Source: Gammaproteobacteria bacterium (GTDB lineage Bacteria; Pseudomonadota; Gammaproteobacteria; Ga0077536). From it: a stretch of DNA of 64,000 nt. Shown piece by piece: positions 1-64,000 of this stretch. Positions within the stretch are counted from its first letter, which is position 1. Each line of letters begins with the position of its first letter. Under the pieces are notes generated by a model. It made no database searches. It saw nothing but the letters and a program-made list of their open reading frames with translations, and was not told the origin of the DNA. Position numbers and translations under genes: made by a program. The DNA lies in the NCBI GenBank assembly GCA_963662545.2, contig CAXXLL010000002.1, forward strand, positions 448,001 through 512,000. Direction: 5' to 3'.

Positions 1-1
1 C

Positions 2-1483
2 GAGGGCGCCGGCGCTGCACCCACGATGTGGGGCGACAGCCGTGGCTTCGGTGCGTACCTCGGCACGATCCCCGACTACACGGCGATGGAATCTGCCGAA
101 GGCGGCGTCCTTCTTGCCGACGTGCGCAAGGGCGGTCCGGCGGACCTCGCTGGTATCCGCGGGCGAGATAGGATCGTCAAGATGGCGGGGACGCGTATCG
201 AGAACCTTTACGACATGACGTACGCGCTGCAAGACAGCAAACCCGGGCAGACGATCGAGGTCGTTGTGGTACGGGACGACAAGGACCTCCGGTTCCTGTC
301 GACGCTCGGGGATAGAGCCGCCATGGCGAAGCAAGGGGAAGAGGGTGAAGCCGAGAAGGATCGCGACCCCGCGGCCATGCACCCGTCTCTGCCTGCGGCC
401 CCGCCACCAAAGGAGGCGGTAGTCGCCGCAGCGGAGGATGTCGCCGCGTTCTATCGCGGCCGACCTGGCGACGACTTTCGCGTTGGGGCGGGCAAGCCAT
501 TTCTCGACACGGTCGAGCACGAAAGGCACCTTGCTGAAATTCGCCAACTGACGTTCGGCGGGGAGAACGCCGAGGCGTACTTCAGTCCCGACGGCAGGCG
601 TCTCATCTATCAGGCGACGGTCCCCGGCGCAGACTGCGATCAGCAGTACGTCATGGATCTCGGCACTGGAGATTCCGAGCTGGTGTCCTCCGGCAAGGGA
701 CGCACCACGTGCGGCTATTTCGACTGGCCCGAGGGCGACCGGATCGTCTACGCGTCCACCGAGACGGCCGGCGACGAGTGCCCACTGCCGCCCGACCACT
801 CGCGCGGTTACGTCTGGGCCTTGTACGACACGTTCGACATCTTCGAGGCGCGCCCCGACGGCTCGGGAGCGCGTCGCCTCACTGAAAGTCCGGGCTACGA
901 CGCCGAGGCGACGTGGTGTCACCGCGGCGGGGAGATGGTCTTCACGTCGATGCGCGACGGTGATCTGGATCTCTACGCGATGGACGAGGCGGGCAACGTG
1001 AGGCGACTGACGCAAGAGGAGGGATACGACGGCGGCGCGTTCTTCAGCCCCGACTGCTCCGAGATCGTCTGGCGAGCGAGCCGCCCAGAAGGCGAAGACC
1101 TGGTGGCGTACCGCCGGCTCCTGTCCCAGAACCTGATCCGGCCGACGGCTCTGGAGATCTTCGTTATGAACGCCGATGGTTCGGCCATTCGTCAACTCAC
1201 GGCCAACGGTGCCGCCAACTTTTGTCCGACCTTCACGGCGGACGGCTCGAAGATCGTCTACGCCTCCAACTATGCCTTCGAGGCGGGCGCCGCGCGTCCC
1301 CGCGAGTTCGATCTGTGGCTCGTGGACAAGGCGGGCGGTGAGTCCGAGCAGGTCACGTTCGCGCGAGGCTTCGATGGCTTTCCGCAATTCAGCCCCGACG
1401 GTCGCTGGCTCGTGTGGGCTTCGAACCGAGCCGATCCGGGGTCGGGCGAGACGAACATCTTCATTGCACGATGGGTGCCGTGA
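2..1483 (+). CDS. PDZ domain + TolB-like (PD40) beta-propeller protein, 5'-truncated by the window edge (probably the C-terminal part of an M28 peptidase fusion)
   Basis: The frame is open from base 2. PDZ motif YLGTIPDY...GGPADLAGI; repeated PD40 motifs (AYFSPDG, FFSPD, TFTADG, QFSPDG). Confidence 0.8.
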   Translation, partial: EGAGAAPTMWGDSRGFGAYLGTIPDYTAMESAEGGVLLADVRKGGPADLAGIRGRDRIVKMAGTRIENLYDMTYALQDSKPGQTIEVVVVRDDKDLRFLSTLGDRAAMAKQGEEGEAEKDRDPAAMHPSLPAAPPPKEAVVAAAEDVAAFYRGRPGDDFRVGAGKPFLDTVEHERHLAEIRQLTFGGENAEAYFSPDGRRLIYQATVPGADCDQQYVMDLGTGDSELVSSGKGRTTCGYFDWPEGDRIVYASTETAGDECPLPPDHSRGYVWALYDTFDIFEARPDGSGARRLTESPGYDAEATWCHRGGEMVFTSMRDGDLDLYAMDEAGNVRRLTQEEGYDGGAFFSPDCSEIVWRASRPEGEDLVAYRRLLSQNLIRPTALEIFVMNADGSAIRQLTANGAANFCPTFTADGSKIVYASNYAFEAGAARPREFDLWLVDKAGGESEQVTFARGFDGFPQFSPDGRWLVWASNRADPGSGETNIFIARWVP

Positions 1484-1705
1484 TCGGCGTCGGGCTGTGC
1501 GATCGCGCCCATGTTCCTGACGGTCTCACCTGGAGTATAGGAAGAGCAAGAGTATAGGGAGAACAACGCCCCAATTCACAGGTATCGGCGCGCAAAACGT
1601 AGCGCCCGATAGGAGCTGCATGGCCGATTGAGCATGGGACTATCAGTCGTACGATTGGGATATCCGAGATGAAAAGCAACGTAAGAACATCAGAACGTCA
1701 GTGAC

Positions 1706-1731
1706 AGGAACCCGCTTTGGCGGGTTTCTTG
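1706..1731. terminator. Hairpin, probable intrinsic terminator
   Basis: GGAACCCGC-TTTG-GCGGGTTTC followed by T residues. Confidence 0.5.
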
Positions 1732-2396
1732 TTGCCTGCGCGATGTCCGTTGCTGGCCGAGGCTGTGTCAAAAGTCGAAAAATGCACGACGCCGCGAAAA
1801 TATTTCCCACTAAGGTTGTTATGAACGGCTGATTAAGGGACGGCACCCTTTAACTTAAGCGAATCGGGCTAAACTTCTCCCACTTTCAAAATTCGAAAAT
1901 ACTTTTGACACAGCCTCGGCCGAAAGCCGCCATGCTCACTTGAGGGATTCGCATCACCGGTAACGGCTGCTTTCGGGCTAAGCGGACGTGGAGTTAAGCG
2001 ATGGCTTCTCATTCCTGTTCCCAATCCTTCGGCCAAAATTTCCTCCGCGCCCATATCCACACCCACCATAACGCTGCCATCCAGAACGTAAAAGCCATTG
2101 CTCTCTGCAACGGGTTTGATTCTGGTGCTCCGGCGGCAATCCAATAACCGAATCTAGCCCCTATGAGATTGCTTTGGGCGATGGAGACGAAAAGGGTCGC
2201 TTTGTAAGTCGCTTGATCTTTCATACGTGTAGCTTCGCTTACTCTCGCACTCAGTTCGTCGGTGAATAATATGCCGCAGTACAGGGGAGCCCGGAAATGT
2301 TCCGAGATATGTGCTTTTGGTACAGTTTGCTTTGAAATTGTTTTCAGCAAAATCAATACTTAGCGGCGTAAGAATGGCGATACAGGAGCAAACTGA

Positions 2397-2669
2397 ATGG
2401 CTTGGACCGAAGAACGTCGGAAACAACAAGCGGAGATATGCCGCAAGAACAAACCGTGGTTGAAAAGTACCGGACCAAAGACGTTGCAGGGTAAAGCTAC
2501 GGTTGCTTTAAATGCCCGAAAATATAAGGAATGGTTTCACGAAGAAGCAATCGAGCGGCGACGCTCATTATTTGAACGACAAAAGGAACGGTTGAGATTA
2601 CTTCATCGGGAGAATTTTGAATTAAAGCTCAAATTGCAGAAATACGAATCCGACGCCTTGGGTGATTAA
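2397..2669 (+). CDS. Small phage/island protein with an HGGxSTG-like motif
   Basis: KPWLKSTGPKTLQGKATVALNARK resembles the STGPKT..GK..S..NA motif of mobile-element proteins. Confidence 0.55.
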   Translation: MAWTEERRKQQAEICRKNKPWLKSTGPKTLQGKATVALNARKYKEWFHEEAIERRRSLFERQKERLRLLHRENFELKLKLQKYESDALGD

Positions 2670-3255
2670 ATCCGAAGATTGGTGCTTCTTCGCGCGAACC
2701 CTAAATATCCAATCCCTGTTAAACCTGACGCCAGCATCGGAAGGGCCGCGGGTATGGTTACGAAAGAAACCTCCATGTTATCGAGATAAGGCGACGCTAA
2801 TTCGCCGATTCCGCTGATGGTGAGCCGGGTCATGTTATCGCCCGTTACCGTCAATCGCGTTCTAAACTTGTGGCGGCATCGGATTATTAGGCGCCGCAAA
2901 TTGTACGTCCTCTCCGACGCGGAAAAAGTCGATCGTTGACGGTGGACCTGGAAGGAACTGAAAGTCCAGCGGAGATAGTCGCACCCCGTGATTACCAATA
3001 ACTACGACATCAAGCGACACTTGAGTCACAGGTCGAGCGAAATCTAAGATTACTGGTCCGGCGGAAAACGGGTCTTGGCTCATCCCCAAAGTACCGAATT
3101 CCACAAAATCAGGTTCGCCGCTCGGCGCAGTGATGTATACCGCGTTTTGGAAAACGATATCGGCGGTATTCTCAACAAGAAAAAATGTAGACGGATTTCC
3201 AGGAATCTGGGCTGTGCCGTCCTCAAAGTCGAGAGTAACTGCGTTTGCGTAGGTT

Positions 3256-4678
3256 CATAGGTCGGATCTTATAAGCCGTTGAAAAGAGGGAACCAAAAGC
3301 GCTCCATCCGATCAGATCATGAAATCAACACCAATCGACTTCGTGATCTGGGAGTATCGGATGAAGCACAGCGAAATTAGCACAGTGAGCCGGCAGTTAA
3401 AACGCACGCTAGGCGAGCGTACGCTCAACGACTTGGGGCGTGCAACGCGATTCTGTCGCCGAGAAAGGGAGGTCACGCCGTTCCGTTTAGCGGTAAGCCT
3501 AATCGAAAGCTTCGCCGGGCACTCAGCGAGCTGTATCGCTGATATTCAACGCGCTTTCAATGCGCTGTGCTCGACCACGGTGCGCTACAAACCGTTTCAT
3601 AATCAGCTCGCCAAAAAACAGTTTCCGATGTTTATGCAAGCGCTGCTAAGCGAATTGCTCAATGGCCTGGCCTGCGATGTCCTCCGATTCGAACCCAACA
3701 GCCCATTTGCGCAGTTTGACCACATCCGCATCCAGGACGGCACCTCGTTTGCGTTAAAACCGGCGCTGAAGGACAGCTTTCCCGGTCGCTTCACGACCGT
3801 GAGTCCCGCCGCGGTAGAACTCCATGCCGATCTCGACCTGCTCAGTGAGACCCTGAACGAGGTCGTACTCAGCCCTGACAGCTCAGCAGAGCGGCAGTTC
3901 TTGCCGGCCGTTGAAGAGGTCGCTGGTGGTTTGCTGCTGGCCGACCGTGGCTACTTCGCGCGGCCTTACTTTGAAGCGCTCGACACCGCCGGCGGCTATT
4001 TCATCGTGCGCGCGGGTCAAGGTATCAATCCGCTGATCGTTGCCGCTCGTCGCGCCGATGGGCGGCGGGTCAAACGCTTTGACAAGCAGCGATTGAAAGC
4101 GGTGGCATCGACCTTAAAGCGCTTCGATTGCCTCGACATGGTCGTGCAATTCGACGGCGTGCAGGGACCCTGGACCTGTCGTTTAGTCGTGCACCCCAAC
4201 CTTAAAAAAGGTGCAGCACCTCGTTATCTCATCACCAATCTCGACGCCACCACCTTTACGCCCGAGCATATTAGCGACGCGTATCGATTACGCTGGCAGG
4301 TCGAGCTGCTATTCAAAGAGTGGAAGTCTTACGCCAATCTACACGCCTTTGATACCGCCAACCCGCACATCGCCGAAGGGCTTATCTGGGCCGCACTATG
4401 CGCCGCAACGCTGCAGCGCTATTGCGCTCATGTCACCGAGCGCTGGTTGAACGTCGCCATCTCGACTCATACCGCGGCCAAGTGCATTCATCACGTGCTC
4501 GGTCCCATTCTCCATACGCTTATCCATCGGCCCCGCTCTTTACACCGACCGCTCGAACACGCGTTGCGCTATTTGGCCAGCAACGCTCAGCGCGCAAAAC
4601 CTGACCGCGATTGCATTTCGGGACGACTCAAGCTCGGCCTTCAGCATGTTCATGCGGCCGCTTAAGAACTAACCTATG
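3256..4678 (+). mobile_element. IS4-family insertion sequence
   Basis: Imperfect terminal IRs (CATAGGTCGGATCTTA vs CATAGGTTAGTTCTTA as reverse complement). 10-bp target duplication TGCGTAGGTT at 3246-3255 and 4679-4688. Confidence 0.92.
3361..4665 (+). CDS. IS4-family DDE transposase
   Basis: IQDGT, LADRGY and YRLRWQVELLFKEWK (YREK signature). Alternative start at 3319. Confidence 0.92.
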   Translation: MKHSEISTVSRQLKRTLGERTLNDLGRATRFCRREREVTPFRLAVSLIESFAGHSASCIADIQRAFNALCSTTVRYKPFHNQLAKKQFPMFMQALLSELLNGLACDVLRFEPNSPFAQFDHIRIQDGTSFALKPALKDSFPGRFTTVSPAAVELHADLDLLSETLNEVVLSPDSSAERQFLPAVEEVAGGLLLADRGYFARPYFEALDTAGGYFIVRAGQGINPLIVAARRADGRRVKRFDKQRLKAVASTLKRFDCLDMVVQFDGVQGPWTCRLVVHPNLKKGAAPRYLITNLDATTFTPEHISDAYRLRWQVELLFKEWKSYANLHAFDTANPHIAEGLIWAALCAATLQRYCAHVTERWLNVAISTHTAAKCIHHVLGPILHTLIHRPRSLHRPLEHALRYLASNAQRAKPDRDCISGRLKLGLQHVHAAA

Positions 4679-4845
4679 TGCGTAGGTTAAGTTCAGCTCA
4701 AAAAATGTTAGGAGCGCCGTGATCAACACATTTAGCGCCGCTTTTTTCATTGCCGAAATCTACCCCCGTGGACTTATCGTGGACTTACACAAGGCCGTCC
4801 AAACATTTCGATGGCCGCGTTGCGTTGGTAACCTGCTGATTAATT

Positions 4846-4922
4846 TGGTCGGGGTGACAGGATTCGAACCTACGACCCCTGCCTCCCGAAGGCAGTGCTC
4901 TACCAGGCTGAGCTACACCCCG
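4846..4922 (-). tRNA. tRNA-Pro(CGG)
   Basis: Reverse complement CGGGGTGTAGCTCAGCCTGGTAGAGC...CTGCC-TTCGGGA-GGCAG...GGTTCGAATCC...CCCCGACCA; 77 nt with encoded CCA. Confidence 0.97.
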
Positions 4923-4943
4923 ACTGTTTGGAACGCGCTGGTT

Positions 4944-5942
4944 CTACGAATTGCGGTGGACGGCGAACTCTACCAGGGCTTCGAGTGCATCTCGGTAGGG
5001 GGATTTCGGGATCGCGGCGCACGCCGTCCGCGCTTTTTCGGCCTCGGCCTCAGCGCGCGCGAAAGTGTAGGCGATGGCACCGGTCGATTCAATTGCGCGG
5101 GAGATCTCCTCGATGCGGTCCCGGCCGCCCTCGACGATGGCTTCGCGGACGATCGCGGCCTGCTCGCTGGTGCCGTTCCACATCGCGTAGAGCAGGGGCA
5201 GCGTGGGTTTGCCTTCCGCGAGGTCGTCACCGATGTTTTTGCCGAGGTCCTCGGGCGAGGCGCTGTAGTCGAGGGCGTCGTCGACGAGTTGAAAAGCGGT
5301 ACCGATGTGGCGGCCGTAAGCGCCCATCGCGTGCTCGAACTCGCTTTCCCGGCCCGCGATCACGGCGCCCAGGATTGCCGCCGCTTCGAAGAGCTTTGCC
5401 GTCTTGTTGTGAATCGTGGTCAGGTAGCGTTCCTCGGTCGTGCCCGGGTCGCGGCAGTTGATGAGCTGCATCACCTCGCCCTCGGCAATGGTATTGGTCG
5501 CATCGGCGAGGATTTCGAGTACGCGAATGTCCTGCAGATCCACCATCATTTGGAACGCGCGCGAATAGAGGAAATCGCCGACGAGAACACTGGCCTCGTT
5601 GCCCCAGACGAGATTTGCGGTCTCCCGCCCGCGGCGCATTTTCGAGGCGTCGACCACGTCGTCGTGCAACAGGGTGGCGGTATGGATCAGCTCGACGATA
5701 ACCGCCACCTCTCTATGACGCGTTCCGTCGTAGCCCGCCGCCTTGGCGCTCAACAGCGCCAGCAACGGGCGCAGGCGCTTGCCGCCGCTGCCGATGATGT
5801 AGTGGCTGAGTTGGTTGATCAGCACGACGTTGGAATAAAGGCGGGCCTTGATCAGCCGGTCGACGGCGGTAAGATCGTCGCCGACGAGTCGGCGCAGATC
5901 ATCGATTTCAGGTTTGGTTTGGGTTTCTTCCAAGGCGGTCAC
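4944..5942 (-). CDS. ispB: Octaprenyl-diphosphate synthase (polyprenyl synthetase)
   Basis: [15 protein letters not shown] (FARM) and FQLVDD (SARM); divergent from rplU as usual. Start taken as GTG at 5942. Confidence 0.93.
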
Positions 5943-6099
5943 TAATGGGCATTGGTCGGGATCAGCCACCGGATCTTGCCAAGAGCAGGGGGAAAATGCC
6001 ATTTTCGGCGCCCCGATCTTGTCTCGCAAAGGCGAATTCCGTAAAATCGCGCGCTTATTTGGGGTCCCAGGACCCGGATTCACCCGGCAGGTTATCGTA

Positions 6100-6414
6100 A
6101 TGCAGGCAGTCATCAAAACCGGCGGAAAGCAGTACCGCGTCAGCGAAGGGGACAAGCTGAACGTCGAAAGTCTTGCCGCGGGCGCCGGCGAAGACGTCGA
6201 ATTCGCCGAGGTCCTGATGCTGGACGACGACGATAATATCGAAATCGGTACCCCTTTTGTCGAGGGCGCGAAGGTCACGGCCAAGGTCGTCGAGCACGGC
6301 CGCGGCGAGAAGATTCTCATTGTGAAATTCAAGCGCCGCAAGCACTACCTCAGGCGTAAGGGCCATCGGCAGAACTATACCCGGGTCGAGATCACAGGAG
6401 TCAGCAGGGGCTAG
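6100..6414 (+). CDS. rplU: 50S ribosomal protein L21
   Basis: [14 protein letters not shown]...[14 protein letters not shown]. Confidence 0.98.
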
Positions 6415-6416
6415 CC

Positions 6417-6677
6417 ATGGCGCATAAGAAAGCCGGCGGCAGTACGCGCAATGGACGTGATTCGGAATCCAAACGACTCGGCGTCAAGCGCTACGGTGGC
6501 GAGTCGGTGCGCGCGGGCAGCATCATTGTCCGGCAAAGGGGTACGCATTTTCACCCCGGGATGAACGTTGGATGCGGACGCGATCACACGCTGTTCGCTA
6601 AGGCAGACGGGCAGGTGCGTTTCGAACGCAAGGGCCCGCGCCACAGAAGTTTTGTGAGTGTCGTTGTCAAACAATAA
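6417..6677 (+). CDS. rpmA: 50S ribosomal protein L27
   Basis: [24 protein letters not shown]. Confidence 0.99.
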
Positions 6678-6701
6678 CAACAACGCCAATTGAACACTTG
6701 C

Positions 6702-6727
6702 AACCCCGTCTTAGACGGGGTTTTTTC
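6702..6727 (+). terminator. Intrinsic terminator after rpmA
   Basis: AACCCCGTC-TTA-GACGGGGTT followed by a T run. Confidence 0.85.
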
Positions 6728-6761
6728 TGTCCGGACTCCAGTGTGCTGTCCCGAAGATTAA

Positions 6762-8958
<2,197 letters not shown>

Positions 8959-8998
8959 AAAATATTTCCGAGAATAATATTCCTGGATAACGGGTTAG

Positions 8999-9159
8999 GG
9001 AACCTCTGAATAAGTCATGGCACCTCTACCTTGCTTTTGAAATCGCGGAGCCTAACGTGACGAACCTTAGCCCTAGTCCCGCTATGGCCTGCGATTCGTG
9101 CCTCGATCTGCACCATTGCATGAACCATTCAGACCCACCATGACGTATTCAGAGGTTCT
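8999..9159. mobile_element. MITE family A, copy 1 (~160 bp, IS5-like ends)
   Basis: TIR GGAACCTCTGAATAAGTCATGG / CCATGACGTATTCAGAGGTTCT; flanks TTAG/TGAG; homologous to 56616-56778 and 63845-64000. Confidence 0.85.
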
Positions 9160-9172
9160 TGAGACGTCAGCA

Positions 9173-9199
9173 ACAAAAAGCCGGCTTCGAGCCGGCTTT
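9173..9199. terminator. Bidirectional terminator between proB and rpsT
   Basis: AAAAAAGCCGGC-TTCGA-GCCGGCTTT. Confidence 0.8.
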
Positions 9200-9237
9200 A
9201 TCAATCATATGGGCGGGTAAGATACGCGAGCTAGCGC

Positions 9238-9501
9238 TCAGGACATTGCCTTGATTCGGGAGTTCAACCTGGATTTATGGCGAGCCGCTTTGTTCTTGTG
9301 AATGATGTTGTCGCCGGCCATGCGGTCGATGATCGGCACCGCTTTCGCGTATGCGGCTATCGCCTGTTCTTTGTCGCCCGCTGCGATGGCATTCACGACC
9401 TGCTTGATTCGGGTGCGTAAGAGCGAGCGGCGAGAGATGTTGTGAATGCGGCGTTTTTCGGATTGGCGGGCGCGCTTGCGCGCCTGGGAGGAATTAGCCA
9501 A
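9238..9501 (-). CDS. rpsT: 30S ribosomal protein S20
   Basis: TTG start; [12 protein letters not shown]...[13 protein letters not shown]. Confidence 0.97.
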
Positions 9502-9686
9502 TGGACGGTCTCCGGGGATCCTGAAAGGCGCGCAACTATGCTCATTCACGTGCTCATTGTCAATGTTGCCGTGATCCAGGCCGCGTTTATTGCGGCGTAT
9601 AATCCCGCGTCGACGCCCCGTGCGTAACTCTGGGGATTGGGACACTGACTTCGAAACTCTTACGGTCGACCACCGTCGTCGGCCAG

Positions 9687-11186
9687 ATGACGCTCATTTC
9701 GCGCGTTCTCGGTTTCGTTCGGGATGTCGTCATTGCGCGGTTGTTTGGCACCAGCCTCGCGGCGGACGCGTTTTTTATCGCGTTCAAGATTCCGAATCTC
9801 TTCCGCAGACTGTTTGCTGAAGGGGCATTCTCGCAGGCTTTCGTGCCAGTACTGGCCGAATACCGCGAGAAGGACGGCGATCCCGCGGTTGGGGATTTGA
9901 TCGACGCGACGAGTGGCACTCTGGCGATTGTACTCCTGGTAGTCGTCGCCATCGGTGTCATCGCTGCACCGCTTGTAATCGCCGTGTTTGCGCCGGGGTT
10001 CATTCAGGATACGGACAAGCTCGAGCTTGCTACGGCGCTCCTGCGATTTACTTTTCCGTACCTGTTCTTCATCTCGCTCACTGCACTAGCGGGTTCGGTA
10101 CTCAATACATACGGGCGGTTCGCGGTACCTGCAATCACGCCCGTGCTGCTCAATGTGTCACTGATCTTCGCCGCGATATCACTTTCGCCGCGGCTCGATC
10201 AACCCGTAATGGCACTAGCCATAGGGGTTCTCGTCGGCGGAATCGCGCAGCTCGCGTTGCAGCTAGCAGCGCTCTGGCGCCTCGGATTCGTGCCTAAACC
10301 CATCGTTGCATTCACCAATGAGGGCGTCAGGAAAATACTGCGCCTGATGGGTCCGGCGATGTTCGGAGTCTCGGTCGCACAGATCAATCTCATGTTCGAT
10401 ACCTTGATCGCGTCTTTCCTGCAGACGGGCAGCATCTCATGGCTTTATTACTCTGATCGCTTAGTAGAATTTCCGCTCGGCGTGTTCGGTATCGCACTGG
10501 CGACGGTGATCCTGCCGACCCTGTCCGCCCGGCACAGCGAAAGCGATCCGAAATCGTTTTCAGCGACACTCGATTGGGCGCTGCGGTGGGTTTTCCTCAT
10601 CGGCCTTCCCGCCGCGGTCGGTCTCGTGGTACTAGCCGCGCCCATGTTGAGCACGCTCTTTCAATATGGCGCGCTCGACGAACGTGATGTTGTCATGGCC
10701 TCGCGTAGTCTCGTCGCGTATTCGAGCGGCCTGATGGGTTTCATGCTCATCAAGGTGCTGGCGCCGGGATTCTTCGCACGCCAGGATACGCGCACGCCCG
10801 TGCGCATCGGCGTCATTGCGATGGTTGCGAATATGGTGATGAACCTCGTGTTCGTCTTTCCCCTGGCGCATGCGGGCCTCGCGTTGGCGACTGCGCTCTC
10901 GGCTTATATCAACGCGGCGTTGCTGTTTCGCGCCTTGCGGCGGAGCGGCGTATATCGTTCGAATACGGCTTGGCGACCGTATTTTATACGCGTTGGGCTG
11001 GCCGGCATCGCGATGGCATTGGTGCTGTGCTTGAGCGTCAAACCGGTATCGGTATGGAGCGCGTGGGATGTCTGGACGCGAGCCGGCCAGCTCTCGCTCT
11101 GGATCGCCGTTGGCGCAGGGACTTATTTCGCGGTTCTCTGGATTTGTGGGCTGAGGCCGCGCGATATGGCGATGCAGGTGCCCTGA
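9687..11186 (+). CDS. murJ: Lipid II flippase MurJ (MviN)
   Basis: [31 protein letters not shown]. The true start may be CTG at 9645. Confidence 0.96.
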
Positions 11187-11240
11187 GTATAATGGCGTCC
11201 CGCTTCTCGCGACCCGACGCCATACCTCATCCTGCCTGCC

Positions 11241-12173
11241 ATGGAGCTAATACGCGGCATACATAACATTCGACCGGAACACCACGGTTGTGTCGCAACG
11301 ATTGGGAATTACGACGGCGTACATCTCGGGCATACCGAAATTATCAAACGCCTCAAGCGTCGAGCAAAGCGCCACGGAGTTTCCAGCGTCGTCATCATCT
11401 TCGAACCGCAACCCGAGGAATTCTTCATTCACGATGAATGCCCGGCCCGGTTGTCGCGCCTACGCGAGAAATTTCATTTGATCGCTGAGCGCGGCGTCGA
11501 TCGGCTGCTCGTATTCAAGTTCAACCGGCTCCTGGCAACGCTCAAGCCCGAGCATTTCGTGCGCAACTTGCTGGTCGATAAGCTGGGTGTCAAGGCGCTG
11601 ATCATCGGCGACGATTTCAAGTTCGGCCGCGCCCGCCGCGGCAACTTCAAAACGCTGCTCAATTTGGGCCGTGCTTACGATTTCGAGGTCGAGCAGACGC
11701 CGGCCTTCCTGTTCATCGGCAAGCGGATCAGCAGTACCTCGATCCGGTCTCTGCTGCATCATGGCTACATGAAAGAAGCGGAACGGATGCTGGGCCACCC
11801 TTATTGTATGGAAGGCCGGGTCGTATATGGCCATCGACGTGGGCGCGAATGGGGTTTCCCCACCGCGAACCTCGATTTACATCGAGTGGAAAGCCCTGTT
11901 TCCGGGATCTTCGCGGTCAAGGTCCACGGGCTTGCCGAAGAACCGTTGAAGGCCGTCGCCTACGCCGGCACGAGACCGATCATTGACGATCCGCGCTCCG
12001 TACTCGAGGTGCACATATTCGACTACGATGCGGATTGTTACGGCGCGTACATCAAGGTGCAGTTCGTCGGCAAGATACGCGAAGATATCGAGTTCGAATC
12101 CTTTGACGTGATGGCGGAGCAGGTCAGGCGTGACTGCGACGCGGCTAAGGAGATTTTGTCTTTTGAATACTAG
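11241..12173 (+). CDS. ribF: Bifunctional riboflavin kinase/FAD synthetase
   Basis: GNYDGVHLGH, ISSTSIR, GFPTAN, LEVHIFD. Confidence 0.96.
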   Translation: MELIRGIHNIRPEHHGCVATIGNYDGVHLGHTEIIKRLKRRAKRHGVSSVVIIFEPQPEEFFIHDECPARLSRLREKFHLIAERGVDRLLVFKFNRLLATLKPEHFVRNLLVDKLGVKALIIGDDFKFGRARRGNFKTLLNLGRAYDFEVEQTPAFLFIGKRISSTSIRSLLHHGYMKEAERMLGHPYCMEGRVVYGHRRGREWGFPTANLDLHRVESPVSGIFAVKVHGLAEEPLKAVAYAGTRPIIDDPRSVLEVHIFDYDADCYGAYIKVQFVGKIREDIEFESFDVMAEQVRRDCDAAKEILSFEY

Positions 12174-12672
12174 CAGGCGGGTTGAGAGCCGCCGGCATCT
12201 GCGGTTCTGGCTAGGCCTTGCGCTGGGCATTTGTCTGCTGGACCAGGGCGTGAAGACCCTTGCCGGGGCGTATCTGACCTATGGGATCCCCGTGCCGATG
12301 CTCCCCGGTTTCAATTTGACCCTGCTGCACAACACGGGCGCAGCGTTCAGCCTCCTCGACGACGCTTCGGGCTGGCAGCGCTGGTTTTTTTCAGGCGTCG
12401 CCATCGTGGTCGGCATCGGTGTCGCCTTTTGGCTCTCAACGATGGACGCGAGTCAACGGTGGGCACCGTTGGCGCTGGCCCTCATCCTCGGCGGTGCATT
12501 CGGAAACTTGATCGACCGACTCTTGCTCGGCTATGTCGTTGACTTCATCGAGGTCTACTACGATCGATGGTCCTGGCCCGCCTTTAATGTCGCGGATGCG
12601 GCGATATCGGTCGGTGCCGTGATGCTGATCATTCGCGGCCCGCATTCCCGCACCTCACCCAGTACGGACTAG
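12163..12672 (+). CDS. lspA: Lipoprotein signal peptidase II
   Basis: LDQ..K, HNTGAAFS, GNLIDR, VVDFI, AFNVAD. Start is uncertain (TTG near 12163). Confidence 0.94.
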   Translation: MNTSRRVESRRHLRFWLGLALGICLLDQGVKTLAGAYLTYGIPVPMLPGFNLTLLHNTGAAFSLLDDASGWQRWFFSGVAIVVGIGVAFWLSTMDASQRWAPLALALILGGAFGNLIDRLLLGYVVDFIEVYYDRWSWPAFNVADAAISVGAVMLIIRGPHSRTSPSTD

Positions 12673-12696
12673 ATAGTGTCCGTACAGAAAGAATAA

Positions 12697-12790
12697 CTCT
12701 CGCCAAGGCGCAAAGATCGCAAAGTGAACTGTGATCGTTATTAAACTCATTCGGAAATGCTTTCCTGGGGTCTTTGCGCCTTGGCGAGAG
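12697..12790. repeat. 20-bp perfect inverted repeat (REP/MITE-like) between lspA and ispH
   Basis: CTCTCGCCAAGGCGCAAAGA (12697-12716) / TCTTTGCGCCTTGGCGAGAG (12771-12790). Confidence 0.8.
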
Positions 12791-12974
12791 AAATATTGAT
12801 GTTAATGGATGGACACTATTTAGTAGAGACCGTGATGCCGCCGCTGGCGTTAAGCGGTATCTACCAAGGGCCGGGCGGGTGCGTATAATGCATTCTAGTG
12901 ACTCCGACAGGTCGGCGAAAAATATCGGGAAATCATTTTCCGCCATCCTGCCAATTATTTACGGGAAGTAATAG

Positions 12975-13925
12975 ATGCAGATACACCTGGCTAACCCGCG
13001 CGGATTCTGTGCCGGCGTCGATCGGGCGATCGGTATCGTGGAGCACGCGCTCGACCTGTTCGGCGCGCCGGTCTACGTCCGGCACGAAGTCGTGCACAAC
13101 AAGTACGTGGTCGATGGGCTGCGCAATAAGGGCGCCGTGTTCGTCGATGAGCTCGACGAAGTCCCTGACGGCGCGACCGTAATATTCAGCGCCCACGGCG
13201 TCGCAAAAGCCGTCCGCGAGGAAGCGGCCCACCGCAAGCTACGGGTATTCGATGCAATCTGCCCGCTCGTCACCAAGGTGCACATGGAAGTTGGACAGTA
13301 CCAGGACGAAGGCCGCGAATGCATCCTCCTCGGCCATGCTGGCCATCCGGAAGTCGAAGGTACTCTGGGGCAGTATCGCAAAGTCGACGATAAGCACGGC
13401 GGGATGTACCTGGTTGAATCGGTCGAGGATGTCGGGGATCTAAAGGTCAATAACCCGGAATTCCTGGCGTTCGTGACGCAAACGACGCTGTCGATGGACG
13501 ACACTGCCGAGATCATCGCTGCTCTGCGCGCCCGCTTTCCCAAGATCGTCGGTCCCAAGAAGGAAGACATCTGCTACGCGACCCAGAATCGCCAGGACGC
13601 GGTCAAGGGTATGGTCGAATATTGCGATCTCATTCTCGTGGTCGGATCAGAGACCAGTTCGAATTCCACCCGCTTGAAGGAGATTGCGGAAAAGCAGGGG
13701 ATCGCGGCCTACCTCATCGACGATGCTAGCGAGATCAAGACTGATTGGCTGTTGGGCAAGAAAAGCGTGGCGGTGACCGCAGGCGCGTCGGCGCCCGAAG
13801 TGCTGGTCGAGCAGGTCGTCCAGACCTTGAGGGATCACGGCGGCCTGGCAGTCAGCGAGGTGCCGGGAATCCAGGAAGAAGTCGTCTTCAGCCTGCCTCG
13901 GGAACTGGTTAAGGCCGCGAAGTAG
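12975..13925 (+). CDS. ispH: 4-hydroxy-3-methylbut-2-enyl diphosphate reductase
   Basis: [32 protein letters not shown]. Confidence 0.98.
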
Positions 13926-14024
13926 GTGCCGTAGCCGGTCGCGTCATGGTTTGAGAAGATCCGTCAACCTACAAGCGAGATCCTGCGGATCGATCGATGC
14001 AGGCGTCCGTGCAGGCGAACCCGG

Positions 14025-14492
14025 TCAATTACAATATTCCTTTAAGGCTTTCTGCGCCTTGCTGATCCGCGAATTGCGCTGGTCTTCGGTCAGAAACGCG
14101 CGCTCGTTATTCTCATTGACATACTGCAGGCGGTTCGCGCGTGGGCCCTGCATCTGCGCGAGTTGTTCTTTGGCGTTCGTGCAGTTCTTTTTCTTGATGA
14201 CTAATTGCTCCGGTGTCAGCTCCTTGGGGGTCTCGCCAGCGGCGTCCCCACCGGCGCCATCCGTCTCCGCGGTACTACCGGGCGTGCTTTTCACAGCGCC
14301 CGCCGGCTGCTTGGCATAGCGGGGCTTGATGACCTCGCTCTCCGTGCCGCGCGGCGGGGTTTGTGAGAACACGACGTTGCCGTCTTCGTCCACCGACTTG
14401 TACATTTCCGCGGCCGCGGACCCGGCCAGCGCCAGCGCCATTACCAGGATGGCAGTATCGGGCCATCGCATGCCGGCTATTTGCCCCAGCAT
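14025..14492 (-). CDS. DUF4124-domain secreted protein
   Basis: Signal peptide, then MYKSVDEDGNVVFSQTPP; C-terminal Cys pair. Start may be the internal Met (MRWPD). Confidence 0.8.
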   Translation of the reverse strand: MLGQIAGMRWPDTAILVMALALAGSAAAEMYKSVDEDGNVVFSQTPPRGTESEVIKPRYAKQPAGAVKSTPGSTAETDGAGGDAAGETPKELTPEQLVIKKKNCTNAKEQLAQMQGPRANRLQYVNENNERAFLTEDQRNSRISKAQKALKEYCN

Positions 14493-14986
14493 GTGTCGTT
14501 ACCACCATGGACGTTGCCACTGTGGTCAGTGTGGGCGTCACCCTCCGTCCCACGCGAGTCGAGGCTCAGCGCGCCGCACATGGTGTCGGTGTGCGGGGCC
14601 AGCGGTGTGATGGTCAAGAGGTAACTGGTATTGATATTACCCGTCGCGCCCACGGCCATGGTCAGGTCGTAGTTTTCTTCTTCCGAACACGGATTCGCGC
14701 TCTGTGTGCATGCATCGGTCGTCGGTGAATAACCGAGAGAGGTTGCCGCCGTCGTGTACTGGTTGTTGTCGAAATAAAAGCGTTCCTGGCGCGCTGCGGC
14801 TTCCAGCAACAGGACCTTGCCTTCCGAGCGTTTTGCGCGGTCGACATAGTCCTTGTAAGACGGCAATGCCACGGAGGCGAGGATGCCGACGATGACGACC
14901 ACGATCATCACTTCCATCAAGGTGACGCCGCCCTGCCGGCTCCGGCTAGTCTGCCTCGGTGAAGTGCTGTTGCTAGGCTTGTTCAC
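14477..14986 (-). CDS. pilE: Type IV minor pilin PilE
   Basis: G|VTLMEVMIVVVIVGILASVALPSY prepilin motif; C-terminal CG.L.LD...CW. Confidence 0.9.
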   Translation of the reverse strand: MNKPSNSTSPRQTSRSRQGGVTLMEVMIVVVIVGILASVALPSYKDYVDRAKRSEGKVLLLEAAARQERFYFDNNQYTTAATSLGYSPTTDACTQSANPCSEEENYDLTMAVGATGNINTSYLLTITPLAPHTDTMCGALSLDSRGTEGDAHTDHSGNVHGGNDTCWGK

Positions 14987-15041
14987 GTCTGAACCTCCAT
15001 GAAAATCTTCGATTTCGACAAGTCCGTCTCCTGTCGTTCCG

Positions 15042-18000
15042 CTAAAACGTCCGGTATTCCCGCCATGTTATCTCGCCATTGGCGATGCCGCCGAGGGTCG
15101 TGGCATCGGTCGTATCGATGGCACCTGTCGATTTCTGCGTGATGACGGTGACTTTACCAGGAATGTCCTGATCACCGATATGGATACTGGGCGTGGAGGC
15201 GAGACCCGCGCCGAGGTCGACGAAGGGACTCGACTCGCTCACACCCGCGGGGCAACCCGCGCACGGAATTTCTCCGAAGATCGGACTCGGCAGCGCGGTG
15301 CCGGTATTGAAGGCGAGTCCGAGCAGGATACTGGTGCCTTCCGAGGTACAGAGGTCCGTGCTCGGGGTGAACGCGGTGTTGAACAGTACGCCGTCGATCA
15401 GGGTCGAGCGGTTCACGCTGCGCTCCGACGGGTCGGGCGCGTTCGTCGTGTAATGCCGCTGCCAGCCGCCGGCCGTCTCGACCGTTGCCTTGAGGGCGTC
15501 GAAAGTTATAATCACACTGCCGTCACCGTCGAGGTCGACGTCGCCGTTGGTGCGGACTACCGTGTTCGTCGTCACGATCAGGTCGGCGATCGTGGGCGAG
15601 AGGTTCGACGCATTGTCACCGACCGCGGGGTTCTCGTCGATGAATCCGTACAAGGTCTGCTCGGTTATGCTGGTCTTGTCCGCATTCACGTAGAGCCGTC
15701 CGGTGCCCGCCATCACCCAGGTCTGGAATTTCTCATCCACGGTTATTGACGCTTGGGAGATGAAGGGCTTGTTCGCATCCAGCAGCCTTTTGGCGGATCC
15801 CCAGTTGCCGGGATCGGGTTCCTCACCAATGGCTATGCGCCAGATCGAGCCGTCATCCGCGGTGGCGTCGCCGACGGTACCGAAATAAATGGCTTCCGCC
15901 TTCATGTCGACGTCGAAATCGATGACGACGGGATCGCCCACGAAGGTGTTGTTCTCGTTGACTTCTTCATAGCCGGCGCCGGTATTGAACGGCCCCGTCG
16001 TCACGCGCGCGCCATCTATGGTAAGAAGGGAAGCCCGCCCGGATGCCAGGTCAGCCAGATCATAGGCGAACAACCGGGCTTTCTGCGTCGACGTGGCCGT
16101 GCCGAGATCGGTCGGCCCCGATCCGAAGATCAGGTACCACTTATTGGGACTGGAAGTTGTAGTTGCCGGGCCCGGTGGTTCTATCGGGTCGCCAATGATC
16201 GCGATCTGCGGAAAGGAGGTCGTGAAATTGAGCCCATCGGGTGATAGTTCAGCCAGCACGTCGGGCGGACTTTCGGGATCCGTAATGTCGAGTATGACGA
16301 GTGCCGATTTCATCGTCGCGTCCGTACCGCCCATGTTGTCGATATCGAGCGAGATGCTGGTGTTATCCGAACCGCCGCCGAATCGCATGCCCATGACGAG
16401 CACGGTGCCCCAGCCATTGGGGTGGATGGTATCGGGCGCGAAGATCTTCGCATCGAACACGCGCGGCGTATTGTCCATGTAGAAGACGTGTGAGTAGTCC
16501 GGACGGGTCAGCCACTGCAGGTGGGGCAGGAGATTCTTCGGAATATAGGCCCACAGTTCCGCGCCCAGCGGGTGCGGCGTCTGGCTGTTTGGCGACAGCT
16601 CGAACTTCTTCGTAACAGCATTGAAAAAGCCGCCGTTGAACGCGTGGATCATGCCGCCGTTGCTGCCGATATACACGACTTGCCGCCGGTTCTGGTATTT
16701 CGCGCGGAATACGGCGTAACTGGTGTCGAGCGCCAGCAGGTCGAACGCCTCGATAGGCGTCGACACCGGGATCGGCGTCGAGTGGATGATGTCGGCCATG
16801 CGCATCAGTTCGAGATTGCCCGAGGCATGCGCCGCCGTGCCGCCCGCGTTGTTGCCATCGTAGTCCACGATGCGGTTGCGCAGGCCCGTGATGTTTTTGC
16901 CGCGCACCCAGTTGATGATGTTGTCGGCGGTCGCCTGGACGCCCTCGTCCAGCCATCGCCAGCGGTTGTTCGAGCCGAACGCCGAGGTCGTGAAGCTCAC
17001 GATCTCGGCGCCGCCGACATCGACGATATCGTTTAAGTCGTCGTCGACCCAGGTGATGATGTGGCGCCCTTCGTTGGCGCCCGTGCCGACCGCCACGTTG
17101 TAGGAACGCTGGTTCTCGATCGTTCCCTCGTCCAGGTCCGAGAGGCGTTCCCGGGCGTTCCAGATAGTCTGGAGCTCAGTCAGTTCGAGTATCGTAGAGG
17201 TGGCTGTGGCCTCTACGAATTCAAGCGGGTCGCTGGTTGAGAAGCGCCTTATCTTGGAACGCCGGTCGACCTCGTCAAAGAATATCTCGACGACCTTGTC
17301 GACGGTGTAGTCGTCGAGCTGGCCATCCTGGTCGTTGTCCTCGCGAATCAGGCCCTCCGGATCAACCCACAGGGCGTGCAAAGTGCCGATCCACTGCACT
17401 TCGTTCGAGGCGGCCGTGCTGTCCGATTTGAAGGGGTCGTAAAGTGCCTGAAACACGGCGCCGACGCCCTCCTGGTCGTTCGCGACCACGGCCGCGGCGG
17501 TACCGGAGGAGACGCGTTCAATGATGATGTCGAATACCGCGGACAGCGAATCCTCGAGCGCCGCCGGATTGGAGACGAAGAAAAAATTGTCAGGCACGCC
17601 GTCGCCGTCCGGAATACCGTCGGGTATGCCGTCGGGGGGACTATTAACGGTGTTCAGGTCTGGCGTAAACGCGCCGTTCTGGTCGCGGACGTCCCACTCC
17701 TGGCGGAGGTTGGGCGTGCCGTCGTCGTCGGTGTCGTTGAATCCGCCCCATTTGGCGGCGTAGTACAGCGGATTCTCGAGCAGGCCCGCCGCCGGCGTCG
17801 CGCTCACGGTGAAAGTGTGCGAAACGGGCGGGTCACCCACGTTGCAGTTGTTGCAGGCCGGCACGCCCGGAAATACCTCGTCAACGTAGTCGCCGTTCTC
17901 GATGCCGGAATAGGCGTGAAAGCCATCCTCGGTGGTGCCGCTCGTGACGAAACCGAAGAGCTGTTGGTTGACCGTCGATTCCGCAATGACATCGGTGGTG

Positions 18001-20225
18001 ACGGTGATGGTGTTCGCCGCCACGTCGACGATGTAATCCAGCAGGCCCCAGAGATCCTGGTCGTAGTCACCGCCCTGCTCGGAGTCCTTCCAGTTGATGT
18101 AGAACTTGCCGTGGAAAACCCCTGAGCCTACCTGCTCGGTCGGGAACAATACCGTCGGCTGTCCAGCCCCATTGACTTGTGCGGGATTGATCTCGGTGTG
18201 TTTTCGCACGACCTTGAAATCGACCAGCGCGCCGGCGCCTTCCGGTTGCCCTGCTTTGAGCAGGCGGTAACCGGGCAGGATATTGACGGTCGCCGCCGTA
18301 CCGTCCGGCCCGATGGGCGCGACGATCGCCGGCACGTTGGTGGCGAGCGCCACCGCGTAGGTTACGACGTCCTGGACGCCGTCCAGATCCGAACGCATAT
18401 CGTTAGTGCGGGCGTAGTGTGCCATGCCAGCCATGTGAAAAGAGCCCTCCAAGGTTGGCCCCTCGGGGCAAAGCCCGAAACTGTCACCCAGGCTGGTAAT
18501 GGTCTTGGGCGTGCAGACCTCGTCCGTCGCGGCGGCGGTCTTGCCGATAAACCACTTGTTGCCGTGGATGCCCTCACCGACGCCCACCGCGTCGGTCAGG
18601 GCTTTCGGTGTGGCACCGCCAAAGATAGCGCTACTGGTCTCGTTGTTGTCGTAAGAATTGATGCTCGCATTGAAGGCCACGACATTCAGCGAGGCACAAG
18701 CGTTGTCCGCGTCCAGTGGATCGGTCGCCCAGGACACCGAATTCGGCAGGGCCGAGAAGAAACTCGAATCGTTCGCGTTGAAGGCGGGCGTTGGCGCGCG
18801 GCCGCTGCCGACCGAGAAGTAACGCAGCGCCTCGAGGTAGATCTCGGAGATCGGATTACCCCAGGCCTCGCACTTGCCTGCAGTGAGGCCAGCCAGCTGG
18901 AAGCCGCAGTTGTCCTCGCTGTCGTCGCCAAAGTAGGTGCCGCCTTTATTGCCGTTGGCGCCGTAGTCGTAGCCCCAGATCCGCATCGTGTTCAACATGC
19001 CGATGATGTTGCCGGCGGCGGGGGCGGACTTGAAGGTGCCGTCCGTCGTGGTATTGATTTCATCGGTCATTACGCCGACGTTTTTGCGCAGCACACCGCC
19101 TGAGATGTTCTTCTGCCAGCTGCCGGTAATGAGGCCGAAATCGACCAAACCGGTCTCGCCATAGCGCTGTAGCAGCCCGGTCGGCTTAATATTACTGCTC
19201 GGATACTTCTTGCAGTTCTCGAGGTTGTTGCTCGCATCAAAGAAATTGTCGTCGCACACCTCGACGCGCACGATGTGATCCCGGGACCCGTTGGGCGTTT
19301 GGAGTTCGAGTGCCGGGAAAGGGTCGCTGTCGCCGGCGTTAATGCCGGATTGCGCGGATTGATTCTTGTTGATGTCGTCATTGCGGCCTTCGCGGTTGCT
19401 GCCGCTGGTCGGAGCCTCCCAGGTGCACTGCCAGCGCTCATTCGCGCCCCAGAGTTGCCGGTTGGTGCTTACCGCACGCAGCAGTGGTGGGCTGGTCGTC
19501 GTCTGCGAGTTCGTGTTCTCGCCGGAGAACGTGGTATTGCAGATCGTGATGCCTTCGTCGCTGTCGTCGACGCCGTCGTTGTTGCCGCCATTCAGCGTAT
19601 CGGTCTTGACTGAATTAAAGGGAGTGAGCTTGTCCACATCGGCGCCGTTGTAGTACTTCGCGAAGCTATGGGCGTCGGTCGGAAGGTGGGCGCGTTCCAG
19701 CACGGTCAGCGAACTCGTGTCGGTCGAACGCTTACCGCCGAAGAGGATCTTCCGGACGATGTCCATGCGCGACATTGCGGACCAGTTCAGGAAATTGCCG
19801 CTCCACGCGTCCGCGGATCCGCCGCTGCAATAATGCTTGTTAACGGTGCCGTCGGTCGTGGAGACCGGCTCGAAGCGTCCGTTCCCGTCGTCATAGCGGT
19901 AGCACAGCTCCGAATGAAAATAACCGTAGTACGTAAAGGTGTCGTCGTAGGTGGTCTCGATCACTCCGTCCGAATCGACATCCGAATAGTCGTTGTAAGC
20001 CTTGAAGAAGTACTGGTGGTCGCGTGACATCGCGAGCATCACCTGCGGCGTGACGGATTCCACACTCGTCACCGGTCCCGCCGTGTAATCGGCCATCGAA
20101 GCGCCCGAAAGTTGCGCGGCACTGGCATTGAACGAAGTCACGGCAGGAAGAAAGCCGATGCTCAGAACGACGCCGTGCATGAAGTGTTTCGAATAATGGA
20201 TGATGGAATGCATGGGCTTCCTCAT
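15042..20225 (-). CDS. pilY1: Type IV pilus adhesin PilY1
   Basis: 1727 aa; DIIHSTP, YIGSNGGMIHAF, ELWAYIP beta-propeller motifs; operon position. Confidence 0.9.
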   Translation of the reverse strand: MRKPMHSIIHYSKHFMHGVVLSIGFLPAVTSFNASAAQLSGASMADYTAGPVTSVESVTPQVMLAMSRDHQYFFKAYNDYSDVDSDGVIETTYDDTFTYYGYFHSELCYRYDDGNGRFEPVSTTDGTVNKHYCSGGSADAWSGNFLNWSAMSRMDIVRKILFGGKRSTDTSSLTVLERAHLPTDAHSFAKYYNGADVDKLTPFNSVKTDTLNGGNNDGVDDSDEGITICNTTFSGENTNSQTTTSPPLLRAVSTNRQLWGANERWQCTWEAPTSGSNREGRNDDINKNQSAQSGINAGDSDPFPALELQTPNGSRDHIVRVEVCDDNFFDASNNLENCKKYPSSNIKPTGLLQRYGETGLVDFGLITGSWQKNISGGVLRKNVGVMTDEINTTTDGTFKSAPAAGNIIGMLNTMRIWGYDYGANGNKGGTYFGDDSEDNCGFQLAGLTAGKCEAWGNPISEIYLEALRYFSVGSGRAPTPAFNANDSSFFSALPNSVSWATDPLDADNACASLNVVAFNASINSYDNNETSSAIFGGATPKALTDAVGVGEGIHGNKWFIGKTAAATDEVCTPKTITSLGDSFGLCPEGPTLEGSFHMAGMAHYARTNDMRSDLDGVQDVVTYAVALATNVPAIVAPIGPDGTAATVNILPGYRLLKAGQPEGAGALVDFKVVRKHTEINPAQVNGAGQPTVLFPTEQVGSGVFHGKFYINWKDSEQGGDYDQDLWGLLDYIVDVAANTITVTTDVIAESTVNQQLFGFVTSGTTEDGFHAYSGIENGDYVDEVFPGVPACNNCNVGDPPVSHTFTVSATPAAGLLENPLYYAAKWGGFNDTDDDGTPNLRQEWDVRDQNGAFTPDLNTVNSPPDGIPDGIPDGDGVPDNFFFVSNPAALEDSLSAVFDIIIERVSSGTAAAVVANDQEGVGAVFQALYDPFKSDSTAASNEVQWIGTLHALWVDPEGLIREDNDQDGQLDDYTVDKVVEIFFDEVDRRSKIRRFSTSDPLEFVEATATSTILELTELQTIWNARERLSDLDEGTIENQRSYNVAVGTGANEGRHIITWVDDDLNDIVDVGGAEIVSFTTSAFGSNNRWRWLDEGVQATADNIINWVRGKNITGLRNRIVDYDGNNAGGTAAHASGNLELMRMADIIHSTPIPVSTPIEAFDLLALDTSYAVFRAKYQNRRQVVYIGSNGGMIHAFNGGFFNAVTKKFELSPNSQTPHPLGAELWAYIPKNLLPHLQWLTRPDYSHVFYMDNTPRVFDAKIFAPDTIHPNGWGTVLVMGMRFGGGSDNTSISLDIDNMGGTDATMKSALVILDITDPESPPDVLAELSPDGLNFTTSFPQIAIIGDPIEPPGPATTTSSPNKWYLIFGSGPTDLGTATSTQKARLFAYDLADLASGRASLLTIDGARVTTGPFNTGAGYEEVNENNTFVGDPVVIDFDVDMKAEAIYFGTVGDATADDGSIWRIAIGEEPDPGNWGSAKRLLDANKPFISQASITVDEKFQTWVMAGTGRLYVNADKTSITEQTLYGFIDENPAVGDNASNLSPTIADLIVTTNTVVRTNGDVDLDGDGSVIITFDALKATVETAGGWQRHYTTNAPDPSERSVNRSTLIDGVLFNTAFTPSTDLCTSEGTSILLGLAFNTGTALPSPIFGEIPCAGCPAGVSESSPFVDLGAGLASTPSIHIGDQDIPGKVTVITQKSTGAIDTTDATTLGGIANGEITWREYRTF

Positions 20226-20254
20226 GGTCTTGTCCTCGTAATTCCGTGGGCGTC

Positions 20255-20899
20255 TCAGTTGCGCACCAGGACGCGGTAATCTGCGCCCGTGACGATCACC
20301 GCGTTACCCGCGGATACGCCGATCGACCTCATGTCGAAAAAAACGTGTGCGCCCGCTCCGGCAGCGCCGACGCCGGGCCCGAGATAACCCGATCCCTGCG
20401 CTGCCCCGGAACCGGGCGAGAGCATGCTGGCCGTGCGTGTTACCCAGACGTCGGAGAACATGTCGGTGTTGTCCGGGGAGTTGTCGCCGTCGGTATCGAG
20501 CTTGAATCGCATGTCTTCCGTGCGCGCATAGGGATCGGAGACGAGATCCGCGAGTACCCCGTTGGTGCCCATGAAGTAATCCGCCGTGGCATTGACGACC
20601 TCGACCTCGGTCGGGATGTCGAAACTCGCCGTCGCCGGCGCGGTGCCCCCAATAGCCGTCGGCCAGCCGCGATAGAACACGTGGTCTTCAAGCGTCGGCC
20701 CGACCGCAGTTCGCGCACCCTCCGAGCTCTGGAACGCGCGCCGCGAAAGCGTCGTATTCGTCGTCATCTTGAGATCGACGGTGGTCGTGCGCGTGGCGAC
20801 GACCGCAATCATAGTCATGACCAGCAACATGATCAGTGCAATGACCAGTGCCATGCCGCGTTCAATGTGGGAGAAATTCGATTGCGAAGTCCGGTTCAT
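20255..20899 (-). CDS. pilX: Minor pilin PilX
   Basis: ERG|MALVIALIMLLVMT, lacking Glu5 as is typical of PilX; AFQSSE. Confidence 0.85.
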   Translation of the reverse strand: MNRTSQSNFSHIERGMALVIALIMLLVMTMIAVVATRTTTVDLKMTTNTTLSRRAFQSSEGARTAVGPTLEDHVFYRGWPTAIGGTAPATASFDIPTEVEVVNATADYFMGTNGVLADLVSDPYARTEDMRFKLDTDGDNSPDNTDMFSDVWVTRTASMLSPGSGAAQGSGYLGPGVGAAGAGAHVFFDMRSIGVSAGNAVIVTGADYRVLVRN

Positions 20900-20902
20900 G
20901 GT

Positions 20903-21931
20903 TCAGGCCCTCGTGAGGTTTCTTATCTGGACGACAAAATTGAACAGCTTGCGACGGTAGGAACGGTCAGCTGCAACTGGGGTGTAAGGGAACCCGCCGT
21001 ACATATTGAAGGTGCGAGTATCGGTAAAGGTCGCGTCGTATTCCTCGCCCCGGATGACGAGCGATATTTGGACGTTCGTCACCCGGTTCCAATTGCTGTT
21101 GGTGGTGATGGTCGTCGCGTCAAAGTATTGGATCTGAGGCGGATCGACGGATTCGTCCAGAAGGCCGTAAGTGATCTGCATTTGCTCGACGCCCGCGATG
21201 ATGTCTTCCTCGACCAGTTGGGTGCCGCTGAGTACAAGCCGCGTCAGAGTCGGCGTCGTGTCGTCGGCAGCGTCGCAGACGTTGGGCGTGCCGAAATCCT
21301 GGGAGGCGCACTTGCGAATGAAATAGACCGCTGTCTTGAAGCGGTAATTGGTGAATTCTGTGTCGGTTCCGGTGGCCGGATGCACCGGGTAGGGCGTGTC
21401 CGCCTGGATGTCCGCGTCCAGGGCGGCCAGCGCCGTGCCCTGGAAGATGGCGGCCCGGCGCCCGATCGCCGTGCGCAGATAGATGTCGGCCGAGGTGACG
21501 ATGTCTTCCGACCACACGCGCTCCGGTTGCCCATAACGGATGATGAGCATGTCGGTGTTCGGCTGGTAGTCGGAGGCCGGAACGCAACTGAGCGGTGCGG
21601 TCGCCGCGCCCTCGAATCCAATGAATCCGATCGGCGTTAATGCCGGGCTCTCGGCGCAATCGTCGGTAATCGCCACGGTCGTCTCTAAGGAAATGGCGGA
21701 AGCCTCGACGCCACCCCAATGATCGCCCATGCGCAGGTCGTACTGTATCTGGTTGAGGGCATAGCGGGCATTCTCGTTTAGAATGTTAGTGCTCTCCTGC
21801 AGCCGGTAAGCCTGCTTGTTGCTCACGAATATGCTGATGATCCCGGACAGCAGAATCAGTCCGACGGTGATGGAAACCATCAGCTCGATGAGCGTAATAC
21901 CGCGCTGTCGATCGTTGTTTAAAGCTCGCAT
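20903..21931 (-). CDS. pilW: Minor pilin PilW
   Basis: QRG|ITLIELMVS; ENARYAL..I..DLRMG; GVEQMQITYG. Confidence 0.88.
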   Translation of the reverse strand: MRALNNDRQRGITLIELMVSITVGLILLSGIISIFVSNKQAYRLQESTNILNENARYALNQIQYDLRMGDHWGGVEASAISLETTVAITDDCAESPALTPIGFIGFEGAATAPLSCVPASDYQPNTDMLIIRYGQPERVWSEDIVTSADIYLRTAIGRRAAIFQGTALAALDADIQADTPYPVHPATGTDTEFTNYRFKTAVYFIRKCASQDFGTPNVCDAADDTTPTLTRLVLSGTQLVEEDIIAGVEQMQITYGLLDESVDPPQIQYFDATTITTNSNWNRVTNVQISLVIRGEEYDATFTDTRTFNMYGGFPYTPVAADRSYRRKLFNFVVQIRNLTRA

Positions 21932-21954
21932 AATTATGGTTCTCTAGTTCGCGT

Positions 21955-22521
21955 TTACGGCATTTCGTCCAACGCGGGCAGCACGGTCATGATGAATACC
22001 TGGTTCTGTACGTCCGCACCGCCGGCATCGTCTGCGCGGACGGAACGTTCCTCCCACTGCAGCTTGATCGCGTACACATTACCGTTGTCGTCGCAGGCCC
22101 AGTTCGAGGCGTCGCCGTCGTTGGGAGTCGCGTCGCGGCAGACCACGCCGACGCCCAGGGGCAGCACCCCGGCGTTGGATTGCTGCGGCTGGCCGGTGGT
22201 CGTTTGGTTCCACGTAACGAGGTCGAAGGTTGCGCGGGCTTGCGCATCGCAGACCGTCGTCGAGCAATCGGTTGGAAACGAAGTCGGCATGCTGGTGGTC
22301 ACATTGTAAAAACCGTTGCGCACGCCAAACTCATTCGCCCGCATGAGATCGGCCATCGATTCCGCCTGCATGGTCCCGGCGGAACGCAGTTGCGAGCCGT
22401 GGGTGAACCGCATGCCGGCGATTTGCAGGCCGGCAATGCCGAGCAGGCCGATCGCAAAGATCACGATCGCGATCAGCACTTCGATCAGCGTGAATCCTTG
22501 ATGAAGGCGGGCTACGGACAT
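21955..22521 (-). CDS. pilV: Minor pilin PilV
   Basis: QG|FTLIEVLIAIVIFAIGLLGIAGLQ; MADLMRAN. Confidence 0.9.
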   Translation of the reverse strand: MSVARLHQGFTLIEVLIAIVIFAIGLLGIAGLQIAGMRFTHGSQLRSAGTMQAESMADLMRANEFGVRNGFYNVTTSMPTSFPTDCSTTVCDAQARATFDLVTWNQTTTGQPQQSNAGVLPLGVGVVCRDATPNDGDASNWACDDNGNVYAIKLQWEERSVRADDAGGADVQNQVFIMTVLPALDEMP

Positions 22522-23138
22522 GACAGTGCACTCCCGTTCGGTTGTTTGGCCAGGCTCGCTACGCGTCCGGTGCGGCTGATCGCCAGCGCCTTGGCGTATT
22601 GGGCGCCGCGGAAGTCGCACAGAGTGAAAAAGGTGTTGGCGTTATTGCAGGTTTCGAGCGTCGTGATATCGCCATCCGTATTGCAGCGCAGCGAGCCGTC
22701 GCCCACGTAAGCAAGGAAATCGGGCGCGCCGGCGCCTGGGGTCAGGATATTCGTACCCGGATAGGCCGCCTGGCTGGCGATGATGCAGTCGGTCGTGGCG
22801 GTCACCGCGCAATCGTCCGTACCGGGCGGACCGAGGTCGACGACACTGTTGTTGTTGCGATCAACGAATACCAGCCAGCCCTCATCCCAGGTTGTGCCGC
22901 TGCCGGTAGCTTCGCAGGCCGTGCCATTGGTCGAAACGCAGATGAGCACGCGGTCGTTCCGTTTAATGGCCTCGCTGCGCGCGATCGCCAGCGAGGTAGA
23001 CAGTAGGTTGATCTGACTGGTCAACCTGCTGTTTTGAAGGAATGACTGCATGCCGGGGACGCCAATACCCATGAGCACGCCCAGAACCGCGATCGCGACC
23101 ATCAATTCGATGATGGTGAAGCCGAGTTGTCTGTTCAT
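22512..23138 (-). CDS. fimT: FimT/FimU (GspH-like) minor pilin
   Basis: LG|FTIIELMVAIAVLGVL; ARSEAIKR; W..GWLVFVD. Confidence 0.85.
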   Translation of the reverse strand: MNRQLGFTIIELMVAIAVLGVLMGIGVPGMQSFLQNSRLTSQINLLSTSLAIARSEAIKRNDRVLICVSTNGTACEATGSGTTWDEGWLVFVDRNNNSVVDLGPPGTDDCAVTATTDCIIASQAAYPGTNILTPGAGAPDFLAYVGDGSLRCNTDGDITTLETCNNANTFFTLCDFRGAQYAKALAISRTGRVASLAKQPNGSALSCP

Positions 23139-23409
23139 GAGCGAAAGTATGGACAGTGCAGCGAGCCGTTGCCCGCCCCGATCGACGAACGGCGCGAATC
23201 TCGCGGCGAATGGTCGCAGCACCCGAAAAAATATGAACGGCGTCACACTCGTCGGTGCGGTTTCGTGGAAACTCTGCGGCGCGGTAGGCTGGCGACCGCG
23301 TTTCCGGCGGCCGCGCGCAGGGTGGACTCTGGGCAAAAAGTCAGAGCGCGAATGCAAATAATTCTCGTTTATTCTAGACAAGGTCTAAGCAACGCGTATA
23401 CTTCGGATC

Positions 23410-23841
23410 ATGGACACACACCGCGCAAAGCACCCCGTGACGCGCGACGTGATCATCGAAGTACTGCACGACCGCGGCATTTCAGCAACACCGCAACGCG
23501 TTGAAATTGCAGCAATTATGCTAGAAGAAAAGCAGCACCTCTCGGCCGACCAGGTCCTCACCCGCCTGGCGGGCGTGGAAGCGGCGGTTTCCAAGGCAAC
23601 CGTCTACAACACCTTGGGACTCTTTGCCGAGCGCGGGCTAGTCCGGGAAGTCGTCGTGGACAGCACGAAGGTGTTCTACGATTCCAATACGACTGAACAC
23701 CATCATTTCTACAACGTGGATGACGGCACGCTGATCGATTTCCCTTCGGACACGATCGTCATCGACCAACTCCCGGCCGCACCGACGGGGACGCAGACGG
23801 AAAGCGTCGACGTCGTCATCCGCGTACGCAAAAAGCCCTGA
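23410..23841 (+). CDS. Fur-family regulator (Irr/PerR-like, HHH motif, no CxxC)
   Basis: TPQR, HLSADQV, SKATVYNTL, YDSNTTEHHHF. Confidence 0.88.
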   Translation: MDTHRAKHPVTRDVIIEVLHDRGISATPQRVEIAAIMLEEKQHLSADQVLTRLAGVEAAVSKATVYNTLGLFAERGLVREVVVDSTKVFYDSNTTEHHHFYNVDDGTLIDFPSDTIVIDQLPAAPTGTQTESVDVVIRVRKKP

Positions 23842-23918
23842 GGGGACAACGCGAGATTCTGCAGCGCTTACCCAAGCTAACGAGCGTCTGGCCGAGGCAG
23901 GACGGGTTGGGGCATGTC

Positions 23919-24158
23919 GAAGCCAGAAGCGTAGCGCCAGGGATGGCGAATGGAATCCCATATGAAGCCGGAGTAGCTCAGTTGGGCGAGCCGGAAGAAG
24001 AGGAAGCCATAAAACATGGCTTGCTCCCGGCGAGCGCCCGGCCATGGAAGGACGGGCCGGTGCATGTCGAAGCCGGAAGCGTCGCGCCAGGGATAGCGGG
24101 CAGGCTCCCCTACGAAGCCGGAAGCGTCGCGCCAGGGATGGCGGGCAGGCTCCCCTAC
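23919..24158 (+). repeat. Three copies of a 45-bp unit plus a duplicated tRNA 5' fragment
   Basis: Units at 23919-23963 (diverged), 24069-24113 and 24114-24158 (differ at 1 nt). Each is followed by GAAGCCGGA; GCCGGAGTAGCTCAGTTGG also occurs at 23967-23985. Confidence 0.9.
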
Positions 24159-24161
24159 GAA

Positions 24162-24201
24162 GCCGGAGTAGCTCAGTTGGTAGAGCAACTGATTCGTAAT
24201 C
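24162..24201 (+). repeat. Left att site: 5' half of tRNA-Thr
   Basis: 40-bp direct repeat of 52713-52752 (one mismatch), ending just past the anticodon loop. Confidence 0.92.
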
Positions 24202-24462
24202 TGGTATTGCGCCGGTTGCCAAGTGCTTGAAATTGCACAAATTCGTGTAAGACGATATTTCTCACGAATCCTCGCGAGAGCCTTTACGACCCCGCGGGTT
24301 GGCGATCGAGATAGCTGGTACAGATTGGGCTCGGTTCTGAGAGATAATTACGCGACGCTGCCAATTCGAAGATAAGCTGGATTTGGCGTTGCATTAGCAA
24401 TATTGCAAATCACGGCTCAAATGCCGTCTTCGAATAAATAAATATAAATAACGAACTGCCCG

Positions 24463-25398
24463 ATGCTCGACCCAGTTGAATTATTTCCGGAGGTCCCGAA
24501 CCTCTACGATTTCCCGAGTGTGCATTCCGATATGTTGCTTGATCGCCGCAGAATTTCGGCGTACCAACAAGCGATTAGCGAAGTCGTACAGCTAGGTGAC
24601 ACCGTCGTTGATCTTGGCGCCGGAACTGGAATCTTGTCATTCCTGTGCATTCAAGCCGGCGCCAAAAAGGTCCATGCTATCGAAAGAGCTTCCATTATCA
24701 ATTCAGCAAAAATAATTGCTTTCGATAACGGGTTTGCGGACCAAATTGTGTTCCATCACGGAGATTCAAGATCAATATCCCTTCCTGAAAAAGTCGATGT
24801 TATTGTCAGCGAGATCATTGGACATGTCGCCTTTGAAGAAGGAATGACCGCGGCGTTACTTGACGCCAGAAACCGCTTTTTGAAAAAAGATGGACAAATT
24901 CTCCCCTCGTTCGTTGATTTGCGCGGGGCATTAGTTAACGAAACACACGTCTACCATAACTACATTAGCAGTTGGGATACTTTCTTTGGATTTGACTTCT
25001 CTGCTCTTCAAGAAATCGCAGCAAAGACCGCTTATGTCACAGAAATATATTCTAAGGACCTTATGTCTGACTCTACGCGTCTCCTGGAGTGGAATTTCAC
25101 CGAACTCAATTTCGAGAGAGATCGCGAAATTGAGTTCGACTTGCCGGTGCTAAGGGATGGTCAGGTAAACGGACTAGCTTTGTGGTTTGAGGCGACATTA
25201 TCACCGTCAGTTTTCTTGTCTTCTTCGCCCTGGAACAAAACACATTGGGGGCAATGTTTTCTCCCCTTTCTAAAACCCATCGAAGTTCGGGCTAGAGAAA
25301 CAATGAAGATGGAGTTGAGAATGGCGATCGAAAGTCCAGTAAGTGGGACGTTCGAAATCTCAGTAGCGCCGCACCGTGAGAACCGTGACTGTGCGTAG
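24463..25398 (+). CDS. Protein arginine methyltransferase (PRMT)-like SAM-dependent methyltransferase
   Basis: H..ML.D..R..AY..AI, VVDLGAGTGILS (motif I), VDVIVSEIIGHVAFEE (double-E loop), GLALWFEA and THWGQ (THW loop). Confidence 0.85.
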   Translation: MLDPVELFPEVPNLYDFPSVHSDMLLDRRRISAYQQAISEVVQLGDTVVDLGAGTGILSFLCIQAGAKKVHAIERASIINSAKIIAFDNGFADQIVFHHGDSRSISLPEKVDVIVSEIIGHVAFEEGMTAALLDARNRFLKKDGQILPSFVDLRGALVNETHVYHNYISSWDTFFGFDFSALQEIAAKTAYVTEIYSKDLMSDSTRLLEWNFTELNFERDREIEFDLPVLRDGQVNGLALWFEATLSPSVFLSSSPWNKTHWGQCFLPFLKPIEVRARETMKMELRMAIESPVSGTFEISVAPHRENRDCA

Positions 25399-26771
25399 AG
25401 AGCGGACATCTAAGACGAATATAGGCAATCAGCTGTCGTCGCGCCGGAAGAGTTTGAATAATAACGATAGAAAAACGGTTGTTCTTTTCGCCGACATAAT
25501 GGGAGCATCTGAAGTATCAAACCACAAAGGAACTAAACAGTATTTCGAGTTCGTTCGGGAATTTCAAATAATCTTTTGCAAAGTTTGTGAAACTCATTTC
25601 GCAAAGTTTCACGAAAAAGAAGAGGATTTTTATCTCTTCGATGCGCGAGGGGACGAGGGAATCCTCATGATTCTCCCTCCGAACGATCTGAAGAATGACA
25701 CATTTGCACGACATGTTGATTTAGCATTGACGATTGCGCTAGCGCTTAAACGCGAATGGCTAGCTTGCGACGAAAATCGCTCACGGGTTAAAAATCAGAA
25801 GTTACTGCCCGTAGACTTGGGTATCGGAATACATGTAGGGCACACATTCATTGAGGAAGATAGAACGTCAAAGCATGCAATCCGAAATCCAAGGGGATTT
25901 AGGCCGGAAGGCTATGCAATAAATCTTGCCAAGCGAGTCGAGGGGTACTCACGAAACGGCAAATTCACCAACATTTTTCTAAGTGAGGCGGCGCATGGTG
26001 CGTGGACCGGCGTTCCGGACGAGCGAATGGTCATATTCGATGAAATGCAGGTGATGGAACCGAAAGGCATTAGTAGGAAAATAGCTGTGTTCGAAGTTAA
26101 ACATCACTTCCTGCCGACCGATTGGGCCGACTACATCGATGTCGCATCAAAACGCGGTCGATCGTTAGTTGATACAAGAAAAATAGATCTTGAATTGCTT
26201 CACTCTGCTCATGCGCTTAACCCGACAAATTTGTGGCTTGCTGAGGAGTACATTCTTCAAAGCGTCGTCGCGAACTATTCTGGGATCAAGATGAAAGATA
26301 GGAATAGGCCAGAGTTCAGAAAGAAAGCTTTCTCCGAAGCTAAGGTAATAGCCGAAAATTTGGCCAACAGTGAACTTCGAGATCCTGGAATATTGCTAAT
26401 TCAGGGCTTCCTCGAAGGTGAGCAATTTGAGTTCGGAAGTGAACGAGAATTTTACGATGAAGCCGCGGCGGATCCCCGCGCAAGGATGGCGGAAGTTCAT
26501 TGGTATAAGGCGTTGTCGTATTCCTATCAAATCTTTTATGAATTAAACCGGTCAATGAAGAAAAGTTGGGACGATCTTGAGAGGAACCAACAAGACTTAA
26601 TCAAGCTGGCTTATAAGGAATTTGAAAAAGCCAAGAACTTTGATACCAACTCTGCGTGGCTGCCTTTTGATCATGTTTGTGAATTGGTTCGATGGGCAAC
26701 TAGTATCGAGGACACTAACGCGGGAATTGATCAGATTGAAATCGCTCATAGCCGATTGTCCGAGGACATAG

Positions 26772-28474
26772 CTAGTGTGCATCCCTAAACGCGATGCGGT
26801 TGAAATAAAAAGGAAAATTTGTCGCTTAAGGGATCGAAACCTCCGGTAGGTCGTGATCTAATGGAACTTCAAACCTCTGATTTTCCACACAATCATCGAC
26901 ACCACAGGAGGGGGAATGCGTCAGAAACGCACGGCCCAAGCGAGTATATACGAGCTGTTTGCTGACCATGACCTGGGGCGAGAGCTGCAGGGCATGTCCG
27001 AGTGGCTCGATGCTCACCCCAAGGTCCTCACGCCGGTCATGAACGATCTGTGTCGGCGGGGTTTGAAGCCCACCGGTCGACGCGGACTGTCGGCGGAGTC
27101 GGTGCTGCGCTGCGCGGTGCTCAAGCAGCACCGGCAATTGAGTTACGAGGAGCTGGCCTTTCACCTGCAGGACTCGGCGAGCTTTCAGGCCTTCGCCCGG
27201 TTGCCGGGTAATGAACGTCCGAAGAAGTCTGCCTTACAGCGGGTGGTCTCGGCGATCCAGGTATCGACGTGGGAGTCTATTCATCGCGCCCTGCTGGCGA
27301 CGGCGAAAGAGACGCGCATTGAGCCGGCACAGCGTGTACGGATTGATAGCACGGTAACGGACAGTGCCATCCACGCGCCGAGCGACAGTCATCTGCTGTG
27401 GGATGGCGTGCGTGTTGTGGTTCGTCTGCTCGCACAGGCGCGCGAGTTGCCTGGCGCGCCGGAGTTGTGCTTCGTGAACCACACTCGATTGGCGAAGAAG
27501 CGTGCGCGGGCGCTGTGGTATGCGCGTGGTGCGAAGCAACGCCAACGTCTGTATCGCGATTTGATTGGGGCGACGCGTTCAACCTTGGAAGCGGTAGCGA
27601 GGGTACGTGAGCAGCTGCTGAGCCCGGGCGTCACCGGCGTTGAACTGCCGGACTGGCTAGCGCAGGTAGCGCACTACGAAACACTTGTTCTGCAGGTGAT
27701 TTCGCAAACTGAGCGGCGGGTGTTCGGCGGTGAGAAGGTCCCCGCGAGCGAGAAGTGCGTGAGCTTGTTCGAGCCGCATACCGACATCATCATAAAGGGT
27801 GCGCGCGACGTTCAGTACGGACACAAAATCAATCTGGCTTCGGGGCGCAGTGGCCTCATCCTCGACGTGGTCATCGAGCGAGGCAATCCGGTCGATAGTC
27901 AGCGCTTCATGCCGATGCTCGAACGGCATCGAACACACTACGGGACGATGCCACGACAGGTCGCCGCCGATGGCGGCTATGCGAGCCTCGACAATCTCCG
28001 GGCGGCGAAAGCAGAAGGCATCGAAGACGTTGCCTTCCACAAGAAGCGCGGGCTCGCGATCGCCGACATGGTCAAGAGTCAGTGGGTCTATCGACGCTTG
28101 CGCAACTTCCGCGCCGGCATCGAGGCCGGTATCTCCTGCCTGAAGCGTGCATACGGATTGGCACGTTGCACCTGGAAGAGCCTGCCGCACTTCGAAGCCT
28201 ACGTGTGGTCTTCTGTGGTCGCCTACAACCTCAGCCTGCTCGCGCGCTATCAACTCGAATAGCGACGTTCACTCGCACTAACTGACCTCCTCGATATCGT
28301 CGAACGGGCGACTTTGGGTTGCAGCGCTCTGCGGCCGGCGAACGTACTCACAATTACGCTCGAAGAGCCCTTCGACCCCCACCGAACCGCCGCTACCGCT
28401 CCAACAACCTACTTTCAACACCTCGATTTCTCCGTGCCCATCGAAGAAAATGCCTGTTTATGGACGGACACTAG
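26772..28474 (+). mobile_element. ISNCY/IS5-like insertion sequence, copy 1 (1703 bp)
   Basis: Ends CTAGTGTGCATCCCTAAAC / GTTTATGGACGGACACTAG; near-identical to 47940-49642. Confidence 0.93.
26916..28262 (+). CDS. DDE transposase (ISNCY-type)
   Basis: RIDSTV, AADGGYAS, FRAGIEAGISCLKR. Confidence 0.92.
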   Translation: MRQKRTAQASIYELFADHDLGRELQGMSEWLDAHPKVLTPVMNDLCRRGLKPTGRRGLSAESVLRCAVLKQHRQLSYEELAFHLQDSASFQAFARLPGNERPKKSALQRVVSAIQVSTWESIHRALLATAKETRIEPAQRVRIDSTVTDSAIHAPSDSHLLWDGVRVVVRLLAQARELPGAPELCFVNHTRLAKKRARALWYARGAKQRQRLYRDLIGATRSTLEAVARVREQLLSPGVTGVELPDWLAQVAHYETLVLQVISQTERRVFGGEKVPASEKCVSLFEPHTDIIIKGARDVQYGHKINLASGRSGLILDVVIERGNPVDSQRFMPMLERHRTHYGTMPRQVAADGGYASLDNLRAAKAEGIEDVAFHKKRGLAIADMVKSQWVYRRLRNFRAGIEAGISCLKRAYGLARCTWKSLPHFEAYVWSSVVAYNLSLLARYQLE

Positions 28475-28570
28475 CTAATGAGATCGAAAACGAGGAGTAC
28501 CTCGAATCTGTGCGGGATCACCCAAAAATTCGCAAGTTGATTACATAGGTGATTACAAAGCCGGCGCATC

Positions 28571-29753
28571 ATGACAATCCGAAACTACGATACCCCTGCA
28601 ATAGTTTACGACGAGAACGTATTGCGGGGAACAGTAAATCGACTACTGCGTGCTAACGTATTGCGTAAATCGACTACTGCGCGGATGCGGATGCAAGTTG
28701 CTGTACTCTCCAAAAGCATGTGCAGTTTCAAGCGTCATGAAAACTCTCGGCGAGATGGTGATCGGCTTTTCATGTAGCTCTTTGAACGAATGCAAGCGGG
28801 CCCGCGCTCATTTGGGGCCAAAAGGTGAAGTGCATCTTGTAACTCCTGCAATCAAAGATCGTGACGTCCGAAAAATAGCAGAAGTTTGTGATTACGTTGT
28901 TTTAAACAGCTTGGCGCAACACGCTAGACTTACCGGAGTTCTATCCCTGTCGTGTCAAGTGGGATTGCGAGTAAATCCGCAACTCTCGTTTGCAAAAGAT
29001 TCGCGTTACGACCCGTGCCGTTCTGATTCTAAATTGGGCGTACCGGTAAATTCGTTGATACAGAATATTGAGGATCATGCGTTCGAGTTAGATGGATTAA
29101 GTGGTATCCACGTTCACAACAATTGTGAAGGGACGGACGCCTGTGATATCGCAGAAACAACACGGAAGTTGATACGCGGTATCCCAGGCATCCTGGAAAA
29201 AATCGCATGGATTAATCTTGGTGGAGGGTATTTTTACGACGAGTTCGAAAATCCCGAATTATTCGTCCAGACGGTCTCAGAATTGAAGGAGAGATTTAGT
29301 CTTGATGTGTATATCGAACCAGGCGCGGCCATCGTCCGTCAGGCAGGATCAATTATTTCCAGTATCGTAGATTTGTTTGAAGGAGAAGATCGGACAATCG
29401 CGGTGCTTGATACCTCGGTGAATCACATGCCGGAAGTCTTAGAGTATCAGTATACGCCCGATGTGGTTGGACATTCGGAAGGCGCACTACACGAATATGT
29501 GTTAGCGGGCTGCACATGCCTCGCTGGAGATCAGTTTGGTATATCGTGCTTTGATGCCCCCCTTTCCTTAGGAAATGAAATCGTTTTCCCAAACGCTGGT
29601 GCATACACGATCTCTAGGGCGAATACATTTAATGGCGTCCCGTTACCAGATGTCTACCTTCGTACTACCGACGGAGAATTGGTAGAAGACAAGGCTGCGA
29701 TCGTGGGGCGTGCTACAGACGACTTCGAGCTATTACCTCATGAAATTGCTTGA
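28571..29753 (+). pseudogene. Carboxynorspermidine decarboxylase (NspC)-like fold III PLP decarboxylase, frameshifted near its 5' end
   Basis: DTPAIVYDE in one frame. YSPKA (PLP Lys), RYDPC..SKLG, GIHVH, INLGGG, YIEPG, HMPEVLE, TCLAGD, NTFNG in the next frame. The shift is caused by a 31-nt internal duplication. Confidence 0.8.
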
Positions 29754-31083
29754 ATTCAGTTGCCGTGTCCCGGCGGTTCAAGCCCGATCGACTCTAATCG
29801 ATCACTTTCGCGGGGCCGTATCTTTTCATTCCAACGGAATGACCCCAATTCGGTTTGCCGTAACTTCGCTAGACGATGAAGGCTTCGACTGTGAAGTCGC
29901 AGCAGTTGATCAGACGCTTCTTGAAAGTGCATCAGATCAACTTTCGATCTTTTCGTTTCGACAACGGGAGTTTGAGAGCGTAGAGAAATTTAACGCCGTT
30001 ATGGTAGTTCCGACAGGAATCGGAGCGGCATACGGAGGACATGCGGGTGATTCAACTCCAGTGGCTCATGTCTTAGCAAAAAGTTGTGACACATTGATTC
30101 TTCACCCGAATGTGGTCAACGCGTCGGACATTAATGAGGCCCCCGCTAATTCTCTATATATAGAGGGAAGCATACTTTCTCGATTAATGATGGGGACAGT
30201 GGGTTTGAGGCGAGTGCGATCAAACCGAGTGCTGGTCGTGATCGACGGGGACCACGATGAGATGTTTACTAACGCCACTATTAACAGCGTTAACGCAGCG
30301 AGAGCAAGCTACGGGCTGGATTGTGTTGATGTCGTAAAGATGGACCCACCTGTCAAACTCAAGACCTCTAGTGCCAAATCGGGACGAGCAACTGGAACGG
30401 GGAAGAATATTTCTAATCTGATTGAAGAATTAGCTGCGAGAGAGGGAACATACGACGCCGTCGCGATAGCTTCAGTGATAGAAGATGCCGACGGGCAACT
30501 AAATGCATATTTTGAGAGCGACGGAAGTCTAGTTAACCCATGGGGAGGCATCGAGGCGATGCTGACCCACACCATTTCAATTCGATTTAACGTCCCGACC
30601 GCGCATTCACCGATGATGGAATCGAAAGCGGTCGCCGCTCAAGATTTGGGTATTGTCGAGCCGAGGATGGCAGCGGAGGCTGTCTCAATGACGTTTTTGA
30701 ATTGTGTCTTAAAGGGCTTGCACCAAAGCCCCCGAATCGTTCATGGCGCTTTTGATTTCGTAAATCCTGAAATTCTGACCGCATCTGATATCTCGTGTTT
30801 AATTATCCCGGATGGGTGTGTTGGATTACCAACCCTCGCGGCTCTTGAGCAGGGAATAAAAGTAGTTGCGGTCTCTGAAAACGAGAACCTTATGAAGAAC
30901 GATTTAGAACGCCTCCCGTGGAAGCCAGGTCAGTTGATTAAAGTACGTAGCTATTTTGAGGCTGCTGGCGTAATGAACGCTCTTCATATAGGGCTTTCGC
31001 TCGATACACTAAGCCGCCCACTTAAGAGTGTCGGAGTAAGTGCCGCATATTGGGCTTCATCGGTCCGCCGAAAGCCGGCATAG
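29740..31083 (+). CDS. DUF3326-family protein with N-terminal extension
   Basis: VPTGIGAAYGGHAGD, HPNVVNA, LYIEG, NPWGGIEAMLTH, PTAHSP, PRMAAE. Confidence 0.82.
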   Translation: MKLLEFSCRVPAVQARSTLIDHFRGAVSFHSNGMTPIRFAVTSLDDEGFDCEVAAVDQTLLESASDQLSIFSFRQREFESVEKFNAVMVVPTGIGAAYGGHAGDSTPVAHVLAKSCDTLILHPNVVNASDINEAPANSLYIEGSILSRLMMGTVGLRRVRSNRVLVVIDGDHDEMFTNATINSVNAARASYGLDCVDVVKMDPPVKLKTSSAKSGRATGTGKNISNLIEELAAREGTYDAVAIASVIEDADGQLNAYFESDGSLVNPWGGIEAMLTHTISIRFNVPTAHSPMMESKAVAAQDLGIVEPRMAAEAVSMTFLNCVLKGLHQSPRIVHGAFDFVNPEILTASDISCLIIPDGCVGLPTLAALEQGIKVVAVSENENLMKNDLERLPWKPGQLIKVRSYFEAAGVMNALHIGLSLDTLSRPLKSVGVSAAYWASSVRRKPA

Positions 31084-31294
31084 AATTCGTTACTGTCGAA
31101 ACCGGTAACGGCCCTCTCAATCTTTCGCGAAATTGCCCCTTTTAGGGAAAGTTCTAATCTGACGTTCCAGTAATCATGCGGCCTGACGAGCCGTGGTACA
31201 TCACGTTCCAATAATCGTTTTCGCGAAAGATAGCTTTCAAAGCGAGTTTCTCGAGATCGGATGCCTCGTCAGGGGCGCCGGTCATGGCGCGAGT

Positions 31295-31426
31295 TCAGGA
31301 ACGCTTGATGATCACGGAGGCGACATTCCCGGCATGCTTCTTCGCCTGCTTGGCTGCCTTCTTTTCTTTCGGTGTCAGTACGGCCGGTTTTTTCGCTTCC
31401 TTGTTGGATCGCTGAGGCTTGGACAT
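31295..31426 (-). CDS. Small Lys-rich protein (43 aa, below the ORF-track cutoff)
   Basis: MSKPQRSNKEAKKPAVLTPKEKKAAKQAKKHAGNVASVIIKRS, with an upstream AGGGA SD. Confidence 0.6.
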   Translation of the reverse strand: MSKPQRSNKEAKKPAVLTPKEKKAAKQAKKHAGNVASVIIKRS

Positions 31427-31757
31427 AGTACGTATTCCCTATCACGTTGAAGGGACGCCCGAGGAGCGGCAGGAGGCGGAGCTAAAGGACATTTGCGCAG
31501 GCGTTTCGCTATGTCCTGCTCTGTAGGATGTTATGACGCGTTTCGACTATAGGCGTGTGGCGGCGCAAAAGCTAATTACTTGCCCGTATCAATCCTTAAG
31601 CTAATGGAAATTCGCGAGGGGGAGACATTGCGAGCTTATTTAAATCCACGACGATGTTTATGTTTGTACTCATTGGGAATGCTGTGACCATGGCCATACT
31701 GGGTAAGGCGCTGTGGCCGGAGGGCGGGAAAGAAGAATAAGAAGCGTCGATCAAGCC

Positions 31758-31821
31758 TGCGTATTCCGGCGAAGCCGATCACTAGTTCCAGCTGAAGCCG
31801 ATCACCTGTACCGGGGAAGCC
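31758..31821. mobile_element. Isolated IS21-like terminal remnant
   Basis: Begins TGCGTATTCCGGC; GAAGCCGATCAC repeated at 31771 and 31794, with a partial third copy at 31816. Confidence 0.6.
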
Positions 31822-32562
31822 AGCGGCATCGTGCCGTCGAGTTTTCGTATTCTTCGACAACTAATAGGTCGTATCGAGGACGATGCGAGTGGCGACATCA
31901 AACCGCGTGAGTTCCACGTCGAGATTCCGGCTGCGCGCATCGAAGAGGCGGCGGCAGCGGCGGCCGTACTTAACGATGAGGTCTATTCAAAGTTCCCGTT
32001 CACGGCATCGACCCAACCTATACAACATGAACACAGTGAGTTAGTACTCAACCGCACGTGGCGTCCCACGCTAGCGGTCACTGGCGCAAATGGCCTGCCA
32101 CCGCTGGCGGACGCGGGCAACGTGCTACGCCCAATGACTGCAGCTAAACTGTCGTTGCGCCTGCCACCGACCTGTGACGCTACAGCGGCTAGCGCCAAAC
32201 TGAAAAACATTCTGGAGAGTGAACCGCCTTATCGCGCCAAGGTAACGTTTGAGCCAGAAGAAGGCGCCACCGGTTGGGAGGCACCCGAGCTCGCACCATG
32301 GCTATCGCAGGCGGTTGATCGGGCGTCACAAACCTATTTCGGTCGGTCGGCTGTCTATATGGGCGAAGGCGGTTCGATTCCTTTCATGGGGATGTTAGGT
32401 GAGCAATTCCCACAGGCGCAGTTTTTGATTACGGGCGTGCTCGGTCCTCACTCGAACGCACATGGGCCTAATGAATTCCTGCATATCCCTACTGCGAAGA
32501 AAATCACCTGCTGTGTCGCCCAGGTAATCGCCGATCATTTTGTGCAAGCTAAAGATCGATGA
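31813..32562 (+). pseudogene. C-terminal half of an M20/M25/M40 peptidase
   Basis: GEASGIVPSSFR, KLSLRLPP, GEGGSIPF, SNAHGPNE. The N-terminal metal-binding half is absent. Confidence 0.8.
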
Positions 32563-32577
32563 GAAAACGCGCAGCAT

Positions 32578-33195
32578 TTACCCATGCTCGCGAATCGCCA
32601 CATAGTCTTTGCTCAATACATTAGCGTCGTGGGGGGCTGAAAACAGTGCCCGGAGATTTCCGGCGGGGTCGACCAGTAGCATCGCGCTTGAATGATGCAC
32701 CACATAATCTTCGCCCTCACCTTGATATTGATAAAAAATACCAAGCGGTTTCGTAAGCCGTTGCAATTGGCCTTCACTTCCCGTGACACCTTTAAAGGTC
32801 GGATGAAAGTACTGCACGTAGCGTTTCAGTGTAACCAGGGAATCTCGCTTGGGATCTACAGACACGAACACTACCTGCGTATCTGCGGCATAAGTCGTTT
32901 CTTCGAGCCGCCGGTATACGTCCTTAAGAACAGTAAGCGTCAACGGACATACGTCCGGACAAGATGTATAGCCGAAGAACAATAGCGTCCAGTGATCTTT
33001 TAATTGCGCTCGCGTGAAAGAACGATTGTCGTAATCCTGTAGCTCGAAGTCGGGCATCGGACGACCGCTGTCTGCAAGTATTGTCGCCTGTTGCAACTGC
33101 AACGGTGGCTTGGAATACTGGCGCCACATATAATGACCGCCGAGACCGATAGCAAACGCGCAGACAGCAGCAACGGAGAATGAACTGGATTTCAT
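32578..33195 (-). CDS. SCO1/SenC copper chaperone
   Basis: FGYTSCPDVCP, VSVDPKRD, conserved His (VHHS). Confidence 0.92.
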   Translation of the reverse strand: MKSSSFSVAAVCAFAIGLGGHYMWRQYSKPPLQLQQATILADSGRPMPDFELQDYDNRSFTRAQLKDHWTLLFFGYTSCPDVCPLTLTVLKDVYRRLEETTYAADTQVVFVSVDPKRDSLVTLKRYVQYFHPTFKGVTGSEGQLQRLTKPLGIFYQYQGEGEDYVVHHSSAMLLVDPAGNLRALFSAPHDANVLSKDYVAIREHG

Positions 33196-33697
33196 GGCGC
33201 CTGATTATAACTATGATTCAGGCACCGCACACTGCTTCCGCGAAGCTACAAAAAGATGGCATCGAACAACTCGCAGAGAAACAAAACCGATCGGCAAATT
33301 TGCTGAACGGAGAGCTGACCGATGCAAGAGTCGCCAATTGGCGACTCTCACCCACCAAGCGAAGTCGCCCCTCGATCGAACCCTCATGGCGCCGGGAGGG
33401 ATTGACGTACAACTACCATGCCGAGGTCGCAGTGCGGTGGAAACGTCCCAACGTCAGCCGTTCCCGGCGTCGGGAATGTGGGATGGCCTTGCAGACGGCC
33501 TACAATCGAGCCTGCTGGACGGATCTACCATGCCCATACGGCTGCAAAGCCCATTACCGCGCCTGCGTCGTGGCAGGAAATCTATACGTAATATCGCTCG
33601 ACTATTGCATCTGTGGCTGGGGCGGTGAAGCAACGCCTAAACTAAGGTTTCCAGAATGGTTTGTTGGCGTATATGTATTTTGAATATAATCCCTAAG

Positions 33698-34093
33698 ATG
33701 TGCCGATCGCATGCCCCATTATCGGTGAGAAAGACCCTTTGGGTATTCTACCTCGCTGTCGCCTTGGTGTTCATCCAGGGGGCGCGGTTGCATGTGCATA
33801 TCTATAACCATGATCCGGCCACGTCGGATCATGGACATCAGGAGCAAGCACACTTCAACTATGATACCTCGGAGACAGGACACCCTGATGAGGTGGCGGA
33901 AATCGATTTGTCTCAGCAAGGTTTACTGAAATCCGTTTCATTCGGATCACTGGTCATTGCCTTATTCGTGGCAGTGATTGTTATCCTTTCACCCCGTCTT
34001 TTAACTCGAGTACCTTGGCGCCCCGATCGCCGTGGTCCTCTCGCTTCTTGGCTTTTCAGGCTACGGCCACCCCTGCGCGCGCCCCCGCTCTAA
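33698..34093 (+). CDS. His-rich DUF2946-like membrane peptide ending in RAPP (candidate regulatory uORF)
   Basis: TM segment, HVHIYNHD..SDHGHQEQAH, second TM, C-terminal RPPLRAPPL; TATAAT at 33685-33690. Confidence 0.7.
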   Translation: MCRSHAPLSVRKTLWVFYLAVALVFIQGARLHVHIYNHDPATSDHGHQEQAHFNYDTSETGHPDEVAEIDLSQQGLLKSVSFGSLVIALFVAVIVILSPRLLTRVPWRPDRRGPLASWLFRLRPPLRAPPL

Positions 34094-34222
34094 ATCCTTC
34101 TCTTTCTGATGGTGTTGGTGGCACGGACCTGATTCGGTCTGTGCCGAGCAATGCTGTGTGCTTTCTTTTTCCTGAGAATTCTTCGTACGTGTCGTAGCAA
34201 CGCACCACACCGGGAGTGGGTG

Positions 34223-35524
34223 ATGTCGAAACTGTTTATATTATGGTGCCGAAAAAGCAGCCGGGCAGCGGTGTTCGGGCTCATGCTGTCCGGTGCCGCG
34301 CCGATATTGGTCCTGGCGCAACCGCAGGACAGTTGGACGCTGGAGGATAGCATCCGGCGTGTTGTAGAAATCGCGCCGGAAATGCGTGGGGCATGGGCGG
34401 CGGTCAGTGCCCGGCAGGGTGCCCTGCAACAAGCGGGTGTATGGCCGAATCCGCAGATCGAACTGCGCGCTGACGACAAGATGGGTAAGGATGATGGCAC
34501 CGGCGGCACCGATTTTACTCAATTCGCGTTCAGCCAGCCGCTGCCGCTGAGCGGCCGCCTTGGCCATCAGCGAGCCGTCGCCAGTGCAGAGCTGGACGCT
34601 GCCCGTACCGAACGCCGATATCAACACGTGCGCCTGGAAACACAGGTGGCGCAACGTTATCACAGCTTGCAACTGGCAATGGGTCGCTTGGGCCTGGCTG
34701 AGCAGCGTCTGCAACTCGCGGATGACCTGCAAAACATCGGGCGCCGGCGGGAGGAGACCGGGGACCTTTCCAAGCTGGAGCGTCTACGCATTGATCTCAT
34801 CCGGGAGTCTGCGCAACAGATCCTGGACAAAGCGGAAGGCGAATACAACGAGGCCCTGAGCCGGTTCCGTCCTTATTTGGGTTTAACGTCAGAGACTACA
34901 CCACAACTGACGCCACTCGAACCTTTCGATTCCATACCCGCGTTAGACCAATTGCAGGCAGATTTATCAAAACATGCGGCGTTGCTGGCCGCGAGACACC
35001 GGCTTGAAGCGGCACGATCGAGCGTGAACCTGGTTCGTTCCGAGCGTCTACCCGACCCACACTTGCGCCTGTTCCGCGAGCGGGACTTCCTAAACGGACG
35101 TCGCCAGGATGTCACCGGTATTGGTATCGCCGTTACTGTACCGCTCTGGGACCGTAAGGCTGGACGACTGAGTGAAGTCCAAGCACAGGTGGCGCAGGCG
35201 CAGTCAAAACTCCAGGTGCTGGAACGGGATCTGGGCAGCCGTCTGCGACGCAGTCATCTGCATCTTTCCCACCTGGTCCAACAAGGCAAACATTACCTTC
35301 CCCGGGTACTCGAACCTGCGCGAAAGGTTTTTGACCTGACGCGCAAGGCTTACGCGAGCGGAGAGGTAGAGATCTTCTCCCTGATCGATGCCAACAATAT
35401 CTATTTTGACGCCCACGGACGCTACCTGGAATTACTACAGGAGGCTTGGCAAGAAGCGGCGGAGTTGCGCCTGGCCGCAGGACGCGCCCTCGTGACCACC
35501 GAACAGGATACTCGCCATGAATAA
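34223..35524 (+). CDS. CzcC/TolC-family outer membrane efflux protein
   Basis: QAGVWPNP, SQPLPLSG, ERLPD, VPLWDR, AYASGE. Start may lie at 34151. Confidence 0.88.
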   Translation: MSKLFILWCRKSSRAAVFGLMLSGAAPILVLAQPQDSWTLEDSIRRVVEIAPEMRGAWAAVSARQGALQQAGVWPNPQIELRADDKMGKDDGTGGTDFTQFAFSQPLPLSGRLGHQRAVASAELDAARTERRYQHVRLETQVAQRYHSLQLAMGRLGLAEQRLQLADDLQNIGRRREETGDLSKLERLRIDLIRESAQQILDKAEGEYNEALSRFRPYLGLTSETTPQLTPLEPFDSIPALDQLQADLSKHAALLAARHRLEAARSSVNLVRSERLPDPHLRLFRERDFLNGRRQDVTGIGIAVTVPLWDRKAGRLSEVQAQVAQAQSKLQVLERDLGSRLRRSHLHLSHLVQQGKHYLPRVLEPARKVFDLTRKAYASGEVEIFSLIDANNIYFDAHGRYLELLQEAWQEAAELRLAAGRALVTTEQDTRHE

Positions 35525-35738
35525 ACAATTGCTCATGTTAGTCCTTATATCAGCCTCGACATTAGCATTCGCGGCGGGACTGCAACTCACCCCAGCACAA
35601 CTGGCCAATGTCAATCTGACCACCGCCACTGTGAGTACCCGAGAGAGCCTCACACATTTGAAACTGAACGGTGTCCTCACCGCCGACCGGCGCAAAACTC
35701 ACCGTGTCGCGCCGTCCCTGGCACCGTGTCGTTGCTAA
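35517..35738 (+). pseudogene. Truncated CzcB-like membrane fusion protein (N-terminus only)
   Basis: Overlaps the czcC stop; signal peptide, LQLTPAQ, L.LNG......HRVAP, then an abrupt end. No czcA follows. Confidence 0.7.
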
Positions 35739-35909
35739 TCAACTCGTTTGCGCCTCTACCATCTTCGAATAAAGTGCTTTGAATGCGTCCCCCAGTTCTT
35801 CGGCTTGTTCAACTGCACTGCCTGAGGAGAGGGTTACCGCCTTTGACTCAAGGGCTACCTTTAACAGATCGGCCGCTGCAAACGTCTTAACTTCTGAACT
35901 CGCTGCCAT
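35739..35909 (-). CDS. Small hypothetical island protein
   Basis: GGAGG SD before MAASSEVKT. Confidence 0.5.
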   Translation of the reverse strand: MAASSEVKTFAAADLLKVALESKAVTLSSGSAVEQAEELGDAFKALYSKMVEAQTS

Positions 35910-36053
35910 CGTATTTGCCTCCAAGAATAATTATGGCCCACGAATTCTAATGTCGCGAGCACGCTGAAACGTACTTTTTGTATACGTATACAAAACTCCC
36001 GCCGCAACGGGAGTTATGAAGGGGCGCCGTCCCTGGCGCCGTGTTCTCGTCCG

Positions 36054-36257
36054 CTAAAATAGTTTATCCAGCTCACGTTGCTGTTCATCGGACAGATCGT
36101 GGAACGAACCACCTATCCCGAGTTCCGTCTCCAATTCCTCCAGCGCATCAAGCATCGTGCGTTTGGCTTTACGCACGTGATGAGGTTCCGCCCAATCCAC
36201 CACTTGAACGCACCTGTGGAGCTTGCAAATCAGGAAATTAAGTTTGTCCTTATTCAT
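36054..36257 (-). CDS. Small hypothetical island protein
   Basis: AGGAG SD; 67-aa ORF co-oriented with its neighbours. Confidence 0.55.
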   Translation of the reverse strand: MNKDKLNFLICKLHRCVQVVDWAEPHHVRKAKRTMLDALEELETELGIGGSFHDLSDEQQRELDKLF

Positions 36258-36316
36258 GCCTGGTCTCCTGGCGCCGTGTTGTACTTAGTTGGCGTTATCC
36301 GACGTTAACGTCGTTT

Positions 36317-36568
36317 TCACTGTCCGTGGGTCGCCGCCAATTCGATCCCCTTTTTTACAGCAGCATCAAGTTGCTGCTGCGTTATCTCATCGTTTATAAG
36401 GGCCCTGCCTGCCTCTAATGCCGCCTCTTTGTCGATTAGAAACCAATCGAAAAAACGAACAAAAGCGACCTTCTTGTGTTCATCTAACTCCTCGAACATT
36501 TTTCCAATGTTCTTGAGGTGCTTGAGGGCGTTAGTGGTAATCCTGGGGGTCGTCTCAGATTCGGTCAT
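36317..36568 (-). CDS. Hypothetical protein downstream of the C4-like RNA
   Basis: GGAGG SD before MTESETT. Confidence 0.55.
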   Translation of the reverse strand: MTESETTPRITTNALKHLKNIGKMFEELDEHKKVAFVRFFDWFLIDKEAALEAGRALINDEITQQQLDAAVKKGIELAATHGQ

Positions 36569-36599
36569 GCCTAGCGCCTCCATTGACAAATAGGAAGTC

Positions 36600-36760
36600 G
36601 GGCGCTGATAACCGCACAGAAACGGTCGGGCTTATTCCCCGAAGGTCTTGTATTCACCCACCCCCGACATTGAGGCGGTACCTGCAGGATGCAGGCAAAA
36701 AAAATCCGCAAACTGTCGGGAGCGGTGTCCGTTCTGTGAAGGGTTATCAGACCCTGCCTG
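36600..36760 (-). ncRNA. C4-type antisense RNA with cis target (P1/P4-like immunity element)
   Basis: On the minus strand, CTGATAACC..CACAGAACGG is complementary to downstream CCGTTTCTGTG.GGTTATCAG. Internal CCGC...GCGG stem plus T run; promoter-like TTGATT-16-TATCCT at 36790-36763. Confidence 0.55.
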
Positions 36761-37102
36761 ACAGGATAGCGCGGCGGCCTACGAAATCAAGCCGCAGGAC
36801 GTCGACGCGCGCAGCACAGCAAACCGTTCAGGTCGAGAGTACGCAAGGGTAGGGCTGAGCCGAGATCGTCGCTTAGGGCGCAATACAGACGGCTACTCAA
36901 GATGAGAAACTGCGCGCGGAGCACCCGGAGTGGACACAGCAGCAAATTGCTGACGCGGTAGGGAAATCGAGACAACGCGTCCAGCAAGTTGTCAGTAAGA
37001 AAGAAAATTGCCCAACTAGCAAAAAAGGATATCCATATACACGCGTGCGCACGGACAACCTAGAGAGCGCCGTGCGCACTCTGCTCAAGCACTACGACCG
37101 CA

Positions 37103-37411
37103 ATGAAATTATCGCGGTCCCCTCGGCTGAAATCAGGGGCGTGTAATATCCGCGGCATGGACGACGGCGCTTTCCCTGCGGAGACATACGACGATCTGCT
37201 ACCGGCGATCGCCGAGGCCATCAAGGAAGTCCCGCCGGCGCCCTGCGATGGCTGCGTACACGCCAGCCGGTGTGCCCTGGAATCACTGGCCTGTCTCACC
37301 TTCATCGAATATTTCAATAGCCGGCATGGCTGCTATAACCCGGATGCACTGAGGATGCCGACAAGCGCAATCTACAATCGAGCGTTTGGCGTGGGACGTG
37401 TGCGCCGGTAA
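37103..37411 (+). CDS. Cys-rich hypothetical protein (possible Zn finger)
   Basis: PCDGC....C......C. Confidence 0.5.
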   Translation: MKLSRSPRLKSGACNIRGMDDGAFPAETYDDLLPAIAEAIKEVPPAPCDGCVHASRCALESLACLTFIEYFNSRHGCYNPDALRMPTSAIYNRAFGVGRVRR

Positions 37412-37640
37412 CTGCTGACGCCCGGTATTTCTAACCTCTCATCGCGGTGAGAAGTTAGATCCGCAACTTTCCGGTGCAGCGGAATGTTGATCAGGTCGTC
37501 GGCTGGTCGGCGGGCCAGTTTGCGGTAATGGCTAACCGCCTCCCTATTCGGAAGCTCAAAAGCGTCTGACGTTATAGGTTTTGGCTAAAAGAAACCCCGC
37601 GCTGAGGCGGGGCTCCGTATTCTGATATAGCTTGGGATCG

Positions 37641-38270
37641 TTACGCTGCTTTACGCCTTCGAAAACCCAATCCTGCGAGTGCTAAACCCATGAGGGCGAG
37701 GCTCGGCGGCACCGGGACAACGCTAGTTTCGCGGATTAAAAAACTTCCTACCGCGGAGTTGGCTGCAAAGTCGAATTGCGTTCCCTCGCCTAAAAAGTCC
37801 GTCGTTGGGTTAGAATCGTTACCGTCAAATAGTGAGAAAAACTTGTGCTGGCCTGGTCCAGATGGGTCGCTGGATATGCCAACCACCCAATCGCTATCTT
37901 CGTTAAAGAAGGAGTAGCCCATCCAGCTAGCGACCAGGTCGGTGTTGCCTTGATATATTTCCAAATTTCCGGGAGTAGTGGACGAAACTCCCGTTATATT
38001 GAATACGAACTGGTGAATCTGATCTATGGCGGCATAACCCCACCCCTCATAATCACCGCCCATACCGAACTGTGCGGAAACATCGTTGTACGTGCGTTCT
38101 ACTGTGCTGGGGGCGGCGCCTCCGTCGAAATCAAGCCAATCGAGTCCGGTGAGGGAATCGGAAGTCCAACTAAAGTTGGCATCTGATGCGGTTGCTAGGG
38201 CAGCTTGAACATTCATGCCAAACGCCAGCAGCGCCACCGTGGAAATTACCAACAAGCTATATCGATTCAT
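37641..38270 (-). CDS. PEP-CTERM-like exosortase substrate
   Basis: Signal peptide; D..TGLDWLD; C-terminal VPVPPSLALMGLALAGLGFRRRKAA; terminator hairpin at 37592-37613. Confidence 0.88.
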   Translation of the reverse strand: MNRYSLLVISTVALLAFGMNVQAALATASDANFSWTSDSLTGLDWLDFDGGAAPSTVERTYNDVSAQFGMGGDYEGWGYAAIDQIHQFVFNITGVSSTTPGNLEIYQGNTDLVASWMGYSFFNEDSDWVVGISSDPSGPGQHKFFSLFDGNDSNPTTDFLGEGTQFDFAANSAVGSFLIRETSVVPVPPSLALMGLALAGLGFRRRKAA

Positions 38271-38756
38271 TATGTAACCTCCTAAAGCGACGAATTACCG
38301 TTCGCCAAATCGCCAAATGTCACCGCTGGCGCCTTGCTAAATCCAGCAACCCGATCAAGCCTGAGCCAAATAACCGCACCGCAGCGGGTATCGGCACCGC
38401 GCCAGTAAGCCAGGTTCCGACGATGAAGCAACTTTTCGCCCAAGGATTGATAAACCGCTCCATTCACAACCTCGAAAATGAACCCAATATCACCGGCCGC
38501 AATGTGAGTTTGCCACACAGCGAAGAAATTGAGGCACAACTCGCTCCACGTCTATTTAGAATTTGGTGATGGCCGCATGGGTTGGTAACGGCCATTTAAA
38601 GCGCACTGAAACAGGCTGCGAAGTGACCTCTGGGGAGGTCCGCTACTGGTAAAAGCAGACGTTAACAGTGGCGATATTGGGAAAGAAAAAGCCGCCCGAA
38701 AGCGGCCTTATCTTAAAGCGATAGCGTAAATCGTTCGGCGCGTCTGCGGCGGAACG

Positions 38757-39380
38757 CTAATCCTTCCAGAACCCATTAAACCGATTCGCCGCCAACTCCG
38801 TATACCGACAAGTATGCTGAATATTGGAATGCCCCAAATACATCTGAATCGCTCGAGTATCGTGTCCTTCATTGGCTAAGTAGAAACCGCAGGCATGTCT
38901 GAGCATATGCGGATGAACCGGAAATCCCAGCTCGGCAACTTCCCCCGCCCTCGCGATAATCTTCCGCACAGCTGACGTTGTCAGCGGCCCTCTGCGCTCA
39001 GTGACGAACACATACGGGGACTTCTCATACTCGCGCTGTAAGCGTTTAAGAGCGCGCAATTCTGGCCCTCTAAGCGGGTGTGTGGAGTCAATCCCACCCT
39101 TCATCCTTACGACGTGTAGTTGACCCTGTTTCAGGTCGATTTGGTCCCATCTCAGGGATACTAATTCGGACACGCGCAGAGCATGGCGGTAAGCAATCAG
39201 GATGAGCGTCTTGTCTCGGAACGGATGCCGACCGACCCTGCCGGCAGCCAGCATTAGTTGCGCGACTTCGTCAGGCGTTAAGTATTCGCGTGACCTGACA
39301 TCCTTGTTTCTGGGTTTCCGGGGTAACTTTCCCGAAAACGATGGTTGGGGTAGGTCGATGACGTTGGCTGTAGCCCGCAT
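38757..39380 (-). CDS. FimB/XerC-like tyrosine recombinase (catalytic domain only)
   Basis: REYLT..EV, HALRVSE, RMKG, HPHMLRHACG, YLGH.NIQHTCRY. Confidence 0.9.
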   Translation of the reverse strand: MRATANVIDLPQPSFSGKLPRKPRNKDVRSREYLTPDEVAQLMLAAGRVGRHPFRDKTLILIAYRHALRVSELVSLRWDQIDLKQGQLHVVRMKGGIDSTHPLRGPELRALKRLQREYEKSPYVFVTERRGPLTTSAVRKIIARAGEVAELGFPVHPHMLRHACGFYLANEGHDTRAIQMYLGHSNIQHTCRYTELAANRFNGFWKD

Positions 39381-39462
39381 GGTTGCTTACCTCGTGACCC
39401 GCAACTCTCCCGAAAATGGGTGCTTTCGGGAAAGACAGTTAGAAGTAAATTGCGAGTCAACG

Positions 39463-39702
39463 TCAGGTTTCGGACTGGCCAGGTTTGGGTGGTTCACTCG
39501 ATGTCTCCTTCGATTTCATCCGAAATGCGCGGCGGAGGACGCCTACTACGATTTCACTGGCGTTCTTGCCCTGTTTCTTAGCCCGGCGCTTGATTTCGGC
39601 GTCGATCGAATCAGGAATGCCGTAAGAGCGCGGAAGGACCTTTTCGTCTGGGTACTTCCTCTTTCGTCCGGCGCCTTCGCGCTTCCCGCCTTTCGGAGAC
39701 AT
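39463..39702 (-). CDS. Ribbon-helix-helix-like DNA-binding protein
   Basis: GGKREGAGRK; SYGIPDSIDAEIKRRAKKQGKNASEIV. Confidence 0.65.
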   Translation of the reverse strand: MSPKGGKREGAGRKRKYPDEKVLPRSYGIPDSIDAEIKRRAKKQGKNASEIVVGVLRRAFRMKSKETSSEPPKPGQSET

Positions 39703-40098
39703 GCAGACATTTTACATGCCCCCAACCGGCGCCTTTTGATTGATTATAAATATTCTAAAATGCAATTCAATGATTTCTTATAATATTTCTTAATATCGGA
39801 TGAAATTGGGAGTAGGATCTAGCCGCCAAGCTAGGCCGTAATTCATTAGAGAGAGCCGTTGGCATCGCAAGAAGTTAAGACGGGTGACGGACCCGAGGAG
39901 GCGCCAAGATGGATTACACGACGCAAGAAAAGCGCGATATTTTCTTTACGGCCCTAGATGTTAGGGCTGGCGTTGCGGAGCCAGAGGCTGCCCGCCAGCT
40001 CATGAAATATTTGGGACTTATGCACCAAAATCAGCAAAAACTCCTAGACATCTGATTATAAATGACATATAATAATAAGCAGTAAATAGGAGTTCCCG

Positions 40099-41046
40099 AT
40101 GGACAAGAAGCGAATCGCCCGAACAATCAGCGTCCCGGAGCTGTATCGGATATTCCCGGATGAGGCGTCCTGCCGGAAATGGATTGAGAAAGTCCGCTGG
40201 AACGGCACCCCGGTCTGCCCGCATTGCGGAAGCATTGAAGACATCAAGCCGCCGCCGCCCAGCAAGCCCTATCACTACTGGTGCAAGTCCTGCCGAGATC
40301 ACTTCACGGTCACTACAGGCACCTGCATGCATTCGACCAAGAAGCCGTTGCAGGACTGGATTTACGCGATTTATTCCGTGCTCACGGCCCGCAAAGGCGT
40401 GAGCGCGATGCAGGTTTCCAAGGAACTAGGCTGCCAATATCGCACGGCGTGGCACATGCTCCATAGGATCCGCGAAGCCTGCGCCAGCGGGGAATTACCA
40501 CTTGAGCGAGTCGTCGAGGTCGATGAGACCTACATCGGTGGGCGCGAGCGCAACAAACACGCGAGCAAGAAACTCCGCCAGGGCCGTGGCACAGTCGGTA
40601 AAATCCCTGTCGTGGGAGCGCGGGAGCGCGGCGGGAAGGTCATTGCTGAGCCGGTCGAACGCACCGACGCTGAAACCCTCGTGGCGTTCGTAGAATCCAA
40701 GGTCGCGCATGGCTCGACCATCTATACCGACGACGCCAAGGCATATAACAATCTCGCCAATGACAGCAATCAGTATCAGCATGAAACGATCTGTCATTCG
40801 GGCCATGAGTACGTCCGGGGCGATGCCCACACCAACAGCATTGAATCAACATGGGCCGTCCTCAAGCGCTCGATTACTGGCACGTGGCACCACGTATCCC
40901 GTAAGCACTTGCCACGCTATATCAACGAGGCGTCATTCCGACTGAACGAAGGCAACTGCGAAGTTGATACGATTGACCGCATGGAAGCGTTGGCAGGAAA
41001 AATCGGCGGGAAGCGGTTAAGCTATCGAGACTTGGTTCAATCTTGA
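40099..41046 (+). CDS. IS1595-family transposase
   Basis: Zn ribbon CPHC..CKSC, VEVDETY, IYTD, HTNSIES, YINE..FR.N. Confidence 0.95.
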   Translation: MDKKRIARTISVPELYRIFPDEASCRKWIEKVRWNGTPVCPHCGSIEDIKPPPPSKPYHYWCKSCRDHFTVTTGTCMHSTKKPLQDWIYAIYSVLTARKGVSAMQVSKELGCQYRTAWHMLHRIREACASGELPLERVVEVDETYIGGRERNKHASKKLRQGRGTVGKIPVVGARERGGKVIAEPVERTDAETLVAFVESKVAHGSTIYTDDAKAYNNLANDSNQYQHETICHSGHEYVRGDAHTNSIESTWAVLKRSITGTWHHVSRKHLPRYINEASFRLNEGNCEVDTIDRMEALAGKIGGKRLSYRDLVQS

Positions 41047-41173
41047 AAACAAGCAGGGTGCTCATTTTGAGCACCCTGCTATGACGAAAAAGTTGCGCCC
41101 CGTGTAGCTTGGCGGCAGATCGGGGAAACCCTCACACGCTATGTTTAATCATAACGTGGAGGCTTCTCTATGC

Positions 41174-41413
41174 CTAGTCCGGTCGATGCTTCTCAATCTG
41201 CTCCAGAACAACCATCAAATCTTGACATAGCTGGCGCGCGGTTCCCGTGGGAATCACCAGCGAAATCCGGTCATTGGGTTTTGATGCTGTCGTGTTCACA
41301 AGAGCCAAAATGGCAGGAACCTCTGAAGAACCCAGTTTTTCGTTGGGTGGAACAGTTTCCACGTCAGGACTCACATGTATCTGAGTGACGGGGAACATTA
41401 TTATTTCGTCCAT
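41174..41413 (-). CDS. Hypothetical IS passenger
   Basis: ORF only. Confidence 0.4.
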   Translation of the reverse strand: MDEIIMFPVTQIHVSPDVETVPPNEKLGSSEVPAILALVNTTASKPNDRISLVIPTGTARQLCQDLMVVLEQIEKHRPD

Positions 41414-41529
41414 CTATGCTTCTTCTTTCAATAGTGGAGGATTTCTTATGTCTAGTTCGGAAACTTCATTAAATGCGGTGTTCGCGTCATTCTTGCGGTC
41501 GGATGAAGGGAAGCACGTGCTGGGTGACG

Positions 41530-41781
41530 TTATTTCTGAGATGCTTTTCGACCATAGGCTCCCGCAGCATCCAGTATCTCAGCGGCTTTTAGTAGAGCTT
41601 GATTCTCAAATTCGATCACACCTTTCTCAACAAGAGTCCCATGCGGAAGTTGAGTCTGTATAAGGAGGCTCGCTCGTACGCTGTCCACTTTGTACTTGAA
41701 ATTAACAAAGGCTTTATCCGCATCCTGTCCTTCGCCCTTATCTATGGTGACATTGTGGGAGATGATTTCTATTTCGCTCAT
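41530..41781 (-). CDS. Hypothetical IS passenger
   Basis: ORF only; competes with an overlapping + strand ORF (41448-41663). Confidence 0.35.
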   Translation of the reverse strand: MSEIEIISHNVTIDKGEGQDADKAFVNFKYKVDSVRASLLIQTQLPHGTLVEKGVIEFENQALLKAAEILDAAGAYGRKASQK

Positions 41782-41881
41782 AAAGCCGTTCCAGACTAAA
41801 AAAGAGAGAGCCTTGGACCGTACCTTATTGCGCTGTGCAGCGCAATAAACTATGGTTCTACATGGTCAATAGGAAGCCGCC

Positions 41882-42058
41882 ATGAAGTCCAAGCCCAAGA
41901 TTGATCCCACCGACCGAGACCCGGCCAGCCTCGACGATATAGAAACCGCCATGCGTCATCTTTTGGAGACGCCAGCGGATTCCAGGCCCAAAAGCGAGAA
42001 TCGGGAGCCGACCAAAAAAGAACTGGAAAGACGTTACAAGCTAGTTCGTAAAGCCTGA
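41882..42058 (+). CDS. Small hypothetical IS passenger (58 aa)
   Basis: AGGAAG SD; MKSKPKIDPTDRDPASLDDIETAMRHLL... Confidence 0.5.
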   Translation: MKSKPKIDPTDRDPASLDDIETAMRHLLETPADSRPKSENREPTKKELERRYKLVRKA

Positions 42059-42076
42059 ATCAATAGCTCATTTGCC

Positions 42077-42304
42077 ATGCTGTTATACAAGACGCTAGAA
42101 AAACGCCGTCCTTGGCGCAGTGCTCGTCCAATAACTATGGAGGTGCTGTCACCGAGAGGCTATTTGGACCTTCTTGAATCTAACCCAGGTTTAATTCAGT
42201 CTGCAGAGACTGCGCCACTTATTTTGGGCCAGAAGGGATTCGGCGGCATTCGGGTTACCTATACCCGGCCAATTTATCCGTCTCCGCGAACAGGAAAAGC
42301 CTAG
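42077..42304 (+). CDS. Hypothetical IS passenger
   Basis: ORF abutting the next gene. Confidence 0.45.
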   Translation: MLLYKTLEKRRPWRSARPITMEVLSPRGYLDLLESNPGLIQSAETAPLILGQKGFGGIRVTYTRPIYPSPRTGKA

Positions 42305-42305
42305 G

Positions 42306-42677
42306 GTGGCCCAAGAATATGATCCAGACGAAAGCGGGGATTTTCATAGGTATCTTGCTAACCAAGAGAAAGAGCTTGCTATTAAGGGACAAGAGCTTTC
42401 GGTTAGGCATGTCGAACTACAGAATCTTGCAGAATACGCCAAAGCAGAACTAGAAGCACACGTATTAGACCGTCGAGATGAGCGCGGCCTCCAAGACCGC
42501 TTTCATAAACGTAACACCATTTCTGGATCGATAATGCTCGCTTTTCTGATGGCGGCTATTCTTGCGCTCGTATTCTTTGACAAAGAAGCCATCCTTTATC
42601 AACTCATACAGATTACGGTTGCAGGCTTTGGTGGTTATCACTGGGGACGACATAAACAGCGCGCGGAAGGAGACTAG
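42306..42677 (+). CDS. Coiled-coil + two-TM membrane protein (IS passenger)
   Basis: Charged helical N-terminus and two hydrophobic segments ending GGYHWGR. Confidence 0.6.
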   Translation: MAQEYDPDESGDFHRYLANQEKELAIKGQELSVRHVELQNLAEYAKAELEAHVLDRRDERGLQDRFHKRNTISGSIMLAFLMAAILALVFFDKEAILYQLIQITVAGFGGYHWGRHKQRAEGD

Positions 42678-43373
42678 GACCTATTAATACCCATCTATGC
42701 GTACCTTCAGCCGCGTAGGTAACACGACGAGGCGTGCAAGTTTCAAATAGATACACTGCCGTGAGTTAACTAGAAGGGCTTGCTGATTTTGGTGCATAAG
42801 TCCCAAATATTTCATCGACGTTCACGATGCAAATCAGCCTTTGCCACCAGACCTCTATCTTCATTTTCGAGACTGCTTTCTAGAGATATTGGCTGAGGAA
42901 GTAAGCACTGAACAGGCATTAGGGCTTAAACGAAGAAAGAAACCGCCAGCAGATCCACAAAAACGAATCACTATTGCCGCGACCTTCCTAGATCGATTAT
43001 TAAAAGGCGATTTATGGGATGCGGCGTGCGCCTATGCCGCCGGGCTACATCACGTATCCAAGAGCTCCGTCGAAAAGAATTGGAAAAATTTTCGACTTGA
43101 AGCTGTCGCTGCTGTCTCTAGTGCTCGACGCAAACGTGGCGAAATCGGTTGGTCCGAGATTGAAAAAGATCGTCTGCATAACCTACTCGATGAGCAGAAT
43201 CAGCTAGCACAAGCTCTCATCAGGACAGCCCGCAACGACTGCGGAGAATTTCCGTAGTTTTCTTTCGCATACAATTTCCGGTGAATTAACGAGTATCCGG
43301 CGCTATTTTATCTCCTGAAACTACGCACAAGTGTGTGAGGTCATTCAAGCGCGAATGAATTCAGGAGCCCCAA

Positions 43374-43622
43374 ATGTCGGATTTCTCTTTCAATCTTGAG
43401 GACGAAGGTTACGCAGGATTCCCCGAAGCTGAAAAGATCGCCAACCGATCTAAGCCCACCATCTGGCGCTGGTGCAATGAATCCTTATTCCCTTCCCCTC
43501 ACCGCCTGAAAAGCCCCTCCGGGAAAAGCGTGTTTCTAGGTTTCCGCCGATCGGAGCTTCGCGAGTGGGTTAGAGACCCGGCCGCCTGGGTGGAAAAGCA
43601 ACGCGGGAAGGCGGCTGCGTGA
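43374..43622 (+). CDS. AlpA-family HTH regulator
   Basis: SKPTIWRW....FPSP..L.......GFRRSELREW. Confidence 0.8.
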   Translation: MSDFSFNLEDEGYAGFPEAEKIANRSKPTIWRWCNESLFPSPHRLKSPSGKSVFLGFRRSELREWVRDPAAWVEKQRGKAAA

Positions 43623-43807
43623 TGGCCAACCCGATTGATTCTCTCCGCACCAAGCTTGCGCGCTTCGTCGCTACGAATGATCTTTCTGTCGATGAGGTGA
43701 ATCTTTTACACGCCCTGCTTAGTGGACGAGACACCGAAGTCGCGCCAACAGAGTTTGTAGGGACTGAATTCACCGTCACCGCGGCAGAAGACCATGTGAT
43801 CATCTAG
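43622..43807 (+). CDS. Hypothetical satellite protein
   Basis: Coupled to the alpA stop. Confidence 0.45.
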   Translation: MANPIDSLRTKLARFVATNDLSVDEVNLLHALLSGRDTEVAPTEFVGTEFTVTAAEDHVII

Positions 43808-43815
43808 GTGATCGC

Positions 43816-44235
43816 ATGACGCCCTCAGAGAAAATTCTGTCGCGCCTTGACGCCGTTCAACAGCGCGCCCCTGGCAAATGGCTTGCTCGATGTCCGGCCC
43901 ATGACGACAAACGCCCATCATTAAGTGTCCAAGTAGCAGAAGACGGCGAAACACTGTTGGCTCATTGTTTTGCGGGTTGTCCGCCCGGCGACGTGTTGAG
44001 CGCAGTCGGCCTCAATCTCGCCGACCTATACGCGACCCGGTACGAACATAAGGGCCGCAAAGGTCCCCATTTCACGGCGAAAGACGCGTTGTTGACCCTC
44101 GATTTCGAATTACTGTTCCTGTCGGTGCTGGCGTCAGATATGCAAGCTGGGCGACCTGTTAATGACAGCGATATTGAACGGCTCGCCCTTGCAGGACGGC
44201 GTATAGAAAGGATGCGGGAAATCTGCCGTGTTTGA
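43816..44235 (+). CDS. Primase-type zinc-binding domain protein
   Basis: ARCPAHDDKRPSLS...HCFAGC. Confidence 0.85.
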   Translation: MTPSEKILSRLDAVQQRAPGKWLARCPAHDDKRPSLSVQVAEDGETLLAHCFAGCPPGDVLSAVGLNLADLYATRYEHKGRKGPHFTAKDALLTLDFELLFLSVLASDMQAGRPVNDSDIERLALAGRRIERMREICRV

Positions 44236-45772
44236 AGCTGCACGAGCACACGACACGGAAACATGCCGGGAAGAAGCGACCAGGAAACTAGACAACATAC
44301 CGTCACTTCTCCCGGTATCGCTACCAGATGGCCTGCCAGATGTACCCGAATTTGACATGCGCCTATTACCCGAAGCATTACGCGGATGGGTTCAGGACAT
44401 AGCAGATCGCCTGCAATGCCCACCTGATTACCCTTCTGTCGGTTCTGTCAGTTCACTGTCGGCGGTCGTGGGACGACAAATTCATATCCGGCCCAAGCGA
44501 AAAGACGATTGGATGGTGGTGCCAAATCTATGGGGAGCGATCGTCGGCCCGCCCGGAATTCAGAAGACGCCCGCCATTACAGAGACCCTAAAACCATTAC
44601 GTGCGCTAGAAGCTCAAGCCCGCGACGCTCATGAAATCGCACTCCAGGGATTTGAAGTAGAAAAGATGGTGGCCGAGGCAACAGCCAAAGCCACTAGGGA
44701 GAAAGTAGCTAAAGCCGTAAAGAATGGTGATGACGCAAAAGCCGCTGCAATGGAGGGCCTTGATGATGAGCCCGAGGAGCCTCAACGCCGACGCTATATG
44801 ACTAGCGATCCTACCGTCGAAAAGTTGGGTGAGTTACTAGCAGCGAATCCACGCGGCATTCTGGTATTCCGCGACTAATTGACCGGATTCCTTAAAGACC
44901 TTGACCGCAGCGGGCGTGAGGGTGCACGCGCGTTCTATCTTGAGTCATGGAACGGAACAGGGAGTTTTACCTACGACCGGATTTCTAGAGGCACGATCGA
45001 CATTGAAGCCTGTTGCGTTTCAATCCTTGGCACGATCCAGCCAGGCCCGCTCAGTCAGTACATCGAATCAGCTTCCAAAGGTGGTGCCGGCGATGACGGG
45101 CTTATCCAGCGATTTCAATTATTGGTGTGGCCAGATCCACCGCGCGTATGGCGAAACGTCGATCGCTGGCCGGATACCGAAGCAAGGCGGACAGCTCGCG
45201 CAGTATTTGACCGCCTTAATGAAATCGACCATGCAGCTTTAGGTACTGAGATCGACGAGGATGCTCGCTATCTCCGATTCGACGATCAGGGGCAAAACCT
45301 CTTTGATGAGTGGCGCAGTGACCTAGAGAATCGATTGCGAAGCGATGAGTTGCCTCCCGCCCTGCAATCGCATCTCGCCAAGTACCGCAGCCTGATCCCG
45401 TCCCTCGCCCTTCTAATCCATCTCGCCGACTCACCAACCGGCGGACCCGTAACCGAAAATGCATTGATCCGAGCCTGCGGGTGGGGGGAATACCTCGAGG
45501 GGCACGCACAACGGCTCTACAGCCCGGCACTTGACCCGGCGATGTCTGCGGCCCGTGAGCTCGATCGGCACATGCTCAGGGGTGATGTACCCAACGAATT
45601 CGCCGCCCGCGACATCTACCGAAAGGGCTGGCGGTTGCTAGACCGCGAAGGCACCTACAAGGCCCTCGACATTATGGCGGATTACAACCGAGTACGTCAG
45701 GTCGAGCAGTTAACGGAAGGGCGAACAGCGCAGGTTTGGCGTGTTCACCCCGATCTTTGGAGGGCAGTTTGA
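44228..45772 (+). pseudogene. DUF3987/YfjI-family replication ATPase with an in-frame nonsense codon
   Basis: PNLWG..VGPPGIQKT (Walker A), LVFRD*LTG (TAA at 44876-44878 where Walker B Glu is expected), SILGTIQP, DGLIQRF; same frame on both sides. Confidence 0.85.
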
Positions 45773-46125
45773 TGGGCTGGCTTGAACGTCTTGATTCGCT
45801 GGAAACGCCCAGTACGTGTACTGACATAACCGACAAAAGCCCTTCTGTCAGTAATGTCAGTACGGACCCTAGGCGCTTTCAACAGAAAAACGAGGTATTC
45901 ATGCGCGTGGTTGGCGATGAGACCTACCAACTGACACCGGAGGAAACCAAGGGCGCGACCGCCTGCAACATGGTGACATGCCTACGCTGTCAGAACCTGT
46001 CCCGGCATGGCGTCTGCTGGCCCAAGAGCACCCCGAAAACTAAGTACCGCCCACTCGAATATGAACCGGTGATGCTCTGGCGTCGATGTGATGATTACAA
46101 AAGAATTAATTCGCTCAAGGACTAG
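45772..46125 (+). CDS. Hypothetical Cys-containing protein overlapping putative ori repeats
   Basis: Coupled to the upstream stop; C..C.......C. Confidence 0.5.
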   Translation: MGWLERLDSLETPSTCTDITDKSPSVSNVSTDPRRFQQKNEVFMRVVGDETYQLTPEETKGATACNMVTCLRCQNLSRHGVCWPKSTPKTKYRPLEYEPVMLWRRCDDYKRINSLKD

Positions 46126-46159
46126 TTAACGGCTAATTGATCTAAACAACGGAAGAGCA

Positions 46160-46558
46160 ATGCCATTTGAAAAAGGACAGAGCGGCAACCCGGACGGCCG
46201 GCCCAAAGGCACAGGCGATAAACGCACAGCTCTACGTGCGCTATTGGAGCCGAACGCGGAGAAGTTGGTATCGAAGGCAGTAGAAATGGCCCTCAGCGGA
46301 GACGGTCCCATGCTGAAGCTCTGCATCGAACGCCTAGTCCCCGCGTATCGGCCTGAGGGTATGACGATTCAGCTACCCGGCTTGAAGGCTGCCGAAACTA
46401 TTACCGACCAAGGTAAAGCAGCAATCTCTGCGATGGCTGATGGTGAGTTATCGATAACCGACGCCGGCACGTTGCTGACAGCCATCGCGCAGCAGCTTCG
46501 TATTTACGAATTTGAAGATCTGGAGAAACGCATCGCCATTTTGGAGAAAAGCCGATGA
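46160..46558 (+). CDS. DUF5681/terminase small subunit-like protein
   Basis: MPFEKGQSGNPDGRPKG...AL.GD...LKLCIERL.P. Confidence 0.8.
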   Translation: MPFEKGQSGNPDGRPKGTGDKRTALRALLEPNAEKLVSKAVEMALSGDGPMLKLCIERLVPAYRPEGMTIQLPGLKAAETITDQGKAAISAMADGELSITDAGTLLTAIAQQLRIYEFEDLEKRIAILEKSR

Positions 46559-46746
46559 GTATCAAATCCCGAATCGTAAAACTCGAAGCAGCGAAAGGGG
46601 CATTCAAGCAACTATGCATAATTCGTGATGATGACGAAACGGAGGAAGCTGCGATAGATCGCTACTGTACCGAGCATGAAATCCGGGAAGAAGCACGTGA
46701 TAAATATAGCTGGTTTGTGATGACAGAGCAGGAAGCGGCATTTTGA
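46555..46746 (+). CDS. Small hypothetical protein (paralog of 47109-47291)
   Basis: SIKSRI..LE...D.E....AI.RYC.EH. Confidence 0.6.
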   Translation: MSIKSRIVKLEAAKGAFKQLCIIRDDDETEEAAIDRYCTEHEIREEARDKYSWFVMTEQEAAF

Positions 46747-47108
46747 ATACCGAACCGCAAACTGGCCGAGAAACAGTCGATGGAATTTTGGACGACCTGT
46801 ACGTGAAACCGGATTCGATTCGGGAGTTGGAGAAATTGAGGAAGCTACGTGCGTTGTCACCACTATCGAGACGGGCCTTTCGAATAGCGACGACCGCTTT
46901 AATTAAGGCTCGCGTTTACGGGCCTGCCTCTCTTCTGGAGTCCGAGCCCACCCAATTACCGAAAGCAGAACGAGAAGACCCGAGCAGGCTACGACAGCAA
47001 AGAGGATTTCAATGATCCCGTACCCCCTTGCCAGCGTAGTGAAGCCGCCGAAGATTGCGCCTAATACAGCCCAGTCAAGATATTTATTAATTGCGGTTGG
47101 AAAATACC

Positions 47109-47291
47109 ATGAGAAGCATAAAAGGACGAATTGAGGCGCTCGAACGTGTAAGAGATCCGGGATTTATCTTGGTCTTCGGCACCGATGACGAAGATCCGGA
47201 CGAAGCGATTAAACGCTACTGCTTGGAGCACGGTCTCGATCGTGAACGACATGCCCTCATATTTATGGACGAAACTGAACAAAATTTCTAG
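47109..47291 (+). CDS. Small hypothetical protein (paralog of 46555-46746)
   Basis: SIKGRI..LE...DDE....AI.RYC.EH. Confidence 0.6.
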   Translation: MRSIKGRIEALERVRDPGFILVFGTDDEDPDEAIKRYCLEHGLDRERHALIFMDETEQNF

Positions 47292-47383
47292 AACAGTCCG
47301 CAAGATGAACGTAAACCACACTGTTTTTGCACCCAGCGGCAGATTGTCGTAAGGAAGAAGCTGGCAGATAGCCTTCATCCGAA

Positions 47384-47608
47384 ATGGAAGACCAAAGGAC
47401 AATGTTTCTGACGGCTGGCGAGATCCAGGAATTGACCGACAGAAAGCGATTCAAAGATCAAATTCGATGGTTTGAGGAACGCGCATATCGCTTCGAAATC
47501 TCAACAATCGGACGCCCAAAGGTAATGCGCGAGGAAATCGAACGCCGGCTACTCAGTGTCCCCCGCAAAAAGTCCGACCGTGGCCCCCGCCTTGAGCTGG
47601 TGAAGTAG
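47384..47608 (+). CDS. DUF4224 excisionase-like protein
   Basis: FLT..EI.ELT.RKR...Q..W.......F.....GRP.V; directly before the integrase. Confidence 0.8.
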   Translation: MEDQRTMFLTAGEIQELTDRKRFKDQIRWFEERAYRFEISTIGRPKVMREEIERRLLSVPRKKSDRGPRLELVK

Positions 47609-47939
47609 ATGACGCCTGGTCGCCAAAAGAAGCACAACCCCGGCTTACCGCAGCGGATGCGGCAGAAGGGAAAAGCGTACTACTACGTCAAAAATCAGAA
47701 ATGGATGAAGATTGGCGACACCTACGCCGAAGCAATTGCCAGATGGCAGGAGCTTGAAGGCGTCACGCTAAAGGGTTCGACTGTAGGGCATGCCATAGAC
47801 CGATACCTCCTAGAAATCCTCCCTGAGAAAGCCCAGGCCACCCAACGCGAATACAAACGCTACGCGATCAGGCTCCGCGAAGTATTCGGTGACACGCTCC
47901 TCGAATACATCGAGCAAACCCACATCGCCCAGTATCTAG

Positions 47940-49642
47940 CTAGTGTGCATCCCTAAACGCGATGCGGTTGAAATAAAAAGGAAAATTTGTCGCTTAAGGG
48001 ATCGAAACCTCCGGTGGGTCGTGATCTAATGGAACTTCAAACCTCTGATTTTCCACACAATCATCGACACCACAGGAGGGGGAATGCGTCAGAAACGCAC
48101 GGCCCAAGCGAGTATATACGAGCTGTTTGCTGACCATGACCTGGGGCGAGAGCTGCAGGGCATGTCCGAGTGGCTCGATGCTCACCCCAAGGTCCTCACG
48201 CCGGTCATGAACGATCTGTGTCGGCGGGGTTTGAAGCCCACCGGTCGACGCGGACTGTCGGCGGAGTCGGTGCTGCGCTGCGCGGTGCTCAAGCAGCACC
48301 GGCAATTGAGTTACGAGGAGCTGGCCTTTCACCTGCAGGACTCGGCGAGCTTTCAGGCCTTCGCCCGGTTGCCGGGTAATGAACGTCCGAAGAAGTCTGC
48401 CTTACAGCGGGTGGTCTCGGCGATCCAGGTATCGACGTGGGAGTCTATTCATCGCGCCCTGCTGGCGACGGCGAAAGAGACGCGCATTGAGCCGGCACAG
48501 CGTGTACGGATTGATAGCACGGTAACGGACAGTGCCATCCACGCGCCGAGCGACAGTCATCTGCTGTGGGATGGCGTGCGTGTTGTGGTTCGTCTGCTCG
48601 CACAGGCGCGCGAGTTGCCTGGCGCGCCGGAGTTGTGCTTCGTGAACCACACTCGATTGGCGAAGAAGCGTGCGCGGGCGCTGTGGTATGCGCGTGGTGC
48701 GAAGCAACGCCAACGTCTGTATCGCGATTTGATTGGGGCGACGCGTTCAACCTTGGAAGCGGTAGCGAGGGTACGTGAGCAGCTGCTGAGCCCGGGCGTC
48801 ACCGGCGTTGAACTGCCGGACTGGCTAGCGCAGGTAGCGCACTACGAAACACTTGTTCTGCAGGTGATTTCGCAAACTGAGCGGCGGGTGTTCGGCGGTG
48901 AGAAGGTCCCCGCGAGCGAGAAGTGCGTGAGCTTGTTCGAGCCGCATACCGACATCATCATAAAGGGTGCGCGCGACGTTCAGTACGGACACAAAATCAA
49001 TCTGGCTTCGGGGCGCAGTGGCCTCATCCTCGACGTGGTCATCGAGCGAGGCAATCCGGTCGATAGTCAGCGCTTCATGCCGATGCTCGAACGGCATCGA
49101 ACACACTACGGGACGATGCCACGACAGGTCGCCGCCGATGGCGGCTATGCGAGCCTCGACAATCTCCGGGCGGCGAAAGCAGAAGGCATCGAAGACGTTG
49201 CCTTCCACAAGAAGCGCGGGCTCGCGATCGCCGACATGGTCAAGAGTCAGTGGGTCTATCGACGCTTGCGCAACTTCCGCGCCGGCATCGAGGCCGGTAT
49301 CTCCTGCCTGAAGCGTGCATACGGATTGGCACGTTGCACCTGGAAGAGCCTGCCGCACTTCGAAGCCTACGTGTGGTCTTCTGTGGTCGCCTACAACCTC
49401 AGCCTGCTCGCGCGCTATCAACTCGAATAGCGACGTTCACTCGCACTAACTGACCTCCTCGATATCGTCGAACGGGCGACTTTGGGTTGCAGCGCTCTGC
49501 GGCCGGCGAACGTACTCACAATTACGCTCGAAGAGCCCTTCGACCCCCACCGAACCGCCGCTACCGCTCCAACAACCTACTTTCAACACCTCGATTTCTC
49601 CGTGCCCATCGAAGAAAATGCCTGTTTATGGACGGACACTAG
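47940..49642 (+). mobile_element. ISNCY/IS5-like insertion sequence, copy 2
   Basis: Same 1703-bp element as 26772-28474; one difference noticed (26847 A vs 48016 G region). Confidence 0.93.
48084..49430 (+). CDS. DDE transposase (ISNCY-type)
   Basis: Protein identical to 26916-28262. Confidence 0.92.
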   Translation: MRQKRTAQASIYELFADHDLGRELQGMSEWLDAHPKVLTPVMNDLCRRGLKPTGRRGLSAESVLRCAVLKQHRQLSYEELAFHLQDSASFQAFARLPGNERPKKSALQRVVSAIQVSTWESIHRALLATAKETRIEPAQRVRIDSTVTDSAIHAPSDSHLLWDGVRVVVRLLAQARELPGAPELCFVNHTRLAKKRARALWYARGAKQRQRLYRDLIGATRSTLEAVARVREQLLSPGVTGVELPDWLAQVAHYETLVLQVISQTERRVFGGEKVPASEKCVSLFEPHTDIIIKGARDVQYGHKINLASGRSGLILDVVIERGNPVDSQRFMPMLERHRTHYGTMPRQVAADGGYASLDNLRAAKAEGIEDVAFHKKRGLAIADMVKSQWVYRRLRNFRAGIEAGISCLKRAYGLARCTWKSLPHFEAYVWSSVVAYNLSLLARYQLE

Positions 49643-49823
49643 ATAGGCGAACATCCAAGTACGAGGCCAACCGGGAAGTGGCCATGCTGTCGAGCGTATT
49701 CAACGGAGCGCTGCGATGGGGCTGGTGTAAGCGCAAGGTAACCGGTCAATCCAGGCCGTTATTCACGGTCTCGGGCAGATGGTTTAGTTTGCCAGGTTTC
49801 CCAGTCAATCGGGAGCTTGGTAA

Positions 49824-50114
49824 ATGAATGATCACGGAAAACCTCGGAACAAACGACGTAGTGCGGATGAGTGGCGTGGCCTATTAGCGGAGCAGGCACA
49901 AAGCGGTTCATCGATCCGCGCATTCTGTGCTGAGCGAGGAATTGGATATTCGACGTTCAGTAAAAGGAAGTCGAGGTCAGCGAGGGACGCTCAGATAGGG
50001 AAGGCGGAAACACGTTTCGTCGAGTTGGCCCCGTTACAACCATTAACCAATGCACAATGGGATATCGAGTTAGCGCTCGGTGATGACATCGTGCTACGTG
50101 TGTCACGGCACTGA
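49824..50114 (+). CDS. tnpA: IS66 accessory protein TnpA
   Basis: W.......QSG.SIRAFC...GI..STF; FVEL. Confidence 0.85.
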   Translation: MNDHGKPRNKRRSADEWRGLLAEQAQSGSSIRAFCAERGIGYSTFSKRKSRSARDAQIGKAETRFVELAPLQPLTNAQWDIELALGDDIVLRVSRH

Positions 50115-50482
50115 TGTGGTCGCCCCCATCGGGTTTGCGTATATGGTTATGTCGGGCACCGACTGATATGCGTCAATCGTTCCATGGTTTATCGGCGTTG
50201 GTGCGGCAGGCGTTACACGAGGAGCCCCTCGATGGGGCACTGTACGTTTTCGTCAATCGCCGGCGTACGTTATTAAAAGCGCTGTACTTTGAGTCGGACG
50301 GATATTGTCTGTGGAGTAAGAAACTCGAACGCGGTCAGTTCCAGGTTCGGTGGAATAGCGAGGTCAAACAGCGGCTGCAACGCAGCGAATGGCAGTGCAT
50401 TATTGAAGGGATCGATCTACGCTCAGTGCGTCGATTAAAACGGTTTCGATTACCGGAAAACGATCGACGGTCAGCAGTGTAA
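50114..50482 (+). CDS. tnpB: IS66 accessory protein TnpB
   Basis: TDMRQSFHGL, VFVNRRR, KKLERGQF. Confidence 0.92.
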   Translation: MWSPPSGLRIWLCRAPTDMRQSFHGLSALVRQALHEEPLDGALYVFVNRRRTLLKALYFESDGYCLWSKKLERGQFQVRWNSEVKQRLQRSEWQCIIEGIDLRSVRRLKRFRLPENDRRSAV

Positions 50483-50500
50483 ACGGTACAATACGTACCC

Positions 50501-52084
50501 ATGAATGGGGGTTATGCAACGCCGGAAATATCACTTGATGCGGCGGTGTTACAAGCGGAAAACACAGCCCTCAAAACGCAGGTCGCCACACTCACCCAAC
50601 AACTCGACTGGTTCAAACGCCAACTGTTCGGTCGCAAGTCTGAACGGCGGCTGATTGATCCCAATCCCGATCAACGGTTACTCAATGGCTTCGAGGATGA
50701 GTCGTCATCGACGGCGGCGGTTGAGAAAGAAACGATCACTTATCAGCGGCGCAAAGGAAAGCGCCGTGGCGATGATTGTGTGACTGATCAAGGGTTACGT
50801 TTCGATGACTCGGTGCCGATTGAATGCATCCAATTGTCGGTACCTGAAGATGTCGCGGATGCGTTTGAAGCGAGCAGTGAAAAGATCACCTATCGTTTAG
50901 CGCAACGGCCGGCGGCCTATGTGGTCTTGAAGTACATCCAACCGGTAGTGAAGCGCAAAAGCGACGGTCAGATCTTCACGATCCCGGCGCCCGATGGTCT
51001 GTGGTCCGGCTCATTGGCGGATGTGAGTGTGGTTGCGGGGATGCTGGTTGATAAGTTCGCTTATCACCTGCCGCTGTACCGTCAACATCAACGAATGGGG
51101 CTGAACGGCATTACCGTGGCGCGGTCGAGTCTGACGCACTGGGTGCAGAAGGCAAGTGACCTGTTGAAGCCGATTTATCTGGCGCAGTTGCGGCATATCT
51201 TGTTATCGAAGACGCTGGCGATGGATGAAACGCCGATTAAGGCGGGTCGCTCGGGCAAGGGCAAGATGAACGCGGCGTGGTATTGGCCAATTTATGGCGA
51301 AGCGGATGAGATTGCGTTCACGTTTGCGCGAACCAAGGCGCGGTCGCACATCGACAAAACGTTGGTGGACTTTAAAGGCACCTTACTAACCGATGGCGCC
51401 GCGGCTTATGCGCGTTTTGCCGCCGATCGCGGCGATGAAGTCGTGCATGCGCAATGCTGGGCGCACACGCGTCGTCAGTTCGAAAGGGCATTATCCGATA
51501 GGCCACAAAGTGCGGCGCAGGCACTTGATTTGATCGCGGCACTGTATGCCGTTGAGGCCACCATCCGTGACCAGGCAATGGATGAAGCGGCGACCCAGAC
51601 CTACCGCAGCCGGTACGCCTTGCCTGCGGTTGATGCATTTTTTGCCTGGCTTGACGAGCAACGCCAGTGCATGGGTTTATTACCGAGTCAGCCGTTTACG
51701 AAGGCGCTGGCCTATGCAGCCGAGCGTGAGGGCGCGTTACGTGTTTACTTATCGGATGCGAGCGTCGCGATCGACACGAATCATTTAGAGCGCGCTCTGA
51801 GACCCATTCCGATGGGCCGAAAGAATTGGATGTTCTGTTGGACTGAGGTGGGCGCTGAACACGTTGGGATCATACAAAGTTTGATCTGTACTTGCCGAAT
51901 ACACGGCATTAATCCGTACACCTACCTGGTTGATGTACTCCAGAGGATCGCGATCCATCCGGATAGCGCAGTGGAACAACTCACGCCTCGGGTGTGGAAG
52001 ACATTGTTCGCTACCCAACCGCTGCGTTCTAACTTGGCCGTCGTTACCGCAACACGAGATCAATTACCAGACGCCGCCGTTTGA
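50501..52084 (+). CDS. tnpC: IS66 transposase TnpC
   Basis: LFGRKSE, HLPLYRQ, MDETP, CWAHTRR, IDTNHLERALR, GRKNWMF. Confidence 0.95.
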   Translation: MNGGYATPEISLDAAVLQAENTALKTQVATLTQQLDWFKRQLFGRKSERRLIDPNPDQRLLNGFEDESSSTAAVEKETITYQRRKGKRRGDDCVTDQGLRFDDSVPIECIQLSVPEDVADAFEASSEKITYRLAQRPAAYVVLKYIQPVVKRKSDGQIFTIPAPDGLWSGSLADVSVVAGMLVDKFAYHLPLYRQHQRMGLNGITVARSSLTHWVQKASDLLKPIYLAQLRHILLSKTLAMDETPIKAGRSGKGKMNAAWYWPIYGEADEIAFTFARTKARSHIDKTLVDFKGTLLTDGAAAYARFAADRGDEVVHAQCWAHTRRQFERALSDRPQSAAQALDLIAALYAVEATIRDQAMDEAATQTYRSRYALPAVDAFFAWLDEQRQCMGLLPSQPFTKALAYAAEREGALRVYLSDASVAIDTNHLERALRPIPMGRKNWMFCWTEVGAEHVGIIQSLICTCRIHGINPYTYLVDVLQRIAIHPDSAVEQLTPRVWKTLFATQPLRSNLAVVTATRDQLPDAAV

Positions 52085-52712
52085 CCGGTTACAGCGCAAT
52101 CCCTGTCTTGGTGTCAGGCGCAACCCAGAGAAGCGTAGAGAGCGGTTCCTACTGGATGGCGAGATAGCCCTTGTAAGGACGGCGGCAGGGCCTCAGGTCC
52201 AGTGCATCATGGACTTGGTACTCCTCACGGCCCTGAGGAAGGCGGATGTCCTCAAAATCAAGCTCAGAGACTGGACGCCCGAAGGTCTCCGCGTAGAGGT
52301 CCAGAAGACGGGTAGGGTGCTCATATTCGAGAAGACCCCGGCCCTCGAAGGGGTCTGGAATCGGGCTCGCAAATTGAGGCGCCGTGTAGGGAGTCTCTCG
52401 CTCTTTTGCACCCGAACTGGGCAGGCATATACAACTAGCGGATTTGACTCCATCTGGCGACGAACCTTGCAGAGAGCAGGGGTCAAAGACTTCCGATTTC
52501 ATGACTTGAGAGCCCGCGCTTTGACGGACGCTCAGAAGCAATTCGGGCTAGAATATGCCCAGCTTCTCGCGGCCCACGTAAACATCACGACGACCGAGCG
52601 GTACATCAGAGACCGCCGTTCCAAAATCGTGCGTCCGCTCAAATGAGAAGGATATGAGAAAATGAGAAATGGCCTTTGCCAATATCCTCGCATCTCATTG
52701 ATTGCAAAGACT

Positions 52713-52788
<76 letters not shown>

Positions 52789-52864
52789 AATTCAACCTTT
52801 TCGAGATCCGGCGAACGCCCGGCGGCGCCAACGGGAACCGCGATTTACAGAAAGGAGCGATGAG

Positions 52865-54106
52865 GTGATTCGCACGTCGAATTTCACTAAAGCCATCCGG
52901 ATCGTAGTACTGGCGGCGACGTTGGCTCCGACCCTTCCGGTTCTCGCCGCCAATGACGCGCTGATGGAACTGGTCAAGATCCTTCGCAACAAGCGCAGTC
53001 TCACGCAGGACGAGTATGAATTGCTCGTCAGGGCGGCAAAAGCCGATGAAGAAAAAATCGAAGGGGTGAAGCACGAAGTTGCTGAAGAGATCGAGGAGAA
53101 CGCCGCCGCTCTCGAGGACAAGACCAAGGAACCGTCGTGGCCTGAAAAGATCGAGTTCAAGGGCGATCTGCGTACGCGCTATCAGTACGAGGATGAGGAC
53201 GGCCGCGATGAACGCGGGCGCGGTCGTCTACGTTATCGTCTCGGGGTCATTGCGAAACCGTCCATGAAGTTGGAGGTCGGCGCCGGGCTTGCAAGCGGTT
53301 CCGGCGATCAGCGCTCGACCAACCAGTCTTTCGACGCGACCTTTTCGACCAAGGCGGTCAACCTCGATTACGCGTACATGCAATACGCTTTTGAAAACGG
53401 CTTGACGGCGATCGCCGGTAAGTTCAAGCGCGCGAACTTCCTGTGGGCACCGACCGATGTGATGTGGGATAGCGACATCAATCCGGAGGGATTGTCTGCC
53501 AACTACAGGGGTATGAACACCTGGGGCGGGTATTTCGCCAACGCCGGTGTCTGGGTGCTCGAAGAGAACGCCGGTTCCAGCGACGACCCGTTCATGGGCT
53601 ACGGCCAGATTGGACAGTCGTGGACGTCCGGTGAATGGTTTGGAACGCTGTCAGGGGCCGTGTACGGTTTCGGCGATGTGACGTTTGTTTCTGATTTTAC
53701 GAGCTCTGCGGGAACGAATACCGATTCGAAGCTGAGTTCTTTCAACATCGCCGGGGAACTCGGCATCAGGTTCGGCGGCGGGAAGGCGCGGCTGGTCGGT
53801 GAGTACATCAATAATTTTGAAACCAATACGTCCGCGGATACAGCCTGGGCATTGGGTGCGAAGTACGCCTGGAACAAGTGGCGCATGAAGTACATTTATG
53901 CAGACCTTGAAGCCAATTCCGTACCGGATTTCCTGCCGGATTCGGATCGCTTCAATGGCCTCACCGGCATCCGCGGCCACGAGTTCGAGATCAACTTCGC
54001 GCTAGTGAAGCACGTCAGCATCGGCCTCAACTTCTATCACGTCGAGGCCATCGCGACTGATATCGGACAGGATCTGCTTCAAGTCGATATGAATGTAGAG
54101 TTCTGA
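52865..54106 (+). CDS. Putative outer membrane porin (beta-barrel)
   Basis: Signal peptide, L...L..K..LT..EY, KGDLRTRY, STNQS, WDSDINPEG, terminal Phe. Confidence 0.82.
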   Translation: MIRTSNFTKAIRIVVLAATLAPTLPVLAANDALMELVKILRNKRSLTQDEYELLVRAAKADEEKIEGVKHEVAEEIEENAAALEDKTKEPSWPEKIEFKGDLRTRYQYEDEDGRDERGRGRLRYRLGVIAKPSMKLEVGAGLASGSGDQRSTNQSFDATFSTKAVNLDYAYMQYAFENGLTAIAGKFKRANFLWAPTDVMWDSDINPEGLSANYRGMNTWGGYFANAGVWVLEENAGSSDDPFMGYGQIGQSWTSGEWFGTLSGAVYGFGDVTFVSDFTSSAGTNTDSKLSSFNIAGELGIRFGGGKARLVGEYINNFETNTSADTAWALGAKYAWNKWRMKYIYADLEANSVPDFLPDSDRFNGLTGIRGHEFEINFALVKHVSIGLNFYHVEAIATDIGQDLLQVDMNVEF

Positions 54107-54346
54107 TCCCCCAAGGCGCCCCGAGGGCGCGTATCCACGCCAGAATCAATGTGCCCTGCGTTCAGGTACCGCTCGCTCCTGCAGATAGTTCGGAGCATGT
54201 TGGATAGCGTGGGATTTCAACAGCCCGTTGATGAGCAGCGGACGGGCCGGGGGTTGTCGATTTGTACGTTTTATCAGTTCGAAATTTTGTCGGAACGACG
54301 GCAAAAACCCGAAGGTATGATCGACGCTGCGCGCTGACGATCTGGC

Positions 54347-55840
54347 TCAACGCATGGCGCGGTGCTCGCCGATTTTGCGCAAATCAAATATCAACTGCCG
54401 CGAAGCCGCGCGTTCTTCCTCGGTCATCGACGCCGCCGCGGCCTGCCTCGCATGCCGGACCGCACGGCGTACCGCACCCTCGTCGACCGCGCGTCGCGCT
54501 ATCGACAGGAAGTAAGTATGGAGAATACCCATGCCATTGCGGGCTTGTTCGTTATCGGCATCGATCTCGAGTACACGGCGCAGTCGGGCTAGCGCGTTGT
54601 CGTCGCCGGGGCCGATGAATCGCGCCTCACCCAAGTCCCGCCACGCATCCTGCAATAAGCGGTCCACGTCATCACCCTGATCGACCGGCGATTCGGGGGT
54701 GAATGCATCAGCCTGAAACGAGATCGCGGACCGCATGGCATCCGCGTCTATCACCGGCGGTTGATAAGTGGTGACCCAGGCGGCGAGACCCGCTACCGCT
54801 GCAATCGGTACCGCTGCTTTCAGTAATCGCGTGCCGCGCCACCGATTCCGGGTGTCCGCTGGCGGTCGTGTATCGGGGATCTCTTGCGTCGCCACAGGGC
54901 GTGCGGATGCCGCAGGGATCACCGTCGATCCGATCACGAGAAGTTCGCCTTCGAGTTCGCGCTTCCATCCGGCCAGGTCCTGCGGCCGTTTTTCTTCGCG
55001 AAATGACAGGGCGCGATCGATGGCGCATAGAAACTCGACGCTGTAACGCTCCGCTGCGGCGCGTGTCGCGGGCACATAGGGATCATCGGCTCCGCTCAAC
55101 AGGGCCTCGCTGCGCGCGATTGCATCGCACGGAACCGTTCCAACGGTTGCGCGGTACAGGGTTGCCCCGAGCCCGTAGATGTCCGTCCATGGTCCCTGTT
55201 TGTCGCTGCGCGCATAGTATTGCTCGAACGGCGCATAGCCCGGCGAAACCAGGGTCGTCAGTGTGCGCGCCGTGACACCTTCGGTCCGCCGCGCGGAGCC
55301 GAAATCGAGCAATACGGGAGAGTGGTCTTTCCGAATGTAGATGTTGCCGGGCTTGATGTCGCGATGGGTGAACCCAGCGGCGTGTACCACGCCGAGGCCA
55401 TCCAGGATCGGCAAGACCATCTTCTTGAGCCAGTTCTCGTCAAGCGTTGCGCCGCGGTCGAGTATTTCGCTGAGGCTCGATCCGTCCTCGTAACGCATGA
55501 CCATGTATGCGGTCCGGTTCATTTCGAAAACTGAAAACACGCTGACGATATTCGGGTGTTCGAATCGTGACAGCGTCTGCGCTTCGGTGATGAATCGATT
55601 CAAACCCCAACGGAAGTCCTTGCGGTGACTTTTCGTAAAGGGCACCACGTCGTCATCGGTATTTCGCCAGCATAGATCGGTCGGCAGGTATTCCTTGATG
55701 GCGACCGGTTGGCTCAAGTTCGCGTCATGGGCGAGGTAGGTGATGCCGAATCCACCCTGGCCAAGAACGCCGTGGATCGTATACCGCTGAATGATGGAGC
55801 CTGAAGGGAGCGCCTGGAAAAAGCCGCGGGACATGGTCAA
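54347..55840 (-). CDS. Hanks-type Ser/Thr protein kinase with TM segment
   Basis: LGQGGFGITY, VAIKE, HRDIKPGN, DFG, APFEQ, DIYGLG. Confidence 0.95.
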   Translation of the reverse strand: MTMSRGFFQALPSGSIIQRYTIHGVLGQGGFGITYLAHDANLSQPVAIKEYLPTDLCWRNTDDDVVPFTKSHRKDFRWGLNRFITEAQTLSRFEHPNIVSVFSVFEMNRTAYMVMRYEDGSSLSEILDRGATLDENWLKKMVLPILDGLGVVHAAGFTHRDIKPGNIYIRKDHSPVLLDFGSARRTEGVTARTLTTLVSPGYAPFEQYYARSDKQGPWTDIYGLGATLYRATVGTVPCDAIARSEALLSGADDPYVPATRAAAERYSVEFLCAIDRALSFREEKRPQDLAGWKRELEGELLVIGSTVIPAASARPVATQEIPDTRPPADTRNRWRGTRLLKAAVPIAAVAGLAAWVTTYQPPVIDADAMRSAISFQADAFTPESPVDQGDDVDRLLQDAWRDLGEARFIGPGDDNALARLRRVLEIDADNEQARNGMGILHTYFLSIARRAVDEGAVRRAVRHARQAAAASMTEEERAASRQLIFDLRKIGEHRAMR

Positions 55841-55867
55841 TGAGTGCGGAGAACCTGCGCGGCCGCG

Positions 55868-56518
55868 TCAGCCTTTAACTTGCTTGGAGGTCTTGGCGGC
55901 CAGGGCGTAAAACGCGTTCGCCTGCCCGGAAATGAGCCCGGTCAGTGAGTCGATGAACGGGCGGTCCATGCGCTCGCCGGCAAGTTCGTATTTCGTGGTT
56001 CCGAGCATCAAGATGTTGCGCAGGGTAAGCGTGACGATCCCGAGCGCGAGGTCCGCCGAGACCGTAAGTGCGGCGGGTACGGTCGGCTCGATCGATAGCT
56101 TGTTGACCGTGGCGCCCGTCGCGCTCTTAAATGCCAGGCCGTGATCGAAAAGTGTCTTTCGAAGCTTGCGATAAATCGCTTCCGATCTGCAAACATGGCT
56201 CACCGACTCCCGTCCCCGGTACTCGAACGACACGATGAATGTCTGCGAGGCCACGCTGTTGTCGTCGACCAGGGACAAATTCTGTATCTCCGAAGTTTTC
56301 AGCATGCCAATCTCGCCGAGATTGAAATCGTTTTTGAATTTCAGCGGTGCGCTCTGGTGATCAATGACGAAAGCGGCCAGCGTGCGTCGCGCCAGTACCA
56401 TACGCGGTTCGCGTTCGGCGCTCTTGGCCGAACCGCGGGAAATAACGCGCGTTTCCGCGCGTGATACGGGCTCAGTCGTCGGTTCCCATCGTTCAGGAAC
56501 GGTCTTTTTGTCAGACAT
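55868..56518 (-). CDS. Hypothetical protein upstream of the kinase
   Basis: GAGGT SD before MSDKKT; co-oriented with the kinase. Confidence 0.6.
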   Translation of the reverse strand: MSDKKTVPERWEPTTEPVSRAETRVISRGSAKSAEREPRMVLARRTLAAFVIDHQSAPLKFKNDFNLGEIGMLKTSEIQNLSLVDDNSVASQTFIVSFEYRGRESVSHVCRSEAIYRKLRKTLFDHGLAFKSATGATVNKLSIEPTVPAALTVSADLALGIVTLTLRNILMLGTTKYELAGERMDRPFIDSLTGLISGQANAFYALAAKTSKQVKG

Positions 56519-56615
56519 CGCGTGGCACCTCGAAGTGCCGGCTGAGCCTCGAACCCGATCTATCGGCCGGCGTTGAACAAATTTGAACCCAATGAGACAT
56601 AGCACTATTGATTAG

Positions 56616-56778
56616 GCAACCTCTGAATAAGTCATGGTCCGTCTGCCTGGCCCATGAAATCGCGTAGCCTTACGTTAAGAACCTTAGCCCTAGGCCCCTG
56701 CTATGGCCTGCGATTCGTGCCTTGACCTGCACCATTGCATGAACCATTCAGACCCACCATGACTTATTCAGAGGTTCC
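56616..56778. mobile_element. MITE family A, copy 2
   Basis: TIR GCAACCTCTGAATAAGTCATGG / CCATGACTTATTCAGAGGTTCC; TTAG duplicated on both sides. Confidence 0.88.
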
Positions 56779-56884
56779 TTAGATACTCGGATCAGCGGGC
56801 GGCGTCCCGGTTTATACCAAAATAAACCGACCGGGGCCGCGCCGGAAATTACAGCTTACTTCCCCTGGCAGGGGCGGCGGCGGT

Positions 56885-58156
56885 ATGGTCGGCTATTCCC
56901 ATTCGAGATACCCGTCCGTGTCGATTGTACAAGCGCTTACCGGACTCGTCGTCTTTCATGTCGGCCTCTGGCTGTTGAGCGAAGACCGAACCCGCGTCAA
57001 ATGGTCCATTGCCGCCGCCGCCCTCGGTCTGCAGATCGTCCTCGCCCTCGTTTTCGTCAGGTGGCCGCCGGCGGCACATGTCTTCGATCTCGTGAGCGGT
57101 CTGATGACGGCCCTGCAAAAGGCGAGCGCAGCCGGGACGCGCTTCGTGTTTGGCTTTCTCGGCGGCGGCCCGGCGCCCTATGCAGTGGTCGAACCGGGCG
57201 CGACCTACGTGCTTGCGCTCCAGGCCCTGCCGCTCATCATTGTGGTGAGCGCGCTGACCCGCGTGCTGACCCATTGGCGAGTCCTGCCGGCACTAGTCCG
57301 CTTGGGCTCGCTGACGCTCGAGCGTCTGCTGGGGATCGGCGGCGCATTGGGCCTTTCCGCAGCCGCCAATCTATTGGTCGGCATGACCGAAGCACCGTTG
57401 GTTGTGCGTCCCTATCTCGGCCGCATGAGCCGGAGTGAATTGTTCGCGCTCATGTCGACCGGCATGGCGACCATCGCCGGCTCCGTATTTGTTCTCTATG
57501 CGACTATCCTGGCGCCCTTGGTGCCGAATGCCCCCGGTCACCTGCTGGCCGCGTCGCTCATGAGCTTACCGGCGGCTATTGCTTACAGCCTGATCCTGAT
57601 CCCCCCCACCGTGCTGACCGGCGCAGACATCGACGCCGGGCGCGAAGACAGCGGCACTTTCGACGCCTTGACTCGAGGGACCTTCCAGGGCTTGCAGCTC
57701 TACCTCAATATCGTCGCCATGTTGCTGGTGCTGGTTGCACTCGTCCACCTGCTCAACATGGGTCTGGGCTTGATCGACTTGACCGGTTCCCCGCTCAGCC
57801 TCGAACGCATGCTCGGATGGATCCTGGCGCCGGTATGCTGGCTCATGGGTATTCCCTGGGGCGAGGCAGCGGCGGCCGGCGCCCTGATGGGGACCAAGGT
57901 CGTGCTGAACGAACTCATCGCCTACGTTAACCTCACCCAGTTACCCGCCGCCACCCTGAGTAAGGATTCGGAGCTCGTTATGACCTACGCGTTGTGCGGG
58001 TTCGCGAATTTCGGCAGTCTCGGCATGCTTGTCGGCGGGCTGAGCCTGCTGGTGCCGGAGCGCCGCGAGGAAATACTGGAACTCGGTTTGCGGTCCATCG
58101 TGGTCGGAACGCTCGCCACGTGTACAACGGGGGCAATCGTCGGCCTGGTCGCCTGA
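56885..58156 (+). CDS. NupC/CNT-family nucleoside transporter
   Basis: GTRFVFG, GMTEAP, GMATIAGSV, TKVVLNE, YALCGFANFGS. Start may be GTG near 56918. Confidence 0.93.
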   Translation: MVGYSHSRYPSVSIVQALTGLVVFHVGLWLLSEDRTRVKWSIAAAALGLQIVLALVFVRWPPAAHVFDLVSGLMTALQKASAAGTRFVFGFLGGGPAPYAVVEPGATYVLALQALPLIIVVSALTRVLTHWRVLPALVRLGSLTLERLLGIGGALGLSAAANLLVGMTEAPLVVRPYLGRMSRSELFALMSTGMATIAGSVFVLYATILAPLVPNAPGHLLAASLMSLPAAIAYSLILIPPTVLTGADIDAGREDSGTFDALTRGTFQGLQLYLNIVAMLLVLVALVHLLNMGLGLIDLTGSPLSLERMLGWILAPVCWLMGIPWGEAAAAGALMGTKVVLNELIAYVNLTQLPAATLSKDSELVMTYALCGFANFGSLGMLVGGLSLLVPERREEILELGLRSIVVGTLATCTTGAIVGLVA

Positions 58157-58308
58157 GTCGTTGTCCGACGGCGAACGAGATTCTGATTTGATCGCTTGCG
58201 GCCGACAAGATGCGACGCGGATAAACGCGTCGCTATTTTCGTCGTTAAAATGGTCGAACGGCGGATCGATCATTAAGATTCGCGAGTCAGTTCCCGTAGG
58301 ATTAGGCG

Positions 58309-58533
58309 ATGGATGAAACCACACGACTCGGCACGCTCTGGTCGCAAACCTTGATGGACGTCTTGTGCATTGCCGTGCGGCAGCAGAAGGAGGAGAAAGC
58401 ACGAGAGGTGTTGAAAGAAATGCGGGTAAAGCGCTATCGCAAGGACCAAATTAGGAAGTATGCCGCCAAGAACCTGGAACCAGCCGAAGTCGTGTTTCTC
58501 GAACGTCTATTGAAGTCTTTGAGCGGCAAATGA
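58309..58533 (+). CDS. Small hypothetical protein
   Basis: 74-aa ORF with an upstream AGGA. Confidence 0.55.
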   Translation: MDETTRLGTLWSQTLMDVLCIAVRQQKEEKAREVLKEMRVKRYRKDQIRKYAAKNLEPAEVVFLERLLKSLSGK

Positions 58534-58612
58534 GTTCGCGCCCATTGCGACGGCGGTCGCGAAACGCCGCGGTCGACGGCCAGCCGGGGTCCATTCGCCC
58601 GCGGGATGTTAG

Positions 58613-58955
58613 CCCGCCTATTTCACGAAGGCGGCCGTAGCGCTCGGAGAAGTTGTTGAGTAAACAGGATTAAGCACGTCATTCGACGAGGTTCGAACCA
58701 GTCGCAATTTGTACGCCCCGCATGCGGCCTACGACGGCACCGGCTGGTCCATGCACGCCTGGACTCAGATCAAGCTCGCGCCATAACTACGACTGTGACG
58801 AGAGCTCCAGACCGGCTTCTTCGTGCGCAATCCCCGCTCCGCTCGAAGTCCAGCCGGGCCATCCATGGCCCGTCGTTCGCGGTTGCGCCGCTCATACAGA
58901 TGCACCTGTCCTCAGCCGCCATCCGCCGTCCGCCGTCCTTCATGCAATAGGCGGG
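58613..58955. mobile_element. MITE family B (~340 bp)
   Basis: TIR CCCGCCTATTTCACGAAGG / CCTTCATGCAATAGGCGGG (2 mismatches); flanks TTAG/CTAG. Confidence 0.7.
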
Positions 58956-59117
58956 CTAGCCTTCAAAGGCCTCAGGAGTCCGCTAGCGGGCGAATGAAGC
59001 GATCCGAGGGACCGCACTATGCGGTCTATGATCCAGGAAACCCGGTGTATTTCTCGCGGCGGATCGGGGGCGACAAGCGTGGAAGTCAGATTCAACAGCG
59101 TTTAGACTTGAATCGAT

Positions 59118-59801
59118 ATGAGCGGAAAAGCCTACATTATCGGCCGGGCCGGCGATATCACGCTGTACGACGATACCGTGTCGCGCCAACACGCGAGTCT
59201 CGAAATCGACGATGACAGGCTATATCTCAAGGATCTCGATTCGCGCAATGGCACCTACGAAATCCGGGAAAAGAAGCTCGTGCCTTTCACCGCCGGGCTG
59301 GTCACCTCGGACCAGGTTTTCGCTTTTGGCGAATGTGTTCGGAGCGTTGCGCAATTACTGAAAATGATTGAAAGCGCCACCGACGGTTCGCCGACGATGG
59401 GGGACGGCAATGAGGACGATCCGTTGGATGCGACTCAGATCGGGTTCAGTATCGCGCCACGCAAGCGCCTGACATCGGCAAACATCATCGAGATGTTGGA
59501 GCAAGCCGAGGACGATGCGGCGGACGGGAAGTCGTTGCACGAGATCTGTGAAGCGCTTGGAATTACCAAACAACGCTACGAGCGCTGGTGCAAGGAGTAT
59601 GGGGAGACACGCGCGGAACGCGAGGAAACGACGGTAGCGCTACGCCGCGAGAACGAACGCCTGCGTAAAATCGTCGCGGACCTGTCGCTTGAACGGGACG
59701 TGCTAAAGGACGCCTCGCGGCCTTCGACCGAGACGACTGGCGAGGACCCCGACAATCCCGCGTCCCCGAACCTTTCGATCGTCAGCGACTCAAAGCCGTA
59801 A
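59118..59801 (+). CDS. FHA domain fused to an IS3 OrfA-like HTH/leucine zipper
   Basis: IGR, VSRQHA, DLDSRNGT (FHA); KR.T...II..L..AE...G.S..EIC..LGI....Y.RW.KEYG...EN.RL...VADLSL....LK. Confidence 0.8.
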   Translation: MSGKAYIIGRAGDITLYDDTVSRQHASLEIDDDRLYLKDLDSRNGTYEIREKKLVPFTAGLVTSDQVFAFGECVRSVAQLLKMIESATDGSPTMGDGNEDDPLDATQIGFSIAPRKRLTSANIIEMLEQAEDDAADGKSLHEICEALGITKQRYERWCKEYGETRAEREETTVALRRENERLRKIVADLSLERDVLKDASRPSTETTGEDPDNPASPNLSIVSDSKP

Positions 59802-59831
59802 ACGCCGCTGCGGGTCGCGACAGCACCACGC

Positions 59832-60698
59832 TCACACAGGCTTTTCGCCGAGATGCACCGCTCGACGGGCCGCACCATTCGACGCGTGGGGCGTGCGTAG
59901 CACGCCGTCATTCTGTTTCTCCATTTCTCGTGCTTCATCCGCGAGGCGCGCGGCGGCGCGCATCATTTCGTGGCCCGCGGCGACCAGCGGCACGTAGTTC
60001 CCCGGATCCTGTTCGACAAAGCAGCCCTTGGTTGTCACGGCCGCCACGGATTCGGCAATCTTGAGTGCCGCATACGCCTTGGCTCCCGCGTAGGGATTCG
60101 AGAATTCACCGGCGGCGACGGCTTTCTCGGCGGTGACGATCATGGTCGGCATGTCCGGGGTGTCCCCGGCTTTCAGCGCTTCGATCACGGCGTCGAGTTC
60201 CCTCTGAACGACGCGAAAAGCCCCGGTCGCGGCGAGTAGGCGAATGACGTCACTGTTGAACAAGGCCATCTCGGTGGCGTCGAGAAACTCTCGCCGCGCG
60301 CCGATCATGGGATCGGCGGGAAAGATGAAAAATCCCAGGCCGGGCGGGACGTTCGGCACCTGTTTACCTTGCTCGTTTTTTTTGAAAAACGCTTTTTTTG
60401 ACGGCGCATCGCCGAGCGCAATCGTCGCGACGCCGGTCTCGATCAAAGCCTCGCGGGCCCGCGTCGGGCCCGGCAGGGACGCGTTTGGGCTGACCAGCAG
60501 GACGAGATTGGCCTCGTAAGCCAGACAGTCGGCCGTCGGGCCCTCGCAGGCATCGGGATCGAGCTTCGCGCCGCTGGTAAAGGCCCGCGTTTCGAGATCC
60601 TCGCGGTCCGCACGTTCGTCAACCAAGAGGTCGAGAAGGGGCGCCGCGCCGATGCAGCCCAGTTTAAGGACGGCGAGTTTGAACACGCTGTCAGGCAT
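59832..60698 (-). CDS. mtd: F420-dependent methylene-tetrahydromethanopterin dehydrogenase (archaeal Mtd family)
   Basis: KLGCIG...LDL.VDERADRED, SGAK, SPN...PGP..ARE, DPMIGARREFLD..EMALFN.D, FSNPYA.AKA, GCF, AREMEK.ND...RTPH. Confidence 0.88.
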   Translation of the reverse strand: MPDSVFKLAVLKLGCIGAAPLLDLLVDERADREDLETRAFTSGAKLDPDACEGPTADCLAYEANLVLLVSPNASLPGPTRAREALIETGVATIALGDAPSKKAFFKKNEQGKQVPNVPPGLGFFIFPADPMIGARREFLDATEMALFNSDVIRLLAATGAFRVVQRELDAVIEALKAGDTPDMPTMIVTAEKAVAAGEFSNPYAGAKAYAALKIAESVAAVTTKGCFVEQDPGNYVPLVAAGHEMMRAAARLADEAREMEKQNDGVLRTPHASNGAARRAVHLGEKPV

Positions 60699-60746
60699 GG
60701 TGGATTCCTCGTTCTTAGAACCTATCTCAAAATTATCCGTAGGTAC

Positions 60747-60845
60747 GTTGCGCCCTGAAAGCGCGATGGCGAGGCGCAGTGCGCAGAGCTGAGTTGCTCT
60801 ATGTACAAGCGCTGTAACGAAGCAAGCGCGTTTTCAGGGCGCAAC
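60747..60845. repeat. 14-bp inverted repeat within a probable MITE remnant
   Basis: GTTGCGCCCTGAAA / TTTCAGGGCGCAAC; preceded by TTAGAACCTATCTCAAAA. Confidence 0.6.
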
Positions 60846-60970
60846 CCTTTGAGCCGGGGGCGAGACTTTATCACAGTGGGATCCGGCAACGCCGGCGGCA
60901 TCGCGATGCATTAGGTCCAAAAAAGAAGACCGGCGTGAGGCCGGTCTTCGATGCTTCGATCAGGCGCGGC

Positions 60971-61288
60971 TCAAGCGGGCTTTTTGACCCACACGATGCA
61001 CCAGCCTTTGGCATTGACGAGATTCCCGGGAAAAATGGTGCACTTGCCCCACTCGTCGCCGCCCTGGTACTGCATGCAGTTCGCACAGGTGCTGCCCGCA
61101 ATGAAGTTTGCGTGCTTACTGGTGTCAACCTCTGATGCGTCAGCGATGTATCCCAGTGCAGAGGCCTGCGGTCCGGCCGGATCCAATTGCGGCAAATCCT
61201 CGGCCCAGGAGACCGGAACGGCGAGTGCCGTTGCCGCAAGGCCGGCGCAAAGATGGCCAAACTCGCGACGATCCAACGATTTTCCCAT
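60971..61288 (-). CDS. High-potential iron-sulfur protein (HiPIP) with Tat signal
   Basis: DRREF twin-Arg; A.ALGY; CANC..Y...C.IFPG..V...GWC..W. Confidence 0.93.
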   Translation of the reverse strand: MGKSLDRREFGHLCAGLAATALAVPVSWAEDLPQLDPAGPQASALGYIADASEVDTSKHANFIAGSTCANCMQYQGGDEWGKCTIFPGNLVNAKGWCIVWVKKPA

Positions 61289-61524
61289 GTGTATTACCTC
61301 TGGCTCTCTAAATCGGTAAGTGTATTGTTGATCAACTCGGGTTCGTGCGTACACCCAGCCCGCTGCATTCAACCGAGGGCTCGCGCGCTGGATGCTACAG
61401 TGCGGAAGATTAACGTCGCCTGAATGATACAGGCGGCATTAGAATTGCGCTCGCTGGAGCGTGCCGCGTTTCAGCCACGTTGTCGGAGCCCGCTGGCGGG
61501 TAATACGAGCCCTGGCACGGCGAT

Positions 61525-62151
61525 TCAGATGTCGATATCAGCGTATTCTGTGACGATCGATTTCTCGGCAATGATCTGCCGCCATTCATCCATGAGTTGC
61601 TTGAGTTCCTTGACGCGCTCGCGTCCCCGGAGCTTGCCGTCGATGCCTTTGCCGGCTGCCCGCGCCGCCTGAATCGTGCGTGGATCGAAGTCCACCGTCC
61701 ACCCCCCATAAGACCCGGTCCACGACCAGGCAGTACAGGAGAAATCGTCCCACGCGGCCGTTTCTTTCCAGGTCGCGCGTTTGGGGATGGTGAGCCCGTC
61801 AGTCGGCACATGCGAGGCGCTGAAGCGAAATCCTTCCTTCGAACACTTGAGGTGCTCGATAGAAATGATGGTGATGGTCTGCATATCGAAATAAAGGGCT
61901 TCGGAGGACCACAGGTATTTCCAGGCGAGGTCGAACAGCTCGCGTGCCTCGACGCGCGCCCAGCCGCCGCGCTTGGATGGGCGCAGCGCCTTGAGCCCGT
62001 TCGCCTGAATGGTCGCCCGCATCTTGGCGCTTTCGCTGAAACTGCCGAACAAGGCCCATTTGAGTTGGCGGATCTCGCCTTGCAATACGGAGACCTTGGT
62101 CTCCAGAACCTTGTCCTTTTTCCAGACGAAGCGAGGCAGACGCTTTTTCAT
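61525..62151 (-). CDS. Hypothetical protein
   Basis: 208-aa ORF; no family recognised. Confidence 0.5.
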   Translation of the reverse strand: MKKRLPRFVWKKDKVLETKVSVLQGEIRQLKWALFGSFSESAKMRATIQANGLKALRPSKRGGWARVEARELFDLAWKYLWSSEALYFDMQTITIISIEHLKCSKEGFRFSASHVPTDGLTIPKRATWKETAAWDDFSCTAWSWTGSYGGWTVDFDPRTIQAARAAGKGIDGKLRGRERVKELKQLMDEWRQIIAEKSIVTEYADIDI

Positions 62152-62364
62152 TTCATTGCGGGGATGACGAGGATCGGAAAGATAAACCGATTTTCCAACG
62201 CCGCAATAGATTTATTCGATGCCACACAGGTTCCTAGTCTACCGCAGGACTGATTCTAAGCTCGATGATACGATCGAAGAGATGGTTTTCCGTCGTGATC
62301 CGAAAATCCCGTCCGGTAAAATCAGCGCCTCGCTACGATTCCCTAAGTCCGATAAGCTGCTCGC

Positions 62365-62646
62365 GTGAAGGAACAACCCGTGGTACTCGGCATCGCGCCA
62401 CGCGAGGTCACGGAGCTTTACGCGGTCTGCGCGCGAATGGATTTTGCGGCCGGGAGGAAGCTGCACTACGAGTTGTTCGAGCTGAACCGTCCGGTGTTTT
62501 ACGACACCATTCCGATACCGAGCAAATATATGATGAAGCGCCTGGGACTTTTGCACGAAAACGAGTACCGGCCTCGGATGCATCCGGCGACAGCGGAGCT
62601 TGCCGAGCGCCGCGACGCGGTTCTCGAAGAAGCCGGCCGGATTTGA
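62365..62646 (+). pseudogene. C-terminal fragment of a DapA/DHDPS-family aldolase
   Basis: LHYELFELNRPVFYDTIPIPSKYMMKRLG resembles the F.ETNPIPVK..M...G C-terminal region; no catalytic N-terminus. Confidence 0.55.
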
Positions 62647-62670
62647 ACGATTTGACGGAGACAGAATCGT

Positions 62671-62889
62671 ATGAACACCACCTTGCTCAGGACTTTCCAG
62701 GCCGGGGCCGCGTTGTTGGTATGCACCATTGCGGCGATGGCGATTCTCGTCCTGCTTGGCATTCTCGATTCTGATCAGGCATTGAACATCGGCATCAACA
62801 TCTCCGCCGTCATCGGAATCTGTCTCGTCGCCGGTCTGGGCTTAACCGCGCTGTTCGGCTTGGGCTCGGGCAAATCCGAAGATCGGTGA
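62671..62889 (+). CDS. Small two-TM membrane protein
   Basis: GGAG SD; two hydrophobic helices; coupled to the next gene. Confidence 0.65.
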   Translation: MNTTLLRTFQAGAALLVCTIAAMAILVLLGILDSDQALNIGINISAVIGICLVAGLGLTALFGLGSGKSEDR

Positions 62890-62891
62890 CG

Positions 62892-63875
62892 ATGAGTACG
62901 ATATTGGAACGCAAGGTGGCGTGGCCGGCATTTCCGGCGATCAATCGCCGGGAACTCGAAACGGTTCAGGCAAATCTCGGTTACCGCTGTAATCAGGCAT
63001 GCAGTCATTGTCACGTCGACGCCGGACCCCAGCGAACCGAGATGATGGAACGGGATACCGTCGATCTCGTACTGCGGTTCCTCGCGTCCCAACGGGCGGT
63101 AACGCTGGACATCACCGGTGGCGCGCCCGAACTGAATCCGCATTTCCGCCATCTCGTGGCGCAAGCGAGTGCGACCGGCGCGCACGTCATTGATCGCTGC
63201 AATCTGACGGTCCTCGAGGAACCCGGCCAGGAGGATCTCGCTGCCTTTCTTGCAGCGCAGCGTGTTCACATCATCGCTTCCTTACCATGCTACACGCTCG
63301 AAAACGTCGATCGACAGCGCGGTAAGGGCGTGTTCGCGGGTAGTCTTCGCGGCATCGAGCGGCTCAATCGGGAAGGCTTTGGATGCGACGGTTCCGGGTT
63401 GATCCTGGACTTTGTCTACAATCCGGTGGGTCCTCGCCTGCCACCCGATCCCCAATCGTTAGAAGCCGAATACAAACGCGAACTCGGCCGCCTCGGCGTG
63501 AGTTTCAACAAACTTTTGACCCTCACCAACATGCCGATCAACCGGTTTCGGCACGAATTGATACGTACCGGTCAGCTCGACTCTTACATGGGTGTCTTGA
63601 TCGAAGCTTACGCGAAGCGGAATCTCGAACATGTGATGTGCCGCCGGCTTCTGAGCATCGACTGGCGTGGATTCGTTTACGATTGCGATTTCAACCAAAT
63701 GCTCGAGCTGCCGGCGGGCGGACACGATCGCATCCATTTGAGCGACCTCATGGATGCGTCGCTGACCGGGCGGGACATTGCAGTCGCATCCCATTGCTTC
63801 GGCTGCACGGCGGGCCGCGGAAGCAGTTGTTCGGGCGCGCTTACGGAACCTCTGAATAAGTCAAGATGCGTCTGA
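62892..63875 (+). CDS. arsS: ArsS-family radical SAM protein (DUF3641)
   Basis: CNQACSHCHVDAGP, DITGGAPE, IDRCNL, ASLPCY, YDCDFNQ, HCFGCTAG.GSSC.G. Confidence 0.85.
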   Translation: MSTILERKVAWPAFPAINRRELETVQANLGYRCNQACSHCHVDAGPQRTEMMERDTVDLVLRFLASQRAVTLDITGGAPELNPHFRHLVAQASATGAHVIDRCNLTVLEEPGQEDLAAFLAAQRVHIIASLPCYTLENVDRQRGKGVFAGSLRGIERLNREGFGCDGSGLILDFVYNPVGPRLPPDPQSLEAEYKRELGRLGVSFNKLLTLTNMPINRFRHELIRTGQLDSYMGVLIEAYAKRNLEHVMCRRLLSIDWRGFVYDCDFNQMLELPAGGHDRIHLSDLMDASLTGRDIAVASHCFGCTAGRGSSCSGALTEPLNKSRCV

Positions 63876-64000
63876 ATTGTTCCTGCAATGGTGCAGATCA
63901 AGGCACGAATCGCAGGCGATAGCGGGGACTATGGCTAAGGTTCGTAACGTAAGGCTCTGCGATTTCATGAGCAAGGCAGATGTGCCATGACTTATTCAGA
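63845..64000. mobile_element. MITE family A, copy 3 (opposite orientation, runs to the window edge)
   Basis: GGAACCTCTGAATAAGTCA...CCATGACTTATTCAGA; interior is the reverse complement of copies 1 and 2. Confidence 0.85.

Follow-up and report, generated by a model that had tools for sequence, protein, structure and literature searches.

The window analysed here, a 64,000-nt stretch of DNA, carries a four-gene locus that shares components with several described systems. In the carboxy(nor)spermidine dehydrogenase/decarboxylase route, which like the related carboxyaminopropylagmatine route is compared below with the core gene pair of this locus, the last step of a two-gene unit removes the carboxylate from an intermediate that resembles a basic amino acid. 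Pycsar combines a PycC cyclase with a PycTM or PycTIR effector, Septu a PtuA ATPase with a PtuB HNH nuclease, and PRMT-fold enzymes acting on free arginine have been reported in natural-product pathways. A peptide-spermidine ligase activity was reportedly found for E. coli YjfC by Pederick and colleagues in 2023; the structure of YjfC is 7UK6.

The only functional precedent for a decarboxylase paired with DUF3326 comes from pavettamine synthesis in Burkholderia s.l.; according to the accessible part of the preprint, P. caledonica cannot make N-(5-aminopentyl)pentane-1,5-diamine without both PavA, whose C-terminal domain is NspC-like, and PavB (DUF3326) (bioRxiv 10.64898/2026.06.12.731819). As in our locus, an NspC/lysine-decarboxylase-like domain and DUF3326 stand side by side in pavABC, both being required for a polyamine-type secondary amine, but PavA has an N-terminal Rieske domain, PavC is a JmjC hydroxylase, and the cluster, as far as that part describes it, includes no PRMT and no cyclase (same preprint). 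The earlier note on this DNA knew of no described system with such a combination, but for the pairing of decarboxylase with DUF3326 PavA/PavB now provide a genetic precedent. PavB is likened to the long-form DUF3326 by family only and may be a distant paralogue, since tblastn with the window DUF3326, at a cut-off of 1e-5, matched neither PLSDB plasmids nor GenBank phages.

Organization and origin of the locus

ORF calling identified four co-oriented genes on the + strand at 24463-31083, in the order PRMT-fold methyltransferase (MT), class III cyclase-TPR, NspC-family PLP decarboxylase and long-form DUF3326:

24463..25398, + strand: PRMT-fold SAM-dependent methyltransferase, 311 aa, intact (Pfam PRMT_C 2.1e-18 plus methyltransferase domains)
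25376..26774, + strand: class III cyclase domain with TPR-like helical tail, 5' part, truncated by an IS (466 codons and one base; homologues, family profile, catalytic residues)
26769..26774, unstranded: 6-bp target-site duplication, left copy (same 6-mer as the right copy)
26775..28471, + strand: IS element, 1,697 bp, transposase ORF 26916-28262 (DDE_Tnp_1, DUF772; terminal inverted repeat I1)
28472..28477, unstranded: 6-bp target-site duplication, right copy (same 6-mer as the left copy)
28478..28549, + strand: cyclase-TPR 3' remnant, the last 23 codons and stop TAG at 28547-28549 (translation fits the family C-terminal consensus)
28571..29753, + strand: NspC-family PLP decarboxylase, frameshifted near codons 25-35 (TIGR01047; Pfam Orn_Arg_deC_N/Orn_DAP_Arg_deC)
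29740..31083, + strand: long-form DUF3326 protein, 447 aa, intact (PF11805 7e-91, residues 85-424)

The positions, shared orientation and identities that had been proposed for these genes, their tight packing, and the presence of an IS and two broken genes are all borne out by the ORFs and by Pfam, TIGRFAM and structure-sequence matches. MT and cyclase overlap at 25376-25398, provided that the GTG at 25376 is the cyclase start, 21 nt (28550-28570) separate cyclase and decarboxylase, and decarboxylase and DUF3326 share 14 nt (29740-29753). The IS splits the cyclase gene 24 codons ahead of its stop. In the decarboxylase, the N-terminus is encoded in one frame from 28571 to about 28650, and from 28650 the remainder, including the PLP-lysine region, lies in a second frame; the frame change coincides with a short, imperfect tandem duplication, and homologues align in two frames (28577-28645 and 28653-29744). 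The IS has 54 matches genome-wide, mostly 99-100% identical, and in the 41 copies with both ends present the flanking 6-mers differ among copies and match pairwise within each copy. The two lesions do not establish a costly or decaying system, as had been suggested: because the genome holds about 50 near-identical copies of this IS, its insertion in the cyclase may simply reflect an IS burst.

The cassette is of foreign origin, given its low GC content (47.0% without the IS, against 59.6% in the left flank and 58.1% in the genome), the lack of DUF3326 in all 40 relatives searched, and the position of the window DUF3326, the only copy in its genome, in a well-supported clade of four (99*) in the DUF3326 tree, every member of which comes from an MT-cyclase-PLP-decarboxylase cassette. 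The best explanation is that the four genes are a single horizontally acquired operon, no longer functional in the form that this genome carries. The surrounding foreign region also contains an integrase fragment, a split DUF3987 gene and a tRNA-Thr.

Conservation of gene order

Among 29 unique full-length cyclase orthologues (the identical loci L011 and L124 being counted once), MT lies directly upstream of the cyclase in 28, and the cyclase is followed by decarboxylase and DUF3326 in 15 of the 19 loci with at least 1.9 kb of downstream DNA, the genes being separated by a few bases or overlapping. With the window and L025 included, the decarboxylase is the PLP enzyme in 8 cassettes and AdoMetDC-like in 15. 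Variants occur as well: an arginase-family ureohydrolase replaces the core pair after MT-cyclase in 2/19 loci (L129, L134), the MT-cyclase pair lies between a YjfC-type ligase and the decarboxylase in L025, and in L080 a 577-aa protein of unknown type, not a cyclase, stands between MT and the core. Nitrospirae, Desulfobacterales and Rhodospirillaceae are among the taxonomic labels of these loci, which span several phyla, and the genes flanking the cassettes are not conserved.

One could regard the locus as a chance mosaic of adjacent foreign genes in an island, without shared function, as might befit an IS-ridden region with two broken genes. This is refuted, save for a very slight residual probability, by the order and orientation kept in those 15 informative cyclase loci and in L025, from several phyla and amid varying flanking genes. 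The earlier note had left it to a neighbourhood search whether the four families co-occur elsewhere; they recur in the same order on dozens of environmental contigs, across which the operon is conserved but unstudied.

The decarboxylase-DUF3326 core

The window DUF3326 shares 50-68% identity with its counterparts in many phyla, and the N-terminal extension of the long form carries invariant arginines; profile search yielded no solved relative, and the Atlas only DUF3326 clusters. In 80 DUF3326 loci, the adjacent gene encodes an AdoMetDC-like protein in 57, an NspC-like one in 20 and neither in 1, upstream DNA being absent in 2, so that a decarboxylase adjoins DUF3326 in 77 of the 78 loci with upstream DNA; the pair was also found on 54 of 58 IMG/VR viral contigs. 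Around this stable core the upstream partners, namely a YjfC-type ligase, PtuA-PtuB or MT-cyclase, are swapped; the DUF3326 tree shows at least 24 exchanges of partner modules.

A YjfC homologue (3e-114 to E. coli YjfC) directly precedes the pair in 28/80 loci, and there, as in the four-gene L025, the pair comes right after DUF350-DUF1190-YjfC homologues, the counterpart of the E. coli yjfL-yjfM-yjfC module (operon context from the accessible part of PMC11237479). That E. coli operon, as outlined there, is without the decarboxylase-DUF3326 pair, and the window is without DUF350-DUF1190-YjfC-type genes. In 21/80 loci, from many phyla, Septu-type PtuA and PtuB form PtuA-PtuB-decarboxylase-DUF3326 operons with few-base gaps, a sibling cassette sharing the window's core (PtuA alone occurs in 2 more); no homologue of PtuA is encoded in the window or elsewhere in its genome. 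A literature search, in sources available in part, found no report of Septu with these extra genes.

The window decarboxylase matches TIGR01047 nspC at 6e-75 (252 bits, under the curated cut-off of 409), and the nearest solved relatives of its intact orthologue in L025 are carboxynorspermidine decarboxylase structures (9eaf, 8e-66). The kinship is that of the carboxy(nor)spermidine route, but the cassette enzyme falls below the nspC equivalog cut-off, there is no operonic dehydrogenase, and DUF3326 occupies the partner's place. In other genomes the PLP enzyme is replaced by a small AdoMet_dc-like protein (Pfam 3.7e-14), a predicted pyruvoyl decarboxylase. Carboxynorspermidine dehydrogenase is indeed absent, as had been remarked, but its role as the expected partner has to be recast. 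DUF3326, as the decarboxylase's fixed partner, explains this absence most simply, because of the 77/78 adjacency and because a Sacchrp_dh_C homologue is missing from 3 of the 5 genomes with an NspC-like/DUF3326 pair, including both complete chromosomes. As 4 of these 5 genomes have a spermidine synthase homologue, the core pair is not simply their spermidine route.

Methyltransferase

MT matches CARM1, PRMT6, PRMT3 and PRMT1 structures at about 1e-35 over residues 14-283 (phmmer), in alignments that cover motif I, the acidic pair in the double-E loop and the THW loop, all of which are invariant or at least 90% conserved in 31 family members and likewise in alignment A3. The enzyme has the catalytic core, double-E and THW loops and PRMT_C beta-barrel of eukaryotic type I PRMTs, but is bacterial, stand-alone, 306-311 aa long and fixed in an operon with small-molecule enzymes. 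Since the guanidino-binding active site is complete, MT would N-methylate a guanidino group; the acceptor may be an arginine/agmatine-derived compound that the core uses or produces, or else an arginine residue in a protein. A link to guanidino compounds is suggested by the conserved PRMT loops together with the arginase-family gene that takes the place of the core in two loci.

The match to the full catalytic core and beta-barrel of enzymes that act on proteins raises the question of whether MT is a true protein arginine methyltransferase, modifying the cyclase-TPR or one of the two enzymes, so that MT and cyclase would be purely regulatory and no methylated small molecule would be made. The cyclase is hardly ever without MT (28 of 29 loci), tails of the TPR-like kind serve in binding proteins, and invariant arginines occur both in the cyclase and in the DUF3326 extension; moreover, the gene between MT and the core need not be a cyclase (L080). 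However, the arginase-family replacement and the decarboxylase chemistry suit small guanidino compounds at least equally well, the PRMT fold is also reported in enzymes that use free arginine, and we consider this explanation rather improbable.

Cyclase and the question of anti-phage defence

The window cyclase itself had no Pfam match at E<=0.01. The class III identity given in the earlier note nevertheless stands, because its 158 homologues (about 480 aa) in many cases match PF00211 and TPR families, the family profile matches the class III cyclase structures CyaB 3r5g and Cya2 2w01 at about 1e-7, and the two metal-binding Asp and the catalytic-helix Asn/Arg are invariant in the family alignment. 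The usual base-specifying lysine is missing, and an invariant arginine adjoins the second metal-binding aspartate.

A class III-type cyclase beside swappable downstream genes recalls Pycsar, and a Pycsar-like anti-phage system is a serious rival, if on balance an unlikely one. The cyclase-TPR would sense infection and make a cyclic nucleotide, the interchangeable effectors would be a 2TM pore, an arginase-family hydrolase or the decarboxylase-DUF3326 pair, depleting arginine, SAM or polyamine precursors or making a toxic or antiviral amine, and the PRMT-like enzyme would tune sensor or effector. In L107, MT-cyclase is directly followed by a 191-aa protein matching PADLOC PycTM (1.7e-28) and a CBASS 2TM effector model (1.2e-30), and in L105 a homologous 2TM protein (PycTM 6.8e-33) begins 2 nt after the four genes; such an effector is, however, found in just 2/29 cyclase loci and has no homologue in the window's genome. 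The PADLOC PycC model is matched by 12 of 24 family members at E<=0.01 (best 1.9e-6), but at a level that any class III cyclase could reach, and the cassette cyclase departs from Pycsar in its TPR-like tail and its upstream PRMT-fold gene.

The company kept by the cassette is also consistent with defence: the core is operonic with PtuA-PtuB, partner modules swap repeatedly, neighbours are DrmC-like and RecD-like in L128 and SIR2/pAgo-associated and PsyrA in L014, and the window copy lies in a foreign region with integrase remains; presence of the core on uncultivated viruses would fit counter-defence. On the other hand, the core belongs instead to a YjfC-type ligase operon in 28/80 loci, no cNMP-binding domain was detected in MT, decarboxylase or DUF3326, the usual downstream genes being enzymes without a recognisable cNMP receptor, and DUF3326, AdoMetDC-like proteins and MT evolve slowly, like metabolic enzymes (median pairwise identity 56%, 61% and 57%, against 34% for PtuA and 31% for PtuB). 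PADLOC, among the tools proposed in the earlier note, recognised no known system in the four proteins: decarboxylase and DUF3326 gave nothing, MT only a methyltransferase-domain match to mad2, and the cyclase PycC at E 0.009.

Proposed pathway

The operon is best read as a regulated pathway to an amine of polyamine or guanidino type, although we hold this reading tentatively, at somewhat less than an even chance. Both alternatives of the earlier note, cNMP-linked synthesis of a methylated arginine/agmatine/polyamine-type molecule and an anti-phage module with the TPR cyclase as its sensor, survive as candidates. Its polyamine side is suggested by the decarboxylase kinship, the AdoMetDC-like alternative, the YjfC adjacency and the PavA/PavB precedent. 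DUF3326 would form a C-N bond, the task of the carboxy(nor)spermidine dehydrogenase that is missing here, the decarboxylase would remove the carboxylate, and the core pair would thereby make a polyamine-type secondary amine. The pathway would be turned on by a cyclic nucleotide from the cyclase-TPR, cued by a ligand of the TPR-like tail. Like the DUF3326 chemistry, the methyl acceptor and the nucleotide made, the physiological role is inferred: the operon may serve envelope or stress polyamine supply, or may act in virus-host conflict.

Structure of the four-gene locus

The locus at 24463-31083 holds four plus-strand open reading frames broken up by one high-GC block. The earlier note had described four co-oriented genes here, two of them broken, and both observations are borne out: the identities follow from Pfam and other profile matches, the cyclase gene is cut by an insertion sequence (IS), and the decarboxylase gene is frameshifted.

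Genes of the locus
24463-25398, +, gene 1, PRMT-fold methyltransferase (MT), 311 aa; PRMT_C beta-barrel (2.1e-18) and several SAM-methyltransferase domains
25376-26788, +, gene 2 as an open reading frame, cyclase-TPR; no Pfam, NCBIfam or convincing PADLOC match of its own
28571-28777 and 28650-29753, +, gene 3 in two frames, alanine-racemase-fold PLP decarboxylase, closest to nspC (6e-75)
29740-31083, +, gene 4, DUF3326 protein, 447 aa (7e-91)

Without the high-GC block, the GC content of the cassette is 47.0%, compared with 59.6% in the left flank and 58.1% in the whole genome. This block, an IS, encodes a DDE_Tnp_1/DUF772 transposase (Pfam); the region gives 54-59 BLAST matches in its own genome. 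Because 41 full-length copies share identical end bases, and their flanking 6-mers vary among copies while pairing within each copy, the element can be placed at 26775-28471, between the two copies of a 6-bp duplication (26769-26774 and 28472-28477). Gene 2 is severed by it after codon 466; the severed tail, 23 codons plus stop at 28480-28549, matches the conserved C-terminus of the family. The alignment of gene 3 with intact homologues changes frame from one segment (28577-28645) to the next (28653-29744), across a short, imperfect tandem duplication. By comparison with their families, genes 1 and 4 are full length. A truncated cyclase and a frameshifted decarboxylase should leave the operon without function in this genome, where the locus would be an inactivated island passenger from which no phenotype is expected.

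The same IS occurs a second time in the window (48084-49430), and the genome (contigs C2 and C3) has about 50 copies of it, nearly identical and flanked by 6-bp target duplications. Several stand head to tail with only a 6-mer between them, for example around C2:570377-575470. Near-identical copies and arrays of this kind point to a recent burst of the element, including tandem insertion into its own ends.

Genomic surroundings

The genome carries a single DUF3326 copy, and DUF3326 was absent from all 40 relatives searched; 33 of the 41 searched genomes, counting that of the window, are at least 90% complete. Homologues of the two-transmembrane (2TM) effector, the arginase-type gene, YjfC, the AdoMetDC-like gene and PtuA, all of which occur at related loci elsewhere, were not found in this genome. 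The earlier note placed the cassette at the end of an island, which is a reasonable description given the integrase fragment, the split DUF3987 gene, the IS elements, including the second copy of the same IS, and the tRNA-Thr gene in the region.

Features to the right of the cassette
38757-39380, integrase fragment
40099-41046, IS1595
44228-45772, DUF3987 gene split in two
within 38757-52788, DUF5681
50114-52084, IS66 with TnpB-like orf2
52713-52788, tRNA-Thr

Since the window also encodes methylene-H4MPT dehydrogenase and HiPIP, the source organism looks like an environmental methylotroph. A truncated M20 peptidase gene follows the cassette closely, at 31831-32562; of a PRK07907-type dipeptidase it keeps the C-terminal part alone (profile positions 290-448 of 456). 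On the minus strand, at 15042-20225, an open reading frame of 1,727 aa has no Pfam match at 1e-5 and sits among type IV minor-pilin genes (ComP_DUS, GspH-like, N_methyl) at 14477-23381.

Conservation of the cassette

The single cyclase protein of the window returned no locus as a query, and recovery of related loci needed an alignment of the family. Scans with this alignment gave 15 genome loci and 56 metagenome loci, and we counted as orthologues those matches that reached query residue 430, with two loci of identical sequence (L011 and L124) counted once. There are 29 unique full-length orthologues. The MT gene lies directly upstream in 28 of these (the exception is L009), and decarboxylase and DUF3326 genes follow in 15 of the 19 loci with at least 1.9 kb of downstream DNA; the start of a decarboxylase gene is visible in six more loci with shorter downstream DNA. 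The flanking genes differ between loci, while within the cassette the genes are separated by gaps of a few bases or overlap. The cassette is thereby confirmed as real and conserved, and the co-occurrence elsewhere that the earlier note proposed to look for by gene-neighbourhood search is found. We also found no paper on the four-gene system, and that note likewise knew of no described system with this combination.

Downstream arrangements vary. Nothing recognisable follows the cyclase in L009; in L107 a 2TM protein comes next, ahead of a GHMP kinase; and in two loci (L129:1761-2720 and L134:3238-4152) an arginase-family ureohydrolase (PF00491, about 1e-55) replaces the decarboxylase and DUF3326. 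In L025, from a Rhodospirillaceae MAG, the order is DUF350, DUF1190, YjfC-like, MT, cyclase, decarboxylase and DUF3326. Shorter cyclase matches, ending at residue 342 or earlier (26 loci, of which many are labelled Syntrophaceae or delta proteobacteria), have no partner genes and were treated as probable paralogues.

Methyltransferase and cyclase

Residues 14-283 of the MT align to CARM1, PRMT6, PRMT3 and PRMT1 at about 1e-35 (phmmer). SAM-binding motif I and the Rossmann core align to CARM1 and PRMT6, with matches to several methyltransferase Pfam domains, and the PRMT_C beta-barrel (PF22528, 2.1e-18) covers residues 162-288. The double-E loop, with both acidic residues present, and the THW loop also align to CARM1; in PRMTs the two acidic residues of the double-E loop hold the guanidinium group. 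The motif I, double-E and THW positions are invariant or at least 90% conserved among 31 family members, and likewise in alignment A3; at E<=1e-30 the family numbers 273. By its conserved motifs, gene 1 holds a complete PRMT core. A genome scan with the MT alignment gave, among the matches listed, only paralogues of at most 43% identity; the cassette was absent beside all of these, and one has a distant arginase-family gene nearby. Because the guanidino-binding PRMT site is intact and an arginase-family enzyme replaces the core at two loci, the evidence points to guanidino compounds such as arginine, agmatine or an aminoalkyl-agmatine.

For gene 2, 158 homologues were found, about 480 aa in length. 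Many are annotated at source as class 3 adenylate cyclase with precomputed PF00211 and TPR families; the window protein gave no Pfam match at E<=0.01, PF00211 included. In an alignment of 24 homologues, the metal-binding residues D40 and D93 as well as N183 are invariant or nearly so and R187 is at least 90% conserved; N183 and R187 form the Asn/Arg pair of the catalytic helix, by which such enzymes stabilise the transition state. The catalytic residues align to CyaB and Cya2, and the family profile matches structures 2w01 and 3r5g at about 1e-7, so that gene 2 is best classified, from its sequence, as a class III cyclase with a helical tail. Class III cyclases specify the base by Lys/Asp for ATP and by Glu/Cys for GTP. 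A conserved adenine-specifying Lys was not found in the family alignment four residues before the second metal-binding Asp, and an invariant Arg stands two residues before that Asp; for these reasons the product nucleotide is not predictable.

An alternative is that the cassette has a Pycsar-like defence role. The PADLOC model of the Pycsar cyclase, PycC, is matched weakly by the window protein (E 0.009) and, at <=0.01, by 12 of the 24 relatives (best 1.9e-6). A PycTM/CBASS-type 2TM protein of about 190 aa comes right after the cyclase at L107:4552-5127 (PADLOC 1.7e-28 and 1.2e-30), another stands 2 nt after DUF3326 at L105:5591-6169 (6.8e-33), and defence-type neighbours occur at L128 and L014. 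Pycsar systems, however, have an adjacent transmembrane or TIR effector, which is absent from the window and from its genome and is present in only 2 of the 29 orthologous loci. We give a defence role of this kind less than even chances, yet regard it as a serious alternative to the function favoured below.

The decarboxylase-DUF3326 core and its front ends

The window DUF3326 protein matches PF11805 with 305 bits (7e-91, profile positions 1-336 of 337), above the gathering score, and shares with the cellular form an N-terminal extension of about 85 aa. The family is abundant, with 5,426 significant matches among 8,000 scored candidates and 50-68% identity across phyla. Related loci occur in at least 549 stretches of species-representative genomes, of which 80 loci were kept for analysis. 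Searches for a relative of known function gave little: among PDB sequences the profile found only a 33-residue match to an isochorismatase-like hydrolase (E 0.13), at most a possible lead; in 21 members, Pfam at E<=10 recognised no domain besides DUF3326; and an Atlas search with a homologue returned DUF3326 clusters only, with an uninformative automatic name. Neither PLSDB plasmids nor GenBank phages yielded a tblastn match to DUF3326 at 1e-5. No fused DUF3326-decarboxylase forms were seen. The 611-aa protein P0124, from a 6.6-kb contig, was rejected as such a fusion, being an internal partial duplication of DUF3326.

Among the matches listed, the decarboxylase neighbour in the 80 DUF3326 loci is AdoMet_dc-like in 57 and NspC-like in 20; two loci have no upstream DNA and one has neither enzyme. 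The AdoMet_dc-like protein is about 130 aa long (Pfam 3.7e-14) and has no match in the PDB (phmmer). Canonical AdoMetDC enzymes have Glu-Ser at the self-cleavage site; this family has Thr-Ser. Within MT-cyclase cassettes the PLP enzyme occurs in 8, including the window and L025, and the pyruvoyl-type, AdoMetDC-like enzyme in 15; intact examples are L105 and L127 for the PLP form and L118 for the AdoMetDC-like one. That two unrelated decarboxylases fill one slot next to the same partner suggests that they share one job beside DUF3326. One study shows that ornithine and arginine decarboxylases have arisen from AdoMetDC homologues more than once, and that such homologues are found in polyamine clusters (PMC10407285).

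Upstream of this core pair the partner genes change from locus to locus.

Front ends of the 80 DUF3326 loci, among the matches listed
28 loci: YjfC homologue (3e-114 to PDB 7UK6), usually with DUF350 and DUF1190
21 loci: PtuA plus PtuB
2 loci: PtuA only
8 loci: 394-aa family with no name
2 loci: MT present
19 loci: other or nothing recognised

PtuA and PtuB were called by PADLOC (4.8e-54 and 1.3e-46) and by the NCBIfam retron Ec78 PtuA/PtuB models. Their cassettes are operonic, with gaps of -86 to +144 nt among PtuB, decarboxylase and DUF3326, and carry labels from many phyla. The Septu-type loci include L031, L043, L047, L050, L061, L078, L096 and L103, and a 4-HFC-P-synthase-like gene stands beside PtuA-PtuB-core operons in 7 loci. 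In the literature examined, no paper describing an operon of Septu PtuA-PtuB with decarboxylase and DUF3326 was found. Polyamine-linked PspA/YjfL/YjfM/YjfC operons have been described (PMC11237479). By hhalign no relationship showed between the cyclase family and three other front genes, whose proteins have 673, 394 and 506 aa. At L080:4861-6594 and L075:4598-6619, a protein of 577-673 aa with no Pfam or PADLOC match sits in the cyclase's place before the AdoMetDC-like/DUF3326 pair, with MT upstream in L080. Median pairwise identity is 56% for DUF3326, 61% for the AdoMetDC-like protein, 57% for MT and 63% for the YjfC-like protein; it is 39.5% for the cyclase, 34.5% for PtuA and 31% for PtuB.

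On a FastTree tree of 92 DUF3326 proteins, five partner classes require 24 changes, with a mean of 53 when labels are shuffled and none of 200 shuffles as low. The MT-cyclase label has at least three origins on well-supported branches, and the window protein falls in a clade of four (support 99), all from MT-cyclase-PLP-decarboxylase cassettes. A viral scan (IMG/VR) added 58 DUF3326 loci (L161-L218), 54 of them with an adjoining AdoMetDC-like gene; genes for MT, cyclase, Ptu and YjfC are absent from all 58. The DUF3326 match starts no earlier than query residue 65 in 48 of these loci, immediately behind the decarboxylase gene, so that most viral copies lack the extension of about 85 aa.

Possible function

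The window decarboxylase and an intact relative score 252 and 277 bits against TIGR01047 (nspC), both under the equivalog cut-off of 409, although solved carboxynorspermidine decarboxylases are still the best PDB matches of an intact NspC-like member (8e-66). It differs from NspC also in its partner: no carboxynorspermidine dehydrogenase was found in the cassette, and DUF3326 would occupy the usual place of that enzyme beside the decarboxylase. Of five genomes that carry the NspC-like/DUF3326 pair, three, among them both complete chromosomes, have no homologue of the saccharopine-dehydrogenase C-terminal domain (Sacchrp_dh_C), and four have a spermidine synthase homologue. We infer from these sequence comparisons that the core pair may make an amine distinct from housekeeping spermidine, or one produced alongside it.

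The only source of functional data on the core that we found is a preprint of June 2026 on pavettamine (bioRxiv 10.64898/2026.06.12.731819). According to this preprint, PavA is a Rieske domain fused to an NspC/lysine-decarboxylase-like domain and PavB is a DUF3326 protein; deletion of pavA or pavB abolishes N-(5-aminopentyl)pentane-1,5-diamine, and its authors propose that lysine and cadaverine undergo joint decarboxylation and condensation. The window decarboxylase, in contrast to the PavA described there, is stand-alone, and the cassette has neither the Rieske fusion nor the JmjC hydroxylase PavC. The function that we tentatively favour for the cassette, at somewhat short of even chances, is regulated synthesis of a polyamine- or guanidino-type amine.

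A broader proposal would make the decarboxylase-DUF3326 pair the chemical heart of a hitherto undescribed class of virus-host conflict systems. Its polyamine-like amine would be read or controlled by interchangeable front ends, either PtuA-PtuB or a PRMT with a Pycsar-like cyclase-TPR and sometimes a 2TM pore; viruses would carry the short-form pair to supply or counterfeit the amine, and the window copy would be a dead, cyclase-controlled version. We hold this proposal as a whole to be rather unlikely.

DUF3326 is abundant and strongly conserved. As the fixed partner of two unrelated polyamine-type decarboxylases, it points to an undescribed route to polyamine-like amines, which is relevant to the recently reported pavettamine pathway. 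A PRMT gene almost always joined to a cyclase gene is in its own right an unusual arrangement for bacteria and offers a tractable entry to bacterial guanidino methylation. Finally, the same core recurs with Septu genes, with a Pycsar-type 2TM effector and in viral genomes, so that a small-molecule role in phage defence becomes directly testable.
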